A stretch of 56,020 nt of DNA, from the NCBI GenBank assembly GCA_018698915.1, contig JABIPN010000026.1, positions 1-56,020 on the forward strand, read 5' to 3'. The DNA is from Candidatus Woesearchaeota archaeon. GTDB taxonomy: Archaea; Nanobdellota; Nanobdellia; UBA10117; ARS21. The position numbers and the translations under genes were made by a program. The notes beneath the pieces were generated by a model, which did not search any database, had not been told where the DNA came from, and worked only from the letters and a program-made list of their open reading frames with translations. Positions 1 to 56,020 of the stretch are shown in pieces (position 1 is the stretch's first letter; every line of letters starts with the position of its first letter).

Positions 1-650
1 CCTATTGCAGTTGAATATGAACCAGTACCGTTTTCAAGAGTATCTTTACTATATATAATTTCTACAGGAACTTCAGTATATCTAAGTCCATTTCTAGAGA
101 TTTCTTTTATTATCTCCGAAGCATGAGCCATTCTATTTTCTTTTATTCTTATTTTTTTAGCAGACTTCCGAGACATCGCCCTAAATCCATTATGAGCATC
201 AGTAAGTTTAACACCTAACAATATTCGTTCAACTAAAACCGAGCCTTTCAACAATATTTCACGAGTAAGTGGCATTTTAGTTTTTTTAGTTAAAAATCTA
301 GATCCCAAAGAAATATCCACAATATTTTCCCTAATGGGTTTAACCAATTCTTCAATTTCTTTTGCCTGATGTTGTCCGTCCGCATCAAAAGTAATTACAA
401 TATCTGCACCCGCTTTAAGAGCACGTTTAATTCCAACTCGCAAAGCAGCACCTTGTCCGAGATTAATTTTTTGTTCAACTAAAAGAACATTCTTAAATTT
501 TTTAACAACTTTAACAGTACTATCGGAAGATGCATCATCAACGACCACAATATTATACTTATATTTTTTTAAATCCTTAATAACTTTAGAAATCCGAGTT
601 CCCTCATTATATGCAGGAACAACTGCAAATATTTTCAGTTTCTTAGACAT
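1..650 (-). CDS. Family 2 glycosyltransferase (dolichyl-phosphate hexose synthase-like); C-terminal part cut by the window edge
   Basis: Not in the ORF track because it runs off the left edge. My reverse-strand translation from the ATG at 650-648 reads MSKKLKIFAVVPAYNEGTRISKVIKDL..VVVDDASSDST..ITFDADGQHQ. These are the GT-A N-terminal and DxD-type signatures of GT2 enzymes. Confidence 0.8.
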   Translation of the reverse strand, partial: MSKKLKIFAVVPAYNEGTRISKVIKDLKKYKYNIVVVDDASSDSTVKVVKKFKNVLLVEQKINLGQGAALRVGIKRALKAGADIVITFDADGQHQAKEIEELVKPIRENIVDISLGSRFLTKKTKMPLTREILLKGSVLVERILLGVKLTDAHNGFRAMSRKSAKKIRIKENRMAHASEIIKEISRNGLRYTEVPVEIIYSKDTLENGTGSYSTAI

Positions 651-671
651 AAAAAAGCCATACACAATCCA

Positions 672-679
672 TTTATAAA
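672..679. promoter_or_regulatory. Palindromic TATA box (TTTATAAA) serving two divergent leaderless genes
   Basis: TTTATAAA is its own reverse complement. Its centre (675.5) lies 25.5 nt from the minus-strand ATG at 650 and 25.5 nt from the plus-strand ATG at 701. Confidence 0.4.
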
Positions 680-700
680 TTTTATATAACAAGCTTATAC

Positions 701-1078
701 ATGAATTATAGGAGAATTACACGCTTTGTTTTAGTTGGAGGAACGGCAACATTCATAACTTGGGCACTAATTTTTTTCCTCAATGACGTACTTGCATTAT
801 TTTATATTCCTGTAGTAATATTCGCAGAAATAATTGGATATACTTATAATTTTTTCATGAATAAATTCTTTACATTCAAACAACATAGTAAAAATTACAA
901 AAGACAGGCATCAATTTTTACAGGTGTAAGTATTGGAGGAATATTACTCAATATAGTCATAATAATTTTCATCGTAGAAAACTTTGAAATGAAAGCACAC
1001 ATTGCAAAACTAATATCTGCAATATTTGTGGCAGGATATAGTTATGGATTTCACTCAAAATTCACCTTCAAAAAATAA
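701..1078 (+). CDS. GtrA-like small membrane protein (glycolipid/lipid-linked sugar translocation family)
   Basis: 125 aa with about 4 TM helices. N-terminal RFVLVGGTATFITWALIFFL and NFFMNKFFTFK resemble the GtrA family pattern. It sits between two GT2 genes. Confidence 0.65.
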   Translation: MNYRRITRFVLVGGTATFITWALIFFLNDVLALFYIPVVIFAEIIGYTYNFFMNKFFTFKQHSKNYKRQASIFTGVSIGGILLNIVIIIFIVENFEMKAHIAKLISAIFVAGYSYGFHSKFTFKK

Positions 1079-1789
1079 TTAACGCAATAAACCCAATTTC
1101 TTACGAGCAAAAAACTTCAAAGTTCGAACACCATCTTTCCAAGGTTCTAACTTTGCTTCACCAATTCTAACGTTTGTAAAATTAATTGGAATCTCTTTGG
1201 CACGAACACCCAATTTTTTAAAAGCCTCAATTTTAATTTCCTGAGATAAAGGCATACCGTCGCTAGTAATATTCAAATGTTTCAAAGCCTTAGTTCTAAA
1301 TATCCACATACCCGACCAAGAATCTTCAAGTTTTAATCCAAATAGTATATTAGTTGCAGTTCTGAACACATAATTTCCAAATCTATTCCTAAACGTCATA
1401 GATTTTTTACCCATATTAGAAAAACGGTTAGTTGTAATGAACTCAAGATCTTCTTTTTCAAGTATTTTAATAAATTTAAGAGAATCTTTGAACGGATAAG
1501 TATTATCCGCATCACCCGTGATTATAATATCACCTTTAACTGATTTGAAACCCTTCTTATACGCAGAGCCATAGCCACGTTTTCGCTCTTTAACTACTCG
1601 TGCACCAAGCTTTTTAGCAACCTTGGCAGTATTATCTGTGCTTGCATTATCAACAACAACAATCTCAACAGAATAACCTACTGTTTTCAACTTAGAAACA
1701 GGTATTGACTTAATAACTACAGGTAATGCATCTTCCTCATTAAGTGCAGGCATAAGAAAACTTATCATTGGTTTGCTTCTTCTTGACAT
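1079..1789 (-). CDS. Family 2 glycosyltransferase
   Basis: ISFLMPALNEEDALP..VVVDNASTDNT..GDADNTYP are GT2 (GT-A, DxD) signatures. 236 aa. Confidence 0.85.
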   Translation of the reverse strand: MSRRSKPMISFLMPALNEEDALPVVIKSIPVSKLKTVGYSVEIVVVDNASTDNTAKVAKKLGARVVKERKRGYGSAYKKGFKSVKGDIIITGDADNTYPFKDSLKFIKILEKEDLEFITTNRFSNMGKKSMTFRNRFGNYVFRTATNILFGLKLEDSWSGMWIFRTKALKHLNITSDGMPLSQEIKIEAFKKLGVRAKEIPINFTNVRIGEAKLEPWKDGVRTLKFFARKKLGLLR

Positions 1790-1840
1790 CGAAATAGTTT
1801 ACTTAGCAATCTTTATTAAATTTACTCAAAAGGAGTCAAT

Positions 1841-2725
1841 ATGAATATTCTAATAACTGGGGGTGCGGGATTTATAGGAACGTATCTTGCAAACAAACTT
1901 TCAGAAAACAATGAAGTCACAGTTATTGATAATCTTTATAGAAAAAACGAATTAGAACTGAACAATAAAGTAAAATTTTTAGGTGAAAGTATAATTGAAG
2001 ACATAGAAGATTTAATTTCACAAAATGATGTAGTTTACCACCTAGCAGCAATTAGTCAAGTTATGACTTCGATTGAAGAACCCGAATTAACATATAAATT
2101 AAATGTTGAAGCAACAAAAAATATAGTTGCAGCATGCACAAAACACAAAAAGAAGTTAATATTTGCATCATCTCGCGAAGTTTATGGAAATCAGGATAAA
2201 CTACCAGTTAAAATTAATGCAGAATTAAATCCAGAAAATCCATATGCTGCTTCAAAAGTTGCAGGAGAAGCGATAGTTAGATCGTATGGAAATTCTTACA
2301 AGTTAGATTATAACATTGTAAGAATGAGTAACGTATATGGTTACGGGGATGTAGATAGAGTAATACCAAAATTTATTGAAATGTTCAAAACAAATAAAGA
2401 TATTGAACTATATGGTTCTGAAAAAATAATTGATTTTATTTATATTGATGATGTGGTGGAAGTATTAGTAAAGTTAAAAGAAAAGTCAGGATTAATATTA
2501 AATTTAGGATCTGGAATAAAGACAACGTTACTTGAGCTTGCAAACCTAATTAAAGAATTAACTCCCAATTCAAATTCTAAGATTAATATTTTAAATGAGC
2601 GACACGGTGAGGTTGGAAAATTCCAAGCAGACATTTCTGAAACAAAATCAAAACTCAGGTGGGAACCAAAAACATCCTTGCGCGAAGGAATAGTAAAAAT
2701 ATTCAATTATCAAAATAAGGAATAG
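1841..2725 (+). CDS. NAD-dependent nucleotide-sugar epimerase/dehydratase (SDR family)
   Basis: [14 protein letters not shown] Rossmann motif and the YAASK catalytic YxxxK. An AAGGAG Shine-Dalgarno-like element lies at 1831-1836. Confidence 0.85.
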
Positions 2726-3638
2726 TAATTTTCAAACCGTCATTCAAATTAACTTTTGGAGACCAATTTAATACTGTTTTTGCACGTCCAATATCGGGTT
2801 GTCGCTGTTTCGGATCATCGATTGGAAGTTCACGATAAACAATTTCTGAACTTGAACCAGTAATTTCAATAACTTTTTCAGCCAAATCCTTTATTGTAAA
2901 CTCATCAGGGTTTCCTAAGTTAATTGGCATAATTTCACCAGAAGTCATAGTTAGATATAACCCTTCAACTAAATCTGAAACATAACAAAAACTTCTAGTT
3001 TGATTCCCATCACCATAAATTGTAATCGGTTTATTATTTAGTGCTTGAATAATAAAATTACTAACAACTCGACCATCATCTCGAGCCATATTTGTACCAT
3101 AAGTATTAAAGATTCTAACAATTCGAATATCCAAATTATATTTGCGGTGATAATCCATAAATAAAGTTTCAGCAACACGCTTACCTTCATCATAACAAGC
3201 TCGAGGGCCAAGAGTATTAACATTACCATTATAACTTTCAACCTGTGGATGAACTTCAGGATCACCGTAAATTTCAGAAGTAGAAGCTTGCAATATTTTT
3301 GCACCATTTACTCGTGCAAACTCAAGAACATTAACCACGCCCACAGTATTAGATTTAATAGTTTCAATTGGATCAAATTGATAGTGAATCGGACTTGCCG
3401 GGCAAGCCAAATTATAAATCTCATCAACATGTTCTGAAATCTTACCAATAAGAGGATCAGTAATATCATGCGAGACAATTTTGAAATTAGGATTACTTTC
3501 TAAATCTCGAAGATTGTCAATTTTCCCAGTAAAAAAATTATCTAAACAAATAACTTTATTTCCATTATGTTCAAGAAGCAGTTTACAAAGGTGACTTCCC
3601 AGAAACCCAGCCCCGCCAGTAACAAGTATAGTGCGCAT
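2703..3638 (-). CDS. uxs: UDP-glucuronate decarboxylase (UDP-xylose synthase)
   Basis: Long stretches match my memory of UXS enzymes: [81 protein letters not shown]. Confidence 0.88.
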
Positions 3639-3678
3639 AATCTCAACTCAGAGAGAAACTTAAAAAGATATTGTTAAG

Positions 3679-5478
3679 CTATAAATTAACTTTGTAGATT
3701 TTACTTAAAACTCGATCATCATTCTCAGACCTAAAAACTTCAGTTAGGTATTTACCGAGTCCAGAATTCCAAGGAGTTTCAAAACTTTGATAATTTTCAG
3801 GCGAGATTAATAATAAATCAAAAGTCTGATAATTCTCTCCTCGAAGTGAAGGATCAACCCAAGTATTTTGTAAAATATATTTAACACCATTTTTATCTAA
3901 TATTTCTCTATTTCTTTCCGAATCAAAAACAAACAAAGGATCAAAACTACTAATTACTCTCCCCGAGTTATCAATAGTATATTCGCTTTGAATCCAAAAA
4001 GAATCCCAATAAACATAATCAACACTATATTTATCAAGTAAGGATTTACGAACAACATCATTATTACCATATAATATAATTGCTTGATCAAGTTCTCGTG
4101 AATCCATATCAATAAATGGATCATTCTGTGCACGACGGACGGAAATTAATTTCCTACCACTCAACGCATTAATTGAAAATCCAAGTTCTTTAGTCGTCAG
4201 AACAACATCATTAATATTGCCATTACTAATCAAGTAATCTGAAGAATCAACAATATGTTCAGGAAGTCCGGTTTGTCCAACCGTATACCACTGACCCACC
4301 GAGTTAGAACTATAAGCACTAACTTGGAATGCCAACAAACCAAGAATAATTAATGAAACACATTGAGTTTTTGTTAATTTAAACTTTTTACTAAATCTAA
4401 AACCAAAGTTTACACCATAAACAAATAATAAACTCCAAACGGGAAGAAGTAACATACTAGACATTCGATTAGGAATAAAATGAATACCAAATAAATTTAC
4501 AGTAACAAGATAATGAAATGTAATAACTAAACTACTAACTAACAAAAATTTAATATAACTTTCAGCTCCAAATTCTTTAGTTTTACGACGAAGGAATAAA
4601 CCTGCAAGACCAAGTAAAGTAAATAAAGAAATAAATGCAGAAAAAACACCAACGAAATTAAACAAACCACCCTTAATAACATCCTTAACAAATTCAAACT
4701 GAATTCCCGAATCTGACCAATCAACATTATTCCATTCATTATAGTGCAAACTTGTTTCGCCTTGATAAACAAAGATTGGTCCTGCCCAATATGCCATTGC
4801 AATCAATCCACCAACAAATGCTACAATAAAATAAGGCATGATTTTAGATTTTAAATCACCGTTAGATCTCAGTCCATACCACAAAAAAGCGAAAAAGATC
4901 AAAAATGTACTTCCAATAAACGATACACTATGTGTAAGTCCAGCAAGCCCATATCCAATACCTAAAAATAATATATTTCTTTTCGAAGTATCTTTGATGA
5001 AATTATATAATAGAAGGATAATTAAAGGCATAATCAATAATTCAGCGAAGGTTGTGTATTTTAGAATTGGAAATTTATCCGCCATAAAAAATACGAGAAC
5101 ACCAACAAGACCTAACACCTTTGATTTGAATAATTTATTAACGAGAGTATAAAATACAATTGCACCTAACAATAAAATAATATATGAGAATATGAAATGA
5201 GCAGCAATAGCATCAAAACCTAACTTTGCAATCAATCCCGCACCAATAGTATAAAGAATAAAGTAGCCAGGAAGTGCACCCAAAATAGTCGCAGATTCAA
5301 AAGGATTACCTCCAAATTTAAAGTGATTAGTCTGACCAAGTTGATAATAATAATCTCCACCATAAATCGGGCTTGGCAAACTTTCTAAAGGACTAAGATA
5401 AAGATAATTTAGAAAAGCCAAAAATCCAAGGACTACAACAAACATCCAATTATTCTTACACCATTCAATTAATTTCAT
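3679..5478 (-). CDS. Polytopic membrane protein with a C-terminal soluble domain; GT-C-like glycosyltransferase or divergent STT3 paralogue (function inferred)
   Basis: 599 aa with about 12 predicted TM helices followed by a soluble domain of about 200 aa. The first-loop motif GGDYYYQ resembles LDPYYYF of the adjacent AglB. 4-nt overlap with aglB (5475-5478). Confidence 0.55.
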   Translation of the reverse strand: MKLIEWCKNNWMFVVVLGFLAFLNYLYLSPLESLPSPIYGGDYYYQLGQTNHFKFGGNPFESATILGALPGYFILYTIGAGLIAKLGFDAIAAHFIFSYIILLLGAIVFYTLVNKLFKSKVLGLVGVLVFFMADKFPILKYTTFAELLIMPLIILLLYNFIKDTSKRNILFLGIGYGLAGLTHSVSFIGSTFLIFFAFLWYGLRSNGDLKSKIMPYFIVAFVGGLIAMAYWAGPIFVYQGETSLHYNEWNNVDWSDSGIQFEFVKDVIKGGLFNFVGVFSAFISLFTLLGLAGLFLRRKTKEFGAESYIKFLLVSSLVITFHYLVTVNLFGIHFIPNRMSSMLLLPVWSLLFVYGVNFGFRFSKKFKLTKTQCVSLIILGLLAFQVSAYSSNSVGQWYTVGQTGLPEHIVDSSDYLISNGNINDVVLTTKELGFSINALSGRKLISVRRAQNDPFIDMDSRELDQAIILYGNNDVVRKSLLDKYSVDYVYWDSFWIQSEYTIDNSGRVISSFDPLFVFDSERNREILDKNGVKYILQNTWVDPSLRGENYQTFDLLLISPENYQSFETPWNSGLGKYLTEVFRSENDDRVLSKIYKVNL

Positions 5479-7979
5479 GAATTATAATTTTCTTCGAACT
5501 CAGGCATTTTGGACTTATCCAAAAATCGCGCAGTATTTTCTAAATTGTTAGGATAATTAAGTTTCCAAATCTTAACAGGACCTACAATTCGACCATTATA
5601 TATCATAAGTGGAACATCAGATGAATAAACTTCAGAAAACTCAGGAATAATTTCATTATTTATATATAATCTTGCAAATAGACCATCTTTAACTTTATTA
5701 GACATAAATAATAAACCAGATATCGGATCCTGATATTCACCTTGAACTACAGGAATAAATTTAACACAACCATCAATACTATCAACTTCAACATCAAATG
5801 TAAGTTTAAAGCTATCAGTTACCAAACAAGAGATTCCATATTCCTTTTCAAAACCATTGGCAACAACTGTTGCACTAGGTGCAAAATTTATATTACCTGA
5901 ATTATCAAAATATATTTCTATTTTATTTATTATACCTTGTCCTGCAGGTATAACTCGTTTACCATCAAGTATTGGAGAATCTATTGGCCAATTACCTCCA
6001 TAAATATACTTATTCCCTTCTCTTGCTTCTTCCTCACCTTGCAAAACAAAAGTCCCAATAACTGAAGACCGATCTCCATATTTATCTGAACCCAACTTTG
6101 CAAAGGCACCATACTTACCAATTTCTTCATGTGAATAAAGAAGATAATCTACTTCGTGTGCAGAAAAGTATTCCATACTTTCTTTAACATTATCATGAGT
6201 CATACCATATCTTGCTAAAGTATATATGAAAAATTGACCACCAGGTTTTCCACCATCACTAATTGATGGACGTTCTCCTACTGCCTGAGTCCAATAACCA
6301 TAATCCCACCAATGAGAAATTACTGATGCTTCAGGAGTATTTTCACGAATCCAATCCATAGAATCTTCCCACATTCCTGGAAGTCCTGAACGCATAGTCT
6401 CAGTTACTTCTGCTGCCTGACCAAAGGCGCTGAAAGACATCAATCCAATTATTAGAATTACGCCAAGTTGAGCAAATTTCAAACGTTTAGCATGAGTTAA
6501 AAAATCATCAAATGCTATTGCTGAAAATATTGCAATAGCTGGAGCAAATACAAATATAAATCTGACCCCTGTCCGTGCAAGAAGACCCATAATCAAAAAG
6601 TAAACTAGCAAAAGAACAAGATTAATATTTTTCAAGTTAGATAAATTTTCAAATGCCTCACGACGAGAATAATATAAATATAAATAATATGCAACAAGCA
6701 TAATTGAAACTAAAAACATCAAATAAATATAGTTGCTACCAAAAAATTGAAATTCATTACTCCAATTTCCCATAGTTAAAATAAATATAATAAATAATAT
6801 TATTGAACTTATAACAATTCTAAGTTTTTTACTAACTCCTGAAAATAATTTCCAACTAAGGAAGAAAACTCCAAATAATGCGATAAATGTAAAATAACCA
6901 TAATTTATGAGATAACTATGACCTGAAGTAACATAAGTTCTTGCAATCTCTGAAGTTGTACTAGCGAGTTTGTCCCCACCAGCAGCATTTAATATAGACC
7001 AAATAAATGCGCCAAGGTCTAAAAATCCAAATAAACTATTCATTATCAATCCACCAAGTCCTACAATTAATAATGACAGAATTGAATTAGGAAGAAAGAA
7101 TTTACGTTTATTCAATAAATCATAAACTAGCAAAACTCCAAATGCGAAGAATCCAATTAACCAACCATAACTTTTCCAATGTAACTTATTTACACTAAAC
7201 ATAAGTAAAGCAAAAGTAGCAAACCAGAGATATTTTGAATAATCACCGGAACTTTTACTCAACATCATTTTAATTAATAAATAACTAGAAATTGTAATTA
7301 TGAGCATAGGATATCCAGTCCAAGTTACACCCATTAGAAATGCTCCAATTCCTGAACCAATCATTAACAAATATTTGTTACGCGAAGCGTTCATTAAGTC
7401 AGCTTTAGTAAATAACCAAAGAGACAAAAACATAAACATAATTGAAATTGCTTCGTGATCTGCAAATCCGGCACCAGTTCTAAATACAAATCCAGGAATA
7501 ACTGCCAATAACAACGAAGCAATCATTGCGACTCTCTTTTTCATAAGTAATCTTAGCCATAAATAAAAGAAAATAAGTGTAAAAAGCATGGAAACTGGAG
7601 GATAAATTATATGTGCCATTTCTCGAGACACTCCAAATACTCCTAAGAATTTTGACCAATAAGCCATAAAATAAGGAAATAAATCAAAACCCCTATCTGA
7701 ACCTAACGGCGGATTTCTCCAAGTATCAAAAAGTAAAACCTTACCATTATCTAAAACATCGCCTGCAAGTCTGAAATAATAATATGGATCAAGACCAACT
7801 AGATATTTTCCATTCAATGAATCAAGATTTCGAGTACGAACATAGAAAGCAATACTCATAATGAGCGCCAATATTGAATGTTCTAAAAATTTAAACGAAC
7901 CAATTTTTGACAAAGTCTTTTTCACTTTCTCAATAGCCTCACTGAAGTCAATATACTCACCATCTTCAGTTTTAGCCAT
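5475..7979 (-). CDS. aglB: Archaeal oligosaccharyltransferase AglB (STT3 family)
   Basis: WWDYGYW is encoded at 6291-6311 (minus strand). First-loop motif LDPYYYFR. 834 aa with a multi-TM N-terminal half and a soluble C-terminal domain. Confidence 0.92.
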   Translation of the reverse strand: MAKTEDGEYIDFSEAIEKVKKTLSKIGSFKFLEHSILALIMSIAFYVRTRNLDSLNGKYLVGLDPYYYFRLAGDVLDNGKVLLFDTWRNPPLGSDRGFDLFPYFMAYWSKFLGVFGVSREMAHIIYPPVSMLFTLIFFYLWLRLLMKKRVAMIASLLLAVIPGFVFRTGAGFADHEAISIMFMFLSLWLFTKADLMNASRNKYLLMIGSGIGAFLMGVTWTGYPMLIITISSYLLIKMMLSKSSGDYSKYLWFATFALLMFSVNKLHWKSYGWLIGFFAFGVLLVYDLLNKRKFFLPNSILSLLIVGLGGLIMNSLFGFLDLGAFIWSILNAAGGDKLASTTSEIARTYVTSGHSYLINYGYFTFIALFGVFFLSWKLFSGVSKKLRIVISSIILFIIFILTMGNWSNEFQFFGSNYIYLMFLVSIMLVAYYLYLYYSRREAFENLSNLKNINLVLLLVYFLIMGLLARTGVRFIFVFAPAIAIFSAIAFDDFLTHAKRLKFAQLGVILIIGLMSFSAFGQAAEVTETMRSGLPGMWEDSMDWIRENTPEASVISHWWDYGYWTQAVGERPSISDGGKPGGQFFIYTLARYGMTHDNVKESMEYFSAHEVDYLLYSHEEIGKYGAFAKLGSDKYGDRSSVIGTFVLQGEEEAREGNKYIYGGNWPIDSPILDGKRVIPAGQGIINKIEIYFDNSGNINFAPSATVVANGFEKEYGISCLVTDSFKLTFDVEVDSIDGCVKFIPVVQGEYQDPISGLLFMSNKVKDGLFARLYINNEIIPEFSEVYSSDVPLMIYNGRIVGPVKIWKLNYPNNLENTARFLDKSKMPEFEENYNS

Positions 7980-8009
7980 AATTCTTCGTAGAAATTAAAC
8001 CTTAAAAAA

Positions 8010-8858
8010 CTATGCGTAAAGTAGAGGAGATATTAAAACTTCTATAGCTCCACTCATCAAAACTAAAATTATTGCGATTAAAAATAAAAACAAAGCATCC
8101 TTCAAAACTACTTTGAATTTGTCATTAAATAATTGATATCTCAGCACTCCGACAGAGATTAGACCTCCTGCCAGACCTGCGACAAAATAAGCACCAATTT
8201 CAGGAATACCATGAATCATATATCTTGCAAAACTAAGCGATATAGCACCAAAATAAGTTCCAATACCAACCGCACCAACACCAGAGGCAGCATTACTTAC
8301 AATTTCACGGAATAAACTACCGATTGCAACACCCAAAACTGAAGCATTCCAAGTAAGTATAAATATTGCACCAGAACCATAAATAAAAGAAAACAAAACT
8401 GCAAAAATCATAACTTTAAGGTTATTCGCAACAATTATTGGGAAAAACTTCCCGAAAAAATTACCTGAAATTTGACTTGCAATATCTGCATTAACGCTTT
8501 GAATCGTAGATATCTGAATATTGAAAATTTGATTGACTGTGGCCTCCGGAAGAACTGTAAAAAAGAAAGTATATGCAGTAACCATACCTAAGAACATGAA
8601 TACAAAGAAAGGTATAGTTTTACGATGAGTGGTTTCATAAGGACGTTCGAACAATTTTCGTTCTTCCATTACAATTATTTTTATCATTAAAGGTATGGCG
8701 GCCATAACTGTAAAAAAGACCATAGTCAGTCCGGCATATTCAGCAAAAACCCATAACGAAAGCAAAATTGCTATTGTAGTATATGCAAAAGCAACGATAA
8801 ACATTTCGCTAGGCTTTTTCTCAGCATATTCTGATCCAATTAGGGACTCAAGAACCAT
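8010..8858 (-). CDS. SpoIIM-like (DUF95) integral membrane protein
   Basis: 282 aa, multi-TM. The IVANNLKV...GSGAIFILTWNASVLG pattern resembles the SpoIIM family core (xxNNxxV ... NG/NA xxxG). Confidence 0.55.
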   Translation of the reverse strand: MVLESLIGSEYAEKKPSEMFIVAFAYTTIAILLSLWVFAEYAGLTMVFFTVMAAIPLMIKIIVMEERKLFERPYETTHRKTIPFFVFMFLGMVTAYTFFFTVLPEATVNQIFNIQISTIQSVNADIASQISGNFFGKFFPIIVANNLKVMIFAVLFSFIYGSGAIFILTWNASVLGVAIGSLFREIVSNAASGVGAVGIGTYFGAISLSFARYMIHGIPEIGAYFVAGLAGGLISVGVLRYQLFNDKFKVVLKDALFLFLIAIILVLMSGAIEVLISPLLYA

Positions 8859-8951
8859 TATCTATAATCTCATAACTTGTTTTTAATAGTTCCCACAGAT
8901 TAATATGCTCAACACTCAAAGTTTTTTTATTTACCTAAACTAAGAAATCAC

Positions 8952-10136
8952 ATGACTCTCGGAATATATAGCAAAGATATTTTAGAATTCACTTATAACT
9001 TAACTCTCACTCCAAAAATAAGACCACCACTAAAGATAGCAAAATTTCTTGAAACACGAGGACAAAAAGTAAGCGAGAGAACTGTAAAAAGATATTTCAG
9101 ATTTATTGGTAAAAATATAGCATATCACTCAAGAATTAATTATGCAAGTTTAAACTTACAAACAATATATGTATTATTGAAGAATCCACATCCAGAAATA
9201 CTAAGTACAATACCTTACTCAGTTACGCCATTTTATGGATACAATGCATCAAAACTAACAAAATATACTGGAACAAATTTTCCAATTCCATTAAACAAAG
9301 AAAACGAACTTGAAGAATTTTTCAACAAAGCAAAGGAATTAAAACTAGTTGAAGATTTTGAATTATTTCCATACAACCAAGTTACAGATTTCTATTTACC
9401 ATTTCATAAAATAATTGACAAAGAAGGAAATTTAAATTTCAGCAAAGAATATGATACTACTTATTTCGAATCATTATTAGATTATTCAATAAGAAAACCG
9501 ACTGAACAAAAAATGAGTAAATTAATATCAAAAAATCCAATAACAATTCCAGTAATTGTAGAATATTCTCGAAAACGCTGGTCATCACATAAAGTTTGGT
9601 ACGCAGTAAGAGATAATCTTGGAGATAATTTATGGAATTTCATAAAATCAAAGAAATCAAAGATACGAAAGTATGAAGGTGCAGGTGTTGCGTTGGTACA
9701 AAGAACAGTAAGAGATATTCAATTAGATTATGATGAATTATTCAGACAAGTAAGAGTTTTTTATGGACCGTTATACTCAGATAAAAACGTTGTTACAAAT
9801 TTGTTTATTAAATTAAAAGATTCTGAACAAATAAAAGACCTATTCAAAGAGATTTCTCAAAAAGCAATAATTTCCTCAATATATATTCCAACAGATTTAT
9901 CTAAAAAACTAAGAATAGCATTAGTAACAAATATAGAAAATCAAACAAAAATATCTACTGAAATTCTTCCAAAATATATCGACAATAATTATGATAATAA
10001 AATAATATTTAGAAGAAAACAAAATCCAGAGATAAATTTAAAATTAAATTACGCAGAACTTTTTAACCCGAAAACGTGTGAATGGAAATTTGATATAGAA
10101 AAATACAAAGAAAATCTTACTCGTCTTTCTCCATAA
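8952..10136 (+). CDS. Hypothetical protein with an N-terminal HTH-like segment
   Basis: 394-aa ORF with K/N/I-rich composition typical of this genome. PLKIAKFLETRGQKVSERTVKRYFRFI looks like a helix-turn-helix. No other motif recognised. Confidence 0.5.
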   Translation: MTLGIYSKDILEFTYNLTLTPKIRPPLKIAKFLETRGQKVSERTVKRYFRFIGKNIAYHSRINYASLNLQTIYVLLKNPHPEILSTIPYSVTPFYGYNASKLTKYTGTNFPIPLNKENELEEFFNKAKELKLVEDFELFPYNQVTDFYLPFHKIIDKEGNLNFSKEYDTTYFESLLDYSIRKPTEQKMSKLISKNPITIPVIVEYSRKRWSSHKVWYAVRDNLGDNLWNFIKSKKSKIRKYEGAGVALVQRTVRDIQLDYDELFRQVRVFYGPLYSDKNVVTNLFIKLKDSEQIKDLFKEISQKAIISSIYIPTDLSKKLRIALVTNIENQTKISTEILPKYIDNNYDNKIIFRRKQNPEINLKLNYAELFNPKTCEWKFDIEKYKENLTRLSP

Positions 10137-11649
10137 GGATTTCAATCATTTTACCATATGCGGGCCTAGTAACAAATACACCAATTGTAACTCCAACAAT
10201 TGTTGTCAAAGCAAATCCTCTCAAAACACCAGCTCCAAGGAACCAAAGAGGGAGCATTGCAACCAACATTGTGAAATAGGCTGCAAAAATAATAAAGAAC
10301 GCATTTTTCATTCGCTTCAACCAATGTTCCTGATTCTTTCGCCCATACATAACTTCATCAGTAATAACAATTTGATCATCAACACCAGTTCCTACTGCTG
10401 CAATAATTCCCGCAATTGCTGCAAGATCTAAATTCCAACGAATTAGCGCAGCAAATCCTAAAATAATAAATACTTCACTCAGACCAGTTATTATAATTGG
10501 AATAGATATTGCTACTTTTCTATAACGTGCAAAAATAACACCACCCACTGCAAAAATAGCTAAAACTATTGCAAGTATTGAACTTGCAAAGAAATTCCCT
10601 CCAAGAGTGGGAGAAATAACATCAACTCTTTCAACATCAACTGAAAAGGGTAAACTACCAGTAATTAGTAGAGTTTGCATCTTTTTCATTTTATTAAGCG
10701 CATCATTAACTGCTGCTGCTTCAGTTGGACCAGACCCGGGACCTTGAATAGAGAATGAAGTACTAATATCACCTTGCAAACCTTCAGAGATAAATAAACT
10801 ATTTACAATTTCATCATCCAAATACAAATCAAGTTTTTCAGATAAATAACCATCAGGAGTGACAGTCAATTTATTTGTTAAGTCAGCATGAATTTTAGCA
10901 GATTCTTTAGTAATATATACTACAAAGAAATATTGACAACTCCAACCATCTTCACTCGGACCACAGCCATTCTGCAAAGGGATACCTGAACAAGATCCAG
11001 TTCTACAAACATCCTTAATATCTTTCCCTCCAGTAAATACAAGATCATCACCAATTTTAGCCTCAAACTTTCCCTGTTTAGATACTAAATCTAATACTTC
11101 TTCTTTTGTTGCACCAGCGATTTCAGCAATAATATAATTAGTCCCTTCTAGATCTTTAGAGTTTCTTATAGAAATATCACTAACTCCAAAAACATTCAAT
11201 CTTTGCTCAATCAAATCAATCATATCTAATATTTGAGATTCATCATTAGTGTCAGGCTGCAAAACAACTCTAACTCCTCCAACTAAATCCAAACCTTTTC
11301 GTAAATTTGAAGTAGGAATTTCACTAACACTAAATCCAAGATTACCATCATAAGAAATAGTAGAAGTCCCCACAGAAGTAACAATTTCAACCAAATCACC
11401 ACTAGTTAGATTATCAACAGTATTACTAAAATCTTCAACAGAATCAATTATATTACCATCTAAACTATACAAAATTTCACCAGATTCAATACCATTTATT
11501 TCAGCACTACTTTCAGAATCAACAGTCTTTACCAAAAGTCCGTCTGAACTAAAATTTGGTCCGATTGCAAAGACAGACATAAGTAAAAATGAAATTAATA
11601 TTAATACCCTCCCAGAAAATAAAATACGCATTAAAGTTTTTTTATTCAT
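10117..11649 (-). CDS. secD: Protein-export membrane protein SecD (with an extra PDZ-like segment)
   Basis: GLDLVGGVRVVLQ motif, six C-terminal TM helices and 4-nt coupling to the upstream secF. The secF-then-secD order is typical of archaea. Confidence 0.85.
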   Translation of the reverse strand: MNKKTLMRILFSGRVLILISFLLMSVFAIGPNFSSDGLLVKTVDSESSAEINGIESGEILYSLDGNIIDSVEDFSNTVDNLTSGDLVEIVTSVGTSTISYDGNLGFSVSEIPTSNLRKGLDLVGGVRVVLQPDTNDESQILDMIDLIEQRLNVFGVSDISIRNSKDLEGTNYIIAEIAGATKEEVLDLVSKQGKFEAKIGDDLVFTGGKDIKDVCRTGSCSGIPLQNGCGPSEDGWSCQYFFVVYITKESAKIHADLTNKLTVTPDGYLSEKLDLYLDDEIVNSLFISEGLQGDISTSFSIQGPGSGPTEAAAVNDALNKMKKMQTLLITGSLPFSVDVERVDVISPTLGGNFFASSILAIVLAIFAVGGVIFARYRKVAISIPIIITGLSEVFIILGFAALIRWNLDLAAIAGIIAAVGTGVDDQIVITDEVMYGRKNQEHWLKRMKNAFFIIFAAYFTMLVAMLPLWFLGAGVLRGFALTTIVGVTIGVFVTRPAYGKMIEILMEKDE

Positions 11650-12521
11650 TTTCCGCCGCTCCTCAAATAAATCCTAAGAATTCCTGCATTTTGAATCCAA
11701 GTAAACATTAAGTCAAGCAATAAACCAATAATTAAAATCAAAGAGATGGTTTTCAAGATAGCTGCAGGACTTGCAAGATAAAGCACAGTAAGTGCAACAA
11801 TAGAAGTAATTGACATAGTCATTCCTGTTTTAATTGCTGAATAAATCCGATCTTTAACTGAAAGTTCTTTTCGTTTTAGAGCTCTCGCAGTCAAAACAAT
11901 ATTTGAATCAATAGAATAACCCAACAACATAAGTATCGCAGCAATACCTGAAGCAGATATACTAATACCGAGTAAACTCATTATTGCAAAAGTTCCAATA
12001 ATATTTGAAATACCAGAAATAACGATTCCAACTGCAGGGACTAATTTCCTAAAATATAAAAAAACAACCCCTGCCATGGCAGCAATTGCAACAAGAATTG
12101 CTCTAACCGTCCCATCCCAAAATCGTTTACTAATTGCGCTTGAAATTTCTTCAATACTCATTCGATTCCGGTCCGTTGTCCCGATTAATTGTCCAGCCTC
12201 ATCAATTAGACCATCAATATCATCTCCTGCATATTCAAATGAATAACCAACAACACCACCAGATCCAAGACTACTAAGTTTTCTCATCTTAACTTGTTCA
12301 TTCATAATTTCACTCAAACTTTCTTCTGTAGATTCAAGATCTAATTTTACTGAACCTTCAATAGTTAACAAATAACCGCCTTTTAGAGAAATATCCTTTT
12401 CAATAAAATCCCCTGTGGATGCATAATTACTTCCAAGTATAAAAATTGAAAAAATAAGGAATCCAATTGGAACAATCATCAAACGCTTCCAATTCTTCTC
12501 GTACAGCGATTTAAAGCCCAT
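11646..12521 (-). CDS. secF: Protein-export membrane protein SecF
   Basis: 291 aa with an N-terminal TM, a periplasmic loop and five C-terminal TM helices. Translationally coupled to secD. Confidence 0.8.
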   Translation of the reverse strand: MGFKSLYEKNWKRLMIVPIGFLIFSIFILGSNYASTGDFIEKDISLKGGYLLTIEGSVKLDLESTEESLSEIMNEQVKMRKLSSLGSGGVVGYSFEYAGDDIDGLIDEAGQLIGTTDRNRMSIEEISSAISKRFWDGTVRAILVAIAAMAGVVFLYFRKLVPAVGIVISGISNIIGTFAIMSLLGISISASGIAAILMLLGYSIDSNIVLTARALKRKELSVKDRIYSAIKTGMTMSITSIVALTVLYLASPAAILKTISLILIIGLLLDLMFTWIQNAGILRIYLRSGGK

Positions 12522-12572
12522 ATTGAGTAATAATAGCCAATGTTTTAAATACTTCTTTCTCCTCAGAACAAT

Positions 12573-13307
12573 ATGAAAAAAGGAAAGGCAATTCTACTAT
12601 TAAACAAAGAAGTTAGATATCTAGTAAAAGCAAGAAAAGAAATATTCCACACAAAAGAAGGAGGAATAGATCTAGGAAAAATAAAGAAGTTCGGAGATAA
12701 AGTAACTTCAACAAGCGGAACAATATTCACTGCAGTTGAACCAACTTTATTCGATCGAATGAAAAAAACAAAGAGAGGACCTCAAATAATCCTACCAAAA
12801 GATGCAGGATTAATAATCACAGAAACAGGAATTGGGCCTGGTTCAAAAGTACTTGATGCTGGAACGGGAACAGGATGGATGGCATCATTCTTAGCAAATA
12901 TTGTTGGAGAGAAAGGAAGAGTCGTAACTTATGAAAAATCTAAAGCAAATTACAAACTATCAAAAGAGAATTTCAAATTTTTAGGATTAAAAGTCACTTC
13001 AAAACACGGAAGCGCATACAAAGATATCAAAGAAAAGAACTTTGACTTAATGGTGCTTGACTTAGCAGAACCTTGGAAAGTAAAAACGATTAGAAACAAT
13101 CTAAAACCAGGAGGATATGTTGTTGCATATTTGCCACAAGTATCACAAGTAATGGACTTTTCAAAATTCTTGGAGAAAAACAATTTTCTAGTGGACAGAA
13201 TAGTAGAAGTACAAGAAAGAGAGTGGGCAGTAAAGGAAAGAATTTCTAGACCAAAATCTCAGGCAATTGGACATACGGCTTTCCTGGTCTTCGCCAGACG
13301 ACTATAA
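12573..13307 (+). CDS. trmI: tRNA (adenine57/58-N1)-methyltransferase TrmI/Gcd14 family
   Basis: PQIILPKDAGLII..GPGSKVLDAGTGTGWMASFLANIVGEKGRVVTYE matches the TrmI SAM-binding core. Confidence 0.8.
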   Translation: MKKGKAILLLNKEVRYLVKARKEIFHTKEGGIDLGKIKKFGDKVTSTSGTIFTAVEPTLFDRMKKTKRGPQIILPKDAGLIITETGIGPGSKVLDAGTGTGWMASFLANIVGEKGRVVTYEKSKANYKLSKENFKFLGLKVTSKHGSAYKDIKEKNFDLMVLDLAEPWKVKTIRNNLKPGGYVVAYLPQVSQVMDFSKFLEKNNFLVDRIVEVQEREWAVKERISRPKSQAIGHTAFLVFARRL

Positions 13308-13358
13308 AGTTATATGAAAAGACTTTTAACTATCTCAAATCAACTATCTGACTGAAAA

Positions 13359-13886
13359 ATGGATGAACAAATAAATCTAAAATACGAACTTGAAATCATT
13401 AATAGCTCAGAATCAAGAAAATCACTTAAGCTAAATGAACACTATGAACAAACATATTTAGAACTTGCAGTGGAAAAGTTTTATTCTTCCTTTTTTCAAA
13501 GAAAATCCTTTTGGAAACATACTGGTTTAGAACAAATAATGGGATTTAATGTAAAACAACTATTACATGATGACGAACCTGCAACAACTTATCGAGGAAA
13601 TAATCGTAAAGGTATAATCACTATAAATCCATCATGTAGTTCAGTCAAACGAAGACTGGAAGAAGGCAATGAGCACGCAGGACTTTTTGGAGCAGTTATG
13701 AACTTATCTAGAATTGTAGCTCACGAGTTAACTCACCAAAATAATCGAAATCACAACAAAGAGTTCTACAAGGAATCCGAAGAAGTTGCATACAAACTAA
13801 TTCCAAGCATTATTAGATATTTTCCAAAATATTGTAAGTCGCGAATTGTAGAATTTAAAGTCAATCCAAAAATAGATATTGATTAG
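13359..13886 (+). CDS. Small HExxH protein (DUF45/SprT-like metallohydrolase motif)
   Basis: IVAHELTHQNNRNHNKEF fits the HExxHxxxxNHxxxF pattern of the YgjP/DUF45-type zinc hydrolases. 175 aa. Confidence 0.45.
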   Translation: MDEQINLKYELEIINSSESRKSLKLNEHYEQTYLELAVEKFYSSFFQRKSFWKHTGLEQIMGFNVKQLLHDDEPATTYRGNNRKGIITINPSCSSVKRRLEEGNEHAGLFGAVMNLSRIVAHELTHQNNRNHNKEFYKESEEVAYKLIPSIIRYFPKYCKSRIVEFKVNPKIDID

Positions 13887-16042
13887 AAATTCTCAAAATC
13901 AGCCTCAGTCATACGTTTATGACCAACTTGTTTCTTAATAGATTGAGCAACCTTTTCACTTCCAATCAACTCAGCAATTTTTTCAGTACTACCATTCCGC
14001 AATCCAAGAACATTCTTAATTCCTGCATTGAACAATTTACGGGCCCGTACTCTACCAACTCCGCGAATTTTAACAAGCGGAATCAATTCTTCCTTGATCC
14101 CATTCTTAATTCTAAACTTAAGTTTATTTATTCCAGAAATCTTTTCCATTTCTCCCAACAAAACACACAATTCAGATGCACCATACAACAACCATTCTGC
14201 AGTTGAGATTTTATTCCTCAATTCACCTGGCGGAACATTATAAGTCTCAAGTAAATAATCTTCATTCAATTCCATAATCCAATCTCTAACTAACACTGCA
14301 GTCTTAGTTTTCTTCAAAAATTCAACATATTCATAATCCCACTCTTTCGGAGCCTTTGTCACAATCTTATCAACCAACTCTTCAGTAGTTTCCTCTAACC
14401 ACTCATAATCCTTTTTCTGAATGTTCGTCCAAGGATACATTTCAGCATTGGAAGAAATCAAATGAAGTAAAACAATATCGTCAAAATCAGAAGTCAATTT
14501 CTTTAATCCTTGAATCAAATCAAAAGCGGCAGAAGGATCAAGATACAATTCCGAAACTCTCCTACCAATTGGAGTGGCTTTCAATTCAGTACCTTGAATA
14601 TTCAAGAAGCCAAACTTTTCAACATCTTTCAAAGCATCTTCAACCTTATATTCAAAACCAAAATCATCATTATATTGATATCCATAAAAAGTTCCCTTGA
14701 AGAAATTAATTAACTCATCAATTTTAGTTACAAACTCAGATGCAACCAACGATAAAATTGCTCGACGCAATACGGGTTCAACTGAAAGTTTAGAAACAAT
14801 TTCTTCAGGTTTACCTTCAATATACTTTTCTTTAATCAAATCTCTATCTTTCTCAGACACAGCTATACTAATTGCCTCACCAAAAGCATTATCAAAATCA
14901 GGTCTACCAGCACGACCAGTCATTTGATGATACTCTAAAACTGGAATCCAATCCATTCCGCTACGACCTGTAAACCGCTTCAGACTTTTCATGATAACTC
15001 TAAATGCTGGCAAGTTTACACCCATTGCAAGAGTTGGAGTACAACAAATAATTTTGATTTTATATTCTCTGAATCCATTCTCAACAGACTTCTTCTGGTT
15101 TTGTACCAATCCCGCATGATGAAAGGCAACACCTCTTGAAACAACATCAGATAGTTTTCTACATTGAGCAGTCGGACTACTTGCAGATTTTAAAACAGAT
15201 GCAGAAAGTTTAGAAGTATTTTCATCAGATTCAAGCAGTTTGCTAATCTTAAGAGCTGTAGATTCTGCACTACGCCGCGTTGGACAAAATACTAATGCTT
15301 GTTTACCTTTCCTAATAGTATCAAGAGCAATACTCAAAGTTTCATCCACTACTTTTTTACCAATTTCAATATTATCTTTACTTCCAAAGAAATTAATCTC
15401 ATTTTCATAATAATTTCCTTGAAATAATTCAACCGGACGCCAATCATCTGAAATCAACTCAGCATCCAACCATTCTGAAAGTTCCTCAGGATTTCCAATA
15501 GTTGCACTCAGACCAATTATCTGAGCCTTCGGAATTAACTTTTTCATTAGAGTCAAAATAACTTCAAGAGTTGGACCTCGATGGAAATCGTTTAACAAAT
15601 GTATTTCATCAACAACAACAGTCTTTACGTCACGAAGCCAGGGAATCTTATGACGCATTAAAGAATCAAACTTTTCAGAGGTACAAACAATAATATCATA
15701 CTTGGCTAGCCAACCTTCTGACGAATCAGGATCACCAATTGAGAGCGCAGTTCTAATTCCAAGTTTTTCATACTTAGTTTTGAACTCATCAGCCTTTTCA
15801 CTTGCCAAACTTTTCAAAGGAACAATGTAAACCATTTTTCCACCTTCTTCAAGCAATCGTTTAATTCCTGCTAACTCAGCAATAAATGTTTTACCTGAGG
15901 CAGTTGGACTACAAACAACAACACTTTTGCCATCCAACAATCCAGCCTTTATCGCCTTTGCCTGACTCGGTCTAAATTCATCAAAAGTAAAAGTATTGTA
16001 AAATTTTTCAGGTAATTTGTTCTTAAGAGTTTTGACCTTCAT
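13883..16042 (-). CDS. hel308: Hel308/Ski2-like DNA helicase
   Basis: Walker A SPTASGKT, DEIH box (VVDEIHLL), SAT (LSATIGN), motif VI HQMTGRAGRP. A C-terminal HhH-like segment (IRGVGRVRARKL). 719 aa. Confidence 0.9.
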   Translation of the reverse strand: MKVKTLKNKLPEKFYNTFTFDEFRPSQAKAIKAGLLDGKSVVVCSPTASGKTFIAELAGIKRLLEEGGKMVYIVPLKSLASEKADEFKTKYEKLGIRTALSIGDPDSSEGWLAKYDIIVCTSEKFDSLMRHKIPWLRDVKTVVVDEIHLLNDFHRGPTLEVILTLMKKLIPKAQIIGLSATIGNPEELSEWLDAELISDDWRPVELFQGNYYENEINFFGSKDNIEIGKKVVDETLSIALDTIRKGKQALVFCPTRRSAESTALKISKLLESDENTSKLSASVLKSASSPTAQCRKLSDVVSRGVAFHHAGLVQNQKKSVENGFREYKIKIICCTPTLAMGVNLPAFRVIMKSLKRFTGRSGMDWIPVLEYHQMTGRAGRPDFDNAFGEAISIAVSEKDRDLIKEKYIEGKPEEIVSKLSVEPVLRRAILSLVASEFVTKIDELINFFKGTFYGYQYNDDFGFEYKVEDALKDVEKFGFLNIQGTELKATPIGRRVSELYLDPSAAFDLIQGLKKLTSDFDDIVLLHLISSNAEMYPWTNIQKKDYEWLEETTEELVDKIVTKAPKEWDYEYVEFLKKTKTAVLVRDWIMELNEDYLLETYNVPPGELRNKISTAEWLLYGASELCVLLGEMEKISGINKLKFRIKNGIKEELIPLVKIRGVGRVRARKLFNAGIKNVLGLRNGSTEKIAELIGSEKVAQSIKKQVGHKRMTEADFENF

Positions 16043-16075
16043 ATTTTTGTTTCGCGTTAAGATTTAAGAACTGTA

Positions 16076-16720
16076 CTAAATTGATCCAGTATAAATTATA
16101 TCCTTTGATTTGTAACTCGAATTATATTTTTCGTTAGAATGTGCAGTTTCATTAAATGAAATCAAATTCTTGATATACAAACTTTTCAACTGACCTTCCG
16201 GACTTGCCTTTATTGATTCAACAGAATATTCACCAACACTAGATACATTATCAAAACCCTTTGATCCAATCAATGAAGTTCCTTTATTTGCAGTACTACT
16301 ATTAAAATAAACATCAATTGTTGTACAGTTATAACCAAGATTTGTATTAATTATACTTAAATTAGCAAAGACCTCACAAGTGCTTGCAGCAGCACTTACA
16401 TACAAAGTTGCATTTGGAGAATAAACATCAAGAGTACAATCTCCACCACCTGAAGTGAAATCAACAGAAGTATTGAAAATAGTTGGAGTACCAACATCAC
16501 CACACAATAATAATTTTTTCCGATTTAATAGCTCACCATCATTCCAATCTTTAGAAACTGCCGAATCATAAGCATGTTTTACAATTTCAAAATGAAGCTT
16601 ACTAGTATAATCTTGATTTTCAACAGACATTAAATTTGCGCTGTTTGCATAACTCAGAGACATAATCAAGACTATTGAAATTACAATTAAACTTATCATA
16701 AAAAACTGACCCTTTTTCAT
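16076..16720 (-). CDS. Type IV pilin-like protein (class III signal peptide), minor subunit candidate
   Basis: The ORF track starts at 16756. The internal ATG at 16720 gives MKKG/QFFMISLIVISIVLIM, a prepilin-type N-terminus. It also forms an ATGA overlap with the upstream stop codon. Four Cys and many N-x-S/T sequons. Confidence 0.65.
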   Translation of the reverse strand: MKKGQFFMISLIVISIVLIMSLSYANSANLMSVENQDYTSKLHFEIVKHAYDSAVSKDWNDGELLNRKKLLLCGDVGTPTIFNTSVDFTSGGGDCTLDVYSPNATLYVSAAASTCEVFANLSIINTNLGYNCTTIDVYFNSSTANKGTSLIGSKGFDNVSSVGEYSVESIKASPEGQLKSLYIKNLISFNETAHSNEKYNSSYKSKDIIYTGSI

Positions 16721-17166
16721 AATTTGTCCCATATATACAACCTTATTGATGACCAATTACCATCACTTGAACGATAGGCCAATTGTGCTGAAGCCAAATC
16801 CTGATTACCAAAATTAGACTTCAAATTTGTAATATTATTTCCACCAGCAGTACCTAATGCACCATCATTAATTGGATAACACACACTACTTGTTGAACAA
16901 TAATCTAAATCAAACTCTCGATAATCATCTACAAATCCTGAAACAAAATCTTCAATCAATCCCCAATCTTCTGACTCATATTCATTTATTATTTCATATT
17001 CAGCTAATGATCTTAATATATCAAACGCAAAATTTTCATTATATTCAACTGCAGAATTATCAAAATTATTATTCGAAGTATGCTGCATTCCGGTATACAA
17101 TAAAGAAACAAGTAACACTGCAAAAATTATTTCTATAAAATACATATATCCCCTTTTACCAATCAT
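16717..17166 (-). CDS. Type IV pilin-like protein (class III signal peptide)
   Basis: MIGKRG/YMYFIEIIFAVLLVSLLY N-terminus with Glu at +6. ATGA overlaps on both sides. Confidence 0.6.
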   Translation of the reverse strand: MIGKRGYMYFIEIIFAVLLVSLLYTGMQHTSNNNFDNSAVEYNENFAFDILRSLAEYEIINEYESEDWGLIEDFVSGFVDDYREFDLDYCSTSSVCYPINDGALGTAGGNNITNLKSNFGNQDLASAQLAYRSSDGNWSSIRLYIWDKL

Positions 17167-18242
17167 TTTGAAATTAATACAGTTATTTTTGAAACAAACG
17201 TAGGTCTAACATAAATATTATATGCTGAGTTTACGATTGTTTGATTAACTTGTTTTTTACCTCCAATAAACGTGTAAATTCTACCAAACTCACATTGATT
17301 CTGAGAACTATCTAACTGTTCTGCACCAAATTGTGATTTAGCCAAAGTATTATTACCTAAATAAATAGAATATTCAGTTCCAAGACTTGAGTTCTTAAGA
17401 TTCATATTTCGAATCATGATTAAGTTATTCTTTGTAACTACTTTATCAACATCAAAAAATGTTGCCCCACCAGTAGTCCAGACAGAATCCCAGCCAGCAA
17501 CCGAAGTATCATTAACCGTATACGCAATATAAACAATATCCTCATCATTACCTTCAATATTAAAATCAACACTAACTGTTGCACCATCAGTTCCATTACT
17601 AATAGTAACTAAGTCTCCAGAATCAAGACTAGAATTTTGAGTTCCAATTATGGTAGCATTAGGGAAGAAAAGTTTAGTTTCAAATCGAGAACCAATTTCA
17701 TTACTTCCTGCAGCAATTCCCAAAACATTATGTATGACATTATCAGCTCCAACACCTGAAGTTGCATTCATCCAAATTTGCGCTTTAGGAACACCACCAA
17801 AAGTAATCTTTTCTGAATAAATTGAATTAACATCAACACCAACAGCTTCATAACTTATAAGAAAACCTTCACCACGATTCAAATATTCAGTAAAATTTAC
17901 CATACTAACATTATTTATCAAAAAATCCAAAGCAGTATAATCAACTTCGTAACGATTCCCATTTGATATACCAAATTGCGTCCAATTTCCACGCAAACCA
18001 TCCATTGAAACTGACCCTCCAATAAAATTATTATAACTTGTTTTCCAATTACTTTCCAAAGGCGGACGGTCTACAACTTCTCGAAATAATCGCTTAGCAG
18101 ATTCACAAGCCAAGTCCGAATCAATCTTGTTTCCTTCAAAGGAAGTATGATGGATGGTAACTTTTATTACTCCAACTAAAATAATCATAAAGAAAAAAGC
18201 AACAATAATATATTCACCAACAACAGAACCCTTTTTCATCAA
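17163..18242 (-). CDS. Large type IV pilin-like protein (359 aa)
   Basis: MMKKG/SVVGEYIIVAFFFMIILVGV N-terminus with Glu at +5, as in bacterial pilins. The rest looks beta-rich and carries many sequons. Confidence 0.6.
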   Translation of the reverse strand: MMKKGSVVGEYIIVAFFFMIILVGVIKVTIHHTSFEGNKIDSDLACESAKRLFREVVDRPPLESNWKTSYNNFIGGSVSMDGLRGNWTQFGISNGNRYEVDYTALDFLINNVSMVNFTEYLNRGEGFLISYEAVGVDVNSIYSEKITFGGVPKAQIWMNATSGVGADNVIHNVLGIAAGSNEIGSRFETKLFFPNATIIGTQNSSLDSGDLVTISNGTDGATVSVDFNIEGNDEDIVYIAYTVNDTSVAGWDSVWTTGGATFFDVDKVVTKNNLIMIRNMNLKNSSLGTEYSIYLGNNTLAKSQFGAEQLDSSQNQCEFGRIYTFIGGKKQVNQTIVNSAYNIYVRPTFVSKITVLISK

Positions 18243-18277
18243 AAATAGAAAGCGTCCGGGATTGATAAAAACTATGT

Positions 18278-19423
18278 TTATTCTACAGTCACCATTGCGC
18301 TATGATGATATACTTCATTCTCATATTCGATAGTGGTACGTATTTGATATTGTCCGAGCTCTTGCGGAGGTTCCCACGCATATCTAAACTCTCCAACATT
18401 ATCCGTATACAATCCAATAGTATTACCATTAGGTTCAATTAAGGTAACAGTTGCACCAGACGCAGCACTTCCCTCAATAAACGCTTTTCCTGAGATTTGA
18501 ACATCACTACTCAAAGAAACCGTTGTAGGAAATACAGTTACTTCAACTGAAAGTGCAGTAGGAAATACAAAGAAGAAGAATATGAATATGCTTGCTGAAA
18601 CCATAACCAATACATGTTTAACTCCCGCAATTATTTTTTCTTCAGCAATTTGTCCCGCAATTAACCCTGCACACACAGCTTCAACTAAAGTCATAAGGAA
18701 GAATAAATTTCTAAAGTATTCAAGAGTTAAAGGAGCGCCTTGACTTTGAACAGTTACACCACTAAATGCACCAATTTGCTGAATATATAAAATTGGTGAA
18801 AGAATTTTATAGAGTGCAATAACTACTGCAATAAAAACAAAGAAAATAACATACATTATGATTATCTGTTGACGCATTATAGATTTCCGCTCAGCTTCCA
18901 TATCCTTTATCAAAGTAACATTTTCAGAAAGAGATCCTAATGTTTTTTTAATATCACCGCCGCTATGAAATGCTTCCAAAATAATTGTATTGATACGGCT
19001 AATCAAAACACTTCGCTTCAATTGCACAGTAAATTTACTCCAAGCTTTTGGGAAAGTTAATTTCCAAGACAACCAAATATTAAGTTGTTTTATGTATTTA
19101 GTCAATTTTCCATAATCACTTTTTGAAGCCACATCTATTGCTTGAGTGAGAGTCATTCCTGAAGACGCAGATTGAGCCAAATCTGATAAAAAATGAGGGA
19201 ATTTATCTTCAGCATCTTTAATCTCACGGAATTCAAAGAAACTAATTAACACTGAAGGCAAAATAACTAAAATAGTACCTATTGAAATTAAAGCAATAGT
19301 TGTAGTACTAGAAGCACCAAAGAAAAAAGCAAGCAATCCAATCAAAAAAGGAAATGGAAAAGCTACTGCTGTCCAAAAGATTCTTTTACTCCTAAAGTGA
19401 AACATTTTTTCTATTCGCCCCAT
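18278..19423 (-). CDS. T2SSF-domain pilus platform protein (TadC/FlaJ-like) with a C-terminal Ig-like extension
   Basis: One T2SSF-type domain (FPHFLSDLAQSASSGMTLTQAI ... GGDIKKTLGSLSENV) is flanked by TM helices. The last 90 aa or so (VTVFPTTVSLSSDVQISGKAF..GATVTLIEPNGNTIGLYTDNVGEFRY) resemble a CarboxypepD_reg/Ig-like beta sandwich. Confidence 0.7.
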   Translation of the reverse strand: MGRIEKMFHFRSKRIFWTAVAFPFPFLIGLLAFFFGASSTTTIALISIGTILVILPSVLISFFEFREIKDAEDKFPHFLSDLAQSASSGMTLTQAIDVASKSDYGKLTKYIKQLNIWLSWKLTFPKAWSKFTVQLKRSVLISRINTIILEAFHSGGDIKKTLGSLSENVTLIKDMEAERKSIMRQQIIIMYVIFFVFIAVVIALYKILSPILYIQQIGAFSGVTVQSQGAPLTLEYFRNLFFLMTLVEAVCAGLIAGQIAEEKIIAGVKHVLVMVSASIFIFFFFVFPTALSVEVTVFPTTVSLSSDVQISGKAFIEGSAASGATVTLIEPNGNTIGLYTDNVGEFRYAWEPPQELGQYQIRTTIEYENEVYHHSAMVTVE

Positions 19424-20280
19424 GGTGATGAACTCTTAATTATGATTATAAGCATAGCAGTCATTAAAGGCATACCAATAAATATAACTAAATAATGCAA
19501 AAGCTTAATTGCGCCAGTAGGAACGCCCCCAACCGCACCCATCAAACTAGATATGACAATAAAGAATACCGTACCAACAATTATTGCAGTAATATACATA
19601 TTCATAAGCAAAGTGAGCAGTTTACTAAAACTTTCTAACTTTCGGCGGTATTCATTTACAAAACCCTTTGATTTTTCTTCCAAATATTTAGGCAAATCAC
19701 CACCAACAGTTACACTATTTTTAATTCCACCCAAAAATTCAGTCCACTCAGGACTTGGACTCCGCATTATAGCTCTTTCAAGAACCTTTGGTAAATCCGT
19801 TCCTATTTTATTAACTTCATGATCAATTTTTTGAGCTTCTTCAGAAACTGCAGAATAATCTTTGAATTTCGCCAACATACCAAATACTTGCTGAGGATTA
19901 AAACCACTCTTAGCTAAAGTTGACATGTAAATAGACACAAAAGCTAACGAATTTGAAATTTTATCACGTTTCTCATGTATTTTAAAATTAGGATATAAGT
20001 AAGTAAAACCTGCTGCAAGAAATCCAATAAATATTGCAGCTAAAAGATTTATTATAACTCCAATAATACTAAATCCCAATACAATGAGTGTAATAAATAA
20101 TAGAAAAAGAAAGGTGACTGCAGCAGTCATAAGACCAACTGTAATAATAAATGATGCATAAGTTTCAACAGGCATTCTTATTCGAGCAGTCCTTAACTTA
20201 GGTTCTAATGCCCCAAAAAGATATTTATGTTTTTTTACAAATCCTGAAAATAATTGTGCAGATCGTTCATAAATATCCAT
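19411..20280 (-). CDS. T2SSF-domain pilus platform protein (TadB/FlaJ-like)
   Basis: 289 aa with a single T2SSF domain (SLAFVSIYMSTLAKSGFNPQQVF ... GGDLPKYLEEKS) and flanking TM helices. Its start codon overlaps the ATPase stop codon by 1 nt (TAATG junction). Confidence 0.75.
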   Translation of the reverse strand: MDIYERSAQLFSGFVKKHKYLFGALEPKLRTARIRMPVETYASFIITVGLMTAAVTFLFLLFITLIVLGFSIIGVIINLLAAIFIGFLAAGFTYLYPNFKIHEKRDKISNSLAFVSIYMSTLAKSGFNPQQVFGMLAKFKDYSAVSEEAQKIDHEVNKIGTDLPKVLERAIMRSPSPEWTEFLGGIKNSVTVGGDLPKYLEEKSKGFVNEYRRKLESFSKLLTLLMNMYITAIIVGTVFFIVISSLMGAVGGVPTGAIKLLHYLVIFIGMPLMTAMLIIIIKSSSPWGE

Positions 20281-21983
20281 TACTTACCCATCCTTTCATG
20301 AACTGATTGGGGATTAGTATAATATTGATTAAGAATCTTTGCAACATCATCAAATTTGAATATGTCTTTTTCCGACATCCACTTCAAAATATTAGCACGA
20401 CCCATTATCTCATGATTAATATCTTCAGAACTCATGTTATGTGTTTTTGCTATAGTAGATAATATGTAACTTTCATTCTTTGTAAATCCATCAGTGGCCG
20501 GATCCCAAACAATTGCATCATTTACTCGCAAATCTTTTTCTTTAGCATCAAAACTTTCAACTTCTACAACCTTGCCAACTCTACGTACAAATTTACCTTC
20601 ACGTTTAATTTTTTCTAAGAATATAACAATATCTAAATTTTGTAAAACTGACATTGGCAATTGAATTGGAGGTGTTGTTAATCGATCAATAACTGCATTT
20701 ACATTATCTGCGTGAATCGTGGACAAACCTGGATGTCCTGTTGCCATTCCTTGGAACAAAACATTAGCTTCAGCACCACGAACTTCCCCAACAACTAAAT
20801 AATCAGGTCTTTGACGTAATGCACTTCGAAGCAAATCTTCCATTTCAACACTACCATAATTGTTTGGACCAAAACCAGGTCGAGTAATTTGAGGTAACCA
20901 GTTTGTTTGAGGAAGTTTGAGTTCTGCAGTGTCTTCAATTGAAACAATTTTCAAAGTTGGATTAATAAACATACTCAAAACATTCAACAAAGTAGTCTTA
21001 CCCGTCGCAGTAGAACCAGCAATCAATATTGATTTTTCCTTCTCAATACAAAACCACAAATAAGCCAAAGTTATAGCATCAATTGTTTCATATTTAATCA
21101 AATCAACAGGACTTAATGGTTGAGCGAAAAATTTTCGAATTGTAAAATTACTTCCTCTACGTGAAATATCAGTTCCATAAGTAATCTGGACTCTACTACC
21201 ATCTTCCAATGAACCATCAAGTAAGGGATTTGCAACAGATACAGTTCGACCTGTTTTTTGAGCAAGTTTCATAACAAAAGAATCAAGAAGTTCCTTAGTT
21301 TCAAAAACAACATTTGTTGCCATTTCTCCATAAACAGGATTTCTATGGAAAATAAAAATTGGTAATCCAATACCGTCACAACTAATATCTTCAATATTAG
21401 GATCTTGCATAATTGCCTCAATTAAACCGTGACCTGCTGTGTCTTTAAAAATATAATATTTCATTTTCAAAGCATTTTCTGTTTTTGGAACAATATCTAA
21501 TTTTGACCAAATTTCATCAATTTTTTCATTTAGATAACCGTGCATCTCAGATTTACTATTAACATTCTCAAGTTTAATATCGAGTCTCTCATGCAATTCA
21601 TCTATAGTTCTAGTTACTATTTCTTGAGAATATTCATCTAATGTCGGTTCTACTAAATTATACTTCAAAGTATGGGATTCAGTATTAAATGCAATATTAA
21701 CATACGCAAGAGGTACGGACTGACCATTAAATTCAACATTAATCAAAGAATAAGTATCATTCACCTTTCTCAATTCTTCTACAAAATTAGAAGGGGCCTT
21801 CTTACTCAAAATATGTTCTTTAGGAAGCGAAATTCTTAACGTTTTTTCAACAACTTCTTCAACTTTAACTTCCGATTTTTTCTGTTGCACTGGTTGATCA
21901 ACATTTTCTTTTTCAGTAACCTGATTCGATTTATACTTCTTTGCAATTTTGTTCAAAAAGGCGCGAGAGCGAGGACCAGCCAT
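20280..21983 (-). CDS. Type IV pilus assembly ATPase (FlaI/PilB/VirB11 secretion ATPase superfamily)
   Basis: Walker A GSTATGKTT, Asp box SIEDTAEL, Walker B DYLVVGEVRGAEA and His box TGHPGLSTIHA. Confidence 0.9.
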   Translation of the reverse strand: MAGPRSRAFLNKIAKKYKSNQVTEKENVDQPVQQKKSEVKVEEVVEKTLRISLPKEHILSKKAPSNFVEELRKVNDTYSLINVEFNGQSVPLAYVNIAFNTESHTLKYNLVEPTLDEYSQEIVTRTIDELHERLDIKLENVNSKSEMHGYLNEKIDEIWSKLDIVPKTENALKMKYYIFKDTAGHGLIEAIMQDPNIEDISCDGIGLPIFIFHRNPVYGEMATNVVFETKELLDSFVMKLAQKTGRTVSVANPLLDGSLEDGSRVQITYGTDISRRGSNFTIRKFFAQPLSPVDLIKYETIDAITLAYLWFCIEKEKSILIAGSTATGKTTLLNVLSMFINPTLKIVSIEDTAELKLPQTNWLPQITRPGFGPNNYGSVEMEDLLRSALRQRPDYLVVGEVRGAEANVLFQGMATGHPGLSTIHADNVNAVIDRLTTPPIQLPMSVLQNLDIVIFLEKIKREGKFVRRVGKVVEVESFDAKEKDLRVNDAIVWDPATDGFTKNESYILSTIAKTHNMSSEDINHEIMGRANILKWMSEKDIFKFDDVAKILNQYYTNPQSVHERMGK

Positions 21984-22013
21984 GGAGAATTTAATATTCC
22001 AATCTATAAATAT

Positions 22014-22502
22014 TTACTGGCTAGCAAATTTCAGGCCCGCACTCGTATTATATTCCAGAATATATTCACCATTTGATGAGAAAGCATAAGATTTGATTAC
22101 GGGAAGCTTAGTATTTATTTGTTTGATAAAGAGAACACCCACAGATCCAAATTTACTTGAGCCCTGACGTGAAACAACAAGTTCAGGATCACTTAAAAAA
22201 GCGCTAGCAGAATTATTAAGTCCACTAGCTCTCAAAGAAATAGAATAAAGATCAGTGCCAATATGATTGGGAATATTGTTACGTATTCTAAATATTGTTT
22301 CAGAAGTATTTTCATAATTATTCTCAATAAAATAAATATCAGATTCAACTTTTTCAATCAAAAGATTGATTTGCTCTTCAGCCAAAAATTCAGAATTTGT
22401 ATCTCTAACATTCATACTCCAAATCAAAACTAATGCGAATATAGCAACACTAATCACTGTTAGGATTCCCAAATAAATTGCACTAATTTGACCTCGTTTC
22501 AT
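22014..22502 (-). CDS. Type IV pilin-like protein (class III signal peptide)
   Basis: MKRG/QISAIYLGILTVISVAIFALVLIW N-terminus. 4-nt overlap with the upstream gene. Confidence 0.6.
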   Translation of the reverse strand: MKRGQISAIYLGILTVISVAIFALVLIWSMNVRDTNSEFLAEEQINLLIEKVESDIYFIENNYENTSETIFRIRNNIPNHIGTDLYSISLRASGLNNSASAFLSDPELVVSRQGSSKFGSVGVLFIKQINTKLPVIKSYAFSSNGEYILEYNTSAGLKFASQ

Positions 22503-23104
22503 GTTATATCAATTTTAACTACTGGTTTATTTATTGTTGGACATGAAGTTTCAGCAGTAGTATTTGAATAATCATAAGTAAGTAAAATACTATGTTTTCC
22601 TTTACCCGCACCAGTATTATCACCAAGCCCAAGTCTAATTCCAACACATTCATTATTTACTGTATCATTCAACAACGGAAAATATATTTGATAAACAATC
22701 GCACCTTGTTTTGTAATACAACTAGAGGTATCAGTTCCAACAACACCAATTCGACTACTGTTTAGACAAGAACCACCTGAAGTTTTATTATATCCTTTAA
22801 CCACAATTCGTTCCCCACTCATACTTGGTAAATTCACAATACTCGTAAATTCAATAGTTGCATTATTTTTCACTCGCAAAAATCCTTTATCAATATCAAA
22901 ATTAATACTTCGTTGAGTTTGCTGAGTTGCAACTTCATGAATTGCATTATCCAACATTCGCAAGTTCGATTCCATTCTAGAAACCTCATTTATATTATTT
23001 GATCTTTCAATCAAAGGATTTGCCCAAAAGAAAACTATTGCAGTAACCGAAAGCATGATTAAAGTTAGTAAAGTAAATCCAATAATCTGCGCTTGACCTT
23101 TCAT
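22499..23104 (-). CDS. Type IV pilin-like protein (class III signal peptide)
   Basis: MKG/QAQIIGFTLLTLIMLSVTAIVFFW N-terminus, four Cys and several sequons. It abuts the upstream gene with no spacer. Confidence 0.6.
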   Translation of the reverse strand: MKGQAQIIGFTLLTLIMLSVTAIVFFWANPLIERSNNINEVSRMESNLRMLDNAIHEVATQQTQRSINFDIDKGFLRVKNNATIEFTSIVNLPSMSGERIVVKGYNKTSGGSCLNSSRIGVVGTDTSSCITKQGAIVYQIYFPLLNDTVNNECVGIRLGLGDNTGAGKGKHSILLTYDYSNTTAETSCPTINKPVVKIDIT

Positions 23105-24967
23105 TTAACTAACCTCCGTTGAATTAACTTCTGAACTTACACCAGTACTCTTTGTGAAAATCTCTAGTTTTTCAAAATATTTACCATTCGCAGTTTTTAC
23201 AGTAAATTTAGTACCTGGAGAATATTTACTTATATCACAACTACTATCTTCAATTGAAATATTCAATAAAGTACAATCACCTTTCTTAAGAATCTGATTA
23301 CATCCCGTTACACAAGCCGGCTGTCTTTCAGTACAAGCAGTATATGAAAATAGTTTTTGAACTTCAGGATAAGTATTATCTTGATAAACTCGAGTTTCAC
23401 TTAAGAAATTACCGTTGCCAGAATTAATATTAAATTTAGTAATTGTACCATGCGTTCCATTAGTCCCCCCAAGATATAGATTATCACCTAAAAAATCAAA
23501 AGTTAAGGGGTTGACTCCGGAACCTACAGGCGGACTTATCAATTCCGCGTTATAATTACCTTCGCTATCACGAATTCCTATCACTTGAAATCCTGGAGCA
23601 CCAATTCGCGCAGTAAGAAATAACATAACTTGATTACTATTTTGATGATATTTCATTTCAACAATATTATATGATGGATCTACTCCCGCAGTCATCAAAT
23701 CAATACAATGCAGTTCTGTGTTTTCTTGATTTTGACCGGTCCAAAAAACAGAAGGAAATTTATTACCACTACTATTTGTTAAGTTATTTATTGCAATAAA
23801 TATAGGATCACTGTTAACTTTACTACTATTTGTAAACTCAGGAACATGTAACATTGCAGGAACCCCTTCAATAGTTAAACCACAACCAACAGGATCAATA
23901 GTAATTCCACATTGAGAAAAAGAGGGAATATCATAAGGACAAACTGTTCCAGGATTCTCATAATTAACTTCTATACCTACAGTGAGATCTTGAGTCTCAT
24001 CAATAAATGGTGCAGCACCCTCATCCAAACTACCAGTTGTACCAATAAGCAATTGAGTTTGTCCCATTCTAACTATTTCCCGAAGTGCAGTAACTTTAGA
24101 ATTTACAATATTACGTCCACCTAATCCGAAGCCAGTCAAACGCTCAGGAACATCATAAGCTGCAAACTGCTTGGTAATAATTGCAGTTTTTGGATCTCCA
24201 AGTAACGGATCAGTAAGTGCACCACCTCTAAATAATGATAAAGAGACACCGGGAATTTCTCTTACCATTTCTGCACTATGGAAAATTGTAACATTCTCAT
24301 CTAAATCCGTAATACCATAACTATTTCCTTTCAAAGTTCTATCAAGAACTGAAAGAATGGCTTTTCGTGACCCTGCAGGTTTGGCTACAGTACCCATAAG
24401 TAACATATTTTCAGGATTTCGAGTAGAATTTCCTCGCTCATTAAATCCATCCAAATAAGTAAAATTAAACAAACTATAGCTATTATATTCTGAACTTATT
24501 GAAGAAGTAGTCCAATTTCCACCATCAGTTGAAGACACAGTATACATTCCCGTTACTGAAGCACTAGATCCTCCAAGAACTCCGAAGAGCGTAGTAACAT
24601 TTGTGTTACATTCTCCACTAAAATCTCTTACAGCACAAATCAATTCAGTTCCAGCACCATATCCTTCATAAATTTCAAGACGGAGTTCATCTGCTGCAAG
24701 ATTTATAGATTTTTCATCAGCACAAATTTGAGTTACGTACTCAGCAAAATTATTTATATTAACTTCACGATTTACACTATATGCGGCATCAATTAATGCG
24801 GAAGTTCTACTATTAATTTGATCAAAAACATTGGTTTGATGCATTTCAGCCTGAATTTGAGCATCATCTTGCCCAGAAGAATACCAATAAAAGAAACTAC
24901 CTGCAGCAACCATTACCATCACAATTAATAAAATAATACTTACAACTTCAGAAACACCCTTTCTCAT
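23105..24967 (-). CDS. Giant pilin-like protein (620 aa): pilin N-terminus, a large inserted domain and a pilin-type Cys module; candidate tip adhesin
   Basis: N-terminus MRKG/VSEVVSIILLIVMVMVAAGSFFYWY. The C-terminus (ACVTGCNQILKKGDCTLLNISIEDSSCDIS) repeats the Cys motif of the small pilins. About 450 aa lie in between. Confidence 0.65.
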   Translation of the reverse strand: MRKGVSEVVSIILLIVMVMVAAGSFFYWYSSGQDDAQIQAEMHQTNVFDQINSRTSALIDAAYSVNREVNINNFAEYVTQICADEKSINLAADELRLEIYEGYGAGTELICAVRDFSGECNTNVTTLFGVLGGSSASVTGMYTVSSTDGGNWTTSSISSEYNSYSLFNFTYLDGFNERGNSTRNPENMLLMGTVAKPAGSRKAILSVLDRTLKGNSYGITDLDENVTIFHSAEMVREIPGVSLSLFRGGALTDPLLGDPKTAIITKQFAAYDVPERLTGFGLGGRNIVNSKVTALREIVRMGQTQLLIGTTGSLDEGAAPFIDETQDLTVGIEVNYENPGTVCPYDIPSFSQCGITIDPVGCGLTIEGVPAMLHVPEFTNSSKVNSDPIFIAINNLTNSSGNKFPSVFWTGQNQENTELHCIDLMTAGVDPSYNIVEMKYHQNSNQVMLFLTARIGAPGFQVIGIRDSEGNYNAELISPPVGSGVNPLTFDFLGDNLYLGGTNGTHGTITKFNINSGNGNFLSETRVYQDNTYPEVQKLFSYTACTERQPACVTGCNQILKKGDCTLLNISIEDSSCDISKYSPGTKFTVKTANGKYFEKLEIFTKSTGVSSEVNSTEVS

Positions 24968-25015
24968 AAAACTAACAATATGTTTTCGTTAATATAATTT
25001 ACTAGTAATAGACAA

Positions 25016-25546
25016 CTACTTCCCAAATGCACCACCAGCAGTTGAATGACCACTGAAATCCAATTCAAACATAAAGTCAGTATTATTTGTATAAGTTGTA
25101 AGGCTACAATCGCTTGATAAACTCATTGCAATTTTTTGTGTTTCACCTATATCAATAGAATCTCCGCATCCAGCACTACAACTTGCATGAGAACTATCTA
25201 AATATGTTGAACATATAACTTTTCCACCAGCTTCCTGCAAAGTAAATGTAGTGGTGGGGTGACTTGAACCAGTCTCAACAGGAATATCTGTTCCACCTTC
25301 ATTTTTAACATATAAATTCAATGTACTTCCATCTAAATCAGCTACAATTATTCCTGCACGAGTACTAATTGTTTCAGCCAAATTACTTGAATGACTTTCA
25401 GAGCCACCCTGAAGTTCACTCTGCATCCTTACAAACCAGAAAAAAGCAGCACCCGCAGCTGCAACTGTCATCATCATAAGTAAAATAACTGCGATAATCG
25501 GAGTTATTCCTTTCTTGTTCCGCTTCCCAATTTTTCTTAATTTCAT
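25016..25546 (-). CDS. Archaeal type IV pilin (Pilin_N/DUF1628-type N-terminus), major pilin candidate A
   Basis: MKLRKIGKRNKKG/ITPIIAVILLMMMTVAAAGAAFFW is the archaeal pilin N-terminal domain pattern. The globular part carries C..C..GCG....C. Confidence 0.8.
   Translation of the reverse strand: MKLRKIGKRNKKGITPIIAVILLMMMTVAAAGAAFFWFVRMQSELQGGSESHSSNLAETISTRAGIIVADLDGSTLNLYVKNEGGTDIPVETGSSHPTTTFTLQEAGGKVICSTYLDSSHASCSAGCGDSIDIGETQKIAMSLSSDCSLTTYTNNTDFMFELDFSGHSTAGGAFGK
25436..25546 (-). repeat. 111-bp pilin 5' cassette, copy 1 (partner at 28679-28789)
   Basis: 110 of 111 nt are identical to 28679-28789 by direct comparison. It covers codons 1-37 of the pilin gene. Confidence 0.9.
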
Positions 25547-26082
25547 ATTTCAAATTGTCCTTTTAGCGGAGTGACTCCACTAAGCGTAATATCTACAGCA
25601 ACCGTTGAACCATTACTCTGACTTGATATATCACATTCACTATTTGTTAAATTTAATTTAATTGTCCGACTATCTTTCAGCACCAAATCTGAACCGCAAC
25701 CAGAAAGACACTTAGTATCATTAGTACCATCACCATCTGAATCTAAACCACTCCAATCTGAATTACAAAGTATGTCTCCATCACTATTTGTTAAAGTCCA
25801 AACAGATTTTGGACTATTTCCCGAATCAGAAATTGGTATTTTAGTAGTTCCAGTATTTAATGCAACAATTTGCAAAATCTCAGAAGTCCGATTATAACTT
25901 GAAGTTTGCCAAATTACTGAAGAAGTCATGGCTTCAAAAGTTGAATCTTGGTGCGCTTGAGTTCCACCTTGCAGTTCGCTTTGGATTCTCACTAGCCAAT
26001 AAAAACTAGAACCGGCAGCAGCAACAGTCATCATTAATAGAAGAATCATTGCAACAACCGGAGTCAGACCTTTCTTTGACAT
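25543..26082 (-). CDS. Archaeal type IV pilin (Pilin_N/DUF1628-type N-terminus), major pilin candidate C; first gene of the operon
   Basis: MSKKG/LTPVVAMILLLMMTVAAAGSSFYW N-terminus. It has the same Cys pattern, and a TATA box lies 23 nt upstream of its ATG. Confidence 0.8.
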   Translation of the reverse strand: MSKKGLTPVVAMILLLMMTVAAAGSSFYWLVRIQSELQGGTQAHQDSTFEAMTSSVIWQTSSYNRTSEILQIVALNTGTTKIPISDSGNSPKSVWTLTNSDGDILCNSDWSGLDSDGDGTNDTKCLSGCGSDLVLKDSRTIKLNLTNSECDISSQSNGSTVAVDITLSGVTPLKGQFEI

Positions 26083-26105
26083 ATGATTTAGAAAAAAGGT
26101 TTTTC

Positions 26106-26113
26106 TATATAAA
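26106..26113 (-). promoter_or_regulatory. TATA box (TTTATATA on the minus strand) for the pilin operon
   Basis: Its centre is about 27 nt upstream of the ATG at 26082, which implies a leaderless or near-leaderless transcript. Confidence 0.4.
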
Positions 26114-26118
26114 TCTCG

Positions 26119-26538
26119 CTATTTCGTTCGACGATAAGTAACCGGCATTCCCTTCGGAAAGCGTTCTTTGAAATATGATTTTCTTTTTACTGAGCGATGT
26201 AAAGCTTCAGTCTTTTCAGACAAATTTTGATTAGAAGCCTCAAGTCTTTCAATCCGATCAATCAATTCAGCAAGTCTATCAACTTCACCTTCTTCCTCAC
26301 TTTCAACATCTTCAAAAACCTGCATAATTTTTTCAAGTTTAGCAGTCATCTTAACTAGATTCTTAACAGTTAGCTCAAATTTATTTTCAATTTTCTGAAC
26401 ACTATTCAAAATATTCAAATATTCTTTTGGAGCATTAGTTTTTTTAGTTAATTCTTCTCTCAATTGCTTCATTTCAGTCTGTAAATCCTTAAGAGGCTTC
26501 ATCGGAATTAATTCATACTCTTCACTCTTACTAACCAT
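26119..26538 (-). CDS. Coiled-coil hypothetical protein
   Basis: 139 aa with heptad-like K/E/L-rich sequence and a basic C-terminus. No TM helix and no recognised motif. Confidence 0.5.
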   Translation of the reverse strand: MVSKSEEYELIPMKPLKDLQTEMKQLREELTKKTNAPKEYLNILNSVQKIENKFELTVKNLVKMTAKLEKIMQVFEDVESEEEGEVDRLAELIDRIERLEASNQNLSEKTEALHRSVKRKSYFKERFPKGMPVTYRRTK

Positions 26539-26595
26539 AAAACTATATGTTACTCTTTAAATAAAAATCTTGCTTTAATCTGCCCAAAAACAACC

Positions 26596-26603
26596 CTTAA
26601 AAG
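26596..26603 (+). promoter_or_regulatory. TATA-like box (CTTAAAAG) for the thermosome gene
   Basis: Its centre is 24-25 nt upstream of the ATG at 26624. Confidence 0.3.
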
Positions 26604-26623
26604 TTTTCTCCCAAGCTAAGAGT

Positions 26624-28243
26624 ATGTCCAATCAAAACATCCAACCAGTATTTATTTTACCTGAAGGATATTCTAGAAATCAAGGAAGAACTGCACACAA
26701 AGCAAATATCGCAGCAGCAAAAGCAGTTGCAGATACGGTAAGAACAACTTTGGGTCCAAAAGGAATGGACAAAATGATTGTTTCAGGAAGCGGAAGAGTC
26801 ACAATAACAAATGACGGAGTAACAATTCTTGATGAGATGGAAATTGAACATCCAGCAGCAAAAATGCTTGTAGAAGTTGCAAAAGTTCAGGAAGCAGAAG
26901 TAGGAGATGGAACAACAACAGCAGTAATCTTGGCCGGAGAATTACTAAGTAAAGCTGAACAACTTCTAGATAAAAATATTCATCCAACTGTAATCGCAAA
27001 AGGTTACGAACTTGCAGCAGGAAAGACACAAGATCTAATAAATAAATTATCAGAGAAAATATCAATTAAAGATAAATCACTTTTAATCAAAATTGCAGCA
27101 ACAGCAATGACCGGAAAGAATGTTGAATATGAAACCAAACAAAAACTCTCCAAAATGGCAGTTCAATCAATAATGTCTGTCGCAGAAAGACAAGGAAATG
27201 AAATTACGATCGATTTGAACGACATTAAAATTGAAAAGAAACCAGGAGCAGATACTGAAGATTCGAAATTAATTGAAGGAATTGTAATTGATAAAGAACG
27301 AGTTCATTCTTCAATGCCGCGAGAACTAAAAAATGCAAAAGTTCTGTTATTAGATACACCACTTGAAGTAAAAGATACAGAGATTGATGCAAAGATTCAA
27401 ATTACATCTCCAAGTCAAGTTCAAGAATTTATTGAACAAGAAGAATCAATGCTAAGATCAATGGTTGAATTAATCAAAAAGTCTGGAGCAACAGCAGTTT
27501 TCTGTCAAAAAGGAATTGATGATACAGTTCAACATCTATTAGCAAAAAATAATATTTTCGCAGTACGAAGAGTACGTGAATCTGATATGAAAAGAATGGC
27601 GAAAGCAACCTCTGGACGAATTATAACTTCACTAAAAGATTTAGAAAAAACAGATTTAGGAAAAGCAGGTTCAATCTCAGAAAAAAAGATATCTGATGAA
27701 CACATGATTTTTGTAGAAAAATGTTCAAAAGCAAAAGCAGTGACTTTGTTGGTTCGAGGCGGAACTGACCATGTTATTTCTGAAGTTGAGCGAGCTTTAA
27801 CTGATGCAATTGGAGACATAGCAGCAGCAATTTCAACAAAACAAGTTGTAGCTGGAGGATCAGCAATCGAATTAGAACTTTCCAAAAATTTACGAAAATA
27901 CGCAGAATCATTTTCAGGAAGAGAACAATTAGCAGTAATTGCATTTTCAGAAGCTCTTGAAGTTATTCCGATAACTCTTGCAGAAAACGCAGGATTAGAT
28001 CCAATTGATACTTTGGCGCAACTAAAAGCCAAACACGATTCCAAAAATAAATGGGCGGGATTGAATGTAATCACTGGAAAAGTTGAAGATATGTGGAAGA
28101 AAGGAGTAATTGAACCTTCAAAGATAAAAACTCAAGCAATTTCAAGTTCAAGCGATGTCGCAATAATGCTTCTAAGAATCGACGATATAATTTCTGCACA
28201 AGGAAAACCTCAACAATTACCTGACGGAACTCAATTACAATAA
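26624..28243 (+). CDS. ths: Thermosome subunit (group II chaperonin, Cpn60/TCP-1 family)
   Basis: [32 protein letters not shown] and a C-terminal IDDIISA motif. 539 aa. Confidence 0.93.
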
Positions 28244-28789
28244 TTACTTATCGAAATCAGCACCAGTTCCTGCTTGTCCACCAAAATCTAATTCGAAATT
28301 AAAAGTAGTACCGTTTGGATAAGTTGTAGCATTACTAATATCACAGTTAGTTGACAAGTTTACAATAATCATCTTTTGAGAACCAACATCCAGATTACTA
28401 CCTCCACAACCAACAGTACAATTTGCAGAAACACTACCAAATGTTTCACTACAAATAAGCTTGCTATTGCTATCCTTCAAAAGTATATTAGTGGTAGGAC
28501 TCACAGTAGTACTGGTCAAAGTTATAGGAATACTACCTGTATTTTGAAGTATTAAAGTGAAATTTCCATTGTCAATATATTGAGAATGAATCACATCAAC
28601 CATAGAATTAATATTACTACTTAATGTTTCAGAATGTTGTTCTGAACCGCCTTGAAAACTAGATTGCATTCTAAGCACCCAGAAAAAAGCAGCACCTGCA
28701 GCTGCAACTGTCATCATCATAAGTAAAATAACTGCGATAATCGGAGTTATTCCTTTCTTGTTCCGCTTCCCAATTTTTCTTAATTTCAT
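28244..28789 (-). CDS. Archaeal type IV pilin, paralogue B (outside the main operon)
   Basis: The first 37 aa are identical to pilin A (25016-25546), then the sequence diverges. It has the same C..C..GCG....C pattern. Its stop codon abuts the thermosome stop codon (TAATTA). Confidence 0.8.
   Translation of the reverse strand: MKLRKIGKRNKKGITPIIAVILLMMMTVAAAGAAFFWVLRMQSSFQGGSEQHSETLSSNINSMVDVIHSQYIDNGNFTLILQNTGSIPITLTSTTVSPTTNILLKDSNSKLICSETFGSVSANCTVGCGGSNLDVGSQKMIIVNLSTNCDISNATTYPNGTTFNFELDFGGQAGTGADFDK
28679..28789 (-). repeat. 111-bp pilin 5' cassette, copy 2 (partner at 25436-25546)
   Basis: Same as copy 1. The single mismatch is C versus T within GCACC(C/T)GCAG. Confidence 0.9.
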
Positions 28790-29013
28790 TCCAAAAGTCT
28801 CCTAATTCTTGCAAGCATAATAACTGCAACAAAAAGGATAACACTAATGACTCCAAGAAAGAAAGTGCTTAATGAAGTCCAACTCAACAAACTTAATTCT
28901 AAATTTGCAGCTTTCGAAGTCAAATATATTACTGAAACGATCCAAAAAGTTAAGCTAGCCAAAAGAACTTTCTCAGTCATATCTGGACGTTCAACTCTTT
29001 TCTTGCGAATCAT
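28786..29013 (-). CDS. Small two-TM membrane protein, translationally coupled to pilin B
   Basis: 75 aa with two hydrophobic helices. An ATGA overlap joins it to the pilin start. A TATA-like TTTTTATACA (minus strand) lies about 21 nt upstream of its ATG. Confidence 0.5.
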   Translation of the reverse strand: MIRKKRVERPDMTEKVLLASLTFWIVSVIYLTSKAANLELSLLSWTSLSTFFLGVISVILFVAVIMLARIRRLLE

Positions 29014-29087
29014 AATTAGTAATACTCAAAGATGTATAAAAAAGTATTGTAAGAAATATTTATATTGTCCAGACGATATTCAAATCC

Positions 29088-29597
29088 ATGTCAGAAACGA
29101 TAAACCTAATTACAAATGCCAAAGTATCAAAAAATGATTTCATATTTGATTTCAGAGAATTATATGGACACGCCGAAGACTGGTTAAAGTGGAGACAATT
29201 CACAGTTATTGAAACAAAATACGTGGAGAAAGTTGGCCCAACTGGAAAATCATATGAAATACATTGGCTAACAAATAGAGCTATTGATTCATATTCTCAA
29301 TATAATATTGATGTTATTTGGACTATTTCTGACATGAATGATATCGATGCAGAAATTGAGGGGAAAAAATTAATATTGCAAAAAGGATCAATTAACTTCG
29401 ATATGAGTGCGTATTTAGTTGTTGACAAAGAAGATAAATGGTCAAACCAACCATTCCTCAGACTCTTCAAAGAATTTTATGAAAAGTTTATTTACAAAAG
29501 CACCCGAAAGCAAATGCAAGGAGAGTTGTGGCAAGTTGCAACGGAGTTGCAGGCAGAAGTTAAATCCTTCCTTGAACTTTACCGGTATAATCAATGA
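29088..29597 (+). CDS. Hypothetical cytoplasmic protein, first gene of the adhesin operon
   Basis: 169 aa with no signal peptide or TM helix. An ATGA overlap links it to the downstream giant gene. The TATA-like element AAATATTTATATTG lies about 25 nt upstream. Confidence 0.55.
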
Positions 29598-32224
29598 GAT
29601 CAGCTAAAAGCAAATTCAGCGGCGGAATTCTAATTATATTTTTAGTATTTTCTTTAATAGCAACATTCTCGATTGCAACAGCAGACAGTACGGAGGATGG
29701 TTGGAATAGTGATTCCGATGGAGATGGAATGTGGGATGCTGAGGACAATTGTCCAAATTCTCACGGCGGAGACAACTCAATAAATGGCTGTCCGGACGAT
29801 GATGGAGACGGAGTACCAAATCATGAAGATGCATTTCCAAATGATCCAAACGAGGATGCAGATCAAGACAATGATGGAATTGGAGATAATGCTGAGGGAA
29901 GAGGAAGCGGTGCAGAAGATCATCGAGATTCCGATGATGATGGAACGGCAGATTATCGGGACGATGATTCCGATAATGACGGCATCCGTGATTTTATAGA
30001 AGGAGATGAAGATGAAGATGACGACGGAACTCCAAATTATTTAGATTCAGATTCCGACAATGACGGCATCCCGGATTCAGTAGAAGGCGATGAAGATGCC
30101 GACAGCGACGGAATTCCAAATTTTCTAGATACTGATTCTGACGGCGACGGTTACGATGATGAAACCGAAGATGGTCATGACAGTATAGACGCAGATGGTG
30201 ATGGAATTCCCGATTATCTTGACACGGACTCCGACAACGACGGATTATCAGATGCAGATGAAAAAGATAAAGGCACTGAAAGAACTGAAGAAGATTCAGA
30301 TATGGATGGCTTAACAGACGGAGACGAAGTTAATATTTATGGAACCAATCCAATTATACAAGATACTGACGGTGATGGATTGACTGATGGAGAAGAAATA
30401 AATGGAATGAGTAGTGGATCAGAAATGTATACTTCTAATCCCTTAAGTAAAGATTCAGATGGTGACGGATTGGAAGATAACGAAGAAATTCAAGGATTTA
30501 AAAGCTTTGAAGACGTAGAATATTCTGATTTTTGGTATATTTATACAGATCCGAGTAGCGCAGACACAGATGAAGATGGATTAACCGATTATGAAGAAAT
30601 TAGTATAGCTAATTATCATATTACAAATCCAATTATACCAGATACTGACGGTGATGGAATAAAGGATGGTTTAGACAACTGTCCCGGAGAAATTAATGCA
30701 GACCAAAAAGACCTTGATGGAGACGGCATTGGAACTGAATGTGATCCAATCGAGCTTGTCTTCAAAATTCATCCTAAAGATGATGATACTATAACAGAAG
30801 GGCCATATCTTTTTAATGAAGAAATTACATTTTCAGCGGAAGAGTCATACTCATTTGGACAAAAACTTTCTGAAGGCGGAATCGCAACTATTACTTGGAT
30901 ATTTCCCGATGGAACGCTTAGTGACTTTGATGGAACTGCTGATGCAACTGCCGGAACTGAAAAGGATTTAACTTTTGAAAACAGTGGTATTTACAAAAGC
31001 AAAATAGAAGGAAGCTGTGTGCCAATGACGACAGCAGGCGATGGAAGCCTGCCATCTCCACCATCATATGCATTCTATAGGAACAAGGTTGACTGCACAG
31101 TTACAGAAGAGATAGAATTCGAAGTAGAAATCACCAACGGACTTTACGCAGTAATTTCAAAACCGACAGCAGGAATTACAATACAACCAAACCAACAACT
31201 ACTCTTCGAAGAAGATTCATATTCAACAGGAGAACCTATTGATTCATGGATAATTGATTTCGGAGATGAATCCCAACCTTATGGATATTTATCATTCGAT
31301 CAGCAATACAAATGCTATAGTTCAACAGTGGCAACACAATTCTGTAGCACAAATATATTAACCGTTGGCGGAAATTTTGAAGATGGCGCAGCATGTGGTT
31401 GCGGAGATTATACTACAGAAATTTTCCCAACTACCGTAGTTGATATAACTAATTTTGCAGGAAGAAAAACAGGTCATACTTACGAGTCACTTGAATCTTG
31501 TGGAGATGATTTCATTTGTACAGTAACTCTAACAGTCGGAGCCGATTCAGACGACGACGGAACAATTGATTTCACTTCTTCAACAACATTAGACTTACCT
31601 TTCAGTGAAATTTCAGTCTGTTCAGAATTTCCAACTGCCGCAATTTGTACAACGGGTGAATTAAATTTAGATAATGTCTGTGAGCGAGCACCAGAATTAG
31701 AAACATGTCAAGATGATGCAAATATCCCTCCAAATAACCTAACTGGTGGAAATTTCACAAACGAAACAAAAAATTTAGATACTCTTGATCCAAAGATTAC
31801 AGGACAAGAGAGTCATGTTTCTAAAAATACAGCAAATAAGAAACAGTACAGTGATCCATTAGATAACGTGAAGAATGCACAAGGTACAGGAACTGGTGGA
31901 AAAGATAAAGGATCTTCGGGAGCCGGAACAATTTTAGTAATTATAATACTCCTTTCAGCAATTGGTGGACTTGGATTCTATTTCTGGAAGAAAGGAATGT
32001 TTGATGGTTCAAAATCAAAACCGCCATCAACAGACACATTTGAAGCAACACCTGAAACTACAAAATCAGAACCTGAGCCCGCGAAAGAAGAAAAACCAGA
32101 TTCAAGTTCAGAAATACAAGCCTATATAGACAAGGCCAAAGTAGCAGGAGAATCTAATGATCAAATGAAAGAAGGACTCAAAGCAGCAGGCTGGCCAGAT
32201 TCTGAGATTAACAAGTATCTGTAG
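29594..32224 (+). CDS. Giant acidic surface protein: signal peptide, about 18 thrombospondin type 3-like Ca-binding repeats, PKD-like modules, a C-terminal TM anchor and a cytoplasmic tail
   Basis: Repeated DxDxDGxxDxxE/D units ([29 protein letters not shown]). PKD-like ITWIFPDGT and [10 protein letters not shown] helix [19 protein letters not shown] followed by KKG. Confidence 0.8.
29700..30740 (+). repeat. Coding array of degenerate TSP3-like (DxDxDG) repeats
   Basis: GAT/GAC/GGA-rich periodic sequence. It also produces the spurious ORFs at 29634-29849 and 29784-29999. Confidence 0.7.
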
Positions 32225-32258
32225 CAATTATTATAAACTTCTGAGCTTATTTGTTTAC

Positions 32259-35200
32259 ATGATCAGAAAGCTCTTTGTTGTATTGATGTTGCTCGTTTTA
32301 TTACCTTCCGTGTTAGCACCAGTAGATTCCAATGATTGGGATGGAGATGGAACTACTAATACCAATGACCAGTTTCCTTTAGACCGCGCAAGAGCAACAA
32401 TCAGTGATGGCACAGATCATTTCAATTCTGCAAAGATTGAAGAGATTATAGAACCAAAGACATCTTATTATTATTATTATAATATAAAATTATTTGATGG
32501 CGACAATCCTCGTTTGGACATTGGATATCTGACAAATCCAGGAGAATTGTCAAGGGCGAATCTTTTAGAATGGGATACAGCATTAGGTGAAAATCAATAT
32601 GTTCCCTTATTCGAATTCGGAAAGCGAGATTCTAGCTTTTTTGAAGGGGAAATAATCGGAACAAAGGATGAAATTACATTAATTTATGATGATAGAATTG
32701 ATTATTATATCAGCGATAAATCAAAATCTTACACCTCTCAATATCATACTTCTCTACATAACTTTCCTGCTGACGGTGGCGAACCGAGCTTTTACTACGT
32801 TCAAAGTTTTGAAATAATAGACATAGATTCAGATGGAAGTTTGGAATTAGTTGTTATTTCAAGACGGAAAAATAGCGGAGGTGCAGAACGTGGAGACGGA
32901 TATCATTTTATGTTGGTTTTAAAATCCACAGGACAGAACGATAACCTTTTTTGGGATGACCCAACTATGTACAAAATACCTAACTATGTGGAAAATATAA
33001 CTTTCATTTCTCCAGATACTTTCATTTGGATAAATCCTATTGATAAATGTATTAATTCGGCGGACGAAGTCGAGGAGTCCAATTCCGAACTTCCATATTC
33101 ATCTAAGTCTATTGTAAGTTACTATACCTGCACGTATACAGCTTCTGATTCTAATCTTGTTCCCAACCGGTGGATAGCTGCTTATCCTGAACAAACTCTA
33201 AGAAAATACAAACTAAATTATAATATTTATCCTACCTGGGACATAGATGAGGAGACGGATATTTATTCTGAGATGGATAATGTGCCTAGCACCGACATGA
33301 ATATAGATTTATCTCACGTTGAAGACGTATCCAAAGATTATATTCTTGCTAGCAACCAAGATAAATCCAAACTATATTTATACAATCATAATCTCGCATT
33401 AAAAAAACAATTTAATATAAACTTTGTTGATGCAAAGTTTGGATTAATCAATAATGACGAAGAGATGGATATCATAGTCAGTGAAGCGTGTTCCTCAACT
33501 TCTTCGAACAGGGGAAAAAATTTGAAGGTATATTTTGGTGAAGGAAATTATGATTTCACTGAATTTACAGTTGAAAATTCCGAGCTAAATGATTGTGTCC
33601 AAGAACTCAGTATTGGAGACGTAGATCGCGATGGCACTGAAGATATTGTATTATCAAACTCTGATCCTGATTCATTTTATCAATCAAACTCTCTACTTAT
33701 TTTATTTAATCCAGGAACTCCCTCCGTAGAACTTTTACCTTCCGAATTAGACGCAGATGGTGATGGAATTACTAATGATCTTGATGAATGTGATGATACT
33801 CAAGTCACAACCGTAAATTCTGTTGGTTGTCCCGACGCAGATCAAGATGGAATTAAAGATGAGTCAGACAACTGTCCAGATACTCCTACTGACGAGACTG
33901 TATCTACTTCAGGATGTTCAAATTTACAACTAGACTTTGATGCAGATGGAGTACTGAATGATATCGATGACTGTCTTCTAACTGCGGGTGGAACAGATAC
34001 TGACGAAGACGGATCTGCTGGAATCAATGGCTGTCCTGACGATGATGGAGACAAAATACCAAACTCAGCAGATTTATGCCCCGGAACAGTTGAAAATATA
34101 GTCGAAGATAATGGATGTTCAAATGAACAAAAATCAGAAATTATAATAAGCTCTAACAGAAAAGCAGGAGTTCCAATCACTGGAATAATAAGAAACTTGG
34201 GTGAAGATATTAATGGATTTTTTTCATATTTCGACAAAAAAATTGATATAGTTTATTGGTTCAATGGAATAAAAGAAAATAAGCAAATAATTAATGATGC
34301 TGGAACTCTAATCTGTGCTGAATCGTTAGATGATACAAATGCATGTAATGTGTATAGCGGAAACAGAATAGCTATAACAATTGATTATGAATCATCAAAT
34401 AATATTGTAGAAGAAGATTTGGATTGTTCTTGTCTTACTCCAAACTATTATAGTCATGAAATACCGATGGAATTCAAACTCAATCCAGCAGGTGTTTCTA
34501 CACAAAATTCAATAGATGAAACGTTCATTAATAGTTATTTGCTGGATGAATGTAAAACTTTCGGAGCAGTACAGATAAAACTTAAGAGATTAAGTGATGA
34601 TCCAATAATCCCTGATTTGACCTCTGGAGGCGCAGTAGCAGATCCATCAGATGAAGATAGTGATATGGATGGAGTTAATAATGTGGACGATTTATGCCCA
34701 TTAGAAGCTGCAGCCTCAGACACGAATAATGATGGATGTGAAGACGTACAATGCACAATAAGTGCAATGATATTCTACAAAAATAATAATCCCAAATTAT
34801 TAACACCAGTAAACTTCTTCCTTCTTCCTTCAGATGCTCCTGACGAAGCGCTAGAAACACCAACAAACGAAGAAGGAGAAGAAAGTCCCTTTGGAGTTTA
34901 CTCACAATCTTGTGAATATGGAAACACTGGAGAAAGAATTGAAGGATCAGAATGGTGTTGTATTCCAGGATATCTTGCAAAAGAAGTTGGAGCACTAAAT
35001 TCTCTTAATCCAAACGAAGCAGCATGTACTCAATATGAAAATAAAATACCAAGCGCAGTTATTTCAACAAATGTAACTAACATCTCCATCGGAGAAACAA
35101 TAACTTTCGATGCAAGTTCATCAAGAGATTCAGATGGAATAATAAAAGAATATATTTGGACTTTCGGAGACGGCTCACCGAAAGAAACAGGAGAAACAGT

Positions 35201-35771
35201 AGATCATAAATTTGAAACAGCATGCGCTCAAGATATCTGCATAATTACATTAAACGTAAAAGACAATTTCAATAATATTGGAGAAGAAACTATAACTTTG
35301 AACATGACTAATATTATAATTTCAGATGATAAAGAAGATGATAAAGAAGATGACAAAGAAGAAGATGACGATTCAGAAACAGTAGATGCAGGTGCCGAAA
35401 ATGACGGAACGGGCGGAGGATATGATTGGGGAGCTCCAGGCGCAGGAGAGGATGAAGATGACGGAACAAAAGGTAGCGCAGCAGGATGGCTTATAATCAT
35501 AGCAGTATTAGCACTAATGGGTGGAGCATATTTCGCATTCAAGAAAGGACTTTTCAGCAAAAAGAAAGAACCAGAACCAATTGATTTAGACTCAGAAACG
35601 TTTGAAGCAGAAGAACCAGTCAAAGAAAAGAAAGATACTGGAAAAATGTCTGGTTTTATCTCAGATCAGAAAGACAAAGGACTTTCAAATGAAGAAATTA
35701 GACAAAAACTACTTGGAAAAGGACTAAGCGATGACGAAGTAGATAAACACATGAATAAGTCCAGAGAATAA
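32259..35771 (+). CDS. Giant surface protein: signal peptide, FG-GAP/VCBS-like repeats, TSP3-like repeats, a PKD domain, an acidic linker, a TM anchor and a cytoplasmic tail
   Basis: FG-GAP-like IIDIDSDGSLELVVIS, FGLINNDEEMDIIVSE, IGDVDRDGTEDIVLSN. TSP3-like DADGDGITNDLDECDD, CPDADQDGIKDESDNCPD. PKD-like ITFDASSSRDSDGIIKEYIWTFGDGS. TM helix WLIIIAVLALMGGAYFAF followed by KKG. Confidence 0.8.
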   Translation: MIRKLFVVLMLLVLLPSVLAPVDSNDWDGDGTTNTNDQFPLDRARATISDGTDHFNSAKIEEIIEPKTSYYYYYNIKLFDGDNPRLDIGYLTNPGELSRANLLEWDTALGENQYVPLFEFGKRDSSFFEGEIIGTKDEITLIYDDRIDYYISDKSKSYTSQYHTSLHNFPADGGEPSFYYVQSFEIIDIDSDGSLELVVISRRKNSGGAERGDGYHFMLVLKSTGQNDNLFWDDPTMYKIPNYVENITFISPDTFIWINPIDKCINSADEVEESNSELPYSSKSIVSYYTCTYTASDSNLVPNRWIAAYPEQTLRKYKLNYNIYPTWDIDEETDIYSEMDNVPSTDMNIDLSHVEDVSKDYILASNQDKSKLYLYNHNLALKKQFNINFVDAKFGLINNDEEMDIIVSEACSSTSSNRGKNLKVYFGEGNYDFTEFTVENSELNDCVQELSIGDVDRDGTEDIVLSNSDPDSFYQSNSLLILFNPGTPSVELLPSELDADGDGITNDLDECDDTQVTTVNSVGCPDADQDGIKDESDNCPDTPTDETVSTSGCSNLQLDFDADGVLNDIDDCLLTAGGTDTDEDGSAGINGCPDDDGDKIPNSADLCPGTVENIVEDNGCSNEQKSEIIISSNRKAGVPITGIIRNLGEDINGFFSYFDKKIDIVYWFNGIKENKQIINDAGTLICAESLDDTNACNVYSGNRIAITIDYESSNNIVEEDLDCSCLTPNYYSHEIPMEFKLNPAGVSTQNSIDETFINSYLLDECKTFGAVQIKLKRLSDDPIIPDLTSGGAVADPSDEDSDMDGVNNVDDLCPLEAAASDTNNDGCEDVQCTISAMIFYKNNNPKLLTPVNFFLLPSDAPDEALETPTNEEGEESPFGVYSQSCEYGNTGERIEGSEWCCIPGYLAKEVGALNSLNPNEAACTQYENKIPSAVISTNVTNISIGETITFDASSSRDSDGIIKEYIWTFGDGSPKETGETVDHKFETACAQDICIITLNVKDNFNNIGEETITLNMTNIIISDDKEDDKEDDKEEDDDSETVDAGAENDGTGGGYDWGAPGAGEDEDDGTKGSAAGWLIIIAVLALMGGAYFAFKKGLFSKKKEPEPIDLDSETFEAEEPVKEKKDTGKMSGFISDQKDKGLSNEEIRQKLLGKGLSDDEVDKHMNKSRE

Positions 35772-35939
35772 CTTCCATAAAGCTTTTAAATGACATTATT
35801 ACCTTTAAAGTATAATCAGAAATCATACTGATTCAAAATCACTATTCACTTCATACTCTTTTTGAGTATTCGCCGAAAGGCAACAATAACCGAGTAGTAT
35901 AGCGCTAACGCTATGTTTGATTTCTGAGGAGAAATAAAA

Positions 35940-37112
35940 ATGGGAAAAATAAGTCCAGTGTCAATAAAGTATAATATTAATGCTGAAATAAGATTAAGTG
36001 GTCTAGCTGAACGACCAGATGTGATCGGAGCAGTATTCGGTCAAACTGAAGGTCTATTAGGTGATGATCTAGAATTAAGAGAATTACAAAAGTCCGGTAA
36101 AATAGGACGTATAGAAGTAACACTTACAAAAAAAGACAGAAAAACTTTTGGAACAATCATAATTCCATCAAGTATGGGAAAGTCTGAAACTGCGCTCGTA
36201 GGAGCTGCAATTGAGACAATAGATAGAGTTGGACCATCAGAGTCAAAAATTCGTGTTAAGAGCATCAAAGACGTAAGACAATCTAAGAGAGATTATGTCA
36301 TGAAGCGAGCAAAAGTCTTGCTGAGAGAATTAATTGAATCTCAACCAGATGTCAAGGAAATGAAGCTTGAAGTATCTGAAGATGTACGAATAGGAGATGT
36401 GGAACACTACGGAGATGATAAACTTCCAGGTGGACCAGATTTCGATACTTCTGACGATGTAATAATCGTAGAAGGACGTGCAGATGTAGTTAATTTACTA
36501 AGATACGGAATTAAAAATACAGTCGCATTAAATGGAGCTAAATTACCAAGAAGTCTTCCAGATCTCGTTAAAGGAAAAAATATCACTTTATTCGTAGATG
36601 GAGATAGAGGCGGAGACCTAATTATTAAGAACCTAACAAAGGAAATTAATATCAAATTGGTTACAAAAGCACCAGACGGAAAAGAAGTTGAAGAACTTAC
36701 TCAAAAAGAGATTATTACAGCTCTTCGAGGTAAGACTAAAACTACTACTTCAAGAACTAGCAAAACCTCTAGACCAACTAGAGATACTAAACCTGCTAGA
36801 CGAACTTCACGAAGAAGTACAGTCTCACTTCCAAAAGATACTTCCGATTTGAAGAATCTGAAAGAAGAAATCGTAGGAGACGGAGCAGCTTTAATTCTTG
36901 ACGAGAGATTACAAACTCTCGGAAGAGTTCCAGTAAAAGAACTAGCTTCAACTCTTGAAGATATCGATGGAGCACATGCAATTGTCATGGATGGTAAAAC
37001 AAATGCAGCAATTATCAAAGCTGCAGATTCTGCTGAGATTAAATATATTATAGCAGATAAGAAACCAACAAGACAAACAGCAGTACAAGTTTATAGCGGA
37101 GCAGACCTTTAG
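35940..37112 (+). CDS. dnaG: Archaeal DnaG primase (Toprim domain)
   Basis: N-terminal KYNINAEIRLSGLAERPDVIGAVFGQTEGLLGDDLELRELQKSGKIGRIEV is the conserved archaeal DnaG signature. Toprim motifs IIVEGRADVVNL and FVDGDRGGD. A GAGGAG SD-like element lies at 35926-35931. Confidence 0.92.
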   Translation: MGKISPVSIKYNINAEIRLSGLAERPDVIGAVFGQTEGLLGDDLELRELQKSGKIGRIEVTLTKKDRKTFGTIIIPSSMGKSETALVGAAIETIDRVGPSESKIRVKSIKDVRQSKRDYVMKRAKVLLRELIESQPDVKEMKLEVSEDVRIGDVEHYGDDKLPGGPDFDTSDDVIIVEGRADVVNLLRYGIKNTVALNGAKLPRSLPDLVKGKNITLFVDGDRGGDLIIKNLTKEINIKLVTKAPDGKEVEELTQKEIITALRGKTKTTTSRTSKTSRPTRDTKPARRTSRRSTVSLPKDTSDLKNLKEEIVGDGAALILDERLQTLGRVPVKELASTLEDIDGAHAIVMDGKTNAAIIKAADSAEIKYIIADKKPTRQTAVQVYSGADL

Positions 37113-37122
37113 GTCTGTTCCT

Positions 37123-37728
37123 TTATTTTCTTAAAACAAGTTCATAGTTTCCAAACTTTGAAACTTTTTCAACATGATTTTTAGAATATTTAACTTCTCG
37201 TGAGGAATATTCACCCATCTTGACACGATAATTAGAGAAAACCTTCTCAACTATTTTTTTCAAACCTTCTAACGACATAGAATAATAGAATCGATCAACA
37301 TTAGCCCATTTTACTTTAATTTGAGATTCAGCTTCCCCTAATATAAAACCAAACTTTATGACTGAAATGCCACCGGGTTTCAAAACACGTCTGACTTCCT
37401 TCAAAAAATTCAATCTATCCTTCTTAGTTGGTAAATGATGGAACATTGCAATGCTAGTAACAACATCAAAACTCGCGTCTTTAAATGGCAAAGAAGACGC
37501 ATCTAAATTAACTCCTGTGCTTAATTCACCTTGTTGAAGCATTTTCAAAGAAATATCACTATAAATCACTTTCCCAAATTTATCCAAGCCGCGACGACCG
37601 CCAGATCCTAAGTCCAAAATCTTCAAATTCCGACCCGAAACATATTTTGACAGATCAATTCCCAAATTCCGTCGATATGTACCAATAGATGAAATTTTAT
37701 CCCACTGTTTCTTAATCAAACGCTTCAT
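37123..37728 (-). CDS. Class I SAM-dependent methyltransferase
   Basis: Motif I ILDLGSGGRRG and post-I YSDIS. 201 aa. 4-nt overlap with the upstream cca gene. Confidence 0.7.
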   Translation of the reverse strand: MKRLIKKQWDKISSIGTYRRNLGIDLSKYVSGRNLKILDLGSGGRRGLDKFGKVIYSDISLKMLQQGELSTGVNLDASSLPFKDASFDVVTSIAMFHHLPTKKDRLNFLKEVRRVLKPGGISVIKFGFILGEAESQIKVKWANVDRFYYSMSLEGLKKIVEKVFSNYRVKMGEYSSREVKYSKNHVEKVSKFGNYELVLRK

Positions 37729-38990
37729 TTTGTCAATTTTAGAACTGAGAATTCAGAATCTTTCTTTATCAATCTTATAATCTGCTCAGTCTTAGTATAT
37801 TTTCTAGGAACTTCAGCATAATAATTATATCCTTCTCGCCAATTCTTTCGACGCGCATACTTTTTCTTAAAAGCAAGAATATGATTTTGCACACCATAAG
37901 TTGGAGGACCTTTCAATATTTGCTTCTTTGACAAATCCTTCTTGTCAACAAATACCCAAACAAGTCCGTCATCTCGTTTATTCCAATACATTCCGCTGTC
38001 AATTACAATAAAATTATTTTCTTCAAACAAACGGACAATTTTTTCAATATATTTGACCATTTTGGCTCCAGAAACATCCAATTTCCTATCTTCAGGAGGA
38101 GCTTTCCAAATAAACGCTTTATTCTTAGCACCTAACTTTTTAACATCAGAGAGACTAATTTCAACCTCTTCAAAGTATTTTTTATTCGGTTTCTTCAAAA
38201 ATCCCACAGCTTTTTCCTTTAATAGATCAAATTTATCCAAACCGAGAGCAGCAGCAGCATTTCTAGTTTTATCAATAGGATCAATTACAACCAAAGGACC
38301 CTGAGTTTTAGATTCATCCAATAGCTCCAAAATATCCTTTCCCTTATACACCTTTTCAATATCAATAATTGTTTTTACATCCCATTTAACAACTGCTTTC
38401 AATAATTTCTCAAAACCACTATATTGAGTAACAAGAATTTCAGTAACATGCCCTGAAAATCCACCAATCCACGATTCAGCACCATAAACACCAGAAGCCC
38501 TAAAAAATTGCTTCGCGAGACGCATCTCAAAATCCAGATTTTTATTCCCCTTTACCTTTTTCTTAATCCAATTAACATGAAAGGGTGATTGATCAGTAAG
38601 ATTCTTAGCCTGACCAATACTTCGAATAGATAACACAGGAATAATTTCAATCTCAAATTCCTTCAAATTAATCTGATAATAATCACGAGAACCCTTTAAC
38701 CGCAAGACATTTTTGAAAATCCCACTCAATACTCCTTCACAAATTGCAGAAATATCTTCTTCACCATATTTTTTCAAATCAAATCGCATAAAATAGTCAA
38801 TATCTCTAATTCCTGGCAAGCAAGTACCTTTTCCAACACTTCCACCAACAAATAACTTTGCAACAATTCCTTGTTTATCCAATTCAGCATTAACTTTTTC
38901 TTCAAATTCAGTCATAATCGCAGATAATCTTTCAGATTCACTAGGATCAATAGTAACCATACTTTCAACCGCGTCTATCACTTTTTTCAT
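37725..38990 (-). CDS. cca: CCA-adding enzyme (archaeal class I tRNA nucleotidyltransferase)
   Basis: FVGGSVGKGTCLPGIRDIDYFMRF is the class I nucleotidyltransferase GS...DxD signature. 421 aa, an archaeal-type length. Confidence 0.85.
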   Translation of the reverse strand: MKKVIDAVESMVTIDPSESERLSAIMTEFEEKVNAELDKQGIVAKLFVGGSVGKGTCLPGIRDIDYFMRFDLKKYGEEDISAICEGVLSGIFKNVLRLKGSRDYYQINLKEFEIEIIPVLSIRSIGQAKNLTDQSPFHVNWIKKKVKGNKNLDFEMRLAKQFFRASGVYGAESWIGGFSGHVTEILVTQYSGFEKLLKAVVKWDVKTIIDIEKVYKGKDILELLDESKTQGPLVVIDPIDKTRNAAAALGLDKFDLLKEKAVGFLKKPNKKYFEEVEISLSDVKKLGAKNKAFIWKAPPEDRKLDVSGAKMVKYIEKIVRLFEENNFIVIDSGMYWNKRDDGLVWVFVDKKDLSKKQILKGPPTYGVQNHILAFKKKYARRKNWREGYNYYAEVPRKYTKTEQIIRLIKKDSEFSVLKLTK

Positions 38991-39060
38991 TTAGATATAT
39001 AGGAGTAAAACTATTTAAGGTTTGGTCAAAATTTAAATATAAACAGCGTATTACTAATTC

Positions 39061-39429
39061 ATGAGAGAGGAAACAATACTAACATTAATGTTTACAGGAA
39101 TGGGAATGATATTAGTTTTCGTTTCTTCAGCATTTATAATTCCTGGATCAAGTATAATAACGGGATCTGCTACAAAAACAATTAAAAATAATTCAGGAAT
39201 AATTCTAACAGTAATCGCGGCTCTGGCAATAATTGGTATTATTCTAATATTACTCGGAATTAACGGAACTCTGAAAAGAAATAAAGTCACAGCAACAGCA
39301 TTTATTTCAACAGGAGATCCACTTTCAGATTATATTCGCTATGCAAAAGGATCAAAATCCAATTATAAAATCAAGTCAGAGCTCATGAGCGTTGGTTGGA
39401 CAGAAGAAGATATTGACAAGAGATTATAA
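39061..39429 (+). CDS. Small membrane protein with the shared C-terminal tail motif
   Basis: 122 aa with two TM helices. The C-terminal DYIRYAKGSKSNYKIKSELMSVGWTEEDIDKRL matches the tails of the two giant surface proteins. The antisense ORF 39054-39290 was rejected. Confidence 0.6.
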   Translation: MREETILTLMFTGMGMILVFVSSAFIIPGSSIITGSATKTIKNNSGIILTVIAALAIIGIILILLGINGTLKRNKVTATAFISTGDPLSDYIRYAKGSKSNYKIKSELMSVGWTEEDIDKRL

Positions 39430-40017
39430 TTTTTCCAAAATTATGTAATGAGAATTTCCAAACCAACGAGTTGGGAAAAATGAAAATGAATTTATCCCAG
39501 GAAATTTACTATAATTATAACTCCATTTTATTATTTTCAGTTTATTTTCTCCAATCATTGCATTAAGAATTCGCCGAGTTAGGAAAACGCGATTATTTCT
39601 CATAATTCTAAATCGAGTATTTTCTCCAAAAACAAAAAAGAAAACTTTATCCATAAATTTTTGTTGATTTGGTGTTGTAATTATCAACTTTCCACCTTTC
39701 TTCAAAGATTTAGAGCAAAGTTTCATAAAATGATAGGGATTTTCTAAATGTTCCATAACTTCTGAAGATAATAGAATATCATATTTCGCTTTAAGCTTCG
39801 AAACATTCAAATCAACTTTAACAAATTTAATCCCTTTTGGAATTCTTTTGGACTTCAAGATATCATAACCAGTAAGATTGGTATAACCATTTTTCTTTAA
39901 GAGCGCCAATACAATTCCGTGTTGGCAACCAAGATCAGCTATTTTTGCAGTTTTAGAAACATTAAAATTATCCATTAAATCAACCGATTTATTTGCAAAC
40001 CATTTTATATCAGCCAT
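39424..40017 (-). CDS. Class I SAM-dependent methyltransferase
   Basis: Motif I IADLGCQHG and a later LKKGGKLIITTPN. 197 aa. Confidence 0.65.
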   Translation of the reverse strand: MADIKWFANKSVDLMDNFNVSKTAKIADLGCQHGIVLALLKKNGYTNLTGYDILKSKRIPKGIKFVKVDLNVSKLKAKYDILLSSEVMEHLENPYHFMKLCSKSLKKGGKLIITTPNQQKFMDKVFFFVFGENTRFRIMRNNRVFLTRRILNAMIGENKLKIIKWSYNYSKFPGINSFSFFPTRWFGNSHYIILEKL

Positions 40018-40045
40018 ATATTGGATTATAACAAATTCTTATAAA

Positions 40046-41986
40046 TCAACCGATGATATCACTTGTTCCAGTAGGAATAACAAACATAACTTCATCAACA
40101 CTAACTTTCAATTCCCGCGCTATTTTTTTGGCAATTTCTGATTTTTTACTTTTTCCAGGTATTAAACAAAAAAATTCATCATCAAATATACTTTTAGGTC
40201 CTCCAATAACTTTATTTTTAATTATACCAACACAAATTTCAAGTTCAGGACTAATTAATTCCCTCTTTCCCCGAACCATAAAACTACCTTTGGCAAGAAA
40301 TTCTCCGGCCTCAGCTTTCTTACTAACTTGTTCAGGTCGAACATAGAAAACTTCTTGAGTTCTATACCCATTTCGCCAAGCTCTAGAATATGATGCAGTA
40401 GCAATTGCAACTTCTTCAATATCGATTTCTTTTCCTATATTTTTTCCATCCTTAAGAAGAAAGAACGGACTACCTGCCATTGAGGTATGAAATACAAAAT
40501 CTCCAACTTCCATATGTTTCTTTATTAAAATTTCATTAGAAGTAGCATCACGACCACCAATTGCCAACATACCATTTGAAGTAAAAAACCATCTGAATTT
40601 TTCATACCATTCTTTTTTGACTGCAACGCGAGCTTTTGGTAAAGAAGATTCAACACGCTCAACAAGAGTTTCCTTAGTTTTCAATAATTTATCCCTATCA
40701 GAAGCATATTTTTTCATTGTACGTTCAGCACCAAGGATTTTAGAATTCATTGACTTAATTTTATGATAGAGCGTATCTGTAAAGTTTTCAATTTTATCTG
40801 CTAAGCGAATTTCAATCAAACAACCTTCAACTTCCAAAATAACTAGTCCTTCTTTGGAATCTATTTTACGAAACATCCCTGCCTCAATTAATCCTGAAGC
40901 TTTTTCTTTTTCTGCAGCTTCAATAATCTCAGACCATTCATGTCCAGCAGATCTAGCTTTTTTCAATCGATCAATTATCTTTGAAATGTATTGATAATTT
41001 CTATAAACAATTTCAATTTTATTTTTCAAGTCTGAACGTTTTTTCTTCAAATTTTCTACTGCAGATTTTTGATTATAAACAATTTTCTCAATTTTCTCAA
41101 TTTTCTTGTTAAATGATTTAAATCTCTCCTTCCTAACTTTTTCAACTTTACCTTCAGAAAAAACTAGATCAACAGACTCACTAAAAGTTTTAACTGTTTT
41201 AGTATCTTTATTTTTGAATTCATTTAGAATAAATGGAAGTGAGTCAACGTGTTTTTCCTCAGACATAACAACAACAGGTTTTGGAGAATCAAAATTAATT
41301 AACAAATCCCTTAAGGAAGCAAACACGTTTCCTTTATCATCTTTACTTAATTCAGAAACTTTCTTATTTTTATCAACACCTGAATTAATACAAACCTCTT
41401 CAGCATAGCGACCTCCAAGACTCAAACCATTTGCCAAATACTTCACAATTGAATGTTTCTCCCAAGCAGACAGTCCATTATCAAAATCTTTTCGAGATAA
41501 ACTCAAAACGTCAAAACTTTGTTCAGGATATTCATAAATTTCACCCTTTCTAATCGTTCGATCTTTTGTTTTCTGAATAACTGCAGAGTTCAAAATAGAA
41601 TATTTAGTATCAGTCAGAATAAAATTACCTTTTCCAAACAACTCACAAATCAAAAACCGAGTTCCATTCTTTGTATTAAATCTAAACTCAATTATTCTTT
41701 CAGATCCTCGTTGAACAACATCTTTCAAGGTGGCTTGAAGTAAATGCCGCCTCAAGAACATTGCAAACGCAGGAGGAACCATTGGATTTTCAAACTTAAA
41801 TTTTGACAAATACATTCCAATACCTGAATCAACAATTAAAGTACTTCGACCCTGACCTGCACGATGCAGTTCAAGTCTCAAAGTCTTGGATTTAGGAAGA
41901 TAAATTTTAGCAAGTTTAGAATTAAGATAGTCACTTCTAATTTCTTCAACAACAATTCTCAATTCAAGGGAAGTTAGTGCGCGCAT
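40046..41986 (-). CDS. NFACT-family protein (archaeal Rqc2/RqcH homologue; FbpA N-terminal domain plus DUF814)
   Basis: N-terminal LTSLELRIVVEEI..KIYLPKSKTLRLELH..GMYLSKFKFENP, a central coiled coil and a C-terminal DFVFHTSMAGSPFFLLK (DUF814-like). Confidence 0.8.
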   Translation of the reverse strand: MRALTSLELRIVVEEIRSDYLNSKLAKIYLPKSKTLRLELHRAGQGRSTLIVDSGIGMYLSKFKFENPMVPPAFAMFLRRHLLQATLKDVVQRGSERIIEFRFNTKNGTRFLICELFGKGNFILTDTKYSILNSAVIQKTKDRTIRKGEIYEYPEQSFDVLSLSRKDFDNGLSAWEKHSIVKYLANGLSLGGRYAEEVCINSGVDKNKKVSELSKDDKGNVFASLRDLLINFDSPKPVVVMSEEKHVDSLPFILNEFKNKDTKTVKTFSESVDLVFSEGKVEKVRKERFKSFNKKIEKIEKIVYNQKSAVENLKKKRSDLKNKIEIVYRNYQYISKIIDRLKKARSAGHEWSEIIEAAEKEKASGLIEAGMFRKIDSKEGLVILEVEGCLIEIRLADKIENFTDTLYHKIKSMNSKILGAERTMKKYASDRDKLLKTKETLVERVESSLPKARVAVKKEWYEKFRWFFTSNGMLAIGGRDATSNEILIKKHMEVGDFVFHTSMAGSPFFLLKDGKNIGKEIDIEEVAIATASYSRAWRNGYRTQEVFYVRPEQVSKKAEAGEFLAKGSFMVRGKRELISPELEICVGIIKNKVIGGPKSIFDDEFFCLIPGKSKKSEIAKKIARELKVSVDEVMFVIPTGTSDIIG

Positions 41987-42016
41987 GTAAAAACTAAGAA
42001 AATAAAGTATAAGAGT

Positions 42017-42496
42017 TTATTCTTCTAACTCAAAAGGTTCGCCATCAGGAAGATCAAAGTAATCATAAAATTTACGAGTGGTGCTCAACTTTTTCGAAAC
42101 ACCATCTTTCCTAGCCTCAATAAATCCATGTTTGACTAATTCAGAAATATGACCATATGCTTTATTACTACGAATTCGAACAACATCTGCCTGACGAATT
42201 GGTTGTTTGTGAGCAATATAAGCAAGCGTTTGCAAAATAGCTTTATCAATTTCGGGACGTGCAGCTTCAGTAACTGCTTCAACATGAGCATCTTTAACCA
42301 TCATTTTCCAAATACCCTCAACTTCATCAATCTTCAATCCACCATTCCTTTCAATATAATCAATCCGCAAATGATGCAATGCATCTTTAATCAAACCCTT
42401 TTTTCTAATTCCGGTATGTTTAGAAACTTCCTCAACAGTGTAACCCTTTGCATTACAATGTAACAATGCTTCAACTTTGGCTTTAGTATCTTCCAT
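42017..42496 (-). CDS. scpB: Segregation and condensation protein B-like (ScpB, winged helix)
   Basis: 159 aa with two wHTH-like halves. It lies directly downstream of scpA and overlaps it in an smc-scpA-scpB arrangement. Confidence 0.65.
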   Translation of the reverse strand: MEDTKAKVEALLHCNAKGYTVEEVSKHTGIRKKGLIKDALHHLRIDYIERNGGLKIDEVEGIWKMMVKDAHVEAVTEAARPEIDKAILQTLAYIAHKQPIRQADVVRIRSNKAYGHISELVKHGFIEARKDGVSKKLSTTRKFYDYFDLPDGEPFELEE

Positions 42497-43274
42497 TTTT
42501 CAAAACCTCCAATAATATTTTATCAAAAGATTTTTCCTGTATAATATTAACTTTACCATGATTTGCTAAATGCAACAAAGGTAAAAATATTGATATTTTT
42601 TCTTTGTAATCAAGATCACCAACCAACTCATCAAAATCAACATGAGAATTAGTTTTACCATACATATTCAAAACATCAGAATGTATCTTTTTAATTCGAT
42701 CAGTAATTTTTTCCTTCTTTGCTTCAAAAATTTGTTCTGGATCAATTGTAACATCTTCAAAATCTTCAACCATTGCTCGGCGAGTTTCCCTACGACGATC
42801 AACTTCAATAGCTTTCTTCAATGCACCCATCAACTCTACAACTGTAACCTTTCTGCTACGAGGAGTAACTGTTTTATGCTGAATTAAATATTTTCTTTTA
42901 GTATTATGTCGAATATGATTGGACAGTTTCATAATTTTTGCTTCATCAGGATCAATATATTCATCTTCATCAAATTCAAAGTCTCCATCTTCAAAATTAT
43001 CTTCATCATCATTTGTCAACATAATAAAATCATCAAGACCAAGATGACGTGTTTTGATTTTCAGTAATAGCGCAGCAGATAAAATAACTTTTCCCGAAAT
43101 TCTAAAATTCAATCGTTTTAATTTTTTAATAGTCTCAATATATTCATTGGCAAATTTTTGAATGTCAATATCCCAAGGATCAATTTTTTTACTTCGGATT
43201 AATTCATAAATTATTGATTGCCATTTGATATCATCTTCAGATAAAATTGCACTAAATAATTCACTTTGACTCAT
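42483..43274 (-). CDS. scpA: Segregation and condensation protein A (kleisin ScpA)
   Basis: KIDPWDIDIQKFANEYIETI is the typical ScpA N-terminus. It has an acidic linker and a C-terminal wHTH, and follows smc with a 1-nt spacer. Confidence 0.8.
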   Translation of the reverse strand: MSQSELFSAILSEDDIKWQSIIYELIRSKKIDPWDIDIQKFANEYIETIKKLKRLNFRISGKVILSAALLLKIKTRHLGLDDFIMLTNDDEDNFEDGDFEFDEDEYIDPDEAKIMKLSNHIRHNTKRKYLIQHKTVTPRSRKVTVVELMGALKKAIEVDRRRETRRAMVEDFEDVTIDPEQIFEAKKEKITDRIKKIHSDVLNMYGKTNSHVDFDELVGDLDYKEKISIFLPLLHLANHGKVNIIQEKSFDKILLEVLKNGRY

Positions 43275-43275
43275 T

Positions 43276-46200
43276 TTAGTTTTTCACCCTCATACTACTA
43301 ATATAACTCTCTCCTTGTTTTTTGTTCATCCAAATTCCATGCAATATATCTGCAGTAGACATAACAGAATCCTTATGGCTGACAATTATAATTTGTGATC
43401 GAGCGGAATATTCCTTCAAAAGTTCAGCCATTCTTTCAACATTAACTCCATCAAGAGGTGCATCAATTTCATCAAGAAGATAAAATGGCGTCGGATTATG
43501 TTCAGCAATTGCAAACAAGAAAGATAACGCAACCATTGCACTTTCACCACCACTTAGAGCAGTAAGTGCATTTGATCCGGGTTTAATAACTTTAATCATA
43601 ACTCCACCATCAAACGGATTTTCTGGATTTTCTAAAAGTAGATTTCCAGTAACAATATCATTATTTATACTACCATAAATCTTTGAGAAATTCCCTGCAA
43701 TAGAATTAAATGCATCCATAAATGAAACTTTCTTTTTGGTTTCAATTGTATTAATTACATCTACAATACTTTGACGCTCACTATCAAGCTTACCAACTCG
43801 CCAGTTCAATTTATCCCATTCTTTTTTAACATCGTCATAAATTTCAAGAGCTTTCAAATTAACATTACCTAAACTCCGCAACTTACGACTCATATCACTT
43901 TGTTTCTGTTTAGCTGCCTGAACAGTTTTCAAGTAAGGTAAGGTATTAATTCCTTTGTACTCTTCAAGCTCTTCCCTAACTGAACTCAATTCAGAATCAA
44001 CTTTGGCCCGTGCAATAGACAAGGCATTCAAACCTTCATTATCTCCAACACTTTTCAATTCAAGATTTTTAGTTCGTTCTTGCTCTTTTTTAAACAATTC
44101 AGAAAGTTTACTTTTATCAGTAAATAATTTTTTTAGTTGTCCGTAAAATTCTTTCTCTTCGCGTTCTTTAACTGAAAGTCGATTTTTGAATTCATTAATC
44201 TGAGTTTTCTTTTTATTAATCTGATCATTAAATTCTAGTTTCTCTTTAAGTAGACCAGAAATAACTCGGTCAATATTATCTCGCTCAGGAATAAGTGCAT
44301 TTTCCAAAGTTGCATTGATTGTTGCAATCTTACTTCCCACATCTCGTTTATTTGAATCAATTCTATCAAGCTCTTTCTTTTTACTTCCAAATTGCAATTC
44401 CTTTAAATTATATTTTGCAGCATTTCGTTCAATAGTCAATTTCTGAATTTTATCTTTCAGTTTTTCATAAACTTTAGCAATATCTTTCAATCGAGACTCG
44501 CGATTTTTCAAACCAGTCAATAAATCTTTTTGCCGAACTTTCAATTCATTTGAACTTTCTTTAGGAACTTCTAATGAACTCATTCCACTTTCAATTTCAA
44601 TTTTCATTTTACGTAAACCAATAAGTTCTCTATCAATATTATCTCGCTCTTTCTCAAGCGCCTTAACTTTAATTCTGAATTTATCCAGCTCAGAAATTTT
44701 CTTATCAATATCACCTGAGTCTGTCTTTTTTCCAAAACCAATTCCTGTTTCTCTTCTGAAACCACCAGAGATTGCACCACCAACTGAAAATACATCGCCT
44801 TCCAAACTAACCATGGAATAACTTCCAATTCCAACCGCACGTGCAGTATTAGTATCATTAACAATAATTGTATTTCTTAAAATATTAGAAAATATTTTTC
44901 TGAATTCAGGTTTACAATCAACTAAGTCAGAAGCCTTACCAATGACTCCCGAACCTTGAGGAACATGTCCACCAGAAGAAGCTTTAATTTTTGAAAGAGG
45001 TAAGAATGTAGCAACGCCTAATTTTTTATCCCGTAAGAATTTCAAACACTTGATTGCAACTTTCTCATCTTTAACAACTATATTTTTTAATCTCGATCCG
45101 GCTGCAACTTTAAGCGCAGTAGAATATTCTGAATCAACTTGCCCAAGTTCAGCAACAGTTCCATAAATTTCTCCAAGTTTTTGCTTGTGCTTCATAATTG
45201 CACCAATTGCTTTATTTCTCATCAACAAAGAATAACTCGAATTCATCTCCATTTGGATTCTAGACAAGGCACTTTCCTTATCCAACATTTCCCTACGTTG
45301 TTCTTTGATTTCAATAAAAATTTCAGCATCGCGATCAGTCATAGAATTAATTTCCATCAAGACTTCTCGATATTTATCTTTTTTACCTTTAGTTCCTGAA
45401 AGCATTTTTTCAATTCTAACAATCTCAGTAATTTTTTCACCAAGTGCAGCGACCTTAATTCTAAATACTTCAAGCTCACCCTCAATTTTATTTTTCTCAC
45501 TCTTCAATTCAAAATCAGATTCTCTAAACTGTTCAAGTTCAGATTCCTTTCCATCCAACTTCTTTTGAATATCAGAAACAGAAACACTAGACAGACCTAA
45601 TGATTTTTTAATTTCATTTTCCCTTCCTTCAAGTTTTCTCAATTCCAACTTTTGTTCATTCAGTTCATCAGAAGACATCTTAATTTTTCCTTTAATGTCT
45701 GCAAGACTTTTACTCAAATTACCTTTCCGATCCTCAACTCTGCGAATTTCATTTTCTGAACTTATAACTAAATTTTTAGCATTTTCTAAATCAATTCTCA
45801 AATTTTCAACATCTTTCTGTAAAATAAGTTGTTCTTCTCCTCCCTTTTTCTCAATCTTTTTCTCAACAATATCAATTTTATTTTGCAAAACTTTAACTTT
45901 ATCATTCAGTTCAGTAAGTTTTTTCTTGTATTCTTTTTGTTTCTTCTCAACAATCTCAAGTTTCTTAGCGATTTGGCTTTTTCGAGACGCTGCAGAATTA
46001 TGTTTCAGACTCAATTCCGTAGACTTTGCACTTTTTAATTCAGAATTGTAAGAGTTATATTGTTCAGCAACTTTCCGATCACCTTCAAGAGAATTAAGAT
46101 AAGATTTCTTTTCATTCATAACAATCTGGACTTCTCGCAATTTTTCTTCAACTTTGTCCAAATTCTTCATAGCACTATCTTTCTTCCGCTCATAAACACC

Positions 46201-46704
46201 AATTCCTGCAATGTCTTCAATCAACTTACGTTTGTCAACCGCACGCATTGTAATAAAACTTGAAATATCTCCTTGCAAAATAATATTATGACCTTCTGGA
46301 CGAATCTGACTCATTTCTAAAAGTTCTAAAATCTGCGTTCGAGTTGCACGTTTGTTATTAATTAGATAACGACTCTTACCTTCCTTTGAAATCTCTCGAG
46401 CAACCTCAATTTTTTTATCAGGTAGTCCAAAGATCCCCGAAGAATTATCCAAAGTTAGAGCAACAGAAGCACCATTTGAACGGTAATTATTATTTTTATG
46501 AACTAATCCACCATAATTGTCTGCTCTAATGCTTTTAGTAGATAACCGACCAAGAACAAAACACAGCGCGTCCATAACATTGGATTTACCACTTCCATTT
46601 GCACCCGCAATACAATTAAAACCAGATCCAAACTGAATATTAACATGTTTGTTAAAGCTCTTAAAACCCTTTAACTTCAAGTTAGTGATGAATGTCTTTC
46701 GCAT
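43276..46704 (-). CDS. smc: Chromosome segregation ATPase SMC
   Basis: Walker A GANGSGKSN, long coiled coils, a hinge (GTVAELGQVDSEYSTALKVAAGSRL...VATFLPL), the signature LSGGE and Walker B FYLLDEIDAPLD. 1142 aa. Confidence 0.93.
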   Translation of the reverse strand: MRKTFITNLKLKGFKSFNKHVNIQFGSGFNCIAGANGSGKSNVMDALCFVLGRLSTKSIRADNYGGLVHKNNNYRSNGASVALTLDNSSGIFGLPDKKIEVAREISKEGKSRYLINNKRATRTQILELLEMSQIRPEGHNIILQGDISSFITMRAVDKRKLIEDIAGIGVYERKKDSAMKNLDKVEEKLREVQIVMNEKKSYLNSLEGDRKVAEQYNSYNSELKSAKSTELSLKHNSAASRKSQIAKKLEIVEKKQKEYKKKLTELNDKVKVLQNKIDIVEKKIEKKGGEEQLILQKDVENLRIDLENAKNLVISSENEIRRVEDRKGNLSKSLADIKGKIKMSSDELNEQKLELRKLEGRENEIKKSLGLSSVSVSDIQKKLDGKESELEQFRESDFELKSEKNKIEGELEVFRIKVAALGEKITEIVRIEKMLSGTKGKKDKYREVLMEINSMTDRDAEIFIEIKEQRREMLDKESALSRIQMEMNSSYSLLMRNKAIGAIMKHKQKLGEIYGTVAELGQVDSEYSTALKVAAGSRLKNIVVKDEKVAIKCLKFLRDKKLGVATFLPLSKIKASSGGHVPQGSGVIGKASDLVDCKPEFRKIFSNILRNTIIVNDTNTARAVGIGSYSMVSLEGDVFSVGGAISGGFRRETGIGFGKKTDSGDIDKKISELDKFRIKVKALEKERDNIDRELIGLRKMKIEIESGMSSLEVPKESSNELKVRQKDLLTGLKNRESRLKDIAKVYEKLKDKIQKLTIERNAAKYNLKELQFGSKKKELDRIDSNKRDVGSKIATINATLENALIPERDNIDRVISGLLKEKLEFNDQINKKKTQINEFKNRLSVKEREEKEFYGQLKKLFTDKSKLSELFKKEQERTKNLELKSVGDNEGLNALSIARAKVDSELSSVREELEEYKGINTLPYLKTVQAAKQKQSDMSRKLRSLGNVNLKALEIYDDVKKEWDKLNWRVGKLDSERQSIVDVINTIETKKKVSFMDAFNSIAGNFSKIYGSINNDIVTGNLLLENPENPFDGGVMIKVIKPGSNALTALSGGESAMVALSFLFAIAEHNPTPFYLLDEIDAPLDGVNVERMAELLKEYSARSQIIIVSHKDSVMSTADILHGIWMNKKQGESYISSMRVKN

Positions 46705-46738
46705 AGCTGTTTAATTACGCGGAGCTATAAAAAAACTT

Positions 46739-48040
46739 CTACGGACCGGTCCTTTCAACATCTCGAGGGAATAAAACTGCTTCTCGAACATTTGGCAAAT
46801 TCAATATGAACATTAGCATTCTATCAATACCCATTCCAAATCCTCCGTGTGGCGGAGCACCAAATTTGAATGGTGTTGTGTAAAATTCCAAATCTTTTGG
46901 ATTTAATTTCTTATTTTTAATCTGATTAATCAAAATATCATATCTATGTTCTCTTTGTCCACCAGAACTAATCTCATTATTTTTGTAGATTAAGTCAACA
47001 TATCGACCAATTTTTCCATCATGCATTGCATAGAACTTAGTAAGATTCTCAGGGAAATTAATCAAGAAAAAAGCATCAGTTTTATATTTTTTCTTAACAA
47101 GATTACCAAGTTTTCGCTCAGCTTCAGTTCCAATATCTGTACCTTGCTTTAATTTCAATAACTTACATGCATCTACGTGCGAAATCTTTGGAAACGGAAG
47201 TTTAGGAACATCAATATTTGCTTTCAGCAATTCCAATTCAGGTTTACATTCTTTCTTTACTGCTCTCAAAACAGAAACGAGTAATTTTTCTTGAGTTTTC
47301 ATAATCTCACCAATTCCATCAATGAATGACATTTCAACATCTAATTGCCAGAACTCAGTCAAATGGCGATGGGTGTGACTTTTTTCAGCACGATAACTAG
47401 TACCAATCTCGTAAGCTTTCTCAAATCCAGAGATCATAATCAATTGTTTATACAATTGTTGACTTTGATTCAAAGCTATCGTCTTTTTGAAATAAGGCAA
47501 TTTAAATAATTCAGCTCCACCTTCTGCCCCTGCCTCAGAAATTTTAGAAGTCTGCATTTCCAAGAAATCATTATCTCTAAAGAATTTATGAATAGCATTC
47601 AACATAACTGAACGCACTTTGAATATTGCAAGGACTTTCGGATTTCTTAAATCTAGATATCTATAATCTAATCTTTTACTCATATCAGTTTCAACTGTTC
47701 CACCCAAGAATTCAATCGGAAGCGGTACTTCTGCTCGACTCAAAACTTCTAATTCAATAAGTTCCAATTCTTTTCCACCAATTTTAGCTTTTGAAGTCTT
47801 AACTTTTCCCTTAACTGAAACAACACTTTCCCGAGTCAAATCTTTTAAACTTTGTAATCCCATAAATTTTTTATTAGCAACAATCTGAGCATAACCTTCG
47901 CGATCTCGTAAACTCAAGAACGCTAACTTACCTAAATGTTTGGATTTTTCTACCCACCCTGCAAGAACAATAGTTGAACCAATTCTTGCTTTCTGAAGGT
48001 CAGAAGTAGATTTTCTCCGAGAAAGATTAACCATATCCAA
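46739..48040 (-). CDS. aspS: Aspartyl-tRNA synthetase (archaeal type, class IIb)
   Basis: OB-fold N-terminus. QSQQLYKQ resembles QSPQLYKQ of AspRS. Motif 2 YRAEKSHTHRHLTEFWQLDVE and motif 3 GGFGMGIDRMLM. Confidence 0.85.
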   Translation of the reverse strand: MDMVNLSRRKSTSDLQKARIGSTIVLAGWVEKSKHLGKLAFLSLRDREGYAQIVANKKFMGLQSLKDLTRESVVSVKGKVKTSKAKIGGKELELIELEVLSRAEVPLPIEFLGGTVETDMSKRLDYRYLDLRNPKVLAIFKVRSVMLNAIHKFFRDNDFLEMQTSKISEAGAEGGAELFKLPYFKKTIALNQSQQLYKQLIMISGFEKAYEIGTSYRAEKSHTHRHLTEFWQLDVEMSFIDGIGEIMKTQEKLLVSVLRAVKKECKPELELLKANIDVPKLPFPKISHVDACKLLKLKQGTDIGTEAERKLGNLVKKKYKTDAFFLINFPENLTKFYAMHDGKIGRYVDLIYKNNEISSGGQREHRYDILINQIKNKKLNPKDLEFYTTPFKFGAPPHGGFGMGIDRMLMFILNLPNVREAVLFPRDVERTGP

Positions 48041-48080
48041 TTTAGTCCAGACACTTATTTAAGAGTATTGAAAACTAATA

Positions 48081-48446
48081 CTAACTTCTACGTAATTTTC
48101 TTGCATGTACTTCAAGATGATTTATATCCCTTCCACGCGATCCAAAAACAACATTAACAATTTTTACAGTTTTATCATTTGCAACAGAATTAATACGCTT
48201 TACAATTTCTCTAAAACCTGCATTTGATCCCAAACTAAAGTCTTTATACAAAATATTATCATGAGTTTCATCTACAGAATTATGAGTTATTTCAACTTCC
48301 AAAACTCCATCTCGACGACTAAATATACTAACTCCTGTAATCCTGGTGCGAGTTTTATTAGCAAGAGAATTTAATGCTGAGACTAATTTAGAAACCGAGT
48401 TTTTAGAATCATTCAATGTCAGAAGAGTAGGATGTTTATGATTCAT
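48081..48446 (-). CDS. Hypothetical protein
   Basis: 121-aa ORF between aspS and rnhB on the same strand. No motif recognised. Confidence 0.45.
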   Translation of the reverse strand: MNHKHPTLLTLNDSKNSVSKLVSALNSLANKTRTRITGVSIFSRRDGVLEVEITHNSVDETHDNILYKDFSLGSNAGFREIVKRINSVANDKTVKIVNVVFGSRGRDINHLEVHARKLRRS

Positions 48447-48480
48447 AAAGAAATAAGTATGCTAAGCTATAAAATCCTTA

Positions 48481-49134
48481 CTAGAACTCTGACAAGTTGC
48501 TCTGGCCTTGCGCTTCATTCAATCGCTTATATGTTGCCCAGCACTTTCGAAGATATTTATGAATCGGACCTCTGAAATTATCTGCTAAATAAGCTTTACA
48601 ACGAGGATCATGAGGATAACCACTGCCAATTTCTGCTCCAACCTCTTCAACAATTCTAGCAACTTCTCTATCTCTCGAAACTTTAGCCAATATTGAAGCA
48701 GCTCCTGCCACAACATATTTTGCATCAGCTCCATGTTCAGCAATTATTTCAGGTTTAACATTTAAGAATTCATTAATCATTATTCCAAATTTTGCTCCAC
48801 CATTTGCAGGCTCAGGACTATCAACATAAACTTTAGACGGTTTTAATTTGTTAATTATCTTTGCAGCAACACGAGCCTCCATTTGATTCAGATTAATTCC
48901 TCTTTCTTGATATTCATCAATCTCTTCAGCAGAGATTTCAATAATATCATAAGAATCAACGAGTTTGATAATCTCATCAAAAAGTATTTCACGTTTCTCA
49001 GCAGGAATCAATTTAGAATCTTTTATTCCCATAGCTTTCAAGAGTTCAATCTTGTCTTCAGTAACGGAAACTCCTGCCATAACTAATGGACCAACAATCG
49101 GACCTCTCCCAGCTTCATCAATTCCACAAATCAT
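48481..49134 (-). CDS. rnhB: Ribonuclease HII
   Basis: ICGIDEAGRGPIVGPLVMAGV and DSKLI are RNase HII catalytic signatures. 217 aa. Confidence 0.9.
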   Translation of the reverse strand: MICGIDEAGRGPIVGPLVMAGVSVTEDKIELLKAMGIKDSKLIPAEKREILFDEIIKLVDSYDIIEISAEEIDEYQERGINLNQMEARVAAKIINKLKPSKVYVDSPEPANGGAKFGIMINEFLNVKPEIIAEHGADAKYVVAGAASILAKVSRDREVARIVEEVGAEIGSGYPHDPRCKAYLADNFRGPIHKYLRKCWATYKRLNEAQGQSNLSEF

Positions 49135-49184
49135 AGTTAATTCTTTAACTCAAATTTATAAGCTTGATGTCGTTCATCAAAACT

Positions 49185-49193
49185 CTTTTAAAG
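49185..49193 (+). promoter_or_regulatory. TATA-like box (CTTTTAAAG) for tRNA-iMet
   Basis: Its centre is about 25 nt upstream of tRNA position 1 (49214). Confidence 0.35.
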
Positions 49194-49213
49194 CTAAAAT
49201 TAGAGCATTTTCC

Positions 49214-49288
49214 AGCGAGGTGGGGCAGTCTGGAGTGCCCGTCGGGCTCATAACCCGGAGGTCGTAGGTTCAAATCCTGCTCTCGCTA
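49214..49288 (+). tRNA. Initiator tRNA-Met (anticodon CAT), no encoded CCA
   Basis: Hand-folded cloverleaf: acceptor AGCGAGG/TCTCGCT, D stem GGGC/GCCC, anticodon stem TCGGG/CCCGG, loop CTCATAA, T arm GTAGG-TTCAAAT-CCTGC, discriminator A. A1:U72 and three G:C pairs closing the anticodon stem are archaeal initiator hallmarks. Confidence 0.9.
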
Positions 49289-49302
49289 TAAATATTAAAG
49301 CG

Positions 49303-49333
49303 ATCTTGAAATTATTCTTTCAAGATTTTTATT
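49303..49333 (+). terminator. Hairpin plus T-tract downstream of the tRNA
   Basis: A perfect 9-bp inverted repeat ATCTTGAAA/TTTCAAGAT with a 6-nt loop is followed by TTTTATT. Confidence 0.4.
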
Positions 49334-49370
49334 GGAAATACTTTTTAATTATTAAGAACAACAATCATAA

Positions 49371-52300
49371 ATGGCAAAAATTATTCTCACCAAAGAAGAA
49401 GTACTAAAAAAATATGGGGACATTGTTGCTGCCAATCAAAAACCCGGATGGAATAGTAGGAGCAAAGAAGAATTAGTAAAGTATCAAATCCTTATACAAT
49501 CTAATCCAGCAGTGGCATTTAATCTAATGGCACAAAATTTAATCCATCATTCTTGGCAAATTCAATGGGTTCCAACATATTTCTGGGAGAAAAATATCTC
49601 AACATTGGAACACAGTGTGCAGACTGGAAACAAAGACGCAGCTGAAATTATGGTAGACTTGGAACCCAGTTTTAATAATGAGCACTCACAACAAAATAGC
49701 GAAGCATCTGCTGATTTAAAACAAAGAATCAATAAGTTAGTTGAGTTCATAAACTCCAAACCCAAATCTTTTTTCTCAGAACAAACTAATGTAGGTCGTC
49801 CGCTTTGCTGTATTAACGCACGTTTACCTCCAACTTCAAGAGCAGAACTATTTGTTCTTGAAGAAAAATATCTGTTTTATGGCCCTTCACTTGAAAATAA
49901 CACAAAACTATTTCTAAACTCACTAACTAGCCCTTATAGTAACGATGTGTTTGAAAAATTAGCAACATTCAAGTTTTTCAATGAATATCTATTAAATTCT
50001 TTGTCTCAACCTTTTTCAATCGGATATAGTATTGCAGTATTACGAACCGGAACAAAGATGAAGGAGTTAAGAAAATTACAAGATCGACTATTAGTAAATA
50101 TATTACAACGAACCAGAAAAAGAAATTCAGCATCAGTTATATTAATTTGGTTATTAATGCGATATGAATCTTTAAGCAAAGTAAAAAAAGATATCCTCAA
50201 CGAAGTATTAAAAAAATCATCAAGAGGCGAGATAGATATGAATTTTGTATTAGAATATATTTTCAATCAAAGTAACGTAAAACTATTCAAAGTAGGTTCT
50301 AGAGCTAAGCTAATTCTCGACAGACCAAGTTTATCTAGCGCAACAGAAGGAACAAGAGAACTCGTAATTCCATTTATACTATCACACACTCCACAACAAT
50401 TCATCAAATTATTTTCAAGGTTAAACTTACCGTTATCCTTATTCACAAGTACTCAAAGGCAAGAAGTATTTGCAAAAATCACCAGTTATTTGAAAAAGCT
50501 GAAGACAGTTAATGTAGATGTAGAATACTTTGTCGAGAAGAATTACAATCAACTATCTGAATTCCCAACTGAAATGATTGGACAAATATTACGTTTAGCA
50601 ATTTCATCTAAACATTTTTCAATTATTAGTAAACTAATCCGTACAAAAGGAAGTATCTCTAACCGACAAGAACTAAATATAGCAAAAACACTAATTGAAG
50701 AAGAACTGAGAAGAGGAGATGCAAGTGCAATGAATGAGCTATCAAAGTTAATTCTTGATGGGCACCATACAAAAAAAATGTTAAATATATTAATATATCA
50801 TTTAGGATGGAATAGCGATCAAGCAGCAGAAGTAGTATATAACTTAATAAGCGCTTTTCATTATCGTGAATTCAATCGATATTACAACAATAGTATCAAG
50901 AATAAAAAGAGAACACCGCAAGAATTAATTGATTTTATATATACACATATAAGTCCAAAAGGAATAAAAGATACAAACGAACAAGAAAAAAGATACAAAT
51001 TATTCGTGAAGTTATATCCAACATTATTTCTTAGCGCAAGAGACAACGGATTTACTAAATTATCTGATCTTTCAAAAAGAAAACTATACAATGTATTGAT
51101 AAACAACAGAAAGTTCAGAAACGGAATAAATACACAACGAAAATTATTCGAAGGACTAAATAAATTATCAAATATAGGAATTTTAGAATCAGTAGATACA
51201 TTAATTTCCAAAGAAGCAACAGGAAACAATCAAATTACAACAAAATTGAATAAACTACTTGAACGAATTAGAACAGTAATGAAATCTAACTTCTTTAAGT
51301 CAAAAAGAGTTGAATTTAAATCATATTTAGAAAAATCAAGAGATCTTAATGAGGCACTAGAACAAGTAGAGATTGCGATAAGAAACATTGCCAAAGAAGA
51401 ACTATCAGCATTAAGTAAAGCTAATATCAATAAACTCATAGAAAACGACGAATTATTAAGAAAAGTACTTTATCTGAATAATCATTACTCACGGGAATAT
51501 CATAATATCTACATGAAAGGAGTTGCAAGATTCGTGCTTGGAAAACATAACGGATTCAAATATAAGGATTTAGCAGAGTTACTGAAAAACTATGGAACTA
51601 CAACAAATCTAACTAGCACAGTAACAAAAAAATGGATTAAAACAATGAATTATATAAGAATACCACAATCTGTGAATTCAATCGATATTACAACAATAGT
51701 ATCAAGAATAGACGCAATAAAATTATCTATAAAAGCACGTTCTAAAAGTGACCAAAAATTAGACACAGTTAAAAAATTATTAGAACATTTAGAACCGATA
51801 TTATACAAACTAAAATCCAGAGACATTGAAGAAAGACTCAAAGTAACAAAACAAATGAAAGAACTTCTGACTAACTTGAAAAGTGAAAAACAAATAGATC
51901 TAGCAAGAACATTATCTGCAGTAATAAGAGACATAGCCTCAGCAGGTTCAGAAAAATATCAATTAACAGATGAATTTGAATTCAATAAATCACATGATAT
52001 CGGTCAACATTGGGGAACTTGTCAATCTTGGTCATCACCAGATCAATTAAATAAGGGATTAGTTGCAACAATTAATGATGGAACTAAAAAATATGTAATT
52101 CTTAAAGATCCAACCAAAAAAGGAGTATGGCTAGCAAGAGGAAATATACATTTGGCGTTGAGAGGAAATGAATTCGTACTAGTTCTCGATAATAATAATT
52201 ATGCCAACAATACCGAACAAAGAGAATTAATTAGAGAATTCGCAATAAATAAAGCAAAATATATGAAAATACCGTTCGTAGATTCAACTAGCAAAAATAC

Positions 52301-52382
52301 ACAGGACTTAACCGTTTTCGGAAAAACACCAACTTTCTATTCAGATACTGGTCTTGCAAGATCAAGACAACAAGTAATTTAA
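49371..52382 (+). CDS. Large orphan protein (1003 aa), predicted mostly alpha-helical, with a distinct C-terminal domain
   Basis: A long uninterrupted ORF with genome-typical K/N/I/L composition. I could find no Walker, nuclease, TM or signal motif. The C-terminal 130 aa or so (HDIGQHWGTCQSWSSPDQLNKG...VWLARGNIHLALRGNEFVLVLDNNNY) look like a separate beta-containing domain. Confidence 0.6.
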   Translation: MAKIILTKEEVLKKYGDIVAANQKPGWNSRSKEELVKYQILIQSNPAVAFNLMAQNLIHHSWQIQWVPTYFWEKNISTLEHSVQTGNKDAAEIMVDLEPSFNNEHSQQNSEASADLKQRINKLVEFINSKPKSFFSEQTNVGRPLCCINARLPPTSRAELFVLEEKYLFYGPSLENNTKLFLNSLTSPYSNDVFEKLATFKFFNEYLLNSLSQPFSIGYSIAVLRTGTKMKELRKLQDRLLVNILQRTRKRNSASVILIWLLMRYESLSKVKKDILNEVLKKSSRGEIDMNFVLEYIFNQSNVKLFKVGSRAKLILDRPSLSSATEGTRELVIPFILSHTPQQFIKLFSRLNLPLSLFTSTQRQEVFAKITSYLKKLKTVNVDVEYFVEKNYNQLSEFPTEMIGQILRLAISSKHFSIISKLIRTKGSISNRQELNIAKTLIEEELRRGDASAMNELSKLILDGHHTKKMLNILIYHLGWNSDQAAEVVYNLISAFHYREFNRYYNNSIKNKKRTPQELIDFIYTHISPKGIKDTNEQEKRYKLFVKLYPTLFLSARDNGFTKLSDLSKRKLYNVLINNRKFRNGINTQRKLFEGLNKLSNIGILESVDTLISKEATGNNQITTKLNKLLERIRTVMKSNFFKSKRVEFKSYLEKSRDLNEALEQVEIAIRNIAKEELSALSKANINKLIENDELLRKVLYLNNHYSREYHNIYMKGVARFVLGKHNGFKYKDLAELLKNYGTTTNLTSTVTKKWIKTMNYIRIPQSVNSIDITTIVSRIDAIKLSIKARSKSDQKLDTVKKLLEHLEPILYKLKSRDIEERLKVTKQMKELLTNLKSEKQIDLARTLSAVIRDIASAGSEKYQLTDEFEFNKSHDIGQHWGTCQSWSSPDQLNKGLVATINDGTKKYVILKDPTKKGVWLARGNIHLALRGNEFVLVLDNNNYANNTEQRELIREFAINKAKYMKIPFVDSTSKNTQDLTVFGKTPTFYSDTGLARSRQQVI

Positions 52383-53225
52383 TCACTTCAAAGCGCGAAC
52401 TCTTACAAACCCGCCAATTTCTTTCAAATACTTTCTTGTAGTTTTAGCCACAGTGCCGTTTGTCAAAATTATTACAGGCATCTTTTTCTCAAGTGCCAAA
52501 GAATAACTTTCAGCAATATCACTTTTGTTTAACCGTTTCTTACTCCAAAGCTTAACATAGAATTTTAAAGGACCAACTGAGGACGGAGCCCGAATAATAA
52601 ATGCACCAGAATTATCCTTTATTTTCTCAGATTTCAAAACTTCAACATTTAAACCTTCCAAAAAGTCCAATGCATTTTTAGAAAAACTAGGAGCTTTAAC
52701 ATCTTTAGGTCTTTCAATTTTTGGACGCACAGGTTTTGAAACTTTTGGCTGAAATTCAACTCTAGGTCTTTCAACACGCACAGGAACTTCAACCTTGGGT
52801 ATTTCAACAACTCGCGGACGTTCAACAGTTCGTCTAATCAACTCTCGCGCTTTTTCCAATGCACTTTTCTTCTTATCTTTCCGTTGAGATTCTTCAGCTT
52901 CAATCCTTTTCAACCGCTTGTTAAAATCATCTCGTTTAGCATCCAGCTCTAGAGTCTCTTCAACCCGTTTCTTCTGAAAAGTCCGAGCAGTCTTAACCGT
53001 AAAATTCAAATCTTTAAGTTTCTTCTCCATCAAGTTCTCTTGACCAGCTAAGTAATACAAAGGAACTGAACCAACCTTTTCTGAACTCTGAAGAAGAGAT
53101 TTACTATCAACCAATTCAGACAAATAAGCATTAGCGATAAAACTATCTCCACCAATCTTACTAACAACTTGAACAGGTAAACTTGGACCGTTCTCTTTGA
53201 TAAACTCGATAATCTTATCCTTCAT
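52383..53225 (-). CDS. wHTH-like N-terminal domain protein with a coiled coil, a Pro/Arg/Val repeat linker and a C-terminal alpha/beta domain
   Basis: N-terminal MKDKIIEFIKENGPSLPVQVVSKIGGDSFIANAYLSELVDSKSL looks like a winged helix. ERPRVVEIPKVEVPVRVERPRVEFQPKVSKPVRPKIERPK is a short-period repeat. The C-terminus (FIIRAPSS..KFYVKLWSKKR..VIILTNG) has a weak resemblance to the restriction-endonuclease fold. Confidence 0.5.
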   Translation of the reverse strand: MKDKIIEFIKENGPSLPVQVVSKIGGDSFIANAYLSELVDSKSLLQSSEKVGSVPLYYLAGQENLMEKKLKDLNFTVKTARTFQKKRVEETLELDAKRDDFNKRLKRIEAEESQRKDKKKSALEKARELIRRTVERPRVVEIPKVEVPVRVERPRVEFQPKVSKPVRPKIERPKDVKAPSFSKNALDFLEGLNVEVLKSEKIKDNSGAFIIRAPSSVGPLKFYVKLWSKKRLNKSDIAESYSLALEKKMPVIILTNGTVAKTTRKYLKEIGGFVRVRALK

Positions 53226-53266
53226 AAGAAATTAATGAAGACTCGCTATAAAAGAATTTGCCGGAT

Positions 53267-54115
53267 TTAATGAATAACATGTTTGCCTTTACTAGCGCGA
53301 GTATGTTTAACTGGATGATTTCGTTTTCTGTTCTCCGGATGATGAATTACATGACTATGATCAATATCACCCATCAATGCATCAGCAAGTTTCAATCCTC
53401 CAACAACTTCAGGAAGAATAACAACTTCTGCTCCCGCATGTTTTAATTTAGAAACAATATTTTCATTATTTGCTCGTGCAGCAACACTAATATCAGGATT
53501 CAATTCCTTAGCAGTCAAAATAGTCAACAAATTATCACCATCATCACCAATAACTGCAGCCAAAGAATGTGCGTGTACAACACCGGCTTGTTTCAAAACA
53601 GCTTCATCATTAGCATCACCAAGAATAGCATGAAATCCCGCTCGCTTTAAACTTTCAACACGAGAATCATCATTATCAATAACAACAAGACCTTTTTTAC
53701 CATCTTTTAGTTTCATACAAACATTACTACCAACTCTTCCGCCACCACAAACGATAACATGGTTTTTCAAATGTTTAACTAAAGTCATGTTCTTTACTCC
53801 ACCAAGCTTCTTATTAAATTCTCCGGAAAGCATGAACTCAATCATTACATAGAAGACATAAAACGCCAAAACTTCTCCAGCAAATGCAAGAGTTACAAAA
53901 ACAGCTTTAGTACCAAGCTGAGCATTACTAAGTGTACCTGGTTCAATATGTGTAGCAAAACTTAGAGACAAAAGCATTCCTTCTGAAGTTCCAAGTCCCT
54001 GATCAAGCGCAATAATCAATCCGCCACCAGCAATCAAAATAACTAAGGCAAGAATTCCTATACTCAATCGGCTTGCCAGTTTATCGAGAGGAATATCAAT
54101 TTTACCCATGTTCAA
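53267..54115 (-). CDS. Membrane protein with an RCK/TrkA-N NAD-binding domain (K+ channel-like architecture without a canonical selectivity filter)
   Basis: Two to three N-terminal TM helices are followed by VIVCGGGRVGSNV (Rossmann GxGxxG) and a TrkA-N-like domain. No TVGYG-type filter is seen. The tail is His-rich (HSHVIHHPENRKRNHPVKHTRASKGKHVIH). Confidence 0.7.
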   Translation of the reverse strand: MNMGKIDIPLDKLASRLSIGILALVILIAGGGLIIALDQGLGTSEGMLLSLSFATHIEPGTLSNAQLGTKAVFVTLAFAGEVLAFYVFYVMIEFMLSGEFNKKLGGVKNMTLVKHLKNHVIVCGGGRVGSNVCMKLKDGKKGLVVIDNDDSRVESLKRAGFHAILGDANDEAVLKQAGVVHAHSLAAVIGDDGDNLLTILTAKELNPDISVAARANNENIVSKLKHAGAEVVILPEVVGGLKLADALMGDIDHSHVIHHPENRKRNHPVKHTRASKGKHVIH

Positions 54116-54183
54116 CTAAGCCTCTGGTTCAATAAAAAGGTTTGTAGATAATATATTTTATCCTTACTTTTCTTAAAAACAAG

Positions 54184-54267
54184 TGCACGAGGCAGGATTC
54201 GAACCTGCGAAGGCACTAAGCCAATGGATCTTGAGTCCATCCCATTTGACCGCTCTGGAACTCGTGC
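54184..54267 (-). tRNA. tRNA-Leu (anticodon CAA), long variable arm, no encoded CCA
   Basis: Hand fold of the reverse complement: acceptor GCACGAG/CTCGTGC, anticodon stem ATGGA/TCCAT with loop CTCAAGA, variable arm GGC-TTAGT-GCC, T arm GCAGG-TTCGAAT-CCTGC, discriminator A. A T-tract follows the 3' end. Confidence 0.88.
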
Positions 54268-54313
54268 ATAGAAATGGTTATTTTAATTAGTTTTTAAGCC
54301 TTATTATTAAGAA

Positions 54314-54712
54314 TTACTTCAAAGCCTTGTTAATTTTTCTCAAATTTGCTTGCAATCCCTTCATAGATTTCTTAGAAGTCTTTCTCTTCGCAACAGTTCT
54401 TCGGGATTTAACTTTGCGCCGGACCACTCCCTTTTTCTTCAACTTCCGAACAGGTCGGCTTCTTCTAACTACAGCCTTAGGAATATTTGTACCCTTGCCC
54501 ATATATTGGTTCAACATTTTCAATTCATTAATCAAAGAATCTGACAAAATCTTTGCCTGTGTAAGTAACTCATGTTTCTGCTGAATCAAGTTCACAATTT
54601 CAGAAGTACTTGAAATTGCAGTGTCACAAATCTTACCTAATTTATTAGTACAATCATAAACCGATTGTTCATCTTCAATTATAATATATTCATTCGAAGG
54701 CATATCAAACAT
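54314..54712 (-). CDS. Hypothetical protein with a helical N-terminal half and a highly basic C-terminal tail
   Basis: 132 aa. The C-terminus VVRRSRPVRKLKKKGVVRRKVKSRRTVAKRKTSKKSMK is Lys/Arg-rich. The overlapping plus-strand ORFs were rejected. Confidence 0.5.
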   Translation of the reverse strand: MFDMPSNEYIIIEDEQSVYDCTNKLGKICDTAISSTSEIVNLIQQKHELLTQAKILSDSLINELKMLNQYMGKGTNIPKAVVRRSRPVRKLKKKGVVRRKVKSRRTVAKRKTSKKSMKGLQANLRKINKALK

Positions 54713-54770
54713 AATATTCTAGACAATATAAACTTTCCCTCAATTTTACCGCAACTAATAAAAAGGACCA

Positions 54771-55316
54771 ATGTTTCCATTTAGCATGGGATTATTTGGA
54801 AAGAAAAAAGAGGAACCAGCAATGCCAAAACCAACAGCACCATTTGTTCCAAGTCAACCACCAATGGGCGCAACTTTAAGCGATCAATTGAATATTAATC
54901 AAGATAATCAACCAGCACCAGCAGGATTACCACCTTTACCTGCAGATATTTCTGCAAACGTTGTTGACGTATCAAAGAAAGTTGATGCAATGACTGAAAG
55001 AGTTTCAAGTATGGAATCAGAGTTACCTCCATTACCTGAAGACACTACACCTACAGAACAACCAATGTCTACACAAACAGCTCCACAAAATACAGGAGCA
55101 AAAGTCTTTGTACGGCTTGACAAATATTCAGATATTTTAAGAACTATTAATACAATGGAAGCTAAGATTAATGAGTTACAAAATGCGCTTGGAAAGATTT
55201 CAACAATAAAACAATCCGAGCAACAAGTAATTGAATCTTGGAATGCATTAATTAATGAAGCAAAAGACAAAGTAGAAGAAGTAAATTCCAAACTTCCTCC
55301 ACTAAATAGACAATAA
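54771..55316 (+). CDS. Hypothetical protein with a Pro-rich N-terminal half and a C-terminal coiled coil
   Basis: 181 aa. It contains PKPTAPFVPSQPP...LPPLPAD...LPPLPED and then VFVRLDKYSDILRTINTMEAKINELQNAL. The antisense ORF 54908-55291 looks like noise. Confidence 0.55.
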   Translation: MFPFSMGLFGKKKEEPAMPKPTAPFVPSQPPMGATLSDQLNINQDNQPAPAGLPPLPADISANVVDVSKKVDAMTERVSSMESELPPLPEDTTPTEQPMSTQTAPQNTGAKVFVRLDKYSDILRTINTMEAKINELQNALGKISTIKQSEQQVIESWNALINEAKDKVEEVNSKLPPLNRQ

Positions 55317-55362
55317 TTCTAACTAATCGGAACCTTTAAAATGAGACTATAGGGGTTTTTCT

Positions 55363-56020
55363 ATGACTACACAAGTAAAACGGCGAGGAAAACTAACTAC
55401 TGAAGATCTAATCGAACTTGAAAGATTAAGAATCCAAGAGGGAATTCCCTGTAATAACAATGATATAATCCTAGAATACAACGGAATTAAATTAACTCCC
55501 CAAAAGATTTATGAAAGATTTAGGCTGAGCTACAAAAAAGGAGAAATTTCCAAAGAGATTCTTGAAGAAATAAGAGGAAAACTAACTACTGAAGATCTAA
55601 TCGAACTTGAAAGATTAAGAATCAACGGAAATCATGGAAAGCGAGACAATGACACTATCTTAAAGTATAACGGAATTGAATTAACTCCCACAAAGCTTTA
55701 TGATAGGATTCAATACAACGTAAAGAGAGGATACTTAGATCAAAGTGTTTTAGAAAAAATAAGAGGTAAGCAGGCAACAATTGATGATTTGATTGAATTG
55801 GAAAGATTAAGACTCGAAAAGGGGCTCTCTGTTAATAACAACAAAACAATCTTAGAACACAACGGAATTGAATTAACTCCCGCAAATATTTATGCGCGGA
55901 TTAAAACGAGCTACAAAAAAGGAGAAATTTCCAAAGAGATTCTTGAAGAAATAAGAGGAAAACTAACTACTGAAGATCTAATCGAACTTGAAAGATTAAG
56001 AATCAACGGAAATCATGGAA
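55363..56020 (+). CDS. Tandem-repeat protein (63-64-aa units), 3' end beyond the window
   Basis: Not in the ORF track because it is open at the right edge. My translation from the ATG at 55363 is stop-free to 56020. It contains at least 3.4 copies of RGKLTTEDLIELERLR-x12-IL-x-YNGIELTP-x2-IY-x-R-x6-G-x-(I/L)-x3-(I/V)LE-(E/K)-I. Confidence 0.7.
   Translation, partial: MTTQVKRRGKLTTEDLIELERLRIQEGIPCNNNDIILEYNGIKLTPQKIYERFRLSYKKGEISKEILEEIRGKLTTEDLIELERLRINGNHGKRDNDTILKYNGIELTPTKLYDRIQYNVKRGYLDQSVLEKIRGKQATIDDLIELERLRLEKGLSVNNNKTILEHNGIELTPANIYARIKTSYKKGEISKEILEEIRGKLTTEDLIELERLRINGNHG
55386..56020 (+). repeat. Coding tandem repeat, 189/192-bp unit with a 381-bp higher-order period
   Basis: Unit starts are at about 55386, 55575, 55764 and 55956. 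The 113-nt block 55527-55639 is repeated exactly at 55908-56020. Confidence 0.85.

Follow-up and report, generated by a model that had tools for sequence, protein, structure and literature searches.

The window, that is, the whole stretch of 56,020 nucleotides analysed here, contains a co-directional gene cluster on the minus strand at positions 16076–26082. In the ORF listing, five pilin-like genes are followed by a secretion ATPase gene, two genes for single-domain T2SSF proteins and three further pilin-like genes. The cluster and the features associated with it are given below in order of transcription; the coordinates from pilin 1 to the ATPase are those of the ORF listing.

28244–28789, minus strand: stand-alone ninth pilin (181 aa), outside 16076–26082 and beyond the thermosome gene
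26119–26538, minus strand: soluble coiled-coil protein (139 aa)
26106–26113, minus strand: TATA-box-like element TTTATATA, read by eye, approximately 28 nt 5′ of the pilin 1 ATG
25543–26082, minus strand: pilin 1 (179 aa)
25016–25546, minus strand: pilin 2 (176 aa)
23105–24967, minus strand: modular propeller pilin, as predicted (620 aa)
22499–23104, minus strand: U1, minor pilin-like protein (201 aa)
22014–22502, minus strand: U2, pilin-like protein (162 aa)
20280–21983, minus strand: secretion ATPase (567 aa)
19411–20280, minus strand: platform protein of the N-terminal-half type (289 aa), one T2SSF domain
18278–19423, minus strand: platform protein of the C-terminal-half type (381 aa), one T2SSF domain
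17163–18242, minus strand: D1, minor pilin-like protein (359 aa), Glu at +5
16717–17166, minus strand: D2, minor pilin-like protein (149 aa), Glu at +6
16076–16756 from TTG (226 aa) or 16076–16720 from ATG (approximately 214 aa), minus strand: D3, minor pilin-like protein

At six gene junctions the reading frames overlap, by 1, 4 or 13 nt, and at a seventh the genes abut without a spacer, while true spacers precede the 620-aa gene (48 nt), the ATPase gene (30 nt) and the 359-aa gene (35 nt). The initial annotation had described a type IV pilus-like operon whose genes all overlap or directly abut. The operon itself is borne out by the T2SSE protein, the two T2SSF proteins and eight subunits of class III type; the close spacing holds for seven junctions and fails at the three with spacers. 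The true start of D1 is probably the ATG at 18239, and D3 was read from an ATG that gives a 4-nt overlap with the D2 stop. The archaeal TATA-like element is probably the operon promoter and would imply an mRNA with no leader or almost none. A gene for the Hel308 helicase lies directly against the operon, and AglB/STT3 and glycosyltransferase genes are present elsewhere in the window.

The assembly motor

The ATPase contains Walker A (GSTATGKTT) and Walker B (DYLVVGEVRG) motifs and matches Pfam T2SSE (3e-33) and, below its cut-off, PilB3_C (22.6 bits). Its best family match in NCBIfam is the FlaI equivalog, at 422 bits against a curated cut-off of 550. Among PDB sequences, AfGspE (PDB entry 2OAP, 385 bits) scores above FlaI (289 bits) and CpaF (137 bits), and this ranking is the same for all 80 related DPANN ATPases (81 sequences including that of the window). 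By these scores the enzyme appears to be arCOG01817/AfGspE-like, closest to AfGspE and not to FlaI or CpaF.

The platform proteins each comprise one Pfam T2SSF domain (2e-14 for the 289-aa and 7e-15 for the 381-aa protein). The former aligns to positions 4–248 and the latter to positions 304–537 of the 555-position NCBIfam ArlJ/FlaJ model; because they match its N- and C-terminal halves, the platform is truly encoded by two half-size genes. One FlaI/VirB11-type ATPase with two single-domain T2SSF proteins had been expected at this locus, and both the Pfam and ArlJ/FlaJ models agree. The 289-aa platform gene is conserved in 70 related loci. The 381-aa protein carries a C-terminal Ig-like extension of approximately 80 aa, with weak matches to Big_6 and CarboxypepD_reg at residues 314–363.

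Pilin-like subunits

All eight pilin-like proteins of the operon begin with a short basic segment that closes with [KR]G and leads into approximately 22 hydrophobic residues (mean Kyte–Doolittle score of 1.6–2.4). Together with TIGR02537 (archaellin/type IV pilin N-terminal domain), which is matched above cut-off by the 179-, 176- and 620-aa proteins and by the ninth pilin, this supports the eight class III signal peptide subunits of the initial annotation. The five other calls (U1, U2 and D1–D3) were made by the rule-based N-terminus test and by family relatives rather than by a validated predictor such as FlaFind; a FlaFind-style regular expression matched the 162-aa protein alone. Class III-like N-termini were found in nine of the approximately 57 ORFs of the window, and the location of eight of these nine in a single operon indicates that the clustering is not due to chance. 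The bacterial N_methyl prepilin motif was not matched by the operon's pilins, which contain between 1 and 11 N-X-S/T sequons each.

Pilin 1, with the N-terminus MSKKG/LTPVVAMILLLMMTVAAAG (a slash marks the predicted cleavage site), scores 27.2 bits with TIGR02537 (cut-off of 20), contains four cysteines and four sequons, and is 33% identical to pilin 2 over the full length. Pilin 2 scores 37.3 bits with TIGR02537 and 21 bits with Pfam Arch_flagellin, under the gathering score of 29.5, which the stand-alone pilin passes (30.7 bits; TIGR02537, 39 bits). The stand-alone pilin is 51% identical to pilin 2, the first 111 nt of its coding sequence are identical to those of pilin 2 at 110 positions, and it is a paralogue of that protein; the same arrangement recurs in the related loci L001, L003 and L006. 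Pilins 1 and 2 are PilA/archaellin-like and candidate major subunits.

The 620-aa protein (TIGR02537, 23.5 bits) aligns to pilin 1 at both of its ends, with residues 2–71 and 552–590 corresponding to pilin 1 residues 3–69 and 125–163. The AF2 model (mean pLDDT of 75 and pTM of 0.71) is most confident over residues 220–510 approximately (pLDDT of 85–93), and its best Foldseek matches in the PDB are seven-bladed propellers (PDB entries 3FGB, 3SCY and 1RI6; E of 1e-6 to 1e-5 and target TM of approximately 0.6). PilY1 was absent from the top 50 structural matches. The protein is thus predicted to combine a pilin helix behind a class III N-terminus with a seven-bladed β-propeller insertion of approximately 480 aa and with the pilin β-domain's C-terminal half, and it is a candidate adhesin-presenting subunit.

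U1 is the most widely conserved accessory subunit: 48 related loci encode its globular-domain family. After the helix it carries the motif W-[GA]-x-P-L-I, with W27 invariant in 29 sequences. Pfam DUF7289 is matched by 17 of 29 family members (best E of 1.1e-6) and weakly by U1 of the window (E of 0.015); a relative at 44% identity has a precomputed PF23960 match, graded weak. The AF2 model of U1, of low confidence (pLDDT of 66), shows a 60-residue N-terminal helix and a β-sheet. The U2 gene (N-terminus MKRG/QISAIYLGIL) lies directly 5′ of the ATPase gene, and in approximately 34 related loci the same place is taken by a gene of approximately 139–150 aa whose product has a comparable N-terminus, while sequence homologues of the U2 globular part were found in close relatives only.

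The three downstream proteins of the window gave no direct Pfam match; by their N-termini, they fall into DPANN-wide motif classes with an acidic residue at +5, Glu at +6, and G/QFF. D1 (KG/SVVGE) and D2 (RG/YMYFIE) are the two subunits for which Glu at +5 or +6 had been reported, correctly. The +5 column is acidic in 24 of 25 D1 relatives, a set that was itself selected by motif; 11 of these 25 positional or motif relatives match Pfam DUF7287 (best 3e-5). In 81 loci, genes located just downstream of TadC carry the D2-type motif G/[FY]-x-[KRHYT]-x-[LIVTM]-E at a frequency of 13.9%, compared with 0.3% for other ORFs; for the D3-type motif G/QF[FY] (D3 itself begins MKKG/QFFMISLIV) the frequencies are 13.5% downstream of TadC and 0.9% in the background. 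An Asgard counterpart of D2 matches Pfam DUF7288 (4.9e-8).

Place among archaeal type IV filaments

The ATPase and both platform genes occur in 70 of the 80 related loci, which represent eight DPANN phyla (Woese-, Nano-, Parv-, Aenigm-, Micr-, Iain-, Undin- and Altiarchaeota). An Asgard locus has the order peptidase, ATPase, T2SSF, T2SSF, coiled-coil, D1-like, DUF7288, D3-like, DUF7289, DUF7289. One syntenic relative retains the pilin genes but lacks motor genes here, which indicates that the pilin and motor modules are separable.

In the classification of Makarova, Koonin & Albers (2016; PMC4858521), many Clade 2 loci carry a pair of tadC genes, with a signature minor pilin beside the ATPase, and Clade 2/arCOG01817 has AfGspE as its type protein. 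The core order pilin, ATPase, TadC, TadC of the Clade 2 locus of Aciduliprofundum boonei (arCOG02911–ATPase–TadC–TadC) is the same as that found here. Both also share the AfGspE/arCOG01817-like ATPase, two half-size TadC genes directly downstream and a conserved FlaFind-type minor pilin 5′ of the ATPase, and relatives of the window's accessory pilins match DUF7287 and DUF7289, with DUF7288 matched by the Asgard D2 counterpart. However, U2 separates the DUF7289-like U1 from the ATPase here, so that U1 is not ATPase-adjacent; and, unlike in euryarchaeal Clade 2 loci, no MinD/FleN gene lies nearby and the host is a DPANN archaeon. The PilB3/PilC3 and PilA adhesion pili of Haloferax volcanii likewise have PilA/archaellin-like major pilins with a globular β-domain and a presumed role in adhesion, whereas their PilA genes lie in trans and here major pilins, propeller pilin and downstream trio form one operon. 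Systems with two platform genes have been recorded in DPANN (Sivabalasarma & Albers 2026), and TadA/TadB/TadC-type clusters have been published for Nanohaloarchaeota and Undinarchaeota (PMC9563170, PMC7414124). The earlier view of an architecture unlike known archaeal pili and nearer to bacterial minor-pilin systems is not supported, given the Clade 2-like ATPase, the published two-tadC loci and the DUF7287/DUF7289 families. The locus type is already catalogued and widespread in DPANN and other archaea, and this cluster, which looks complete, is a well-described example from a small Woesearchaeota-like archaeon and not a new machine. Its exact gene complement (including the propeller pilin and the conserved downstream trio) was not found in the published archaeal pilus-locus descriptions that were consulted.

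We consider the cluster likely to specify the assembly machinery of an archaeal type IV pilus in the FlaI/AfGspE-ATPase lineage, a DPANN-widespread version resembling Clade 2, whose filament most likely attaches to a surface or host. Attachment had been proposed in the initial annotation and is a reasonable function. In Woesearchaeota transcriptomes, genes annotated as flaB are among the top expressed and host attachment has been proposed (PMC11606122), and ultrasmall episymbionts have been observed to bear pili-like appendages (PMC7906910). Against this assignment, FlaI is the best NCBIfam match of the ATPase and one pilin passes Arch_flagellin, which points to a close relationship to the archaellum. 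Also, no Peptidase_A24 match was found among the approximately 55 window ORFs, as the initial annotation had stated for a prepilin peptidase, so processing is presumed; of the 80 related loci, just 2 have such a peptidase alongside.

A reduced archaellum, that is, a rotating swimming filament with archaellin-like subunits and a FlaI/FlaJ-type motor, would account for these FlaI and Arch_flagellin scores (pilin 2 included) and for the platform halves aligning best to ArlJ models; the ATPase, platform and archaellin-like subunits are homologous to ArlI, ArlJ and ArlB, the class III signal peptide type is the same, and such genes are usually labelled flaB/flaI/flaJ when Woesearchaeota MAGs are annotated, with fla names also given in the literature (PMC11606122). 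This reading is nonetheless very unlikely: the FlaI score is below cut-off, AfGspE is closer in 81 of 81 ATPases, the platform is split, extra minor pilins are present and the signature pilin family appears to be of Clade 2 type. Seven components, FlaH, FlaF and FlaG among them, make up every archaellum examined by Makarova et al. (2016), whereas Pfam and NCBIfam searches of the window ORFs gave no KaiC/FlaH match and no match at the level of FlaF/G (ArlF and ArlG models, 15–21 bits against a cut-off of 110), and no FlaC/D/E/X gene lies in the window, in line with the absence of archaellum-specific genes noted initially. Also very unlikely is an Epd/Tad-type pilus (Clade 1, ‘System 1’), the archaeal ancestor type of bacterial Tad pili. 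Two TadC-like genes and at least five minor pilins, hallmarks of Clade 1 (PMC4858521), are shared with the Epd pili of Methanococcus maripaludis and the bacterial Tad pilus, as is the single ATPase, which makes the systems comparable in overall complexity; also shared are acidic residues near +5 in some subunits, and DPANN are listed among System 1 hosts (2026 preprint, Sivabalasarma & Albers). Two tadC genes are, however, also found in many Clade 2 loci; Clade 1 ATPases are CpaF-like (arCOG01819/COG4962), unlike that of the window; the major pilins of Clade 1 are approximately 70 aa without a globular domain, against 176–181 aa with a domain here; and the locus contains no EppA-type peptidase.

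A short pseudopilus or uptake machine, in which a piston imports DNA or macromolecules, or secretes proteins, and so feeds a biosynthetically poor cell, is an unlikely reading. It draws on the many heterogeneous minor subunits per motor, on the acidic +5/+6 residues, which resemble those of bacterial T2SS and Com pseudopilins, on the adjacent Hel308 gene, and on speculation about DNA import by pili of Undinarchaeota and Nanohaloarchaeota (PMC7414124, PMC9563170). The Hel308 adjacency is confined to close relatives, though, and neither the operon nor its conserved surroundings contain a gene for a ComEC/ComEA-like channel, a nuclease or a DNA-binding protein. The presence of three paralogous pilins of full size with globular domains also argues against it, a pilin that bears a propeller points to binding more than to transport, and the high expression in related Woesearchaeota of flaB-annotated genes, possible orthologues of the window pilins, fits an abundant external filament (PMC11606122).

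For the Clade 2-like attachment pilus, we infer that nine class III prepilins would be inserted in the membrane and cut after [KR]G by a PibD/FlaK-type peptidase encoded elsewhere in the genome. The ATPase, as a hexamer, would dock on the heteromeric platform of two half-size T2SSF proteins and push subunits from the membrane into a filament that presumably does not rotate. The shaft would consist of the three similar archaellin/PilA-like proteins of 176–181 aa, probably N-glycosylated, with U1, U2, D1, D2 and D3 as putative low-abundance subunits that prime assembly and are located at the tip or base. The predicted propeller of the 620-aa pilin may be shown on the filament as a binding module.

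In bacteria, T4aP and T2SS have minor-pilin tip complexes (FimU–PilVWXE/PilY1 and GspHIJK), and modular type IV pilins carry a grafted functional module, as in PilB and PilC of Streptococcus sanguinis. With the tip complexes this locus shares several dissimilar, putatively low-abundance pilin-like subunits for a single motor, an acidic residue at +5 or +6 in two of these, and a pilus-linked β-propeller. Here, however, the predicted propeller is inserted into a pilin, while PilY1 is a separate non-pilin protein, and there is no secretin or retraction ATPase; the likeness is one of general features. As in modular pilins, a full pilin scaffold would bear a large extra domain, presumably displayed on the filament for binding, but with a seven-bladed propeller within the pilin β-domain and in an archaeal host.

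Neighbouring genes

What this locus adds in detail is the propeller-bearing pilin, the DPANN-wide motif classes of the downstream pilins and the thermosome and coiled-coil genes, which are recurrent neighbours of related loci. The 139-aa coiled-coil protein has a conserved N-terminal motif, [DE]-[YF]-E-L-[IV]-P-x-x-P; its Pfam matches are coiled-coil noise only, and jackhmmer places its family in 27 related loci. The gene has a TATA-like element of its own. The protein is possibly a cytoplasmic accessory or regulatory component, and its membership of the system is uncertain. In related loci the gene is commonly placed between the thermosome gene and the pilins, and in a thermosome-less Undinarchaeota contig (L017) it adjoins the ATPase locus.

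Organization of the pilus locus

The pilus locus lies in an AT-rich window (GC content approximately 33%) with archaeal housekeeping genes for a thermosome, Hel308, SMC/ScpAB, a CCA-adding enzyme, AspRS, AglB/STT3 and SecDF. The features of the locus and its surroundings are as follows.

701–7979: glycosylation gene cluster
16076–26082, minus strand: pilus operon
26106–26113: canonical TTTATATA box
26119–28243: thermosome and coiled-coil genes beside the pilin genes
28244–28789: stand-alone ninth pilin gene (181 aa)
29594–35771, plus strand: two very large secreted proteins beside the stand-alone pilin

The ORF listing agrees with the initial annotation on ten genes in a row on the minus strand and on their sizes. 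The accompanying description of all gene junctions as overlaps or zero spacers stands in part: six are overlaps of 1–13 nt and one is a zero spacer, but three are spacers of 48, 30 and 35 nt. The order is pilin 1 (179 aa), pilin 2 (176 aa), a 620-aa pilin, the upstream pilin-like proteins U1 (201 aa) and U2 (162 aa), the ATPase (567 aa), the platform proteins TadN (289 aa) and TadC (381 aa), and the downstream pilin-like proteins D1 (359 aa), D2 (149 aa) and D3 (226 aa from a TTG or 214 aa from an ATG start). The TTTATATA box is approximately 28 nt 5′ of the first pilin ATG, a spacing that suggests a leaderless operon transcript. A tRNA/Rfam scan returned two tRNAs, both distant from the pilus locus, and nothing else of relevance.

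AglB/STT3 is encoded in the glycosylation cluster together with a GT2 glycosyltransferase, a GtrA-like protein, a pair of NDP-sugar epimerase/dehydratases and a membrane protein (599 aa) unassigned to a family; the pilin N-glycans probably originate here. The two large secreted proteins, candidate surface adhesins of 876 and 1170 aa, combine Sec-type signal peptides with TSP3, FG-GAP and PKD repeats.

The motor and its relation to known systems

The 567-aa protein is a T2SSE ATPase of the VirB11/GspE family (Pfam T2SSE, 3e-33; AfGspE in the PDB, 4.6e-114), with Walker A (GSTATGKTT) and Walker B (DYLVVGEVRG) motifs in its translation. Against three PDB reference sequences it scores 385 bits with AfGspE, 289 bits with Sulfolobus acidocaldarius FlaI and 137 bits with CpaF; the NCBIfam TadA model gives 146 bits, far below the AfGspE and FlaI scores. 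A scan with one genome per species yielded 173 ATPase relatives, from which the best 80 loci were kept. These best 80 of 173 come from Woese-, Nano-, Parv-, Aenigm-, Micr-, Iain-, Undin- and Altiarchaeota, and the ranking AfGspE, FlaI, CpaF recurs in all 80 (medians of 395, 288 and 149 bits). The nearest relatives, loci L001–L004, are on Woesearchaeota and Nanoarchaeota MAG contigs, with ATPase identities of 75–78%, which makes the source of the window a DPANN archaeon. The archaeal pilus locus L005 (CAJWSY010000039.1; 64% identity) was deposited as part of an ‘uncultured Chloroflexi bacterium’ MAG, in which its contig is probably a binning contaminant. L004 and L005 derive from Tara Oceans samples.

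The 289-aa and 381-aa platform proteins contain a single T2SSF domain apiece (Pfam, 2e-14 and 7e-15). The 289-aa protein spans positions 4–248 and the 381-aa protein positions 304–537 of the 555-position NCBIfam model of ArlJ/FlaJ; they thus cover separate halves, and the platform is made up of two half-size gene products. The ATPase and both half-platform genes occur in the same order in 70 of the 80 loci (phmmer on ORFs called for this analysis), and nearly all related DPANN contigs found through the ATPase search carry this type of locus.

Variations on the motor were also observed. The C-terminal approximately 80 residues of the 381-aa platform protein (18278–18530) resemble an Ig-like or carboxypeptidase-regulatory-like β domain (weak Big_6 and CarboxypepD_reg matches); orthologues measure 366–413 aa in many DPANN loci and approximately 310–320 aa in Aenigmarchaeota. 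To our knowledge, an extracytoplasmic domain on a type IV pilus platform protein has no precedent. In a Diapherotrites/Iainarchaeota MAG (DAOVQM010000003.1; L085, 2098–5385), the orthologous ATPase is 1095 aa long, with an intein (Pfam Intein_splicing and LAGLIDADG_3) within the T2SSE domain. Six Micrarchaeota or Iainarchaeota loci (L050, L054, L059, L064, L068 and L078) have a second, divergent secretion ATPase of 540–604 aa a few genes downstream of the main pilus locus, resembling the second ATPase of the Aciduliprofundum locus; in L054 and L064 its Cys-rich N-terminus resembles a ferredoxin-like motif.

Archaeal secretion ATPases fall into four clades (Makarova, Koonin & Albers 2016, PMC4858521). 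Clade 2 comprises arCOG01817 ATPases typified by AfGspE (AF0659, PDB 2OAP), with arCOG02911 as the signature minor pilin adjoining the ATPase and with major pilins of the PilA family; ‘many’ of its loci have two tadC genes, and nanoarchaeal members are included (PMC4858521). The Clade 2 locus of Aciduliprofundum boonei reads arCOG02911 (300 aa), ATPase, TadC (332 aa), TadC (290 aa) (PMC4858521). The window ATPase groups with AfGspE rather than with FlaI (Clade 3) or the CpaF-like enzymes of Clade 1, and U1, ATPase, TadN and TadC form a core order in many DPANN loci. U1 directly abuts the ATPase in several of these, as in A. boonei, whereas U2 lies between them in the window. U1 is placed as a conserved pilin-like protein upstream of the ATPase, and its family is linked to DUF7289, a possible equivalent of arCOG02911. 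Pfam DUF7289 is matched by 17 of 29 U1-family members (best 1e-6) and DUF7287 by 11 of 25 D1-type proteins; a literature search for DUF7285–7289 and arCOG02911 beyond Makarova 2016 gave nothing. As regards a PilA-family identity, four of the window pilins pass TIGR02537, whereas Pilin_N matches are weak and Arch_flagellin is at or near threshold. An Asgard (Borrarchaeum) locus contains an A24 peptidase, T2SSE, two T2SSF proteins, a coiled-coil protein, a D1-like protein, DUF7288 (with the D2 motif), a D3-like protein and two DUF7289 proteins. Together, the ATPase scores, the missed FlaI cut-off (see below), the A. boonei core order, the DUF7289/DUF7287 relatives and the Asgard locus point to a Clade 2-like archaeal type IV pilus system of DPANN, an assignment made by these comparisons, with three reference ATPases.

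The Epd pili of Clade 1 have a CpaF-like ATPase (arCOG01819/COG4962), two TadC proteins, at least five minor pilins and short (approximately 70 aa), domain-less major pilins (PMC4858521). The two TadC proteins and at least five minor pilins are shared with the window, but this is also a trait of many Clade 2 loci; the window ATPase is not CpaF-like (CpaF 137 bits, TadA model 146 bits), which argues against an Epd-type identity, and the candidate major pilins are 176–181 aa long and possess a domain. An archaellum, and with it a role in motility, is a minority reading. FlaI is the second-best reference for the ATPase and both platform proteins align with ArlJ/FlaJ, but the ATPase falls below the NCBIfam ArlI/FlaI equivalog cut-off (NF058587, 422 versus 550 bits) and the platform is split rather than a single full-length ArlJ/FlaJ. 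Among window ORFs, no Pfam or NCBIfam match was detected for ArlH/KaiC/FlaH, ArlF, ArlG, ArlCDE or ArlX. The ArlF and ArlG models scored 15–21 bits (cut-off 110), all of it due to the N-terminal helix, and U1 and U2 as FlaF/FlaG-like stator proteins found no NCBIfam support. The locus is therefore, as initially annotated, a type IV pilus-like operon and not an archaellum, with T2SSE, two T2SSF proteins and class III subunits and with no FlaH, FlaF or FlaG in the window. The reported absence of a prepilin peptidase was likewise confirmed: no A24-family member (PibD/FlaK/EppA; Pfam) is present among the window ORFs, and an A24 peptidase adjoins the locus in only 2 of the 80 related loci.

The initial annotation had further regarded the architecture as unusual, closer to bacterial minor-pilin complexes than to known archaeal pili. 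This is unsupported, because archaeal loci that pair two platform genes with numerous minor pilins are already on record and the locus type is widespread; set against the published archaeal pilus classes, the core order is that of the A. boonei Clade 2 locus. In their 2026 preprint, Sivabalasarma & Albers report that DPANN archaea have systems with two platform genes (‘System 1’ and some loci of subsystem 4A). The machine itself is already known to science. The bacterial N_methyl motif (Pfam) has no match in any window protein at E ≤ 1, and is absent from the family tallies of 21 D2-type and 25 D1-type relatives. The window motifs, with E at +5/+6, resemble those of bacterial minor pilins (G|F-T-L-I-E) in style only.

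Pilin-like subunits

In each of the nine pilin-like proteins, a short basic leader that ends in [KR]G precedes approximately 22 hydrophobic residues. The 179-, 176-, 620- and 181-aa proteins score above the cut-off of TIGR02537 (NCBIfam archaellin/type IV pilin N-terminal model). The class III assignment uses this model together with a hydrophobicity rule; an approximate FlaFind-type pattern matched only one of the nine N-termini. The stand-alone pilin exceeds the Pfam Arch_flagellin gathering score (30.7 versus 29.5), the candidate major pilins as a group lie at or near that threshold, and Pilin_N matches the window pilins at 13.8–18 bits, under its gathering score of 25.2. The candidate major pilins (176–181 aa) share a conserved Cys-containing C-terminal domain. 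PDB searches with the pilin sequences and the U1 profile gave weak N-terminal-helix matches only (8FK7 ‘flagellin’, 6e-4; 9MYG).

Direct and inverted repeat scanning of the locus found one real repeat, the 5′ end common to two pilin genes. Over their first 111 nt, the coding sequences of the 176-aa and 181-aa pilins agree at 110 positions (25436–25546 and 28679–28789), whereas the flanks diverge and the remainder of the proteins is 51% identical. This pattern suggests gene conversion between the operon and stand-alone copies, or strong constraint.

The 620-aa protein aligns with the 179-aa pilin at both ends (residues 2–71 and 552–590), and its AF2 model (pLDDT of 75 overall and 85–93 at approximately 220–510) places an all-β insertion between them. 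The best PDB matches of the model are the lactonase-type seven-bladed propellers 3FGB, 3SCY and 1RI6. The protein is, as modelled, a modular pilin bearing a seven-bladed propeller (approximately residues 75–545), and its predicted fold makes it a plausible adhesin. Bacterial T4aP PilY1 is absent from the top 50 structural matches, so that the resemblance of the propeller pilin to PilY1 is one of analogy only.

Full-length jackhmmer searches merged all pilin families into one set through their shared N-terminal helix and were rerun with N-terminally truncated queries. With helix-stripped queries, the U1 globular domain was found in 48 loci among the best 80 of 173. The U1 AF2 model is of low confidence (pLDDT of 66), with a 60-residue N-terminal helix, and gave nothing significant in Foldseek. 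The 162-, 359-, 149- and 226-aa proteins are recognisable by sequence in close relatives only, although where they lie and which N-terminal motifs they bear are conserved; a pilin-like, U2-like gene of approximately 140–150 aa precedes the ATPase in approximately 34 loci. In the Woesearchaeota locus L006 (7171–9891), the U2 gene product reaches 906 aa, compared with 162 aa in the window, through a large extra region.

Downstream of the platform genes, three N-terminal motif classes recur: D1 with an acidic +5 residue, D2 with G|[FY]-x-[KRHYT]-x-[LIVTM]-E and D3 with G|QF[FY]. The Glu residues initially noted at +5 in the 359-aa protein and +6 in the 149-aa protein are present. Alignments with an invariant acidic +5/+6 column were chosen by regular expressions demanding an acidic residue, and the invariance is partly circular; enrichment of the expressions over background is therefore the fairer evidence. 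Across 81 loci, the D2 expression matches 13.9% of the first four genes downstream of TadC and 0.3% of other ORFs, the D3 expression 13.5% and 0.9%, and the looser D1 expression 20% and 4.5%.

Proposed role and conserved neighbours

Physical contact with other cells is essential to DPANN archaea, and few of the molecules that establish it are known. By homology with characterized type IV filaments, the prepilins would be cleaved by a peptidase encoded elsewhere in the genome, and an ATPase hexamer on a TadN/TadC heteromer would extrude the subunits. The three paralogous 176–181-aa pilins would form the shaft, the five divergent pilin-like proteins would prime assembly and cap the filament, and the propeller pilin would provide binding. 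N-glycosylation of the pilins is likely, given AglB in the window and sequons in the pilins. The most probable role is adhesion, whether to a host or to a surface; an uptake or secretion machine is, like motility, a minority reading. Pili-like appendages have been seen on ultrasmall episymbionts (PMC7906910), and in Woesearchaeota ‘archaellin’ genes annotated as flaB are among the most highly expressed, with attachment proposed (PMC11606122). Such flaB-annotated genes may include pilins of the present kind; pilus genes are often labelled flagellar, which wrongly suggests motility. The corrected inventory, made up of shaft pilins, a pilin that bears the propeller and is a candidate adhesin, five conserved minor pilins and a platform in two pieces, supplies specific targets for metaproteomics, for cryo-ET and for heterologous binding assays. 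Of these, the propeller pilin and the D1–D3 trio of conserved minor pilins offer the best leads. We consider it rather doubtful, though conceivable, that D1 (acidic +5), D2 (G|F-x-R-x-L-E) and D3 (G|QFF), together with U1, U2 and the propeller pilin, assemble into an archaeal equivalent of the minor-pilin/PilY1 tip complex of bacteria, ancient and common to DPANN, Asgard and haloarchaeal loci, which would initiate assembly with the propeller adhesin at the tip and, in DPANN, recognise, hold or even penetrate the host.

Two further genes accompany the pilins. In several DPANN phyla and in either orientation, a thermosome (Cpn60/TCP1) gene (23 of the 80 loci) and a gene for a small coiled-coil protein (27 of the 80) adjoin the pilin genes; the coiled-coil protein is 139 aa long in the window and bears the conserved motif [DE]-[YF]-E-L-[IV]-P.

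Thermosome or coiled-coil genes beside pilin genes
Window, 26119–28243
Related loci L001, L003, L006–L008, L012, L013, L031, L033, L034
Further related loci L037, L041, L043, L045, L046, L052, L055, L069, L076, L079

The thermosome gene is divergent from the pilin genes in some loci and co-directional in others. For unrelated genes, adjacency kept across phyla despite changes of orientation is unusual. The coiled-coil proteins of the window and the Asgard locus showed no ELIP motif in common. A syntenic Woesearchaeota-like region surrounds protein P0024 on a 252-kb contig (JGI sample 3300072015), in the order flagellin-type pilin, thermosome, coiled-coil protein, two pilins, 555-aa pilin and U1, with an acetyltransferase directly after U1 and then Hel308, SecDF and SpoIIM. 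That position lacks U2, the ATPase and platform genes and D1–D3; pilins and U1 occur there without motor genes, and the pilin and motor modules are therefore separable.

Follow-up and report, generated by a model that had tools for sequence, protein, structure and literature searches.

Two large surface proteins encoded side by side in the window (the whole 56,020-nt stretch of Candidatus Woesearchaeota DNA that we analyzed), B876 and C1170, form a sharply bounded, strain-variable cassette in which heads are exchanged on a conserved anchor. Judging from gene order, the locus appears to be a core cell-surface module that keeps its synteny across tiny marine DPANN archaea of the Woesearchaeota type. 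To our knowledge these archaea have no cultured member and no established host or mode of attachment; the locus provides a concrete, alignable handle on the latter two. Its genes and protein features are listed below (orthologues are called A169, B and C, and loci other than that of the window carry L numbers).

16076-26082, minus strand: archaeal type IV pilus locus with a PilB-like T2SSE ATPase, two PilC/T2SSF proteins and pilin-like genes
28244-28789, minus strand: 181-aa type IV pilin/archaellin-like protein of the conserved module, starting with a class III signal peptide
28786-29013, minus strand: 75-aa protein with two TM segments, whose gene always precedes the pilin gene
29014-29087, no strand: divergent intergenic region of 74 bp; a TATA-like box lies ~25 nt ahead of each of the two start codons (by eye)
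29088-29597, plus strand: A169, 169 aa
29594-32224, plus strand: B876, 876 aa, start overlapping the A169 stop (ATGA)
32259-35771, plus strand: C1170, 1170 aa, after a 34-nt gap
39061-39429, plus strand: 122-aa protein with two TM segments that ends in the three-helix tail domain of B and C
B876 aa 1-30, plus strand: signal peptide (basic n-region, hydrophobic core, A-T-A site)
B876 aa 40-384 (nt 29711-30745), plus strand: head of TSP3-like Ca2+-binding-type repeats (motif counts, TSP3_bac)
B876 aa ~385-770, plus strand: Cys-rich conserved stalk (identity profiles)
B876 aa 778-798 (nt 31925-31987), plus strand: TM helix (hydropathy), then a Lys-rich stretch and a 78-aa tail
B876 aa 837-876 (nt 32102-32221), plus strand: three-helix tail domain (tail HMM)
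C1170 aa 1-20, plus strand: signal peptide (hydrophobic N-terminus)
C1170 aa ~21-490, plus strand: FG-GAP-like hypervariable head (FG-GAP_3 on the N-terminal segment; identity to L018)
C1170 aa 498-609, plus strand: TSP3-like repeats (DxDxDG motifs)
C1170 aa ~620-930, plus strand: Cys-rich module
C1170 aa 928-1008, plus strand: PKD domain (PKD_4, 49.5 bits)
C1170 aa 1023-1038, plus strand: acidic DDKE linker (DDKEDDKEDDKEEDDD stretch, a 12-nt tandem repeat in the DNA)
C1170 aa 1074-1094, plus strand: TM helix (hydropathy), then a 76-aa tail
C1170 aa 1130-1166, plus strand: three-helix tail (AF2 helices, pLDDT 65-72)

We take A169, B876 and C1170 to be real genes because of their ORF length in DNA of 33-38% GC, the presence of orthologues and dN/dS ratios of 0.04-0.36. 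The ORF coordinates agree with the first-pass annotation, which described three co-directional genes with an ATGA overlap between the first two and 34 bp before the last. The overlapping stop and start codons indicate that A169 is translationally coupled to B. The annotation also called the three genes an operon. The conserved unit comprises five genes (75-aa protein, pilin, A169, B and C), not three, and a TATA-like box, read by eye, lies within the 34-nt gap, so that a single transcript for all three genes is uncertain. The two boxes of the divergent intergenic region are putative promoters, which may give leaderless or short-leader transcripts. Across the relatives examined, the syntenic order is type IV pilus locus, thermosome, 75-aa protein, pilin, A169, B, C and DnaG, and the module always lies between the thermosome and DnaG genes, beside the pilus locus. 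The gene downstream of C1170 encodes DnaG.

B876 (pI 4.05, 24% D+E, 16 Cys) had been described as carrying a signal peptide, a TM anchor and a tail, all of which hydropathy and the positive-inside rule bear out. The ~18 DxDxDGxxDxxE repeats attributed to it are in part confirmed: there are 19 DxDxDG motifs, and 13 of the 19 fit the extended form DxDxDGxxDxx[DE]. TSP3_bac (PF18884) scores 32.4 bits, above its cutoff of 25, and TSP_3 (PF02412) 19.5 bits, under its cutoff of 25. Two PKD-like modules had also been claimed for this protein; we found only one PKD_4 match, at 17.1 bits against a cutoff of 27, and the claim is not confirmed in this form.

C1170 (pI 4.05, 26 Cys, 8 DxDxDG motifs) has only 4 matches among 5.8 billion proteins. 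Its PKD domain is as clear as had been stated, with PKD_4 at 49.5 bits (cutoff 27) and PKD at 29.3 bits (cutoff 23.5) over aa 928-1008, and the linker, TM anchor and 76-aa tail were likewise recovered. An FG-GAP propeller as in integrin alpha had been proposed for its N-terminal part. The repeats pass the cutoff only when this segment is scanned alone: FG-GAP_3 reaches 39.4 bits on aa 20-500 (cutoff 26.9; two stretches), compared with 26.1 bits, just below the cutoff, on the whole protein, and the FG-GAP model reaches 21.6 bits (cutoff 22.1). The FG-GAP_3 matches, at aa 188-199 and 391-465, comprise a DxDxDG cation-binding motif in predicted strand-rich sequence. The propeller itself did not emerge, as the AF2 model of the whole protein (mean pLDDT 28) shows short strands over aa 178-482 and no assignable fold. 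Additional TSP3-like repeats, also noted in the first pass, are present as DxDxDG motifs, but the canonical TSP_3 model stays under its cutoff (20.7 bits, cutoff 25). C1170 is a paralogue of B over the anchor, with 28% identity between the two proteins across the last ~230 aa.

The topology of the two proteins rests on hydropathy and the positive-inside rule. Hydropathy peaks only at the N-terminus and at the TM helix of each protein (aa 778-798 in B, aa 1074-1094 in C), a KK-rich stretch follows each helix and the ectodomains are acidic. B876 and C1170 are therefore predicted to be type I (N-out, C-in) membrane proteins, which supports their earlier description as acidic type I surface proteins. 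From the motifs, the head repeats are predicted to bind Ca2+.

Between near-identical strains, the drop in identity begins exactly at the start of B, and identity recovers to 93-96% at the end of C. For instance, nucleotide identity between L015 and L007 is 90-98% upstream of the island, drops to 24-58% over B and C and is back at 96% directly after the C stop codon, and for L044 and L053 the values are 96% before, 43% within and 93% after the island. The window and L018 are 79-93% identical in the flanks and 39-58% identical in the C head; as protein, the C1170 head is 4-50% identical to that of L018, compared with ~90% for flanking proteins. The flanks have dN values of 0.03-0.12, whereas dN is 0.149 for B and 0.434 for C and reaches 0.77 within the C head. 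Because dN/dS is <1 and dS is saturated, positive selection is not demonstrated.

B heads show no detectable similarity among loci whose A169 is 95-100% identical, and the TSP3-type B head of the window recurs in the clade of L051 and L053, whose A169 is only 37-41% identical. Depending on the strain, the head is of TSP3, FG-GAP, cadherin/Big_9 or unrecognisable type. All recognised head modules (TSP3, FG-GAP, Big_9/cadherin) are adhesion-type, and the profile search found no recognisable domain in many orthologue heads. The C orthologue of L019 matches TSP_3 at 83.4 bits over 8 stretches. Because orthologous loci carry quite different heads, the content in TSP3, FG-GAP and PKD modules does not define the locus. 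The stalk, the TM helix and the ~40-aa three-helix tail are kept in all 23 complete orthologues, and the tail HMM matches the C-terminal end of 15/15 complete B and 8/8 complete C orthologues. Public contigs tend to break at the island: 21 end ≤1.6 kb after A169, and 9 begin in or just before it. Repeat-rich DNA by itself could explain some of the contig breaks near A169.

Two known kinds of variable system were considered and rejected. A target of a diversity-generating retroelement would not fit, as no TR/VR-like direct repeat involving 29-36 kb occurs within the 56-kb window; no reverse transcriptase was found among the ORFs scanned from 16 kb onward to 52 kb. A polymorphic toxin system, with a variable C-terminal toxin domain followed by an immunity gene, was discarded because B and C are most conserved at their C-termini and vary at the N-terminal side, and because the gene downstream encodes DnaG.

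Our preferred reading, to which we give a probability of roughly 0.55, is that B and C are polymorphic Ca2+-dependent adhesins for attachment to a host or to particles. Such a role beside the pilus locus had been suggested in the first pass, and adhesion beside that locus is reasonable. Each protein combines a variable head with a constant anchor, which consists of a Cys-rich, beta-rich stalk (with the PKD domain in C), a low-complexity linker, the TM helix, a basic juxtamembrane stretch and the ~40-aa three-helix cytoplasmic domain. The heads would be built from Ca2+-dependent adhesion-type modules, which in the window are ~19 DxDxDG loops of the TSP3 type for B, and for C a combination of FG-GAP-like blades and TSP3 loops. 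Between strains, deeply diverged alleles replace the whole B-C cassette, the breakpoints falling where A169 meets B and where C ends at its 3' side; populations thereby carry many kinds of head on genomes that are otherwise nearly identical. We infer Ca2+ binding, adhesion, its target and the role of A169: stabilised by Ca2+, the heads would adhere to a host cell or a particle, and selection from changing hosts, viruses or grazers may have diversified their specificity. The pilin and the 75-aa membrane protein are part of the same conserved neighbourhood. With its conserved frame (A169, anchor, tail, DnaG side), the cassette can be retrieved from any metagenome, and the allele classes of the variable insert could be correlated with co-occurring organisms.

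The heads resemble several known systems in part. TSP3 repeats (PF02412, PF18884; Myxococcus CglD, MtsC and TraB) share with B and C the tandem DxDxDGxxDxxD loops, some of them flanked by NCP...CD cysteines, and TSP3_bac passes its cutoff in B. In contrast to those systems, the repeats here belong to an archaeal host and to proteins with a type I TM anchor and a cytoplasmic tail, TSP_3 stays under its cutoff, and many orthologues lack the repeats, which are a dispensable kind of head. C1170 resembles integrin alpha and VCBS-type FG-GAP proteins in its FG-GAP_3 matches with the DxDxDG motif in strand-rich sequence, but only two repeat stretches were detected, the AF2 model showed no seven-bladed propeller, and there is no integrin-type partner subunit or cytoplasmic motif. 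Fast-evolving, nSNP-rich surface proteins have already been reported in Nanoarchaeota (PMC6142677). These and the VARTIG proteins of Thermococcales (PMC8416519) are, like B and C, large and beta-rich, with recognition parts that vary sharply among relatives, apparently by recombination, and a role in inter-cell interaction has been proposed for them. VARTIG differs in that it varies a C-terminal Ig domain and downstream genes, whereas here the N-terminal head or the whole cassette varies; the present locus also has conserved parts of its own (A169 family, tail domain, pilin, 75-aa protein), and we saw no homology.

The main rival to the adhesin reading is that B and C form the S-layer or the main scaffold of the envelope, as a membrane-anchored pair with a logic like that of SlaA/SlaB, and that they vary to escape viruses for which the envelope is the receptor and not to change adhesion specificity. 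The locus occupies the same core position in every relative, and B and C are large, acidic, beta-rich and C-terminally anchored. As in SlaA/SlaB of Sulfolobales, adjacent genes encode two large envelope proteins, with a membrane-anchored stalk; here, however, both proteins are TM-anchored and Cys-rich with adhesion-type modules, and they show no sequence similarity to SlaA/SlaB. DPANN S-layer candidates have Ig/PKD folds and C-terminal TM helices, in a group whose S-layer proteins are yet to be determined and are poorly conserved (bioRxiv 10.1101/2023.10.27.564410), and S-layer genes are among the top-expressed in Woesearchaeota (PMC11606122). We nevertheless consider this role unlikely for B and C, which match no S-layer family in Pfam or NCBIfam and are depleted in N-glycosylation sequons (3 observed against 7.5 expected in B, 5 against 12.7 in C). 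Classical S-layer proteins are Cys-poor, whereas B has 16 cysteines and C has 26. The head modules (TSP3, FG-GAP, cadherin-like) are of adhesion type, and swaps between heads of unrelated fold in near-identical strains are hard to square with conserved lattice contacts. Were B and C nonetheless the scaffold, the locus would reveal the S-layer of this group.

We give still less credence to a function in kin or self/non-self recognition, in which heads would bind like heads on siblings while the tail and A169 relay the contact inward, by analogy with TraA/TraB of Myxococcus or with the role proposed for VARTIG in Thermococcales. Discrete, deeply diverged allele classes on near-identical backgrounds would suit such a function, as would a cytoplasmic tail domain conserved on three membrane proteins, and the concept of a hypervariable Ig module is known in archaea (PMC8416519). 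The local NCBIfam matches to Myxococcus TraB, MtsC and CglD also point this way, but all are far under their cutoffs and arise from the TSP3 repeats only. There is no homology to TraA (the PA14 domain is absent) or to VARTIG proteins, nothing points to homotypic binding, and DPANN biology favours heterotypic contact with a host.

Within the adhesin reading, A169, made in step with B, may act on the cytoplasmic side as an adaptor or an export/assembly helper; a chaperone or a partner of the tails, as proposed in the first pass, is a candidate role as well. The protein lacks a hydrophobic segment, in keeping with the cytoplasmic location assigned to it earlier, and has a dN of 0.058 against L018. 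It has no sequence match in Pfam, NCBIfam or PDB, and none of 57 family members matched Pfam. The family comprises 1342 clusters of ~167 aa, unannotated, and its named members are all DPANN. The AF2 model (pLDDT 86) is alpha+beta, in the order strand, helix, four long antiparallel strands and a long C-terminal helix. This topology is like that of SRPBCC/helix-grip and hotdog-like folds, and the top Foldseek matches are PYL, PRELID/Ups1, START and Cyt/volvatoxin. Membership in these folds is not supported, as no Foldseek match had E < 1e-3 (best E = 3e-3, TM-scores 0.2-0.39) and Pfam found nothing in the 57 members.

It is also conceivable, if rather doubtful, that A169 is functionally unrelated to B and C, being a housekeeping-like DPANN protein that marks the island edge, with the overlap as ordinary packing in a compact genome. 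The family, with its 1342 clusters, often occurs as tandem paralogues without B/C-type neighbours or tail domains (L023-L028), and at L024 there is no large neighbour at all; these paralogues show that the link between A169 and the tail is not general. Overlaps of 4 nt are common in the window (e.g. 19411/19423, 22499/22502). Against this, all marine loci examined keep A169 tightly coupled to B, with A169 identities that range from 37% to 100%, and in a second Woesearchaeota clade the family again directly adjoins large secreted Ig-like surface proteins. The ~167-aa A169 family (>1300 clusters) and the ~40-aa tail domain on three membrane proteins are two uncharacterised elements that recur beyond the window.

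An extension of the adhesin reading, which we regard as improbable, is that the five-gene module is a DPANN-specific host-docking system, in which the heads would set the host, and the tails (also on the third small membrane protein) together with A169 would link attachment with the pilus machinery or with the uptake of material from the host. If true, the allele classes would be a readable host-range marker in an uncultured lineage. The third tail-bearing protein, of 122 aa, matches the tail HMM with E = 5e-8 and has orthologues at the same position in L015, L018 and L019. The pilus locus noted in the first pass is real: the minus strand at 16-26 kb encodes a T2SSE ATPase and two T2SSF proteins and carries pilin-like genes, together with a 620-aa pilin-like protein (Pfam, NCBIfam). 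The 75-aa protein, which has no Pfam or NCBIfam match, has orthologues of 72-75 aa in L001, L004, L007, L015 and L018, and the copies in L015 and L007 are 100% identical. The 181-aa pilin matches TIGR02537 at 39 bits (cutoff 20) and Arch_flagellin at 30.7 bits (cutoff 29.5). Its gene is inverted in the clade of the window and co-directional upstream of the A169 gene in L004, L007 and L015, and over its first 158 nt it matches the pilin gene at 25389-25546 with 87% identity.

The locus comprises three genes arranged as the first-pass annotation had described them, which encode A169 and the two large proteins B and C:

29088-29597, plus strand: A169, 169 aa
29594-32224, plus strand: B, 876 aa, joined to the A169 gene by an ATGA overlap
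32259-35771, plus strand: C (C1170), 1170 aa, after a gap of 34 nt

We refer to the B and C genes as the cassette, to the variable N-terminal part of each protein as the head, and to the stalk, transmembrane (TM) helix and cytoplasmic tail as the anchor. B starts with a basic and hydrophobic segment (aa 1-30) ending in A-T-A, contains 19 DxDxDG motifs (13 of them in the extended form DxDxDGxxDxx[DE]), and has a single hydrophobic helix (aa 778-798) followed by a KK-rich sequence and a 78-aa tail. C has a hydrophobic N-terminus (aa 1-20), eight DxDxDG motifs and the linker DDKEDDKEDDKEEDDD (aa 1023-1038); its helix spans aa 1074-1094, and the tail that follows is 76 aa long. The pI is 4.05 for both proteins. 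A169 lacks any hydrophobic segment. A 42-nt segment of the B gene (29779-29820) is 88% identical to one of the C gene (34022-34063), which indicates that a TSP3-like unit was exchanged or duplicated between B and C.

The domain content proposed earlier was only partly recovered using Pfam. The PKD domain of C is clear (aa 928-1008, PKD_4, 49.5 bits), but the two PKD-like modules attributed to B came down to a single match below the cutoff (17.1 bits). Thrombospondin-like repeats were supported in B as TSP3_bac (32.4 bits for a cutoff of 25), whereas the canonical TSP_3 model stayed under its cutoff in both proteins. Similarly, FG-GAP_3 fell just short when all of C was searched (26.1 for a cutoff of 26.9) but reached 39.4 bits, in two stretches, when aa 20-500 were searched alone. 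The AF2 model of full-length C, built on a three-sequence alignment, has a pLDDT of 28 and is usable only for the tail, which forms three helices (aa 1130-1166, pLDDT 65-72). The integrin-like propeller suggested for C is therefore no more than a possibility.

To describe how the cassette varies between strains, we compared the window with public contigs carrying relatives of A169 (loci with L numbers). The comparison covered complete orthologues of B (n = 15) and of C (n = 8). The closest relative of C is on the Tara contig L018, and C has only four matches among 5.8 billion proteins.

Identity between the window and L018 (dS is ~1, that is, saturated, in this comparison)
Flanking genes: protein 80-91%; nucleotide 79-93%; dN 0.03-0.12
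A169: protein 89%; dN 0.058
B: protein 71%; dN 0.149
C, first 765 aa: protein 37% (4-50% per 50-aa window over aa 51-650)
C, head: nucleotide 39-58%; dN up to 0.77 (0.434 for C overall)
C, PKD region: protein 72-80%
C, tail: protein 95%

The boundaries are sharp. For instance, the small membrane protein of L015 is 100% identical to that of L007 and its A169 is 96% identical; precisely where B starts, at its start codon, nucleotide identity falls from 83-98% to 24-34%. It then remains at 46-72% throughout B and C and is 96% directly past the C stop codon. The pair L044 and L053 follows the same pattern (96%, then 43%, then 93%). Several pairs with A169 proteins that are 95-100% identical have B heads without detectable similarity, and the TSP3-type B head of the window reappears (28-30% identity over 78-85% of the length) in a clade with an A169 that is just 37-41% identical. 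Head types are thus shuffled across lineages and not inherited with the genome. In public assemblies, 21 contigs (including contigs of 89, 58, 40, 33 and 25 kb) stop within 1.6 kb past A169, and 9 further contigs start within or just before it.

All of the recognizable head modules are, judging by their sequences, of adhesion type, and the majority are predicted to be Ca2+-dependent. The mix of TSP3, FG-GAP and PKD modules, on which the first-pass annotation had based its interpretation, is one head variant among many; that interpretation is partly supported, and its focus has to move.

Modules recognized in the heads
B, TSP3_bac: window, L018, L051, L053
B, nothing recognizable: remaining loci
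C, FG-GAP-like: window, L018
C, eight TSP_3 repeats: L019
C, Big_9 plus cadherin-like: L007, L047, L053
C, nothing recognizable: L015, L044

In L019, an additional gene lies between B and C (2672-4183); its product is a secreted protein of 503 aa that lacks a TM anchor and a tail domain and matches no family.

The anchor is conserved. Every complete B (n = 15) and C (n = 8) ends in a domain of ~40 aa, predicted by AF2 to form three helices, with the pattern IQ.[FY]I..A..AGE[ST]ND......L...GWP..EINK[FY]L in B and F[IV]S.QK..G[LY]S..EI...L...G.S..E[VI]D in C. The two proteins are paralogous across their last ~230 residues (28% identity). Each also keeps a membrane-proximal Cys-rich module, QQYKCYSS...CGCGDY...CTVTLTV in B and WCC.PGY...C, followed by the PKD domain, in C. 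We could not place the tail domain in a known family: the three-helix RecX_HTH1 and Pex14_N matched only below cutoff in searches of Pfam and PDB, and the likeness to DotG repeats and designed helical bundles is at the level of motifs. The same three-helix domain is found at the C-terminus of a 122-aa protein with two TM helices (39061-39429, plus strand), whose position is kept in L015, L018 and L019.

The best reading of the B-C locus is a polymorphic adhesin cassette, in agreement with the adhesin function proposed initially. Exchangeable, Ca2+-stabilized heads would be presented on a constant stalk-TM-tail anchor and would attach the archaeon to a host cell or particle, with selection on recognition maintaining head diversity. 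A169 might serve as a cytoplasmic helper or adaptor, a role that we propose with low confidence. The main alternative is that B and C form an S-layer or envelope scaffold. The core position of the locus favors this, as does the fact that the S-layers of DPANN archaea are yet to be determined (bioRxiv 10.1101/2023.10.27.564410). However, B and C contain 16 and 26 cysteines, respectively, are depleted in N-glycosylation sequons and match no S-layer family in Pfam or NCBIfam, and unrelated folds replace the heads between near-identical strains. The allele pattern would also fit kin recognition in the manner of Myxococcus TraA/B or of the role proposed for VARTIG (PMC8416519); it is the sole support for this possible explanation.

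Two other explanations were rejected. Diversification by a DGR would need a TR/VR repeat, and none involving 29-36 kb was found in the window. A polymorphic-toxin architecture does not fit C-termini that are conserved, nor the lack of an immunity-like gene downstream. Fast-evolving surface proteins have already been reported in Nanoarchaeota (PMC6142677), and hypervariable surface adhesin loci are a known kind of system, of which the B-C cassette is a variant. What stands out is the sharply bounded replacement of the cassette, along with the conservation of anchor and tail and an A169 family that has no annotation. The locus is chiefly of value as a way into the host specificity of a lineage that is uncultured.

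The window (GC ~33%) carries archaeal flanking genes (thermosome, DnaG-type primase, CCA-adding enzyme, NFACT, SMC/ScpAB and an Asp-tRNA synthetase-like protein), and the relatives of A169 were found in marine metagenomes, Tara among them, and in MAGs titled Woesearchaeota or Nanoarchaeota. The adjoining pilus locus was confirmed (T2SSE ATPase, two T2SSF proteins and pilin-like genes). Gene order is the same in all relatives: type IV pilus locus (minus strand), thermosome, a 72-75-aa two-TM protein, pilin-like protein(s), A169, B, C and DnaG. In L004, L007 and L015, five genes (small membrane protein, pilin, A169, B and C) all run in one direction and have 4-nt overlaps. Our literature searches found no description of this five-gene module. 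One segment of the window is inverted relative to these three loci, as it also is in L001 and L018:

28244-29013, minus strand: gene for the 75-aa two-TM protein and pilin gene

Where the pair is inverted (window, L001 and L018), it is oriented away from A169, and the 74 bp between them contain two TATA-like boxes (identified by eye). A site-specific invertible segment was considered and rejected: the flanking inverted repeat is merely 17 nt at 82%, and because it is so weak the inversion looks like a fixed rearrangement, not a switch. The first 158 nt of three pilin-like genes (25389-25546, 25949-26106 and 28632-28789) belong to one family of repeats (87% and 61% identical to the copy used as reference), which ties the pilin of the module to those of the type IV pilus locus. 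A 96-aa ORF that overlaps the A169 start (28847-29137, plus strand) is most likely spurious, since it matches no family and the conserved 75-aa gene lies on the opposite strand.

The A169 family encompasses 1342 clusters at 50% identity (exhaustive profile search), nearly all of them stand-alone proteins of 160-180 aa, and all named members are DPANN (Woesearchaeota, Pacearchaeota, Nanoarchaeota or "DPANN group"). Profile searches with 57 diverse members gave no match in Pfam, NCBIfam or PDB sequences, and the broad alignments A2 and A3 contain no conserved stretch. The AF2 model of A169 is confident (pLDDT 86) and predicts a strand and a helix, then four long antiparallel strands and, at the C-terminus, a helix of 43 residues. 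Foldseek searches of PDB and BFVD returned nothing below E = 1e-3 except one BFVD match (TM 0.16). The top matches were helix-grip proteins (TM ~0.2) and Cyt/volvatoxin (TM 0.39), so that membership in the SRPBCC, hotdog or Cyt-toxin folds was rejected as unconvincing.

A second Woesearchaeota clade carries the family as two or three paralogues in tandem, which are translationally coupled. In L023 and L025-L028 they are found immediately 3' of large Ig-like proteins (secreted or TM-anchored) and of an acidic ~67-aa protein; in L024 they have no large neighbor. The proximity to surface-protein genes is found again in this clade; the link to the tail domain is not. The large secreted proteins of L023 (5825-8368), L025 (7244-8389) and L028 (2-2449) share the C-terminal motif EVEEEVC.F+..W.C.W......KKI..P, and the ~67-aa protein, which is very acidic, comes next after the large secreted protein in L023 and L025-L027.

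Two A169 matches fell in bacterial MAGs. The match in L017 (Campylobacterota) falls within a gene for an ABC permease and is a false positive. L016, a 2-kb contig binned as Marinoscillum sp., encodes a family fragment (37% identity over aa 97-166) and is probably a mis-binned DPANN contig. Elsewhere in the window, a 1003-aa ORF (49371-52382, plus strand) has no Pfam or NCBIfam match, and a 245-nt direct repeat (85% identity) with a nested 68-nt unit at a spacing of ~190 nt occupies 55395-56020, reaching the window edge.
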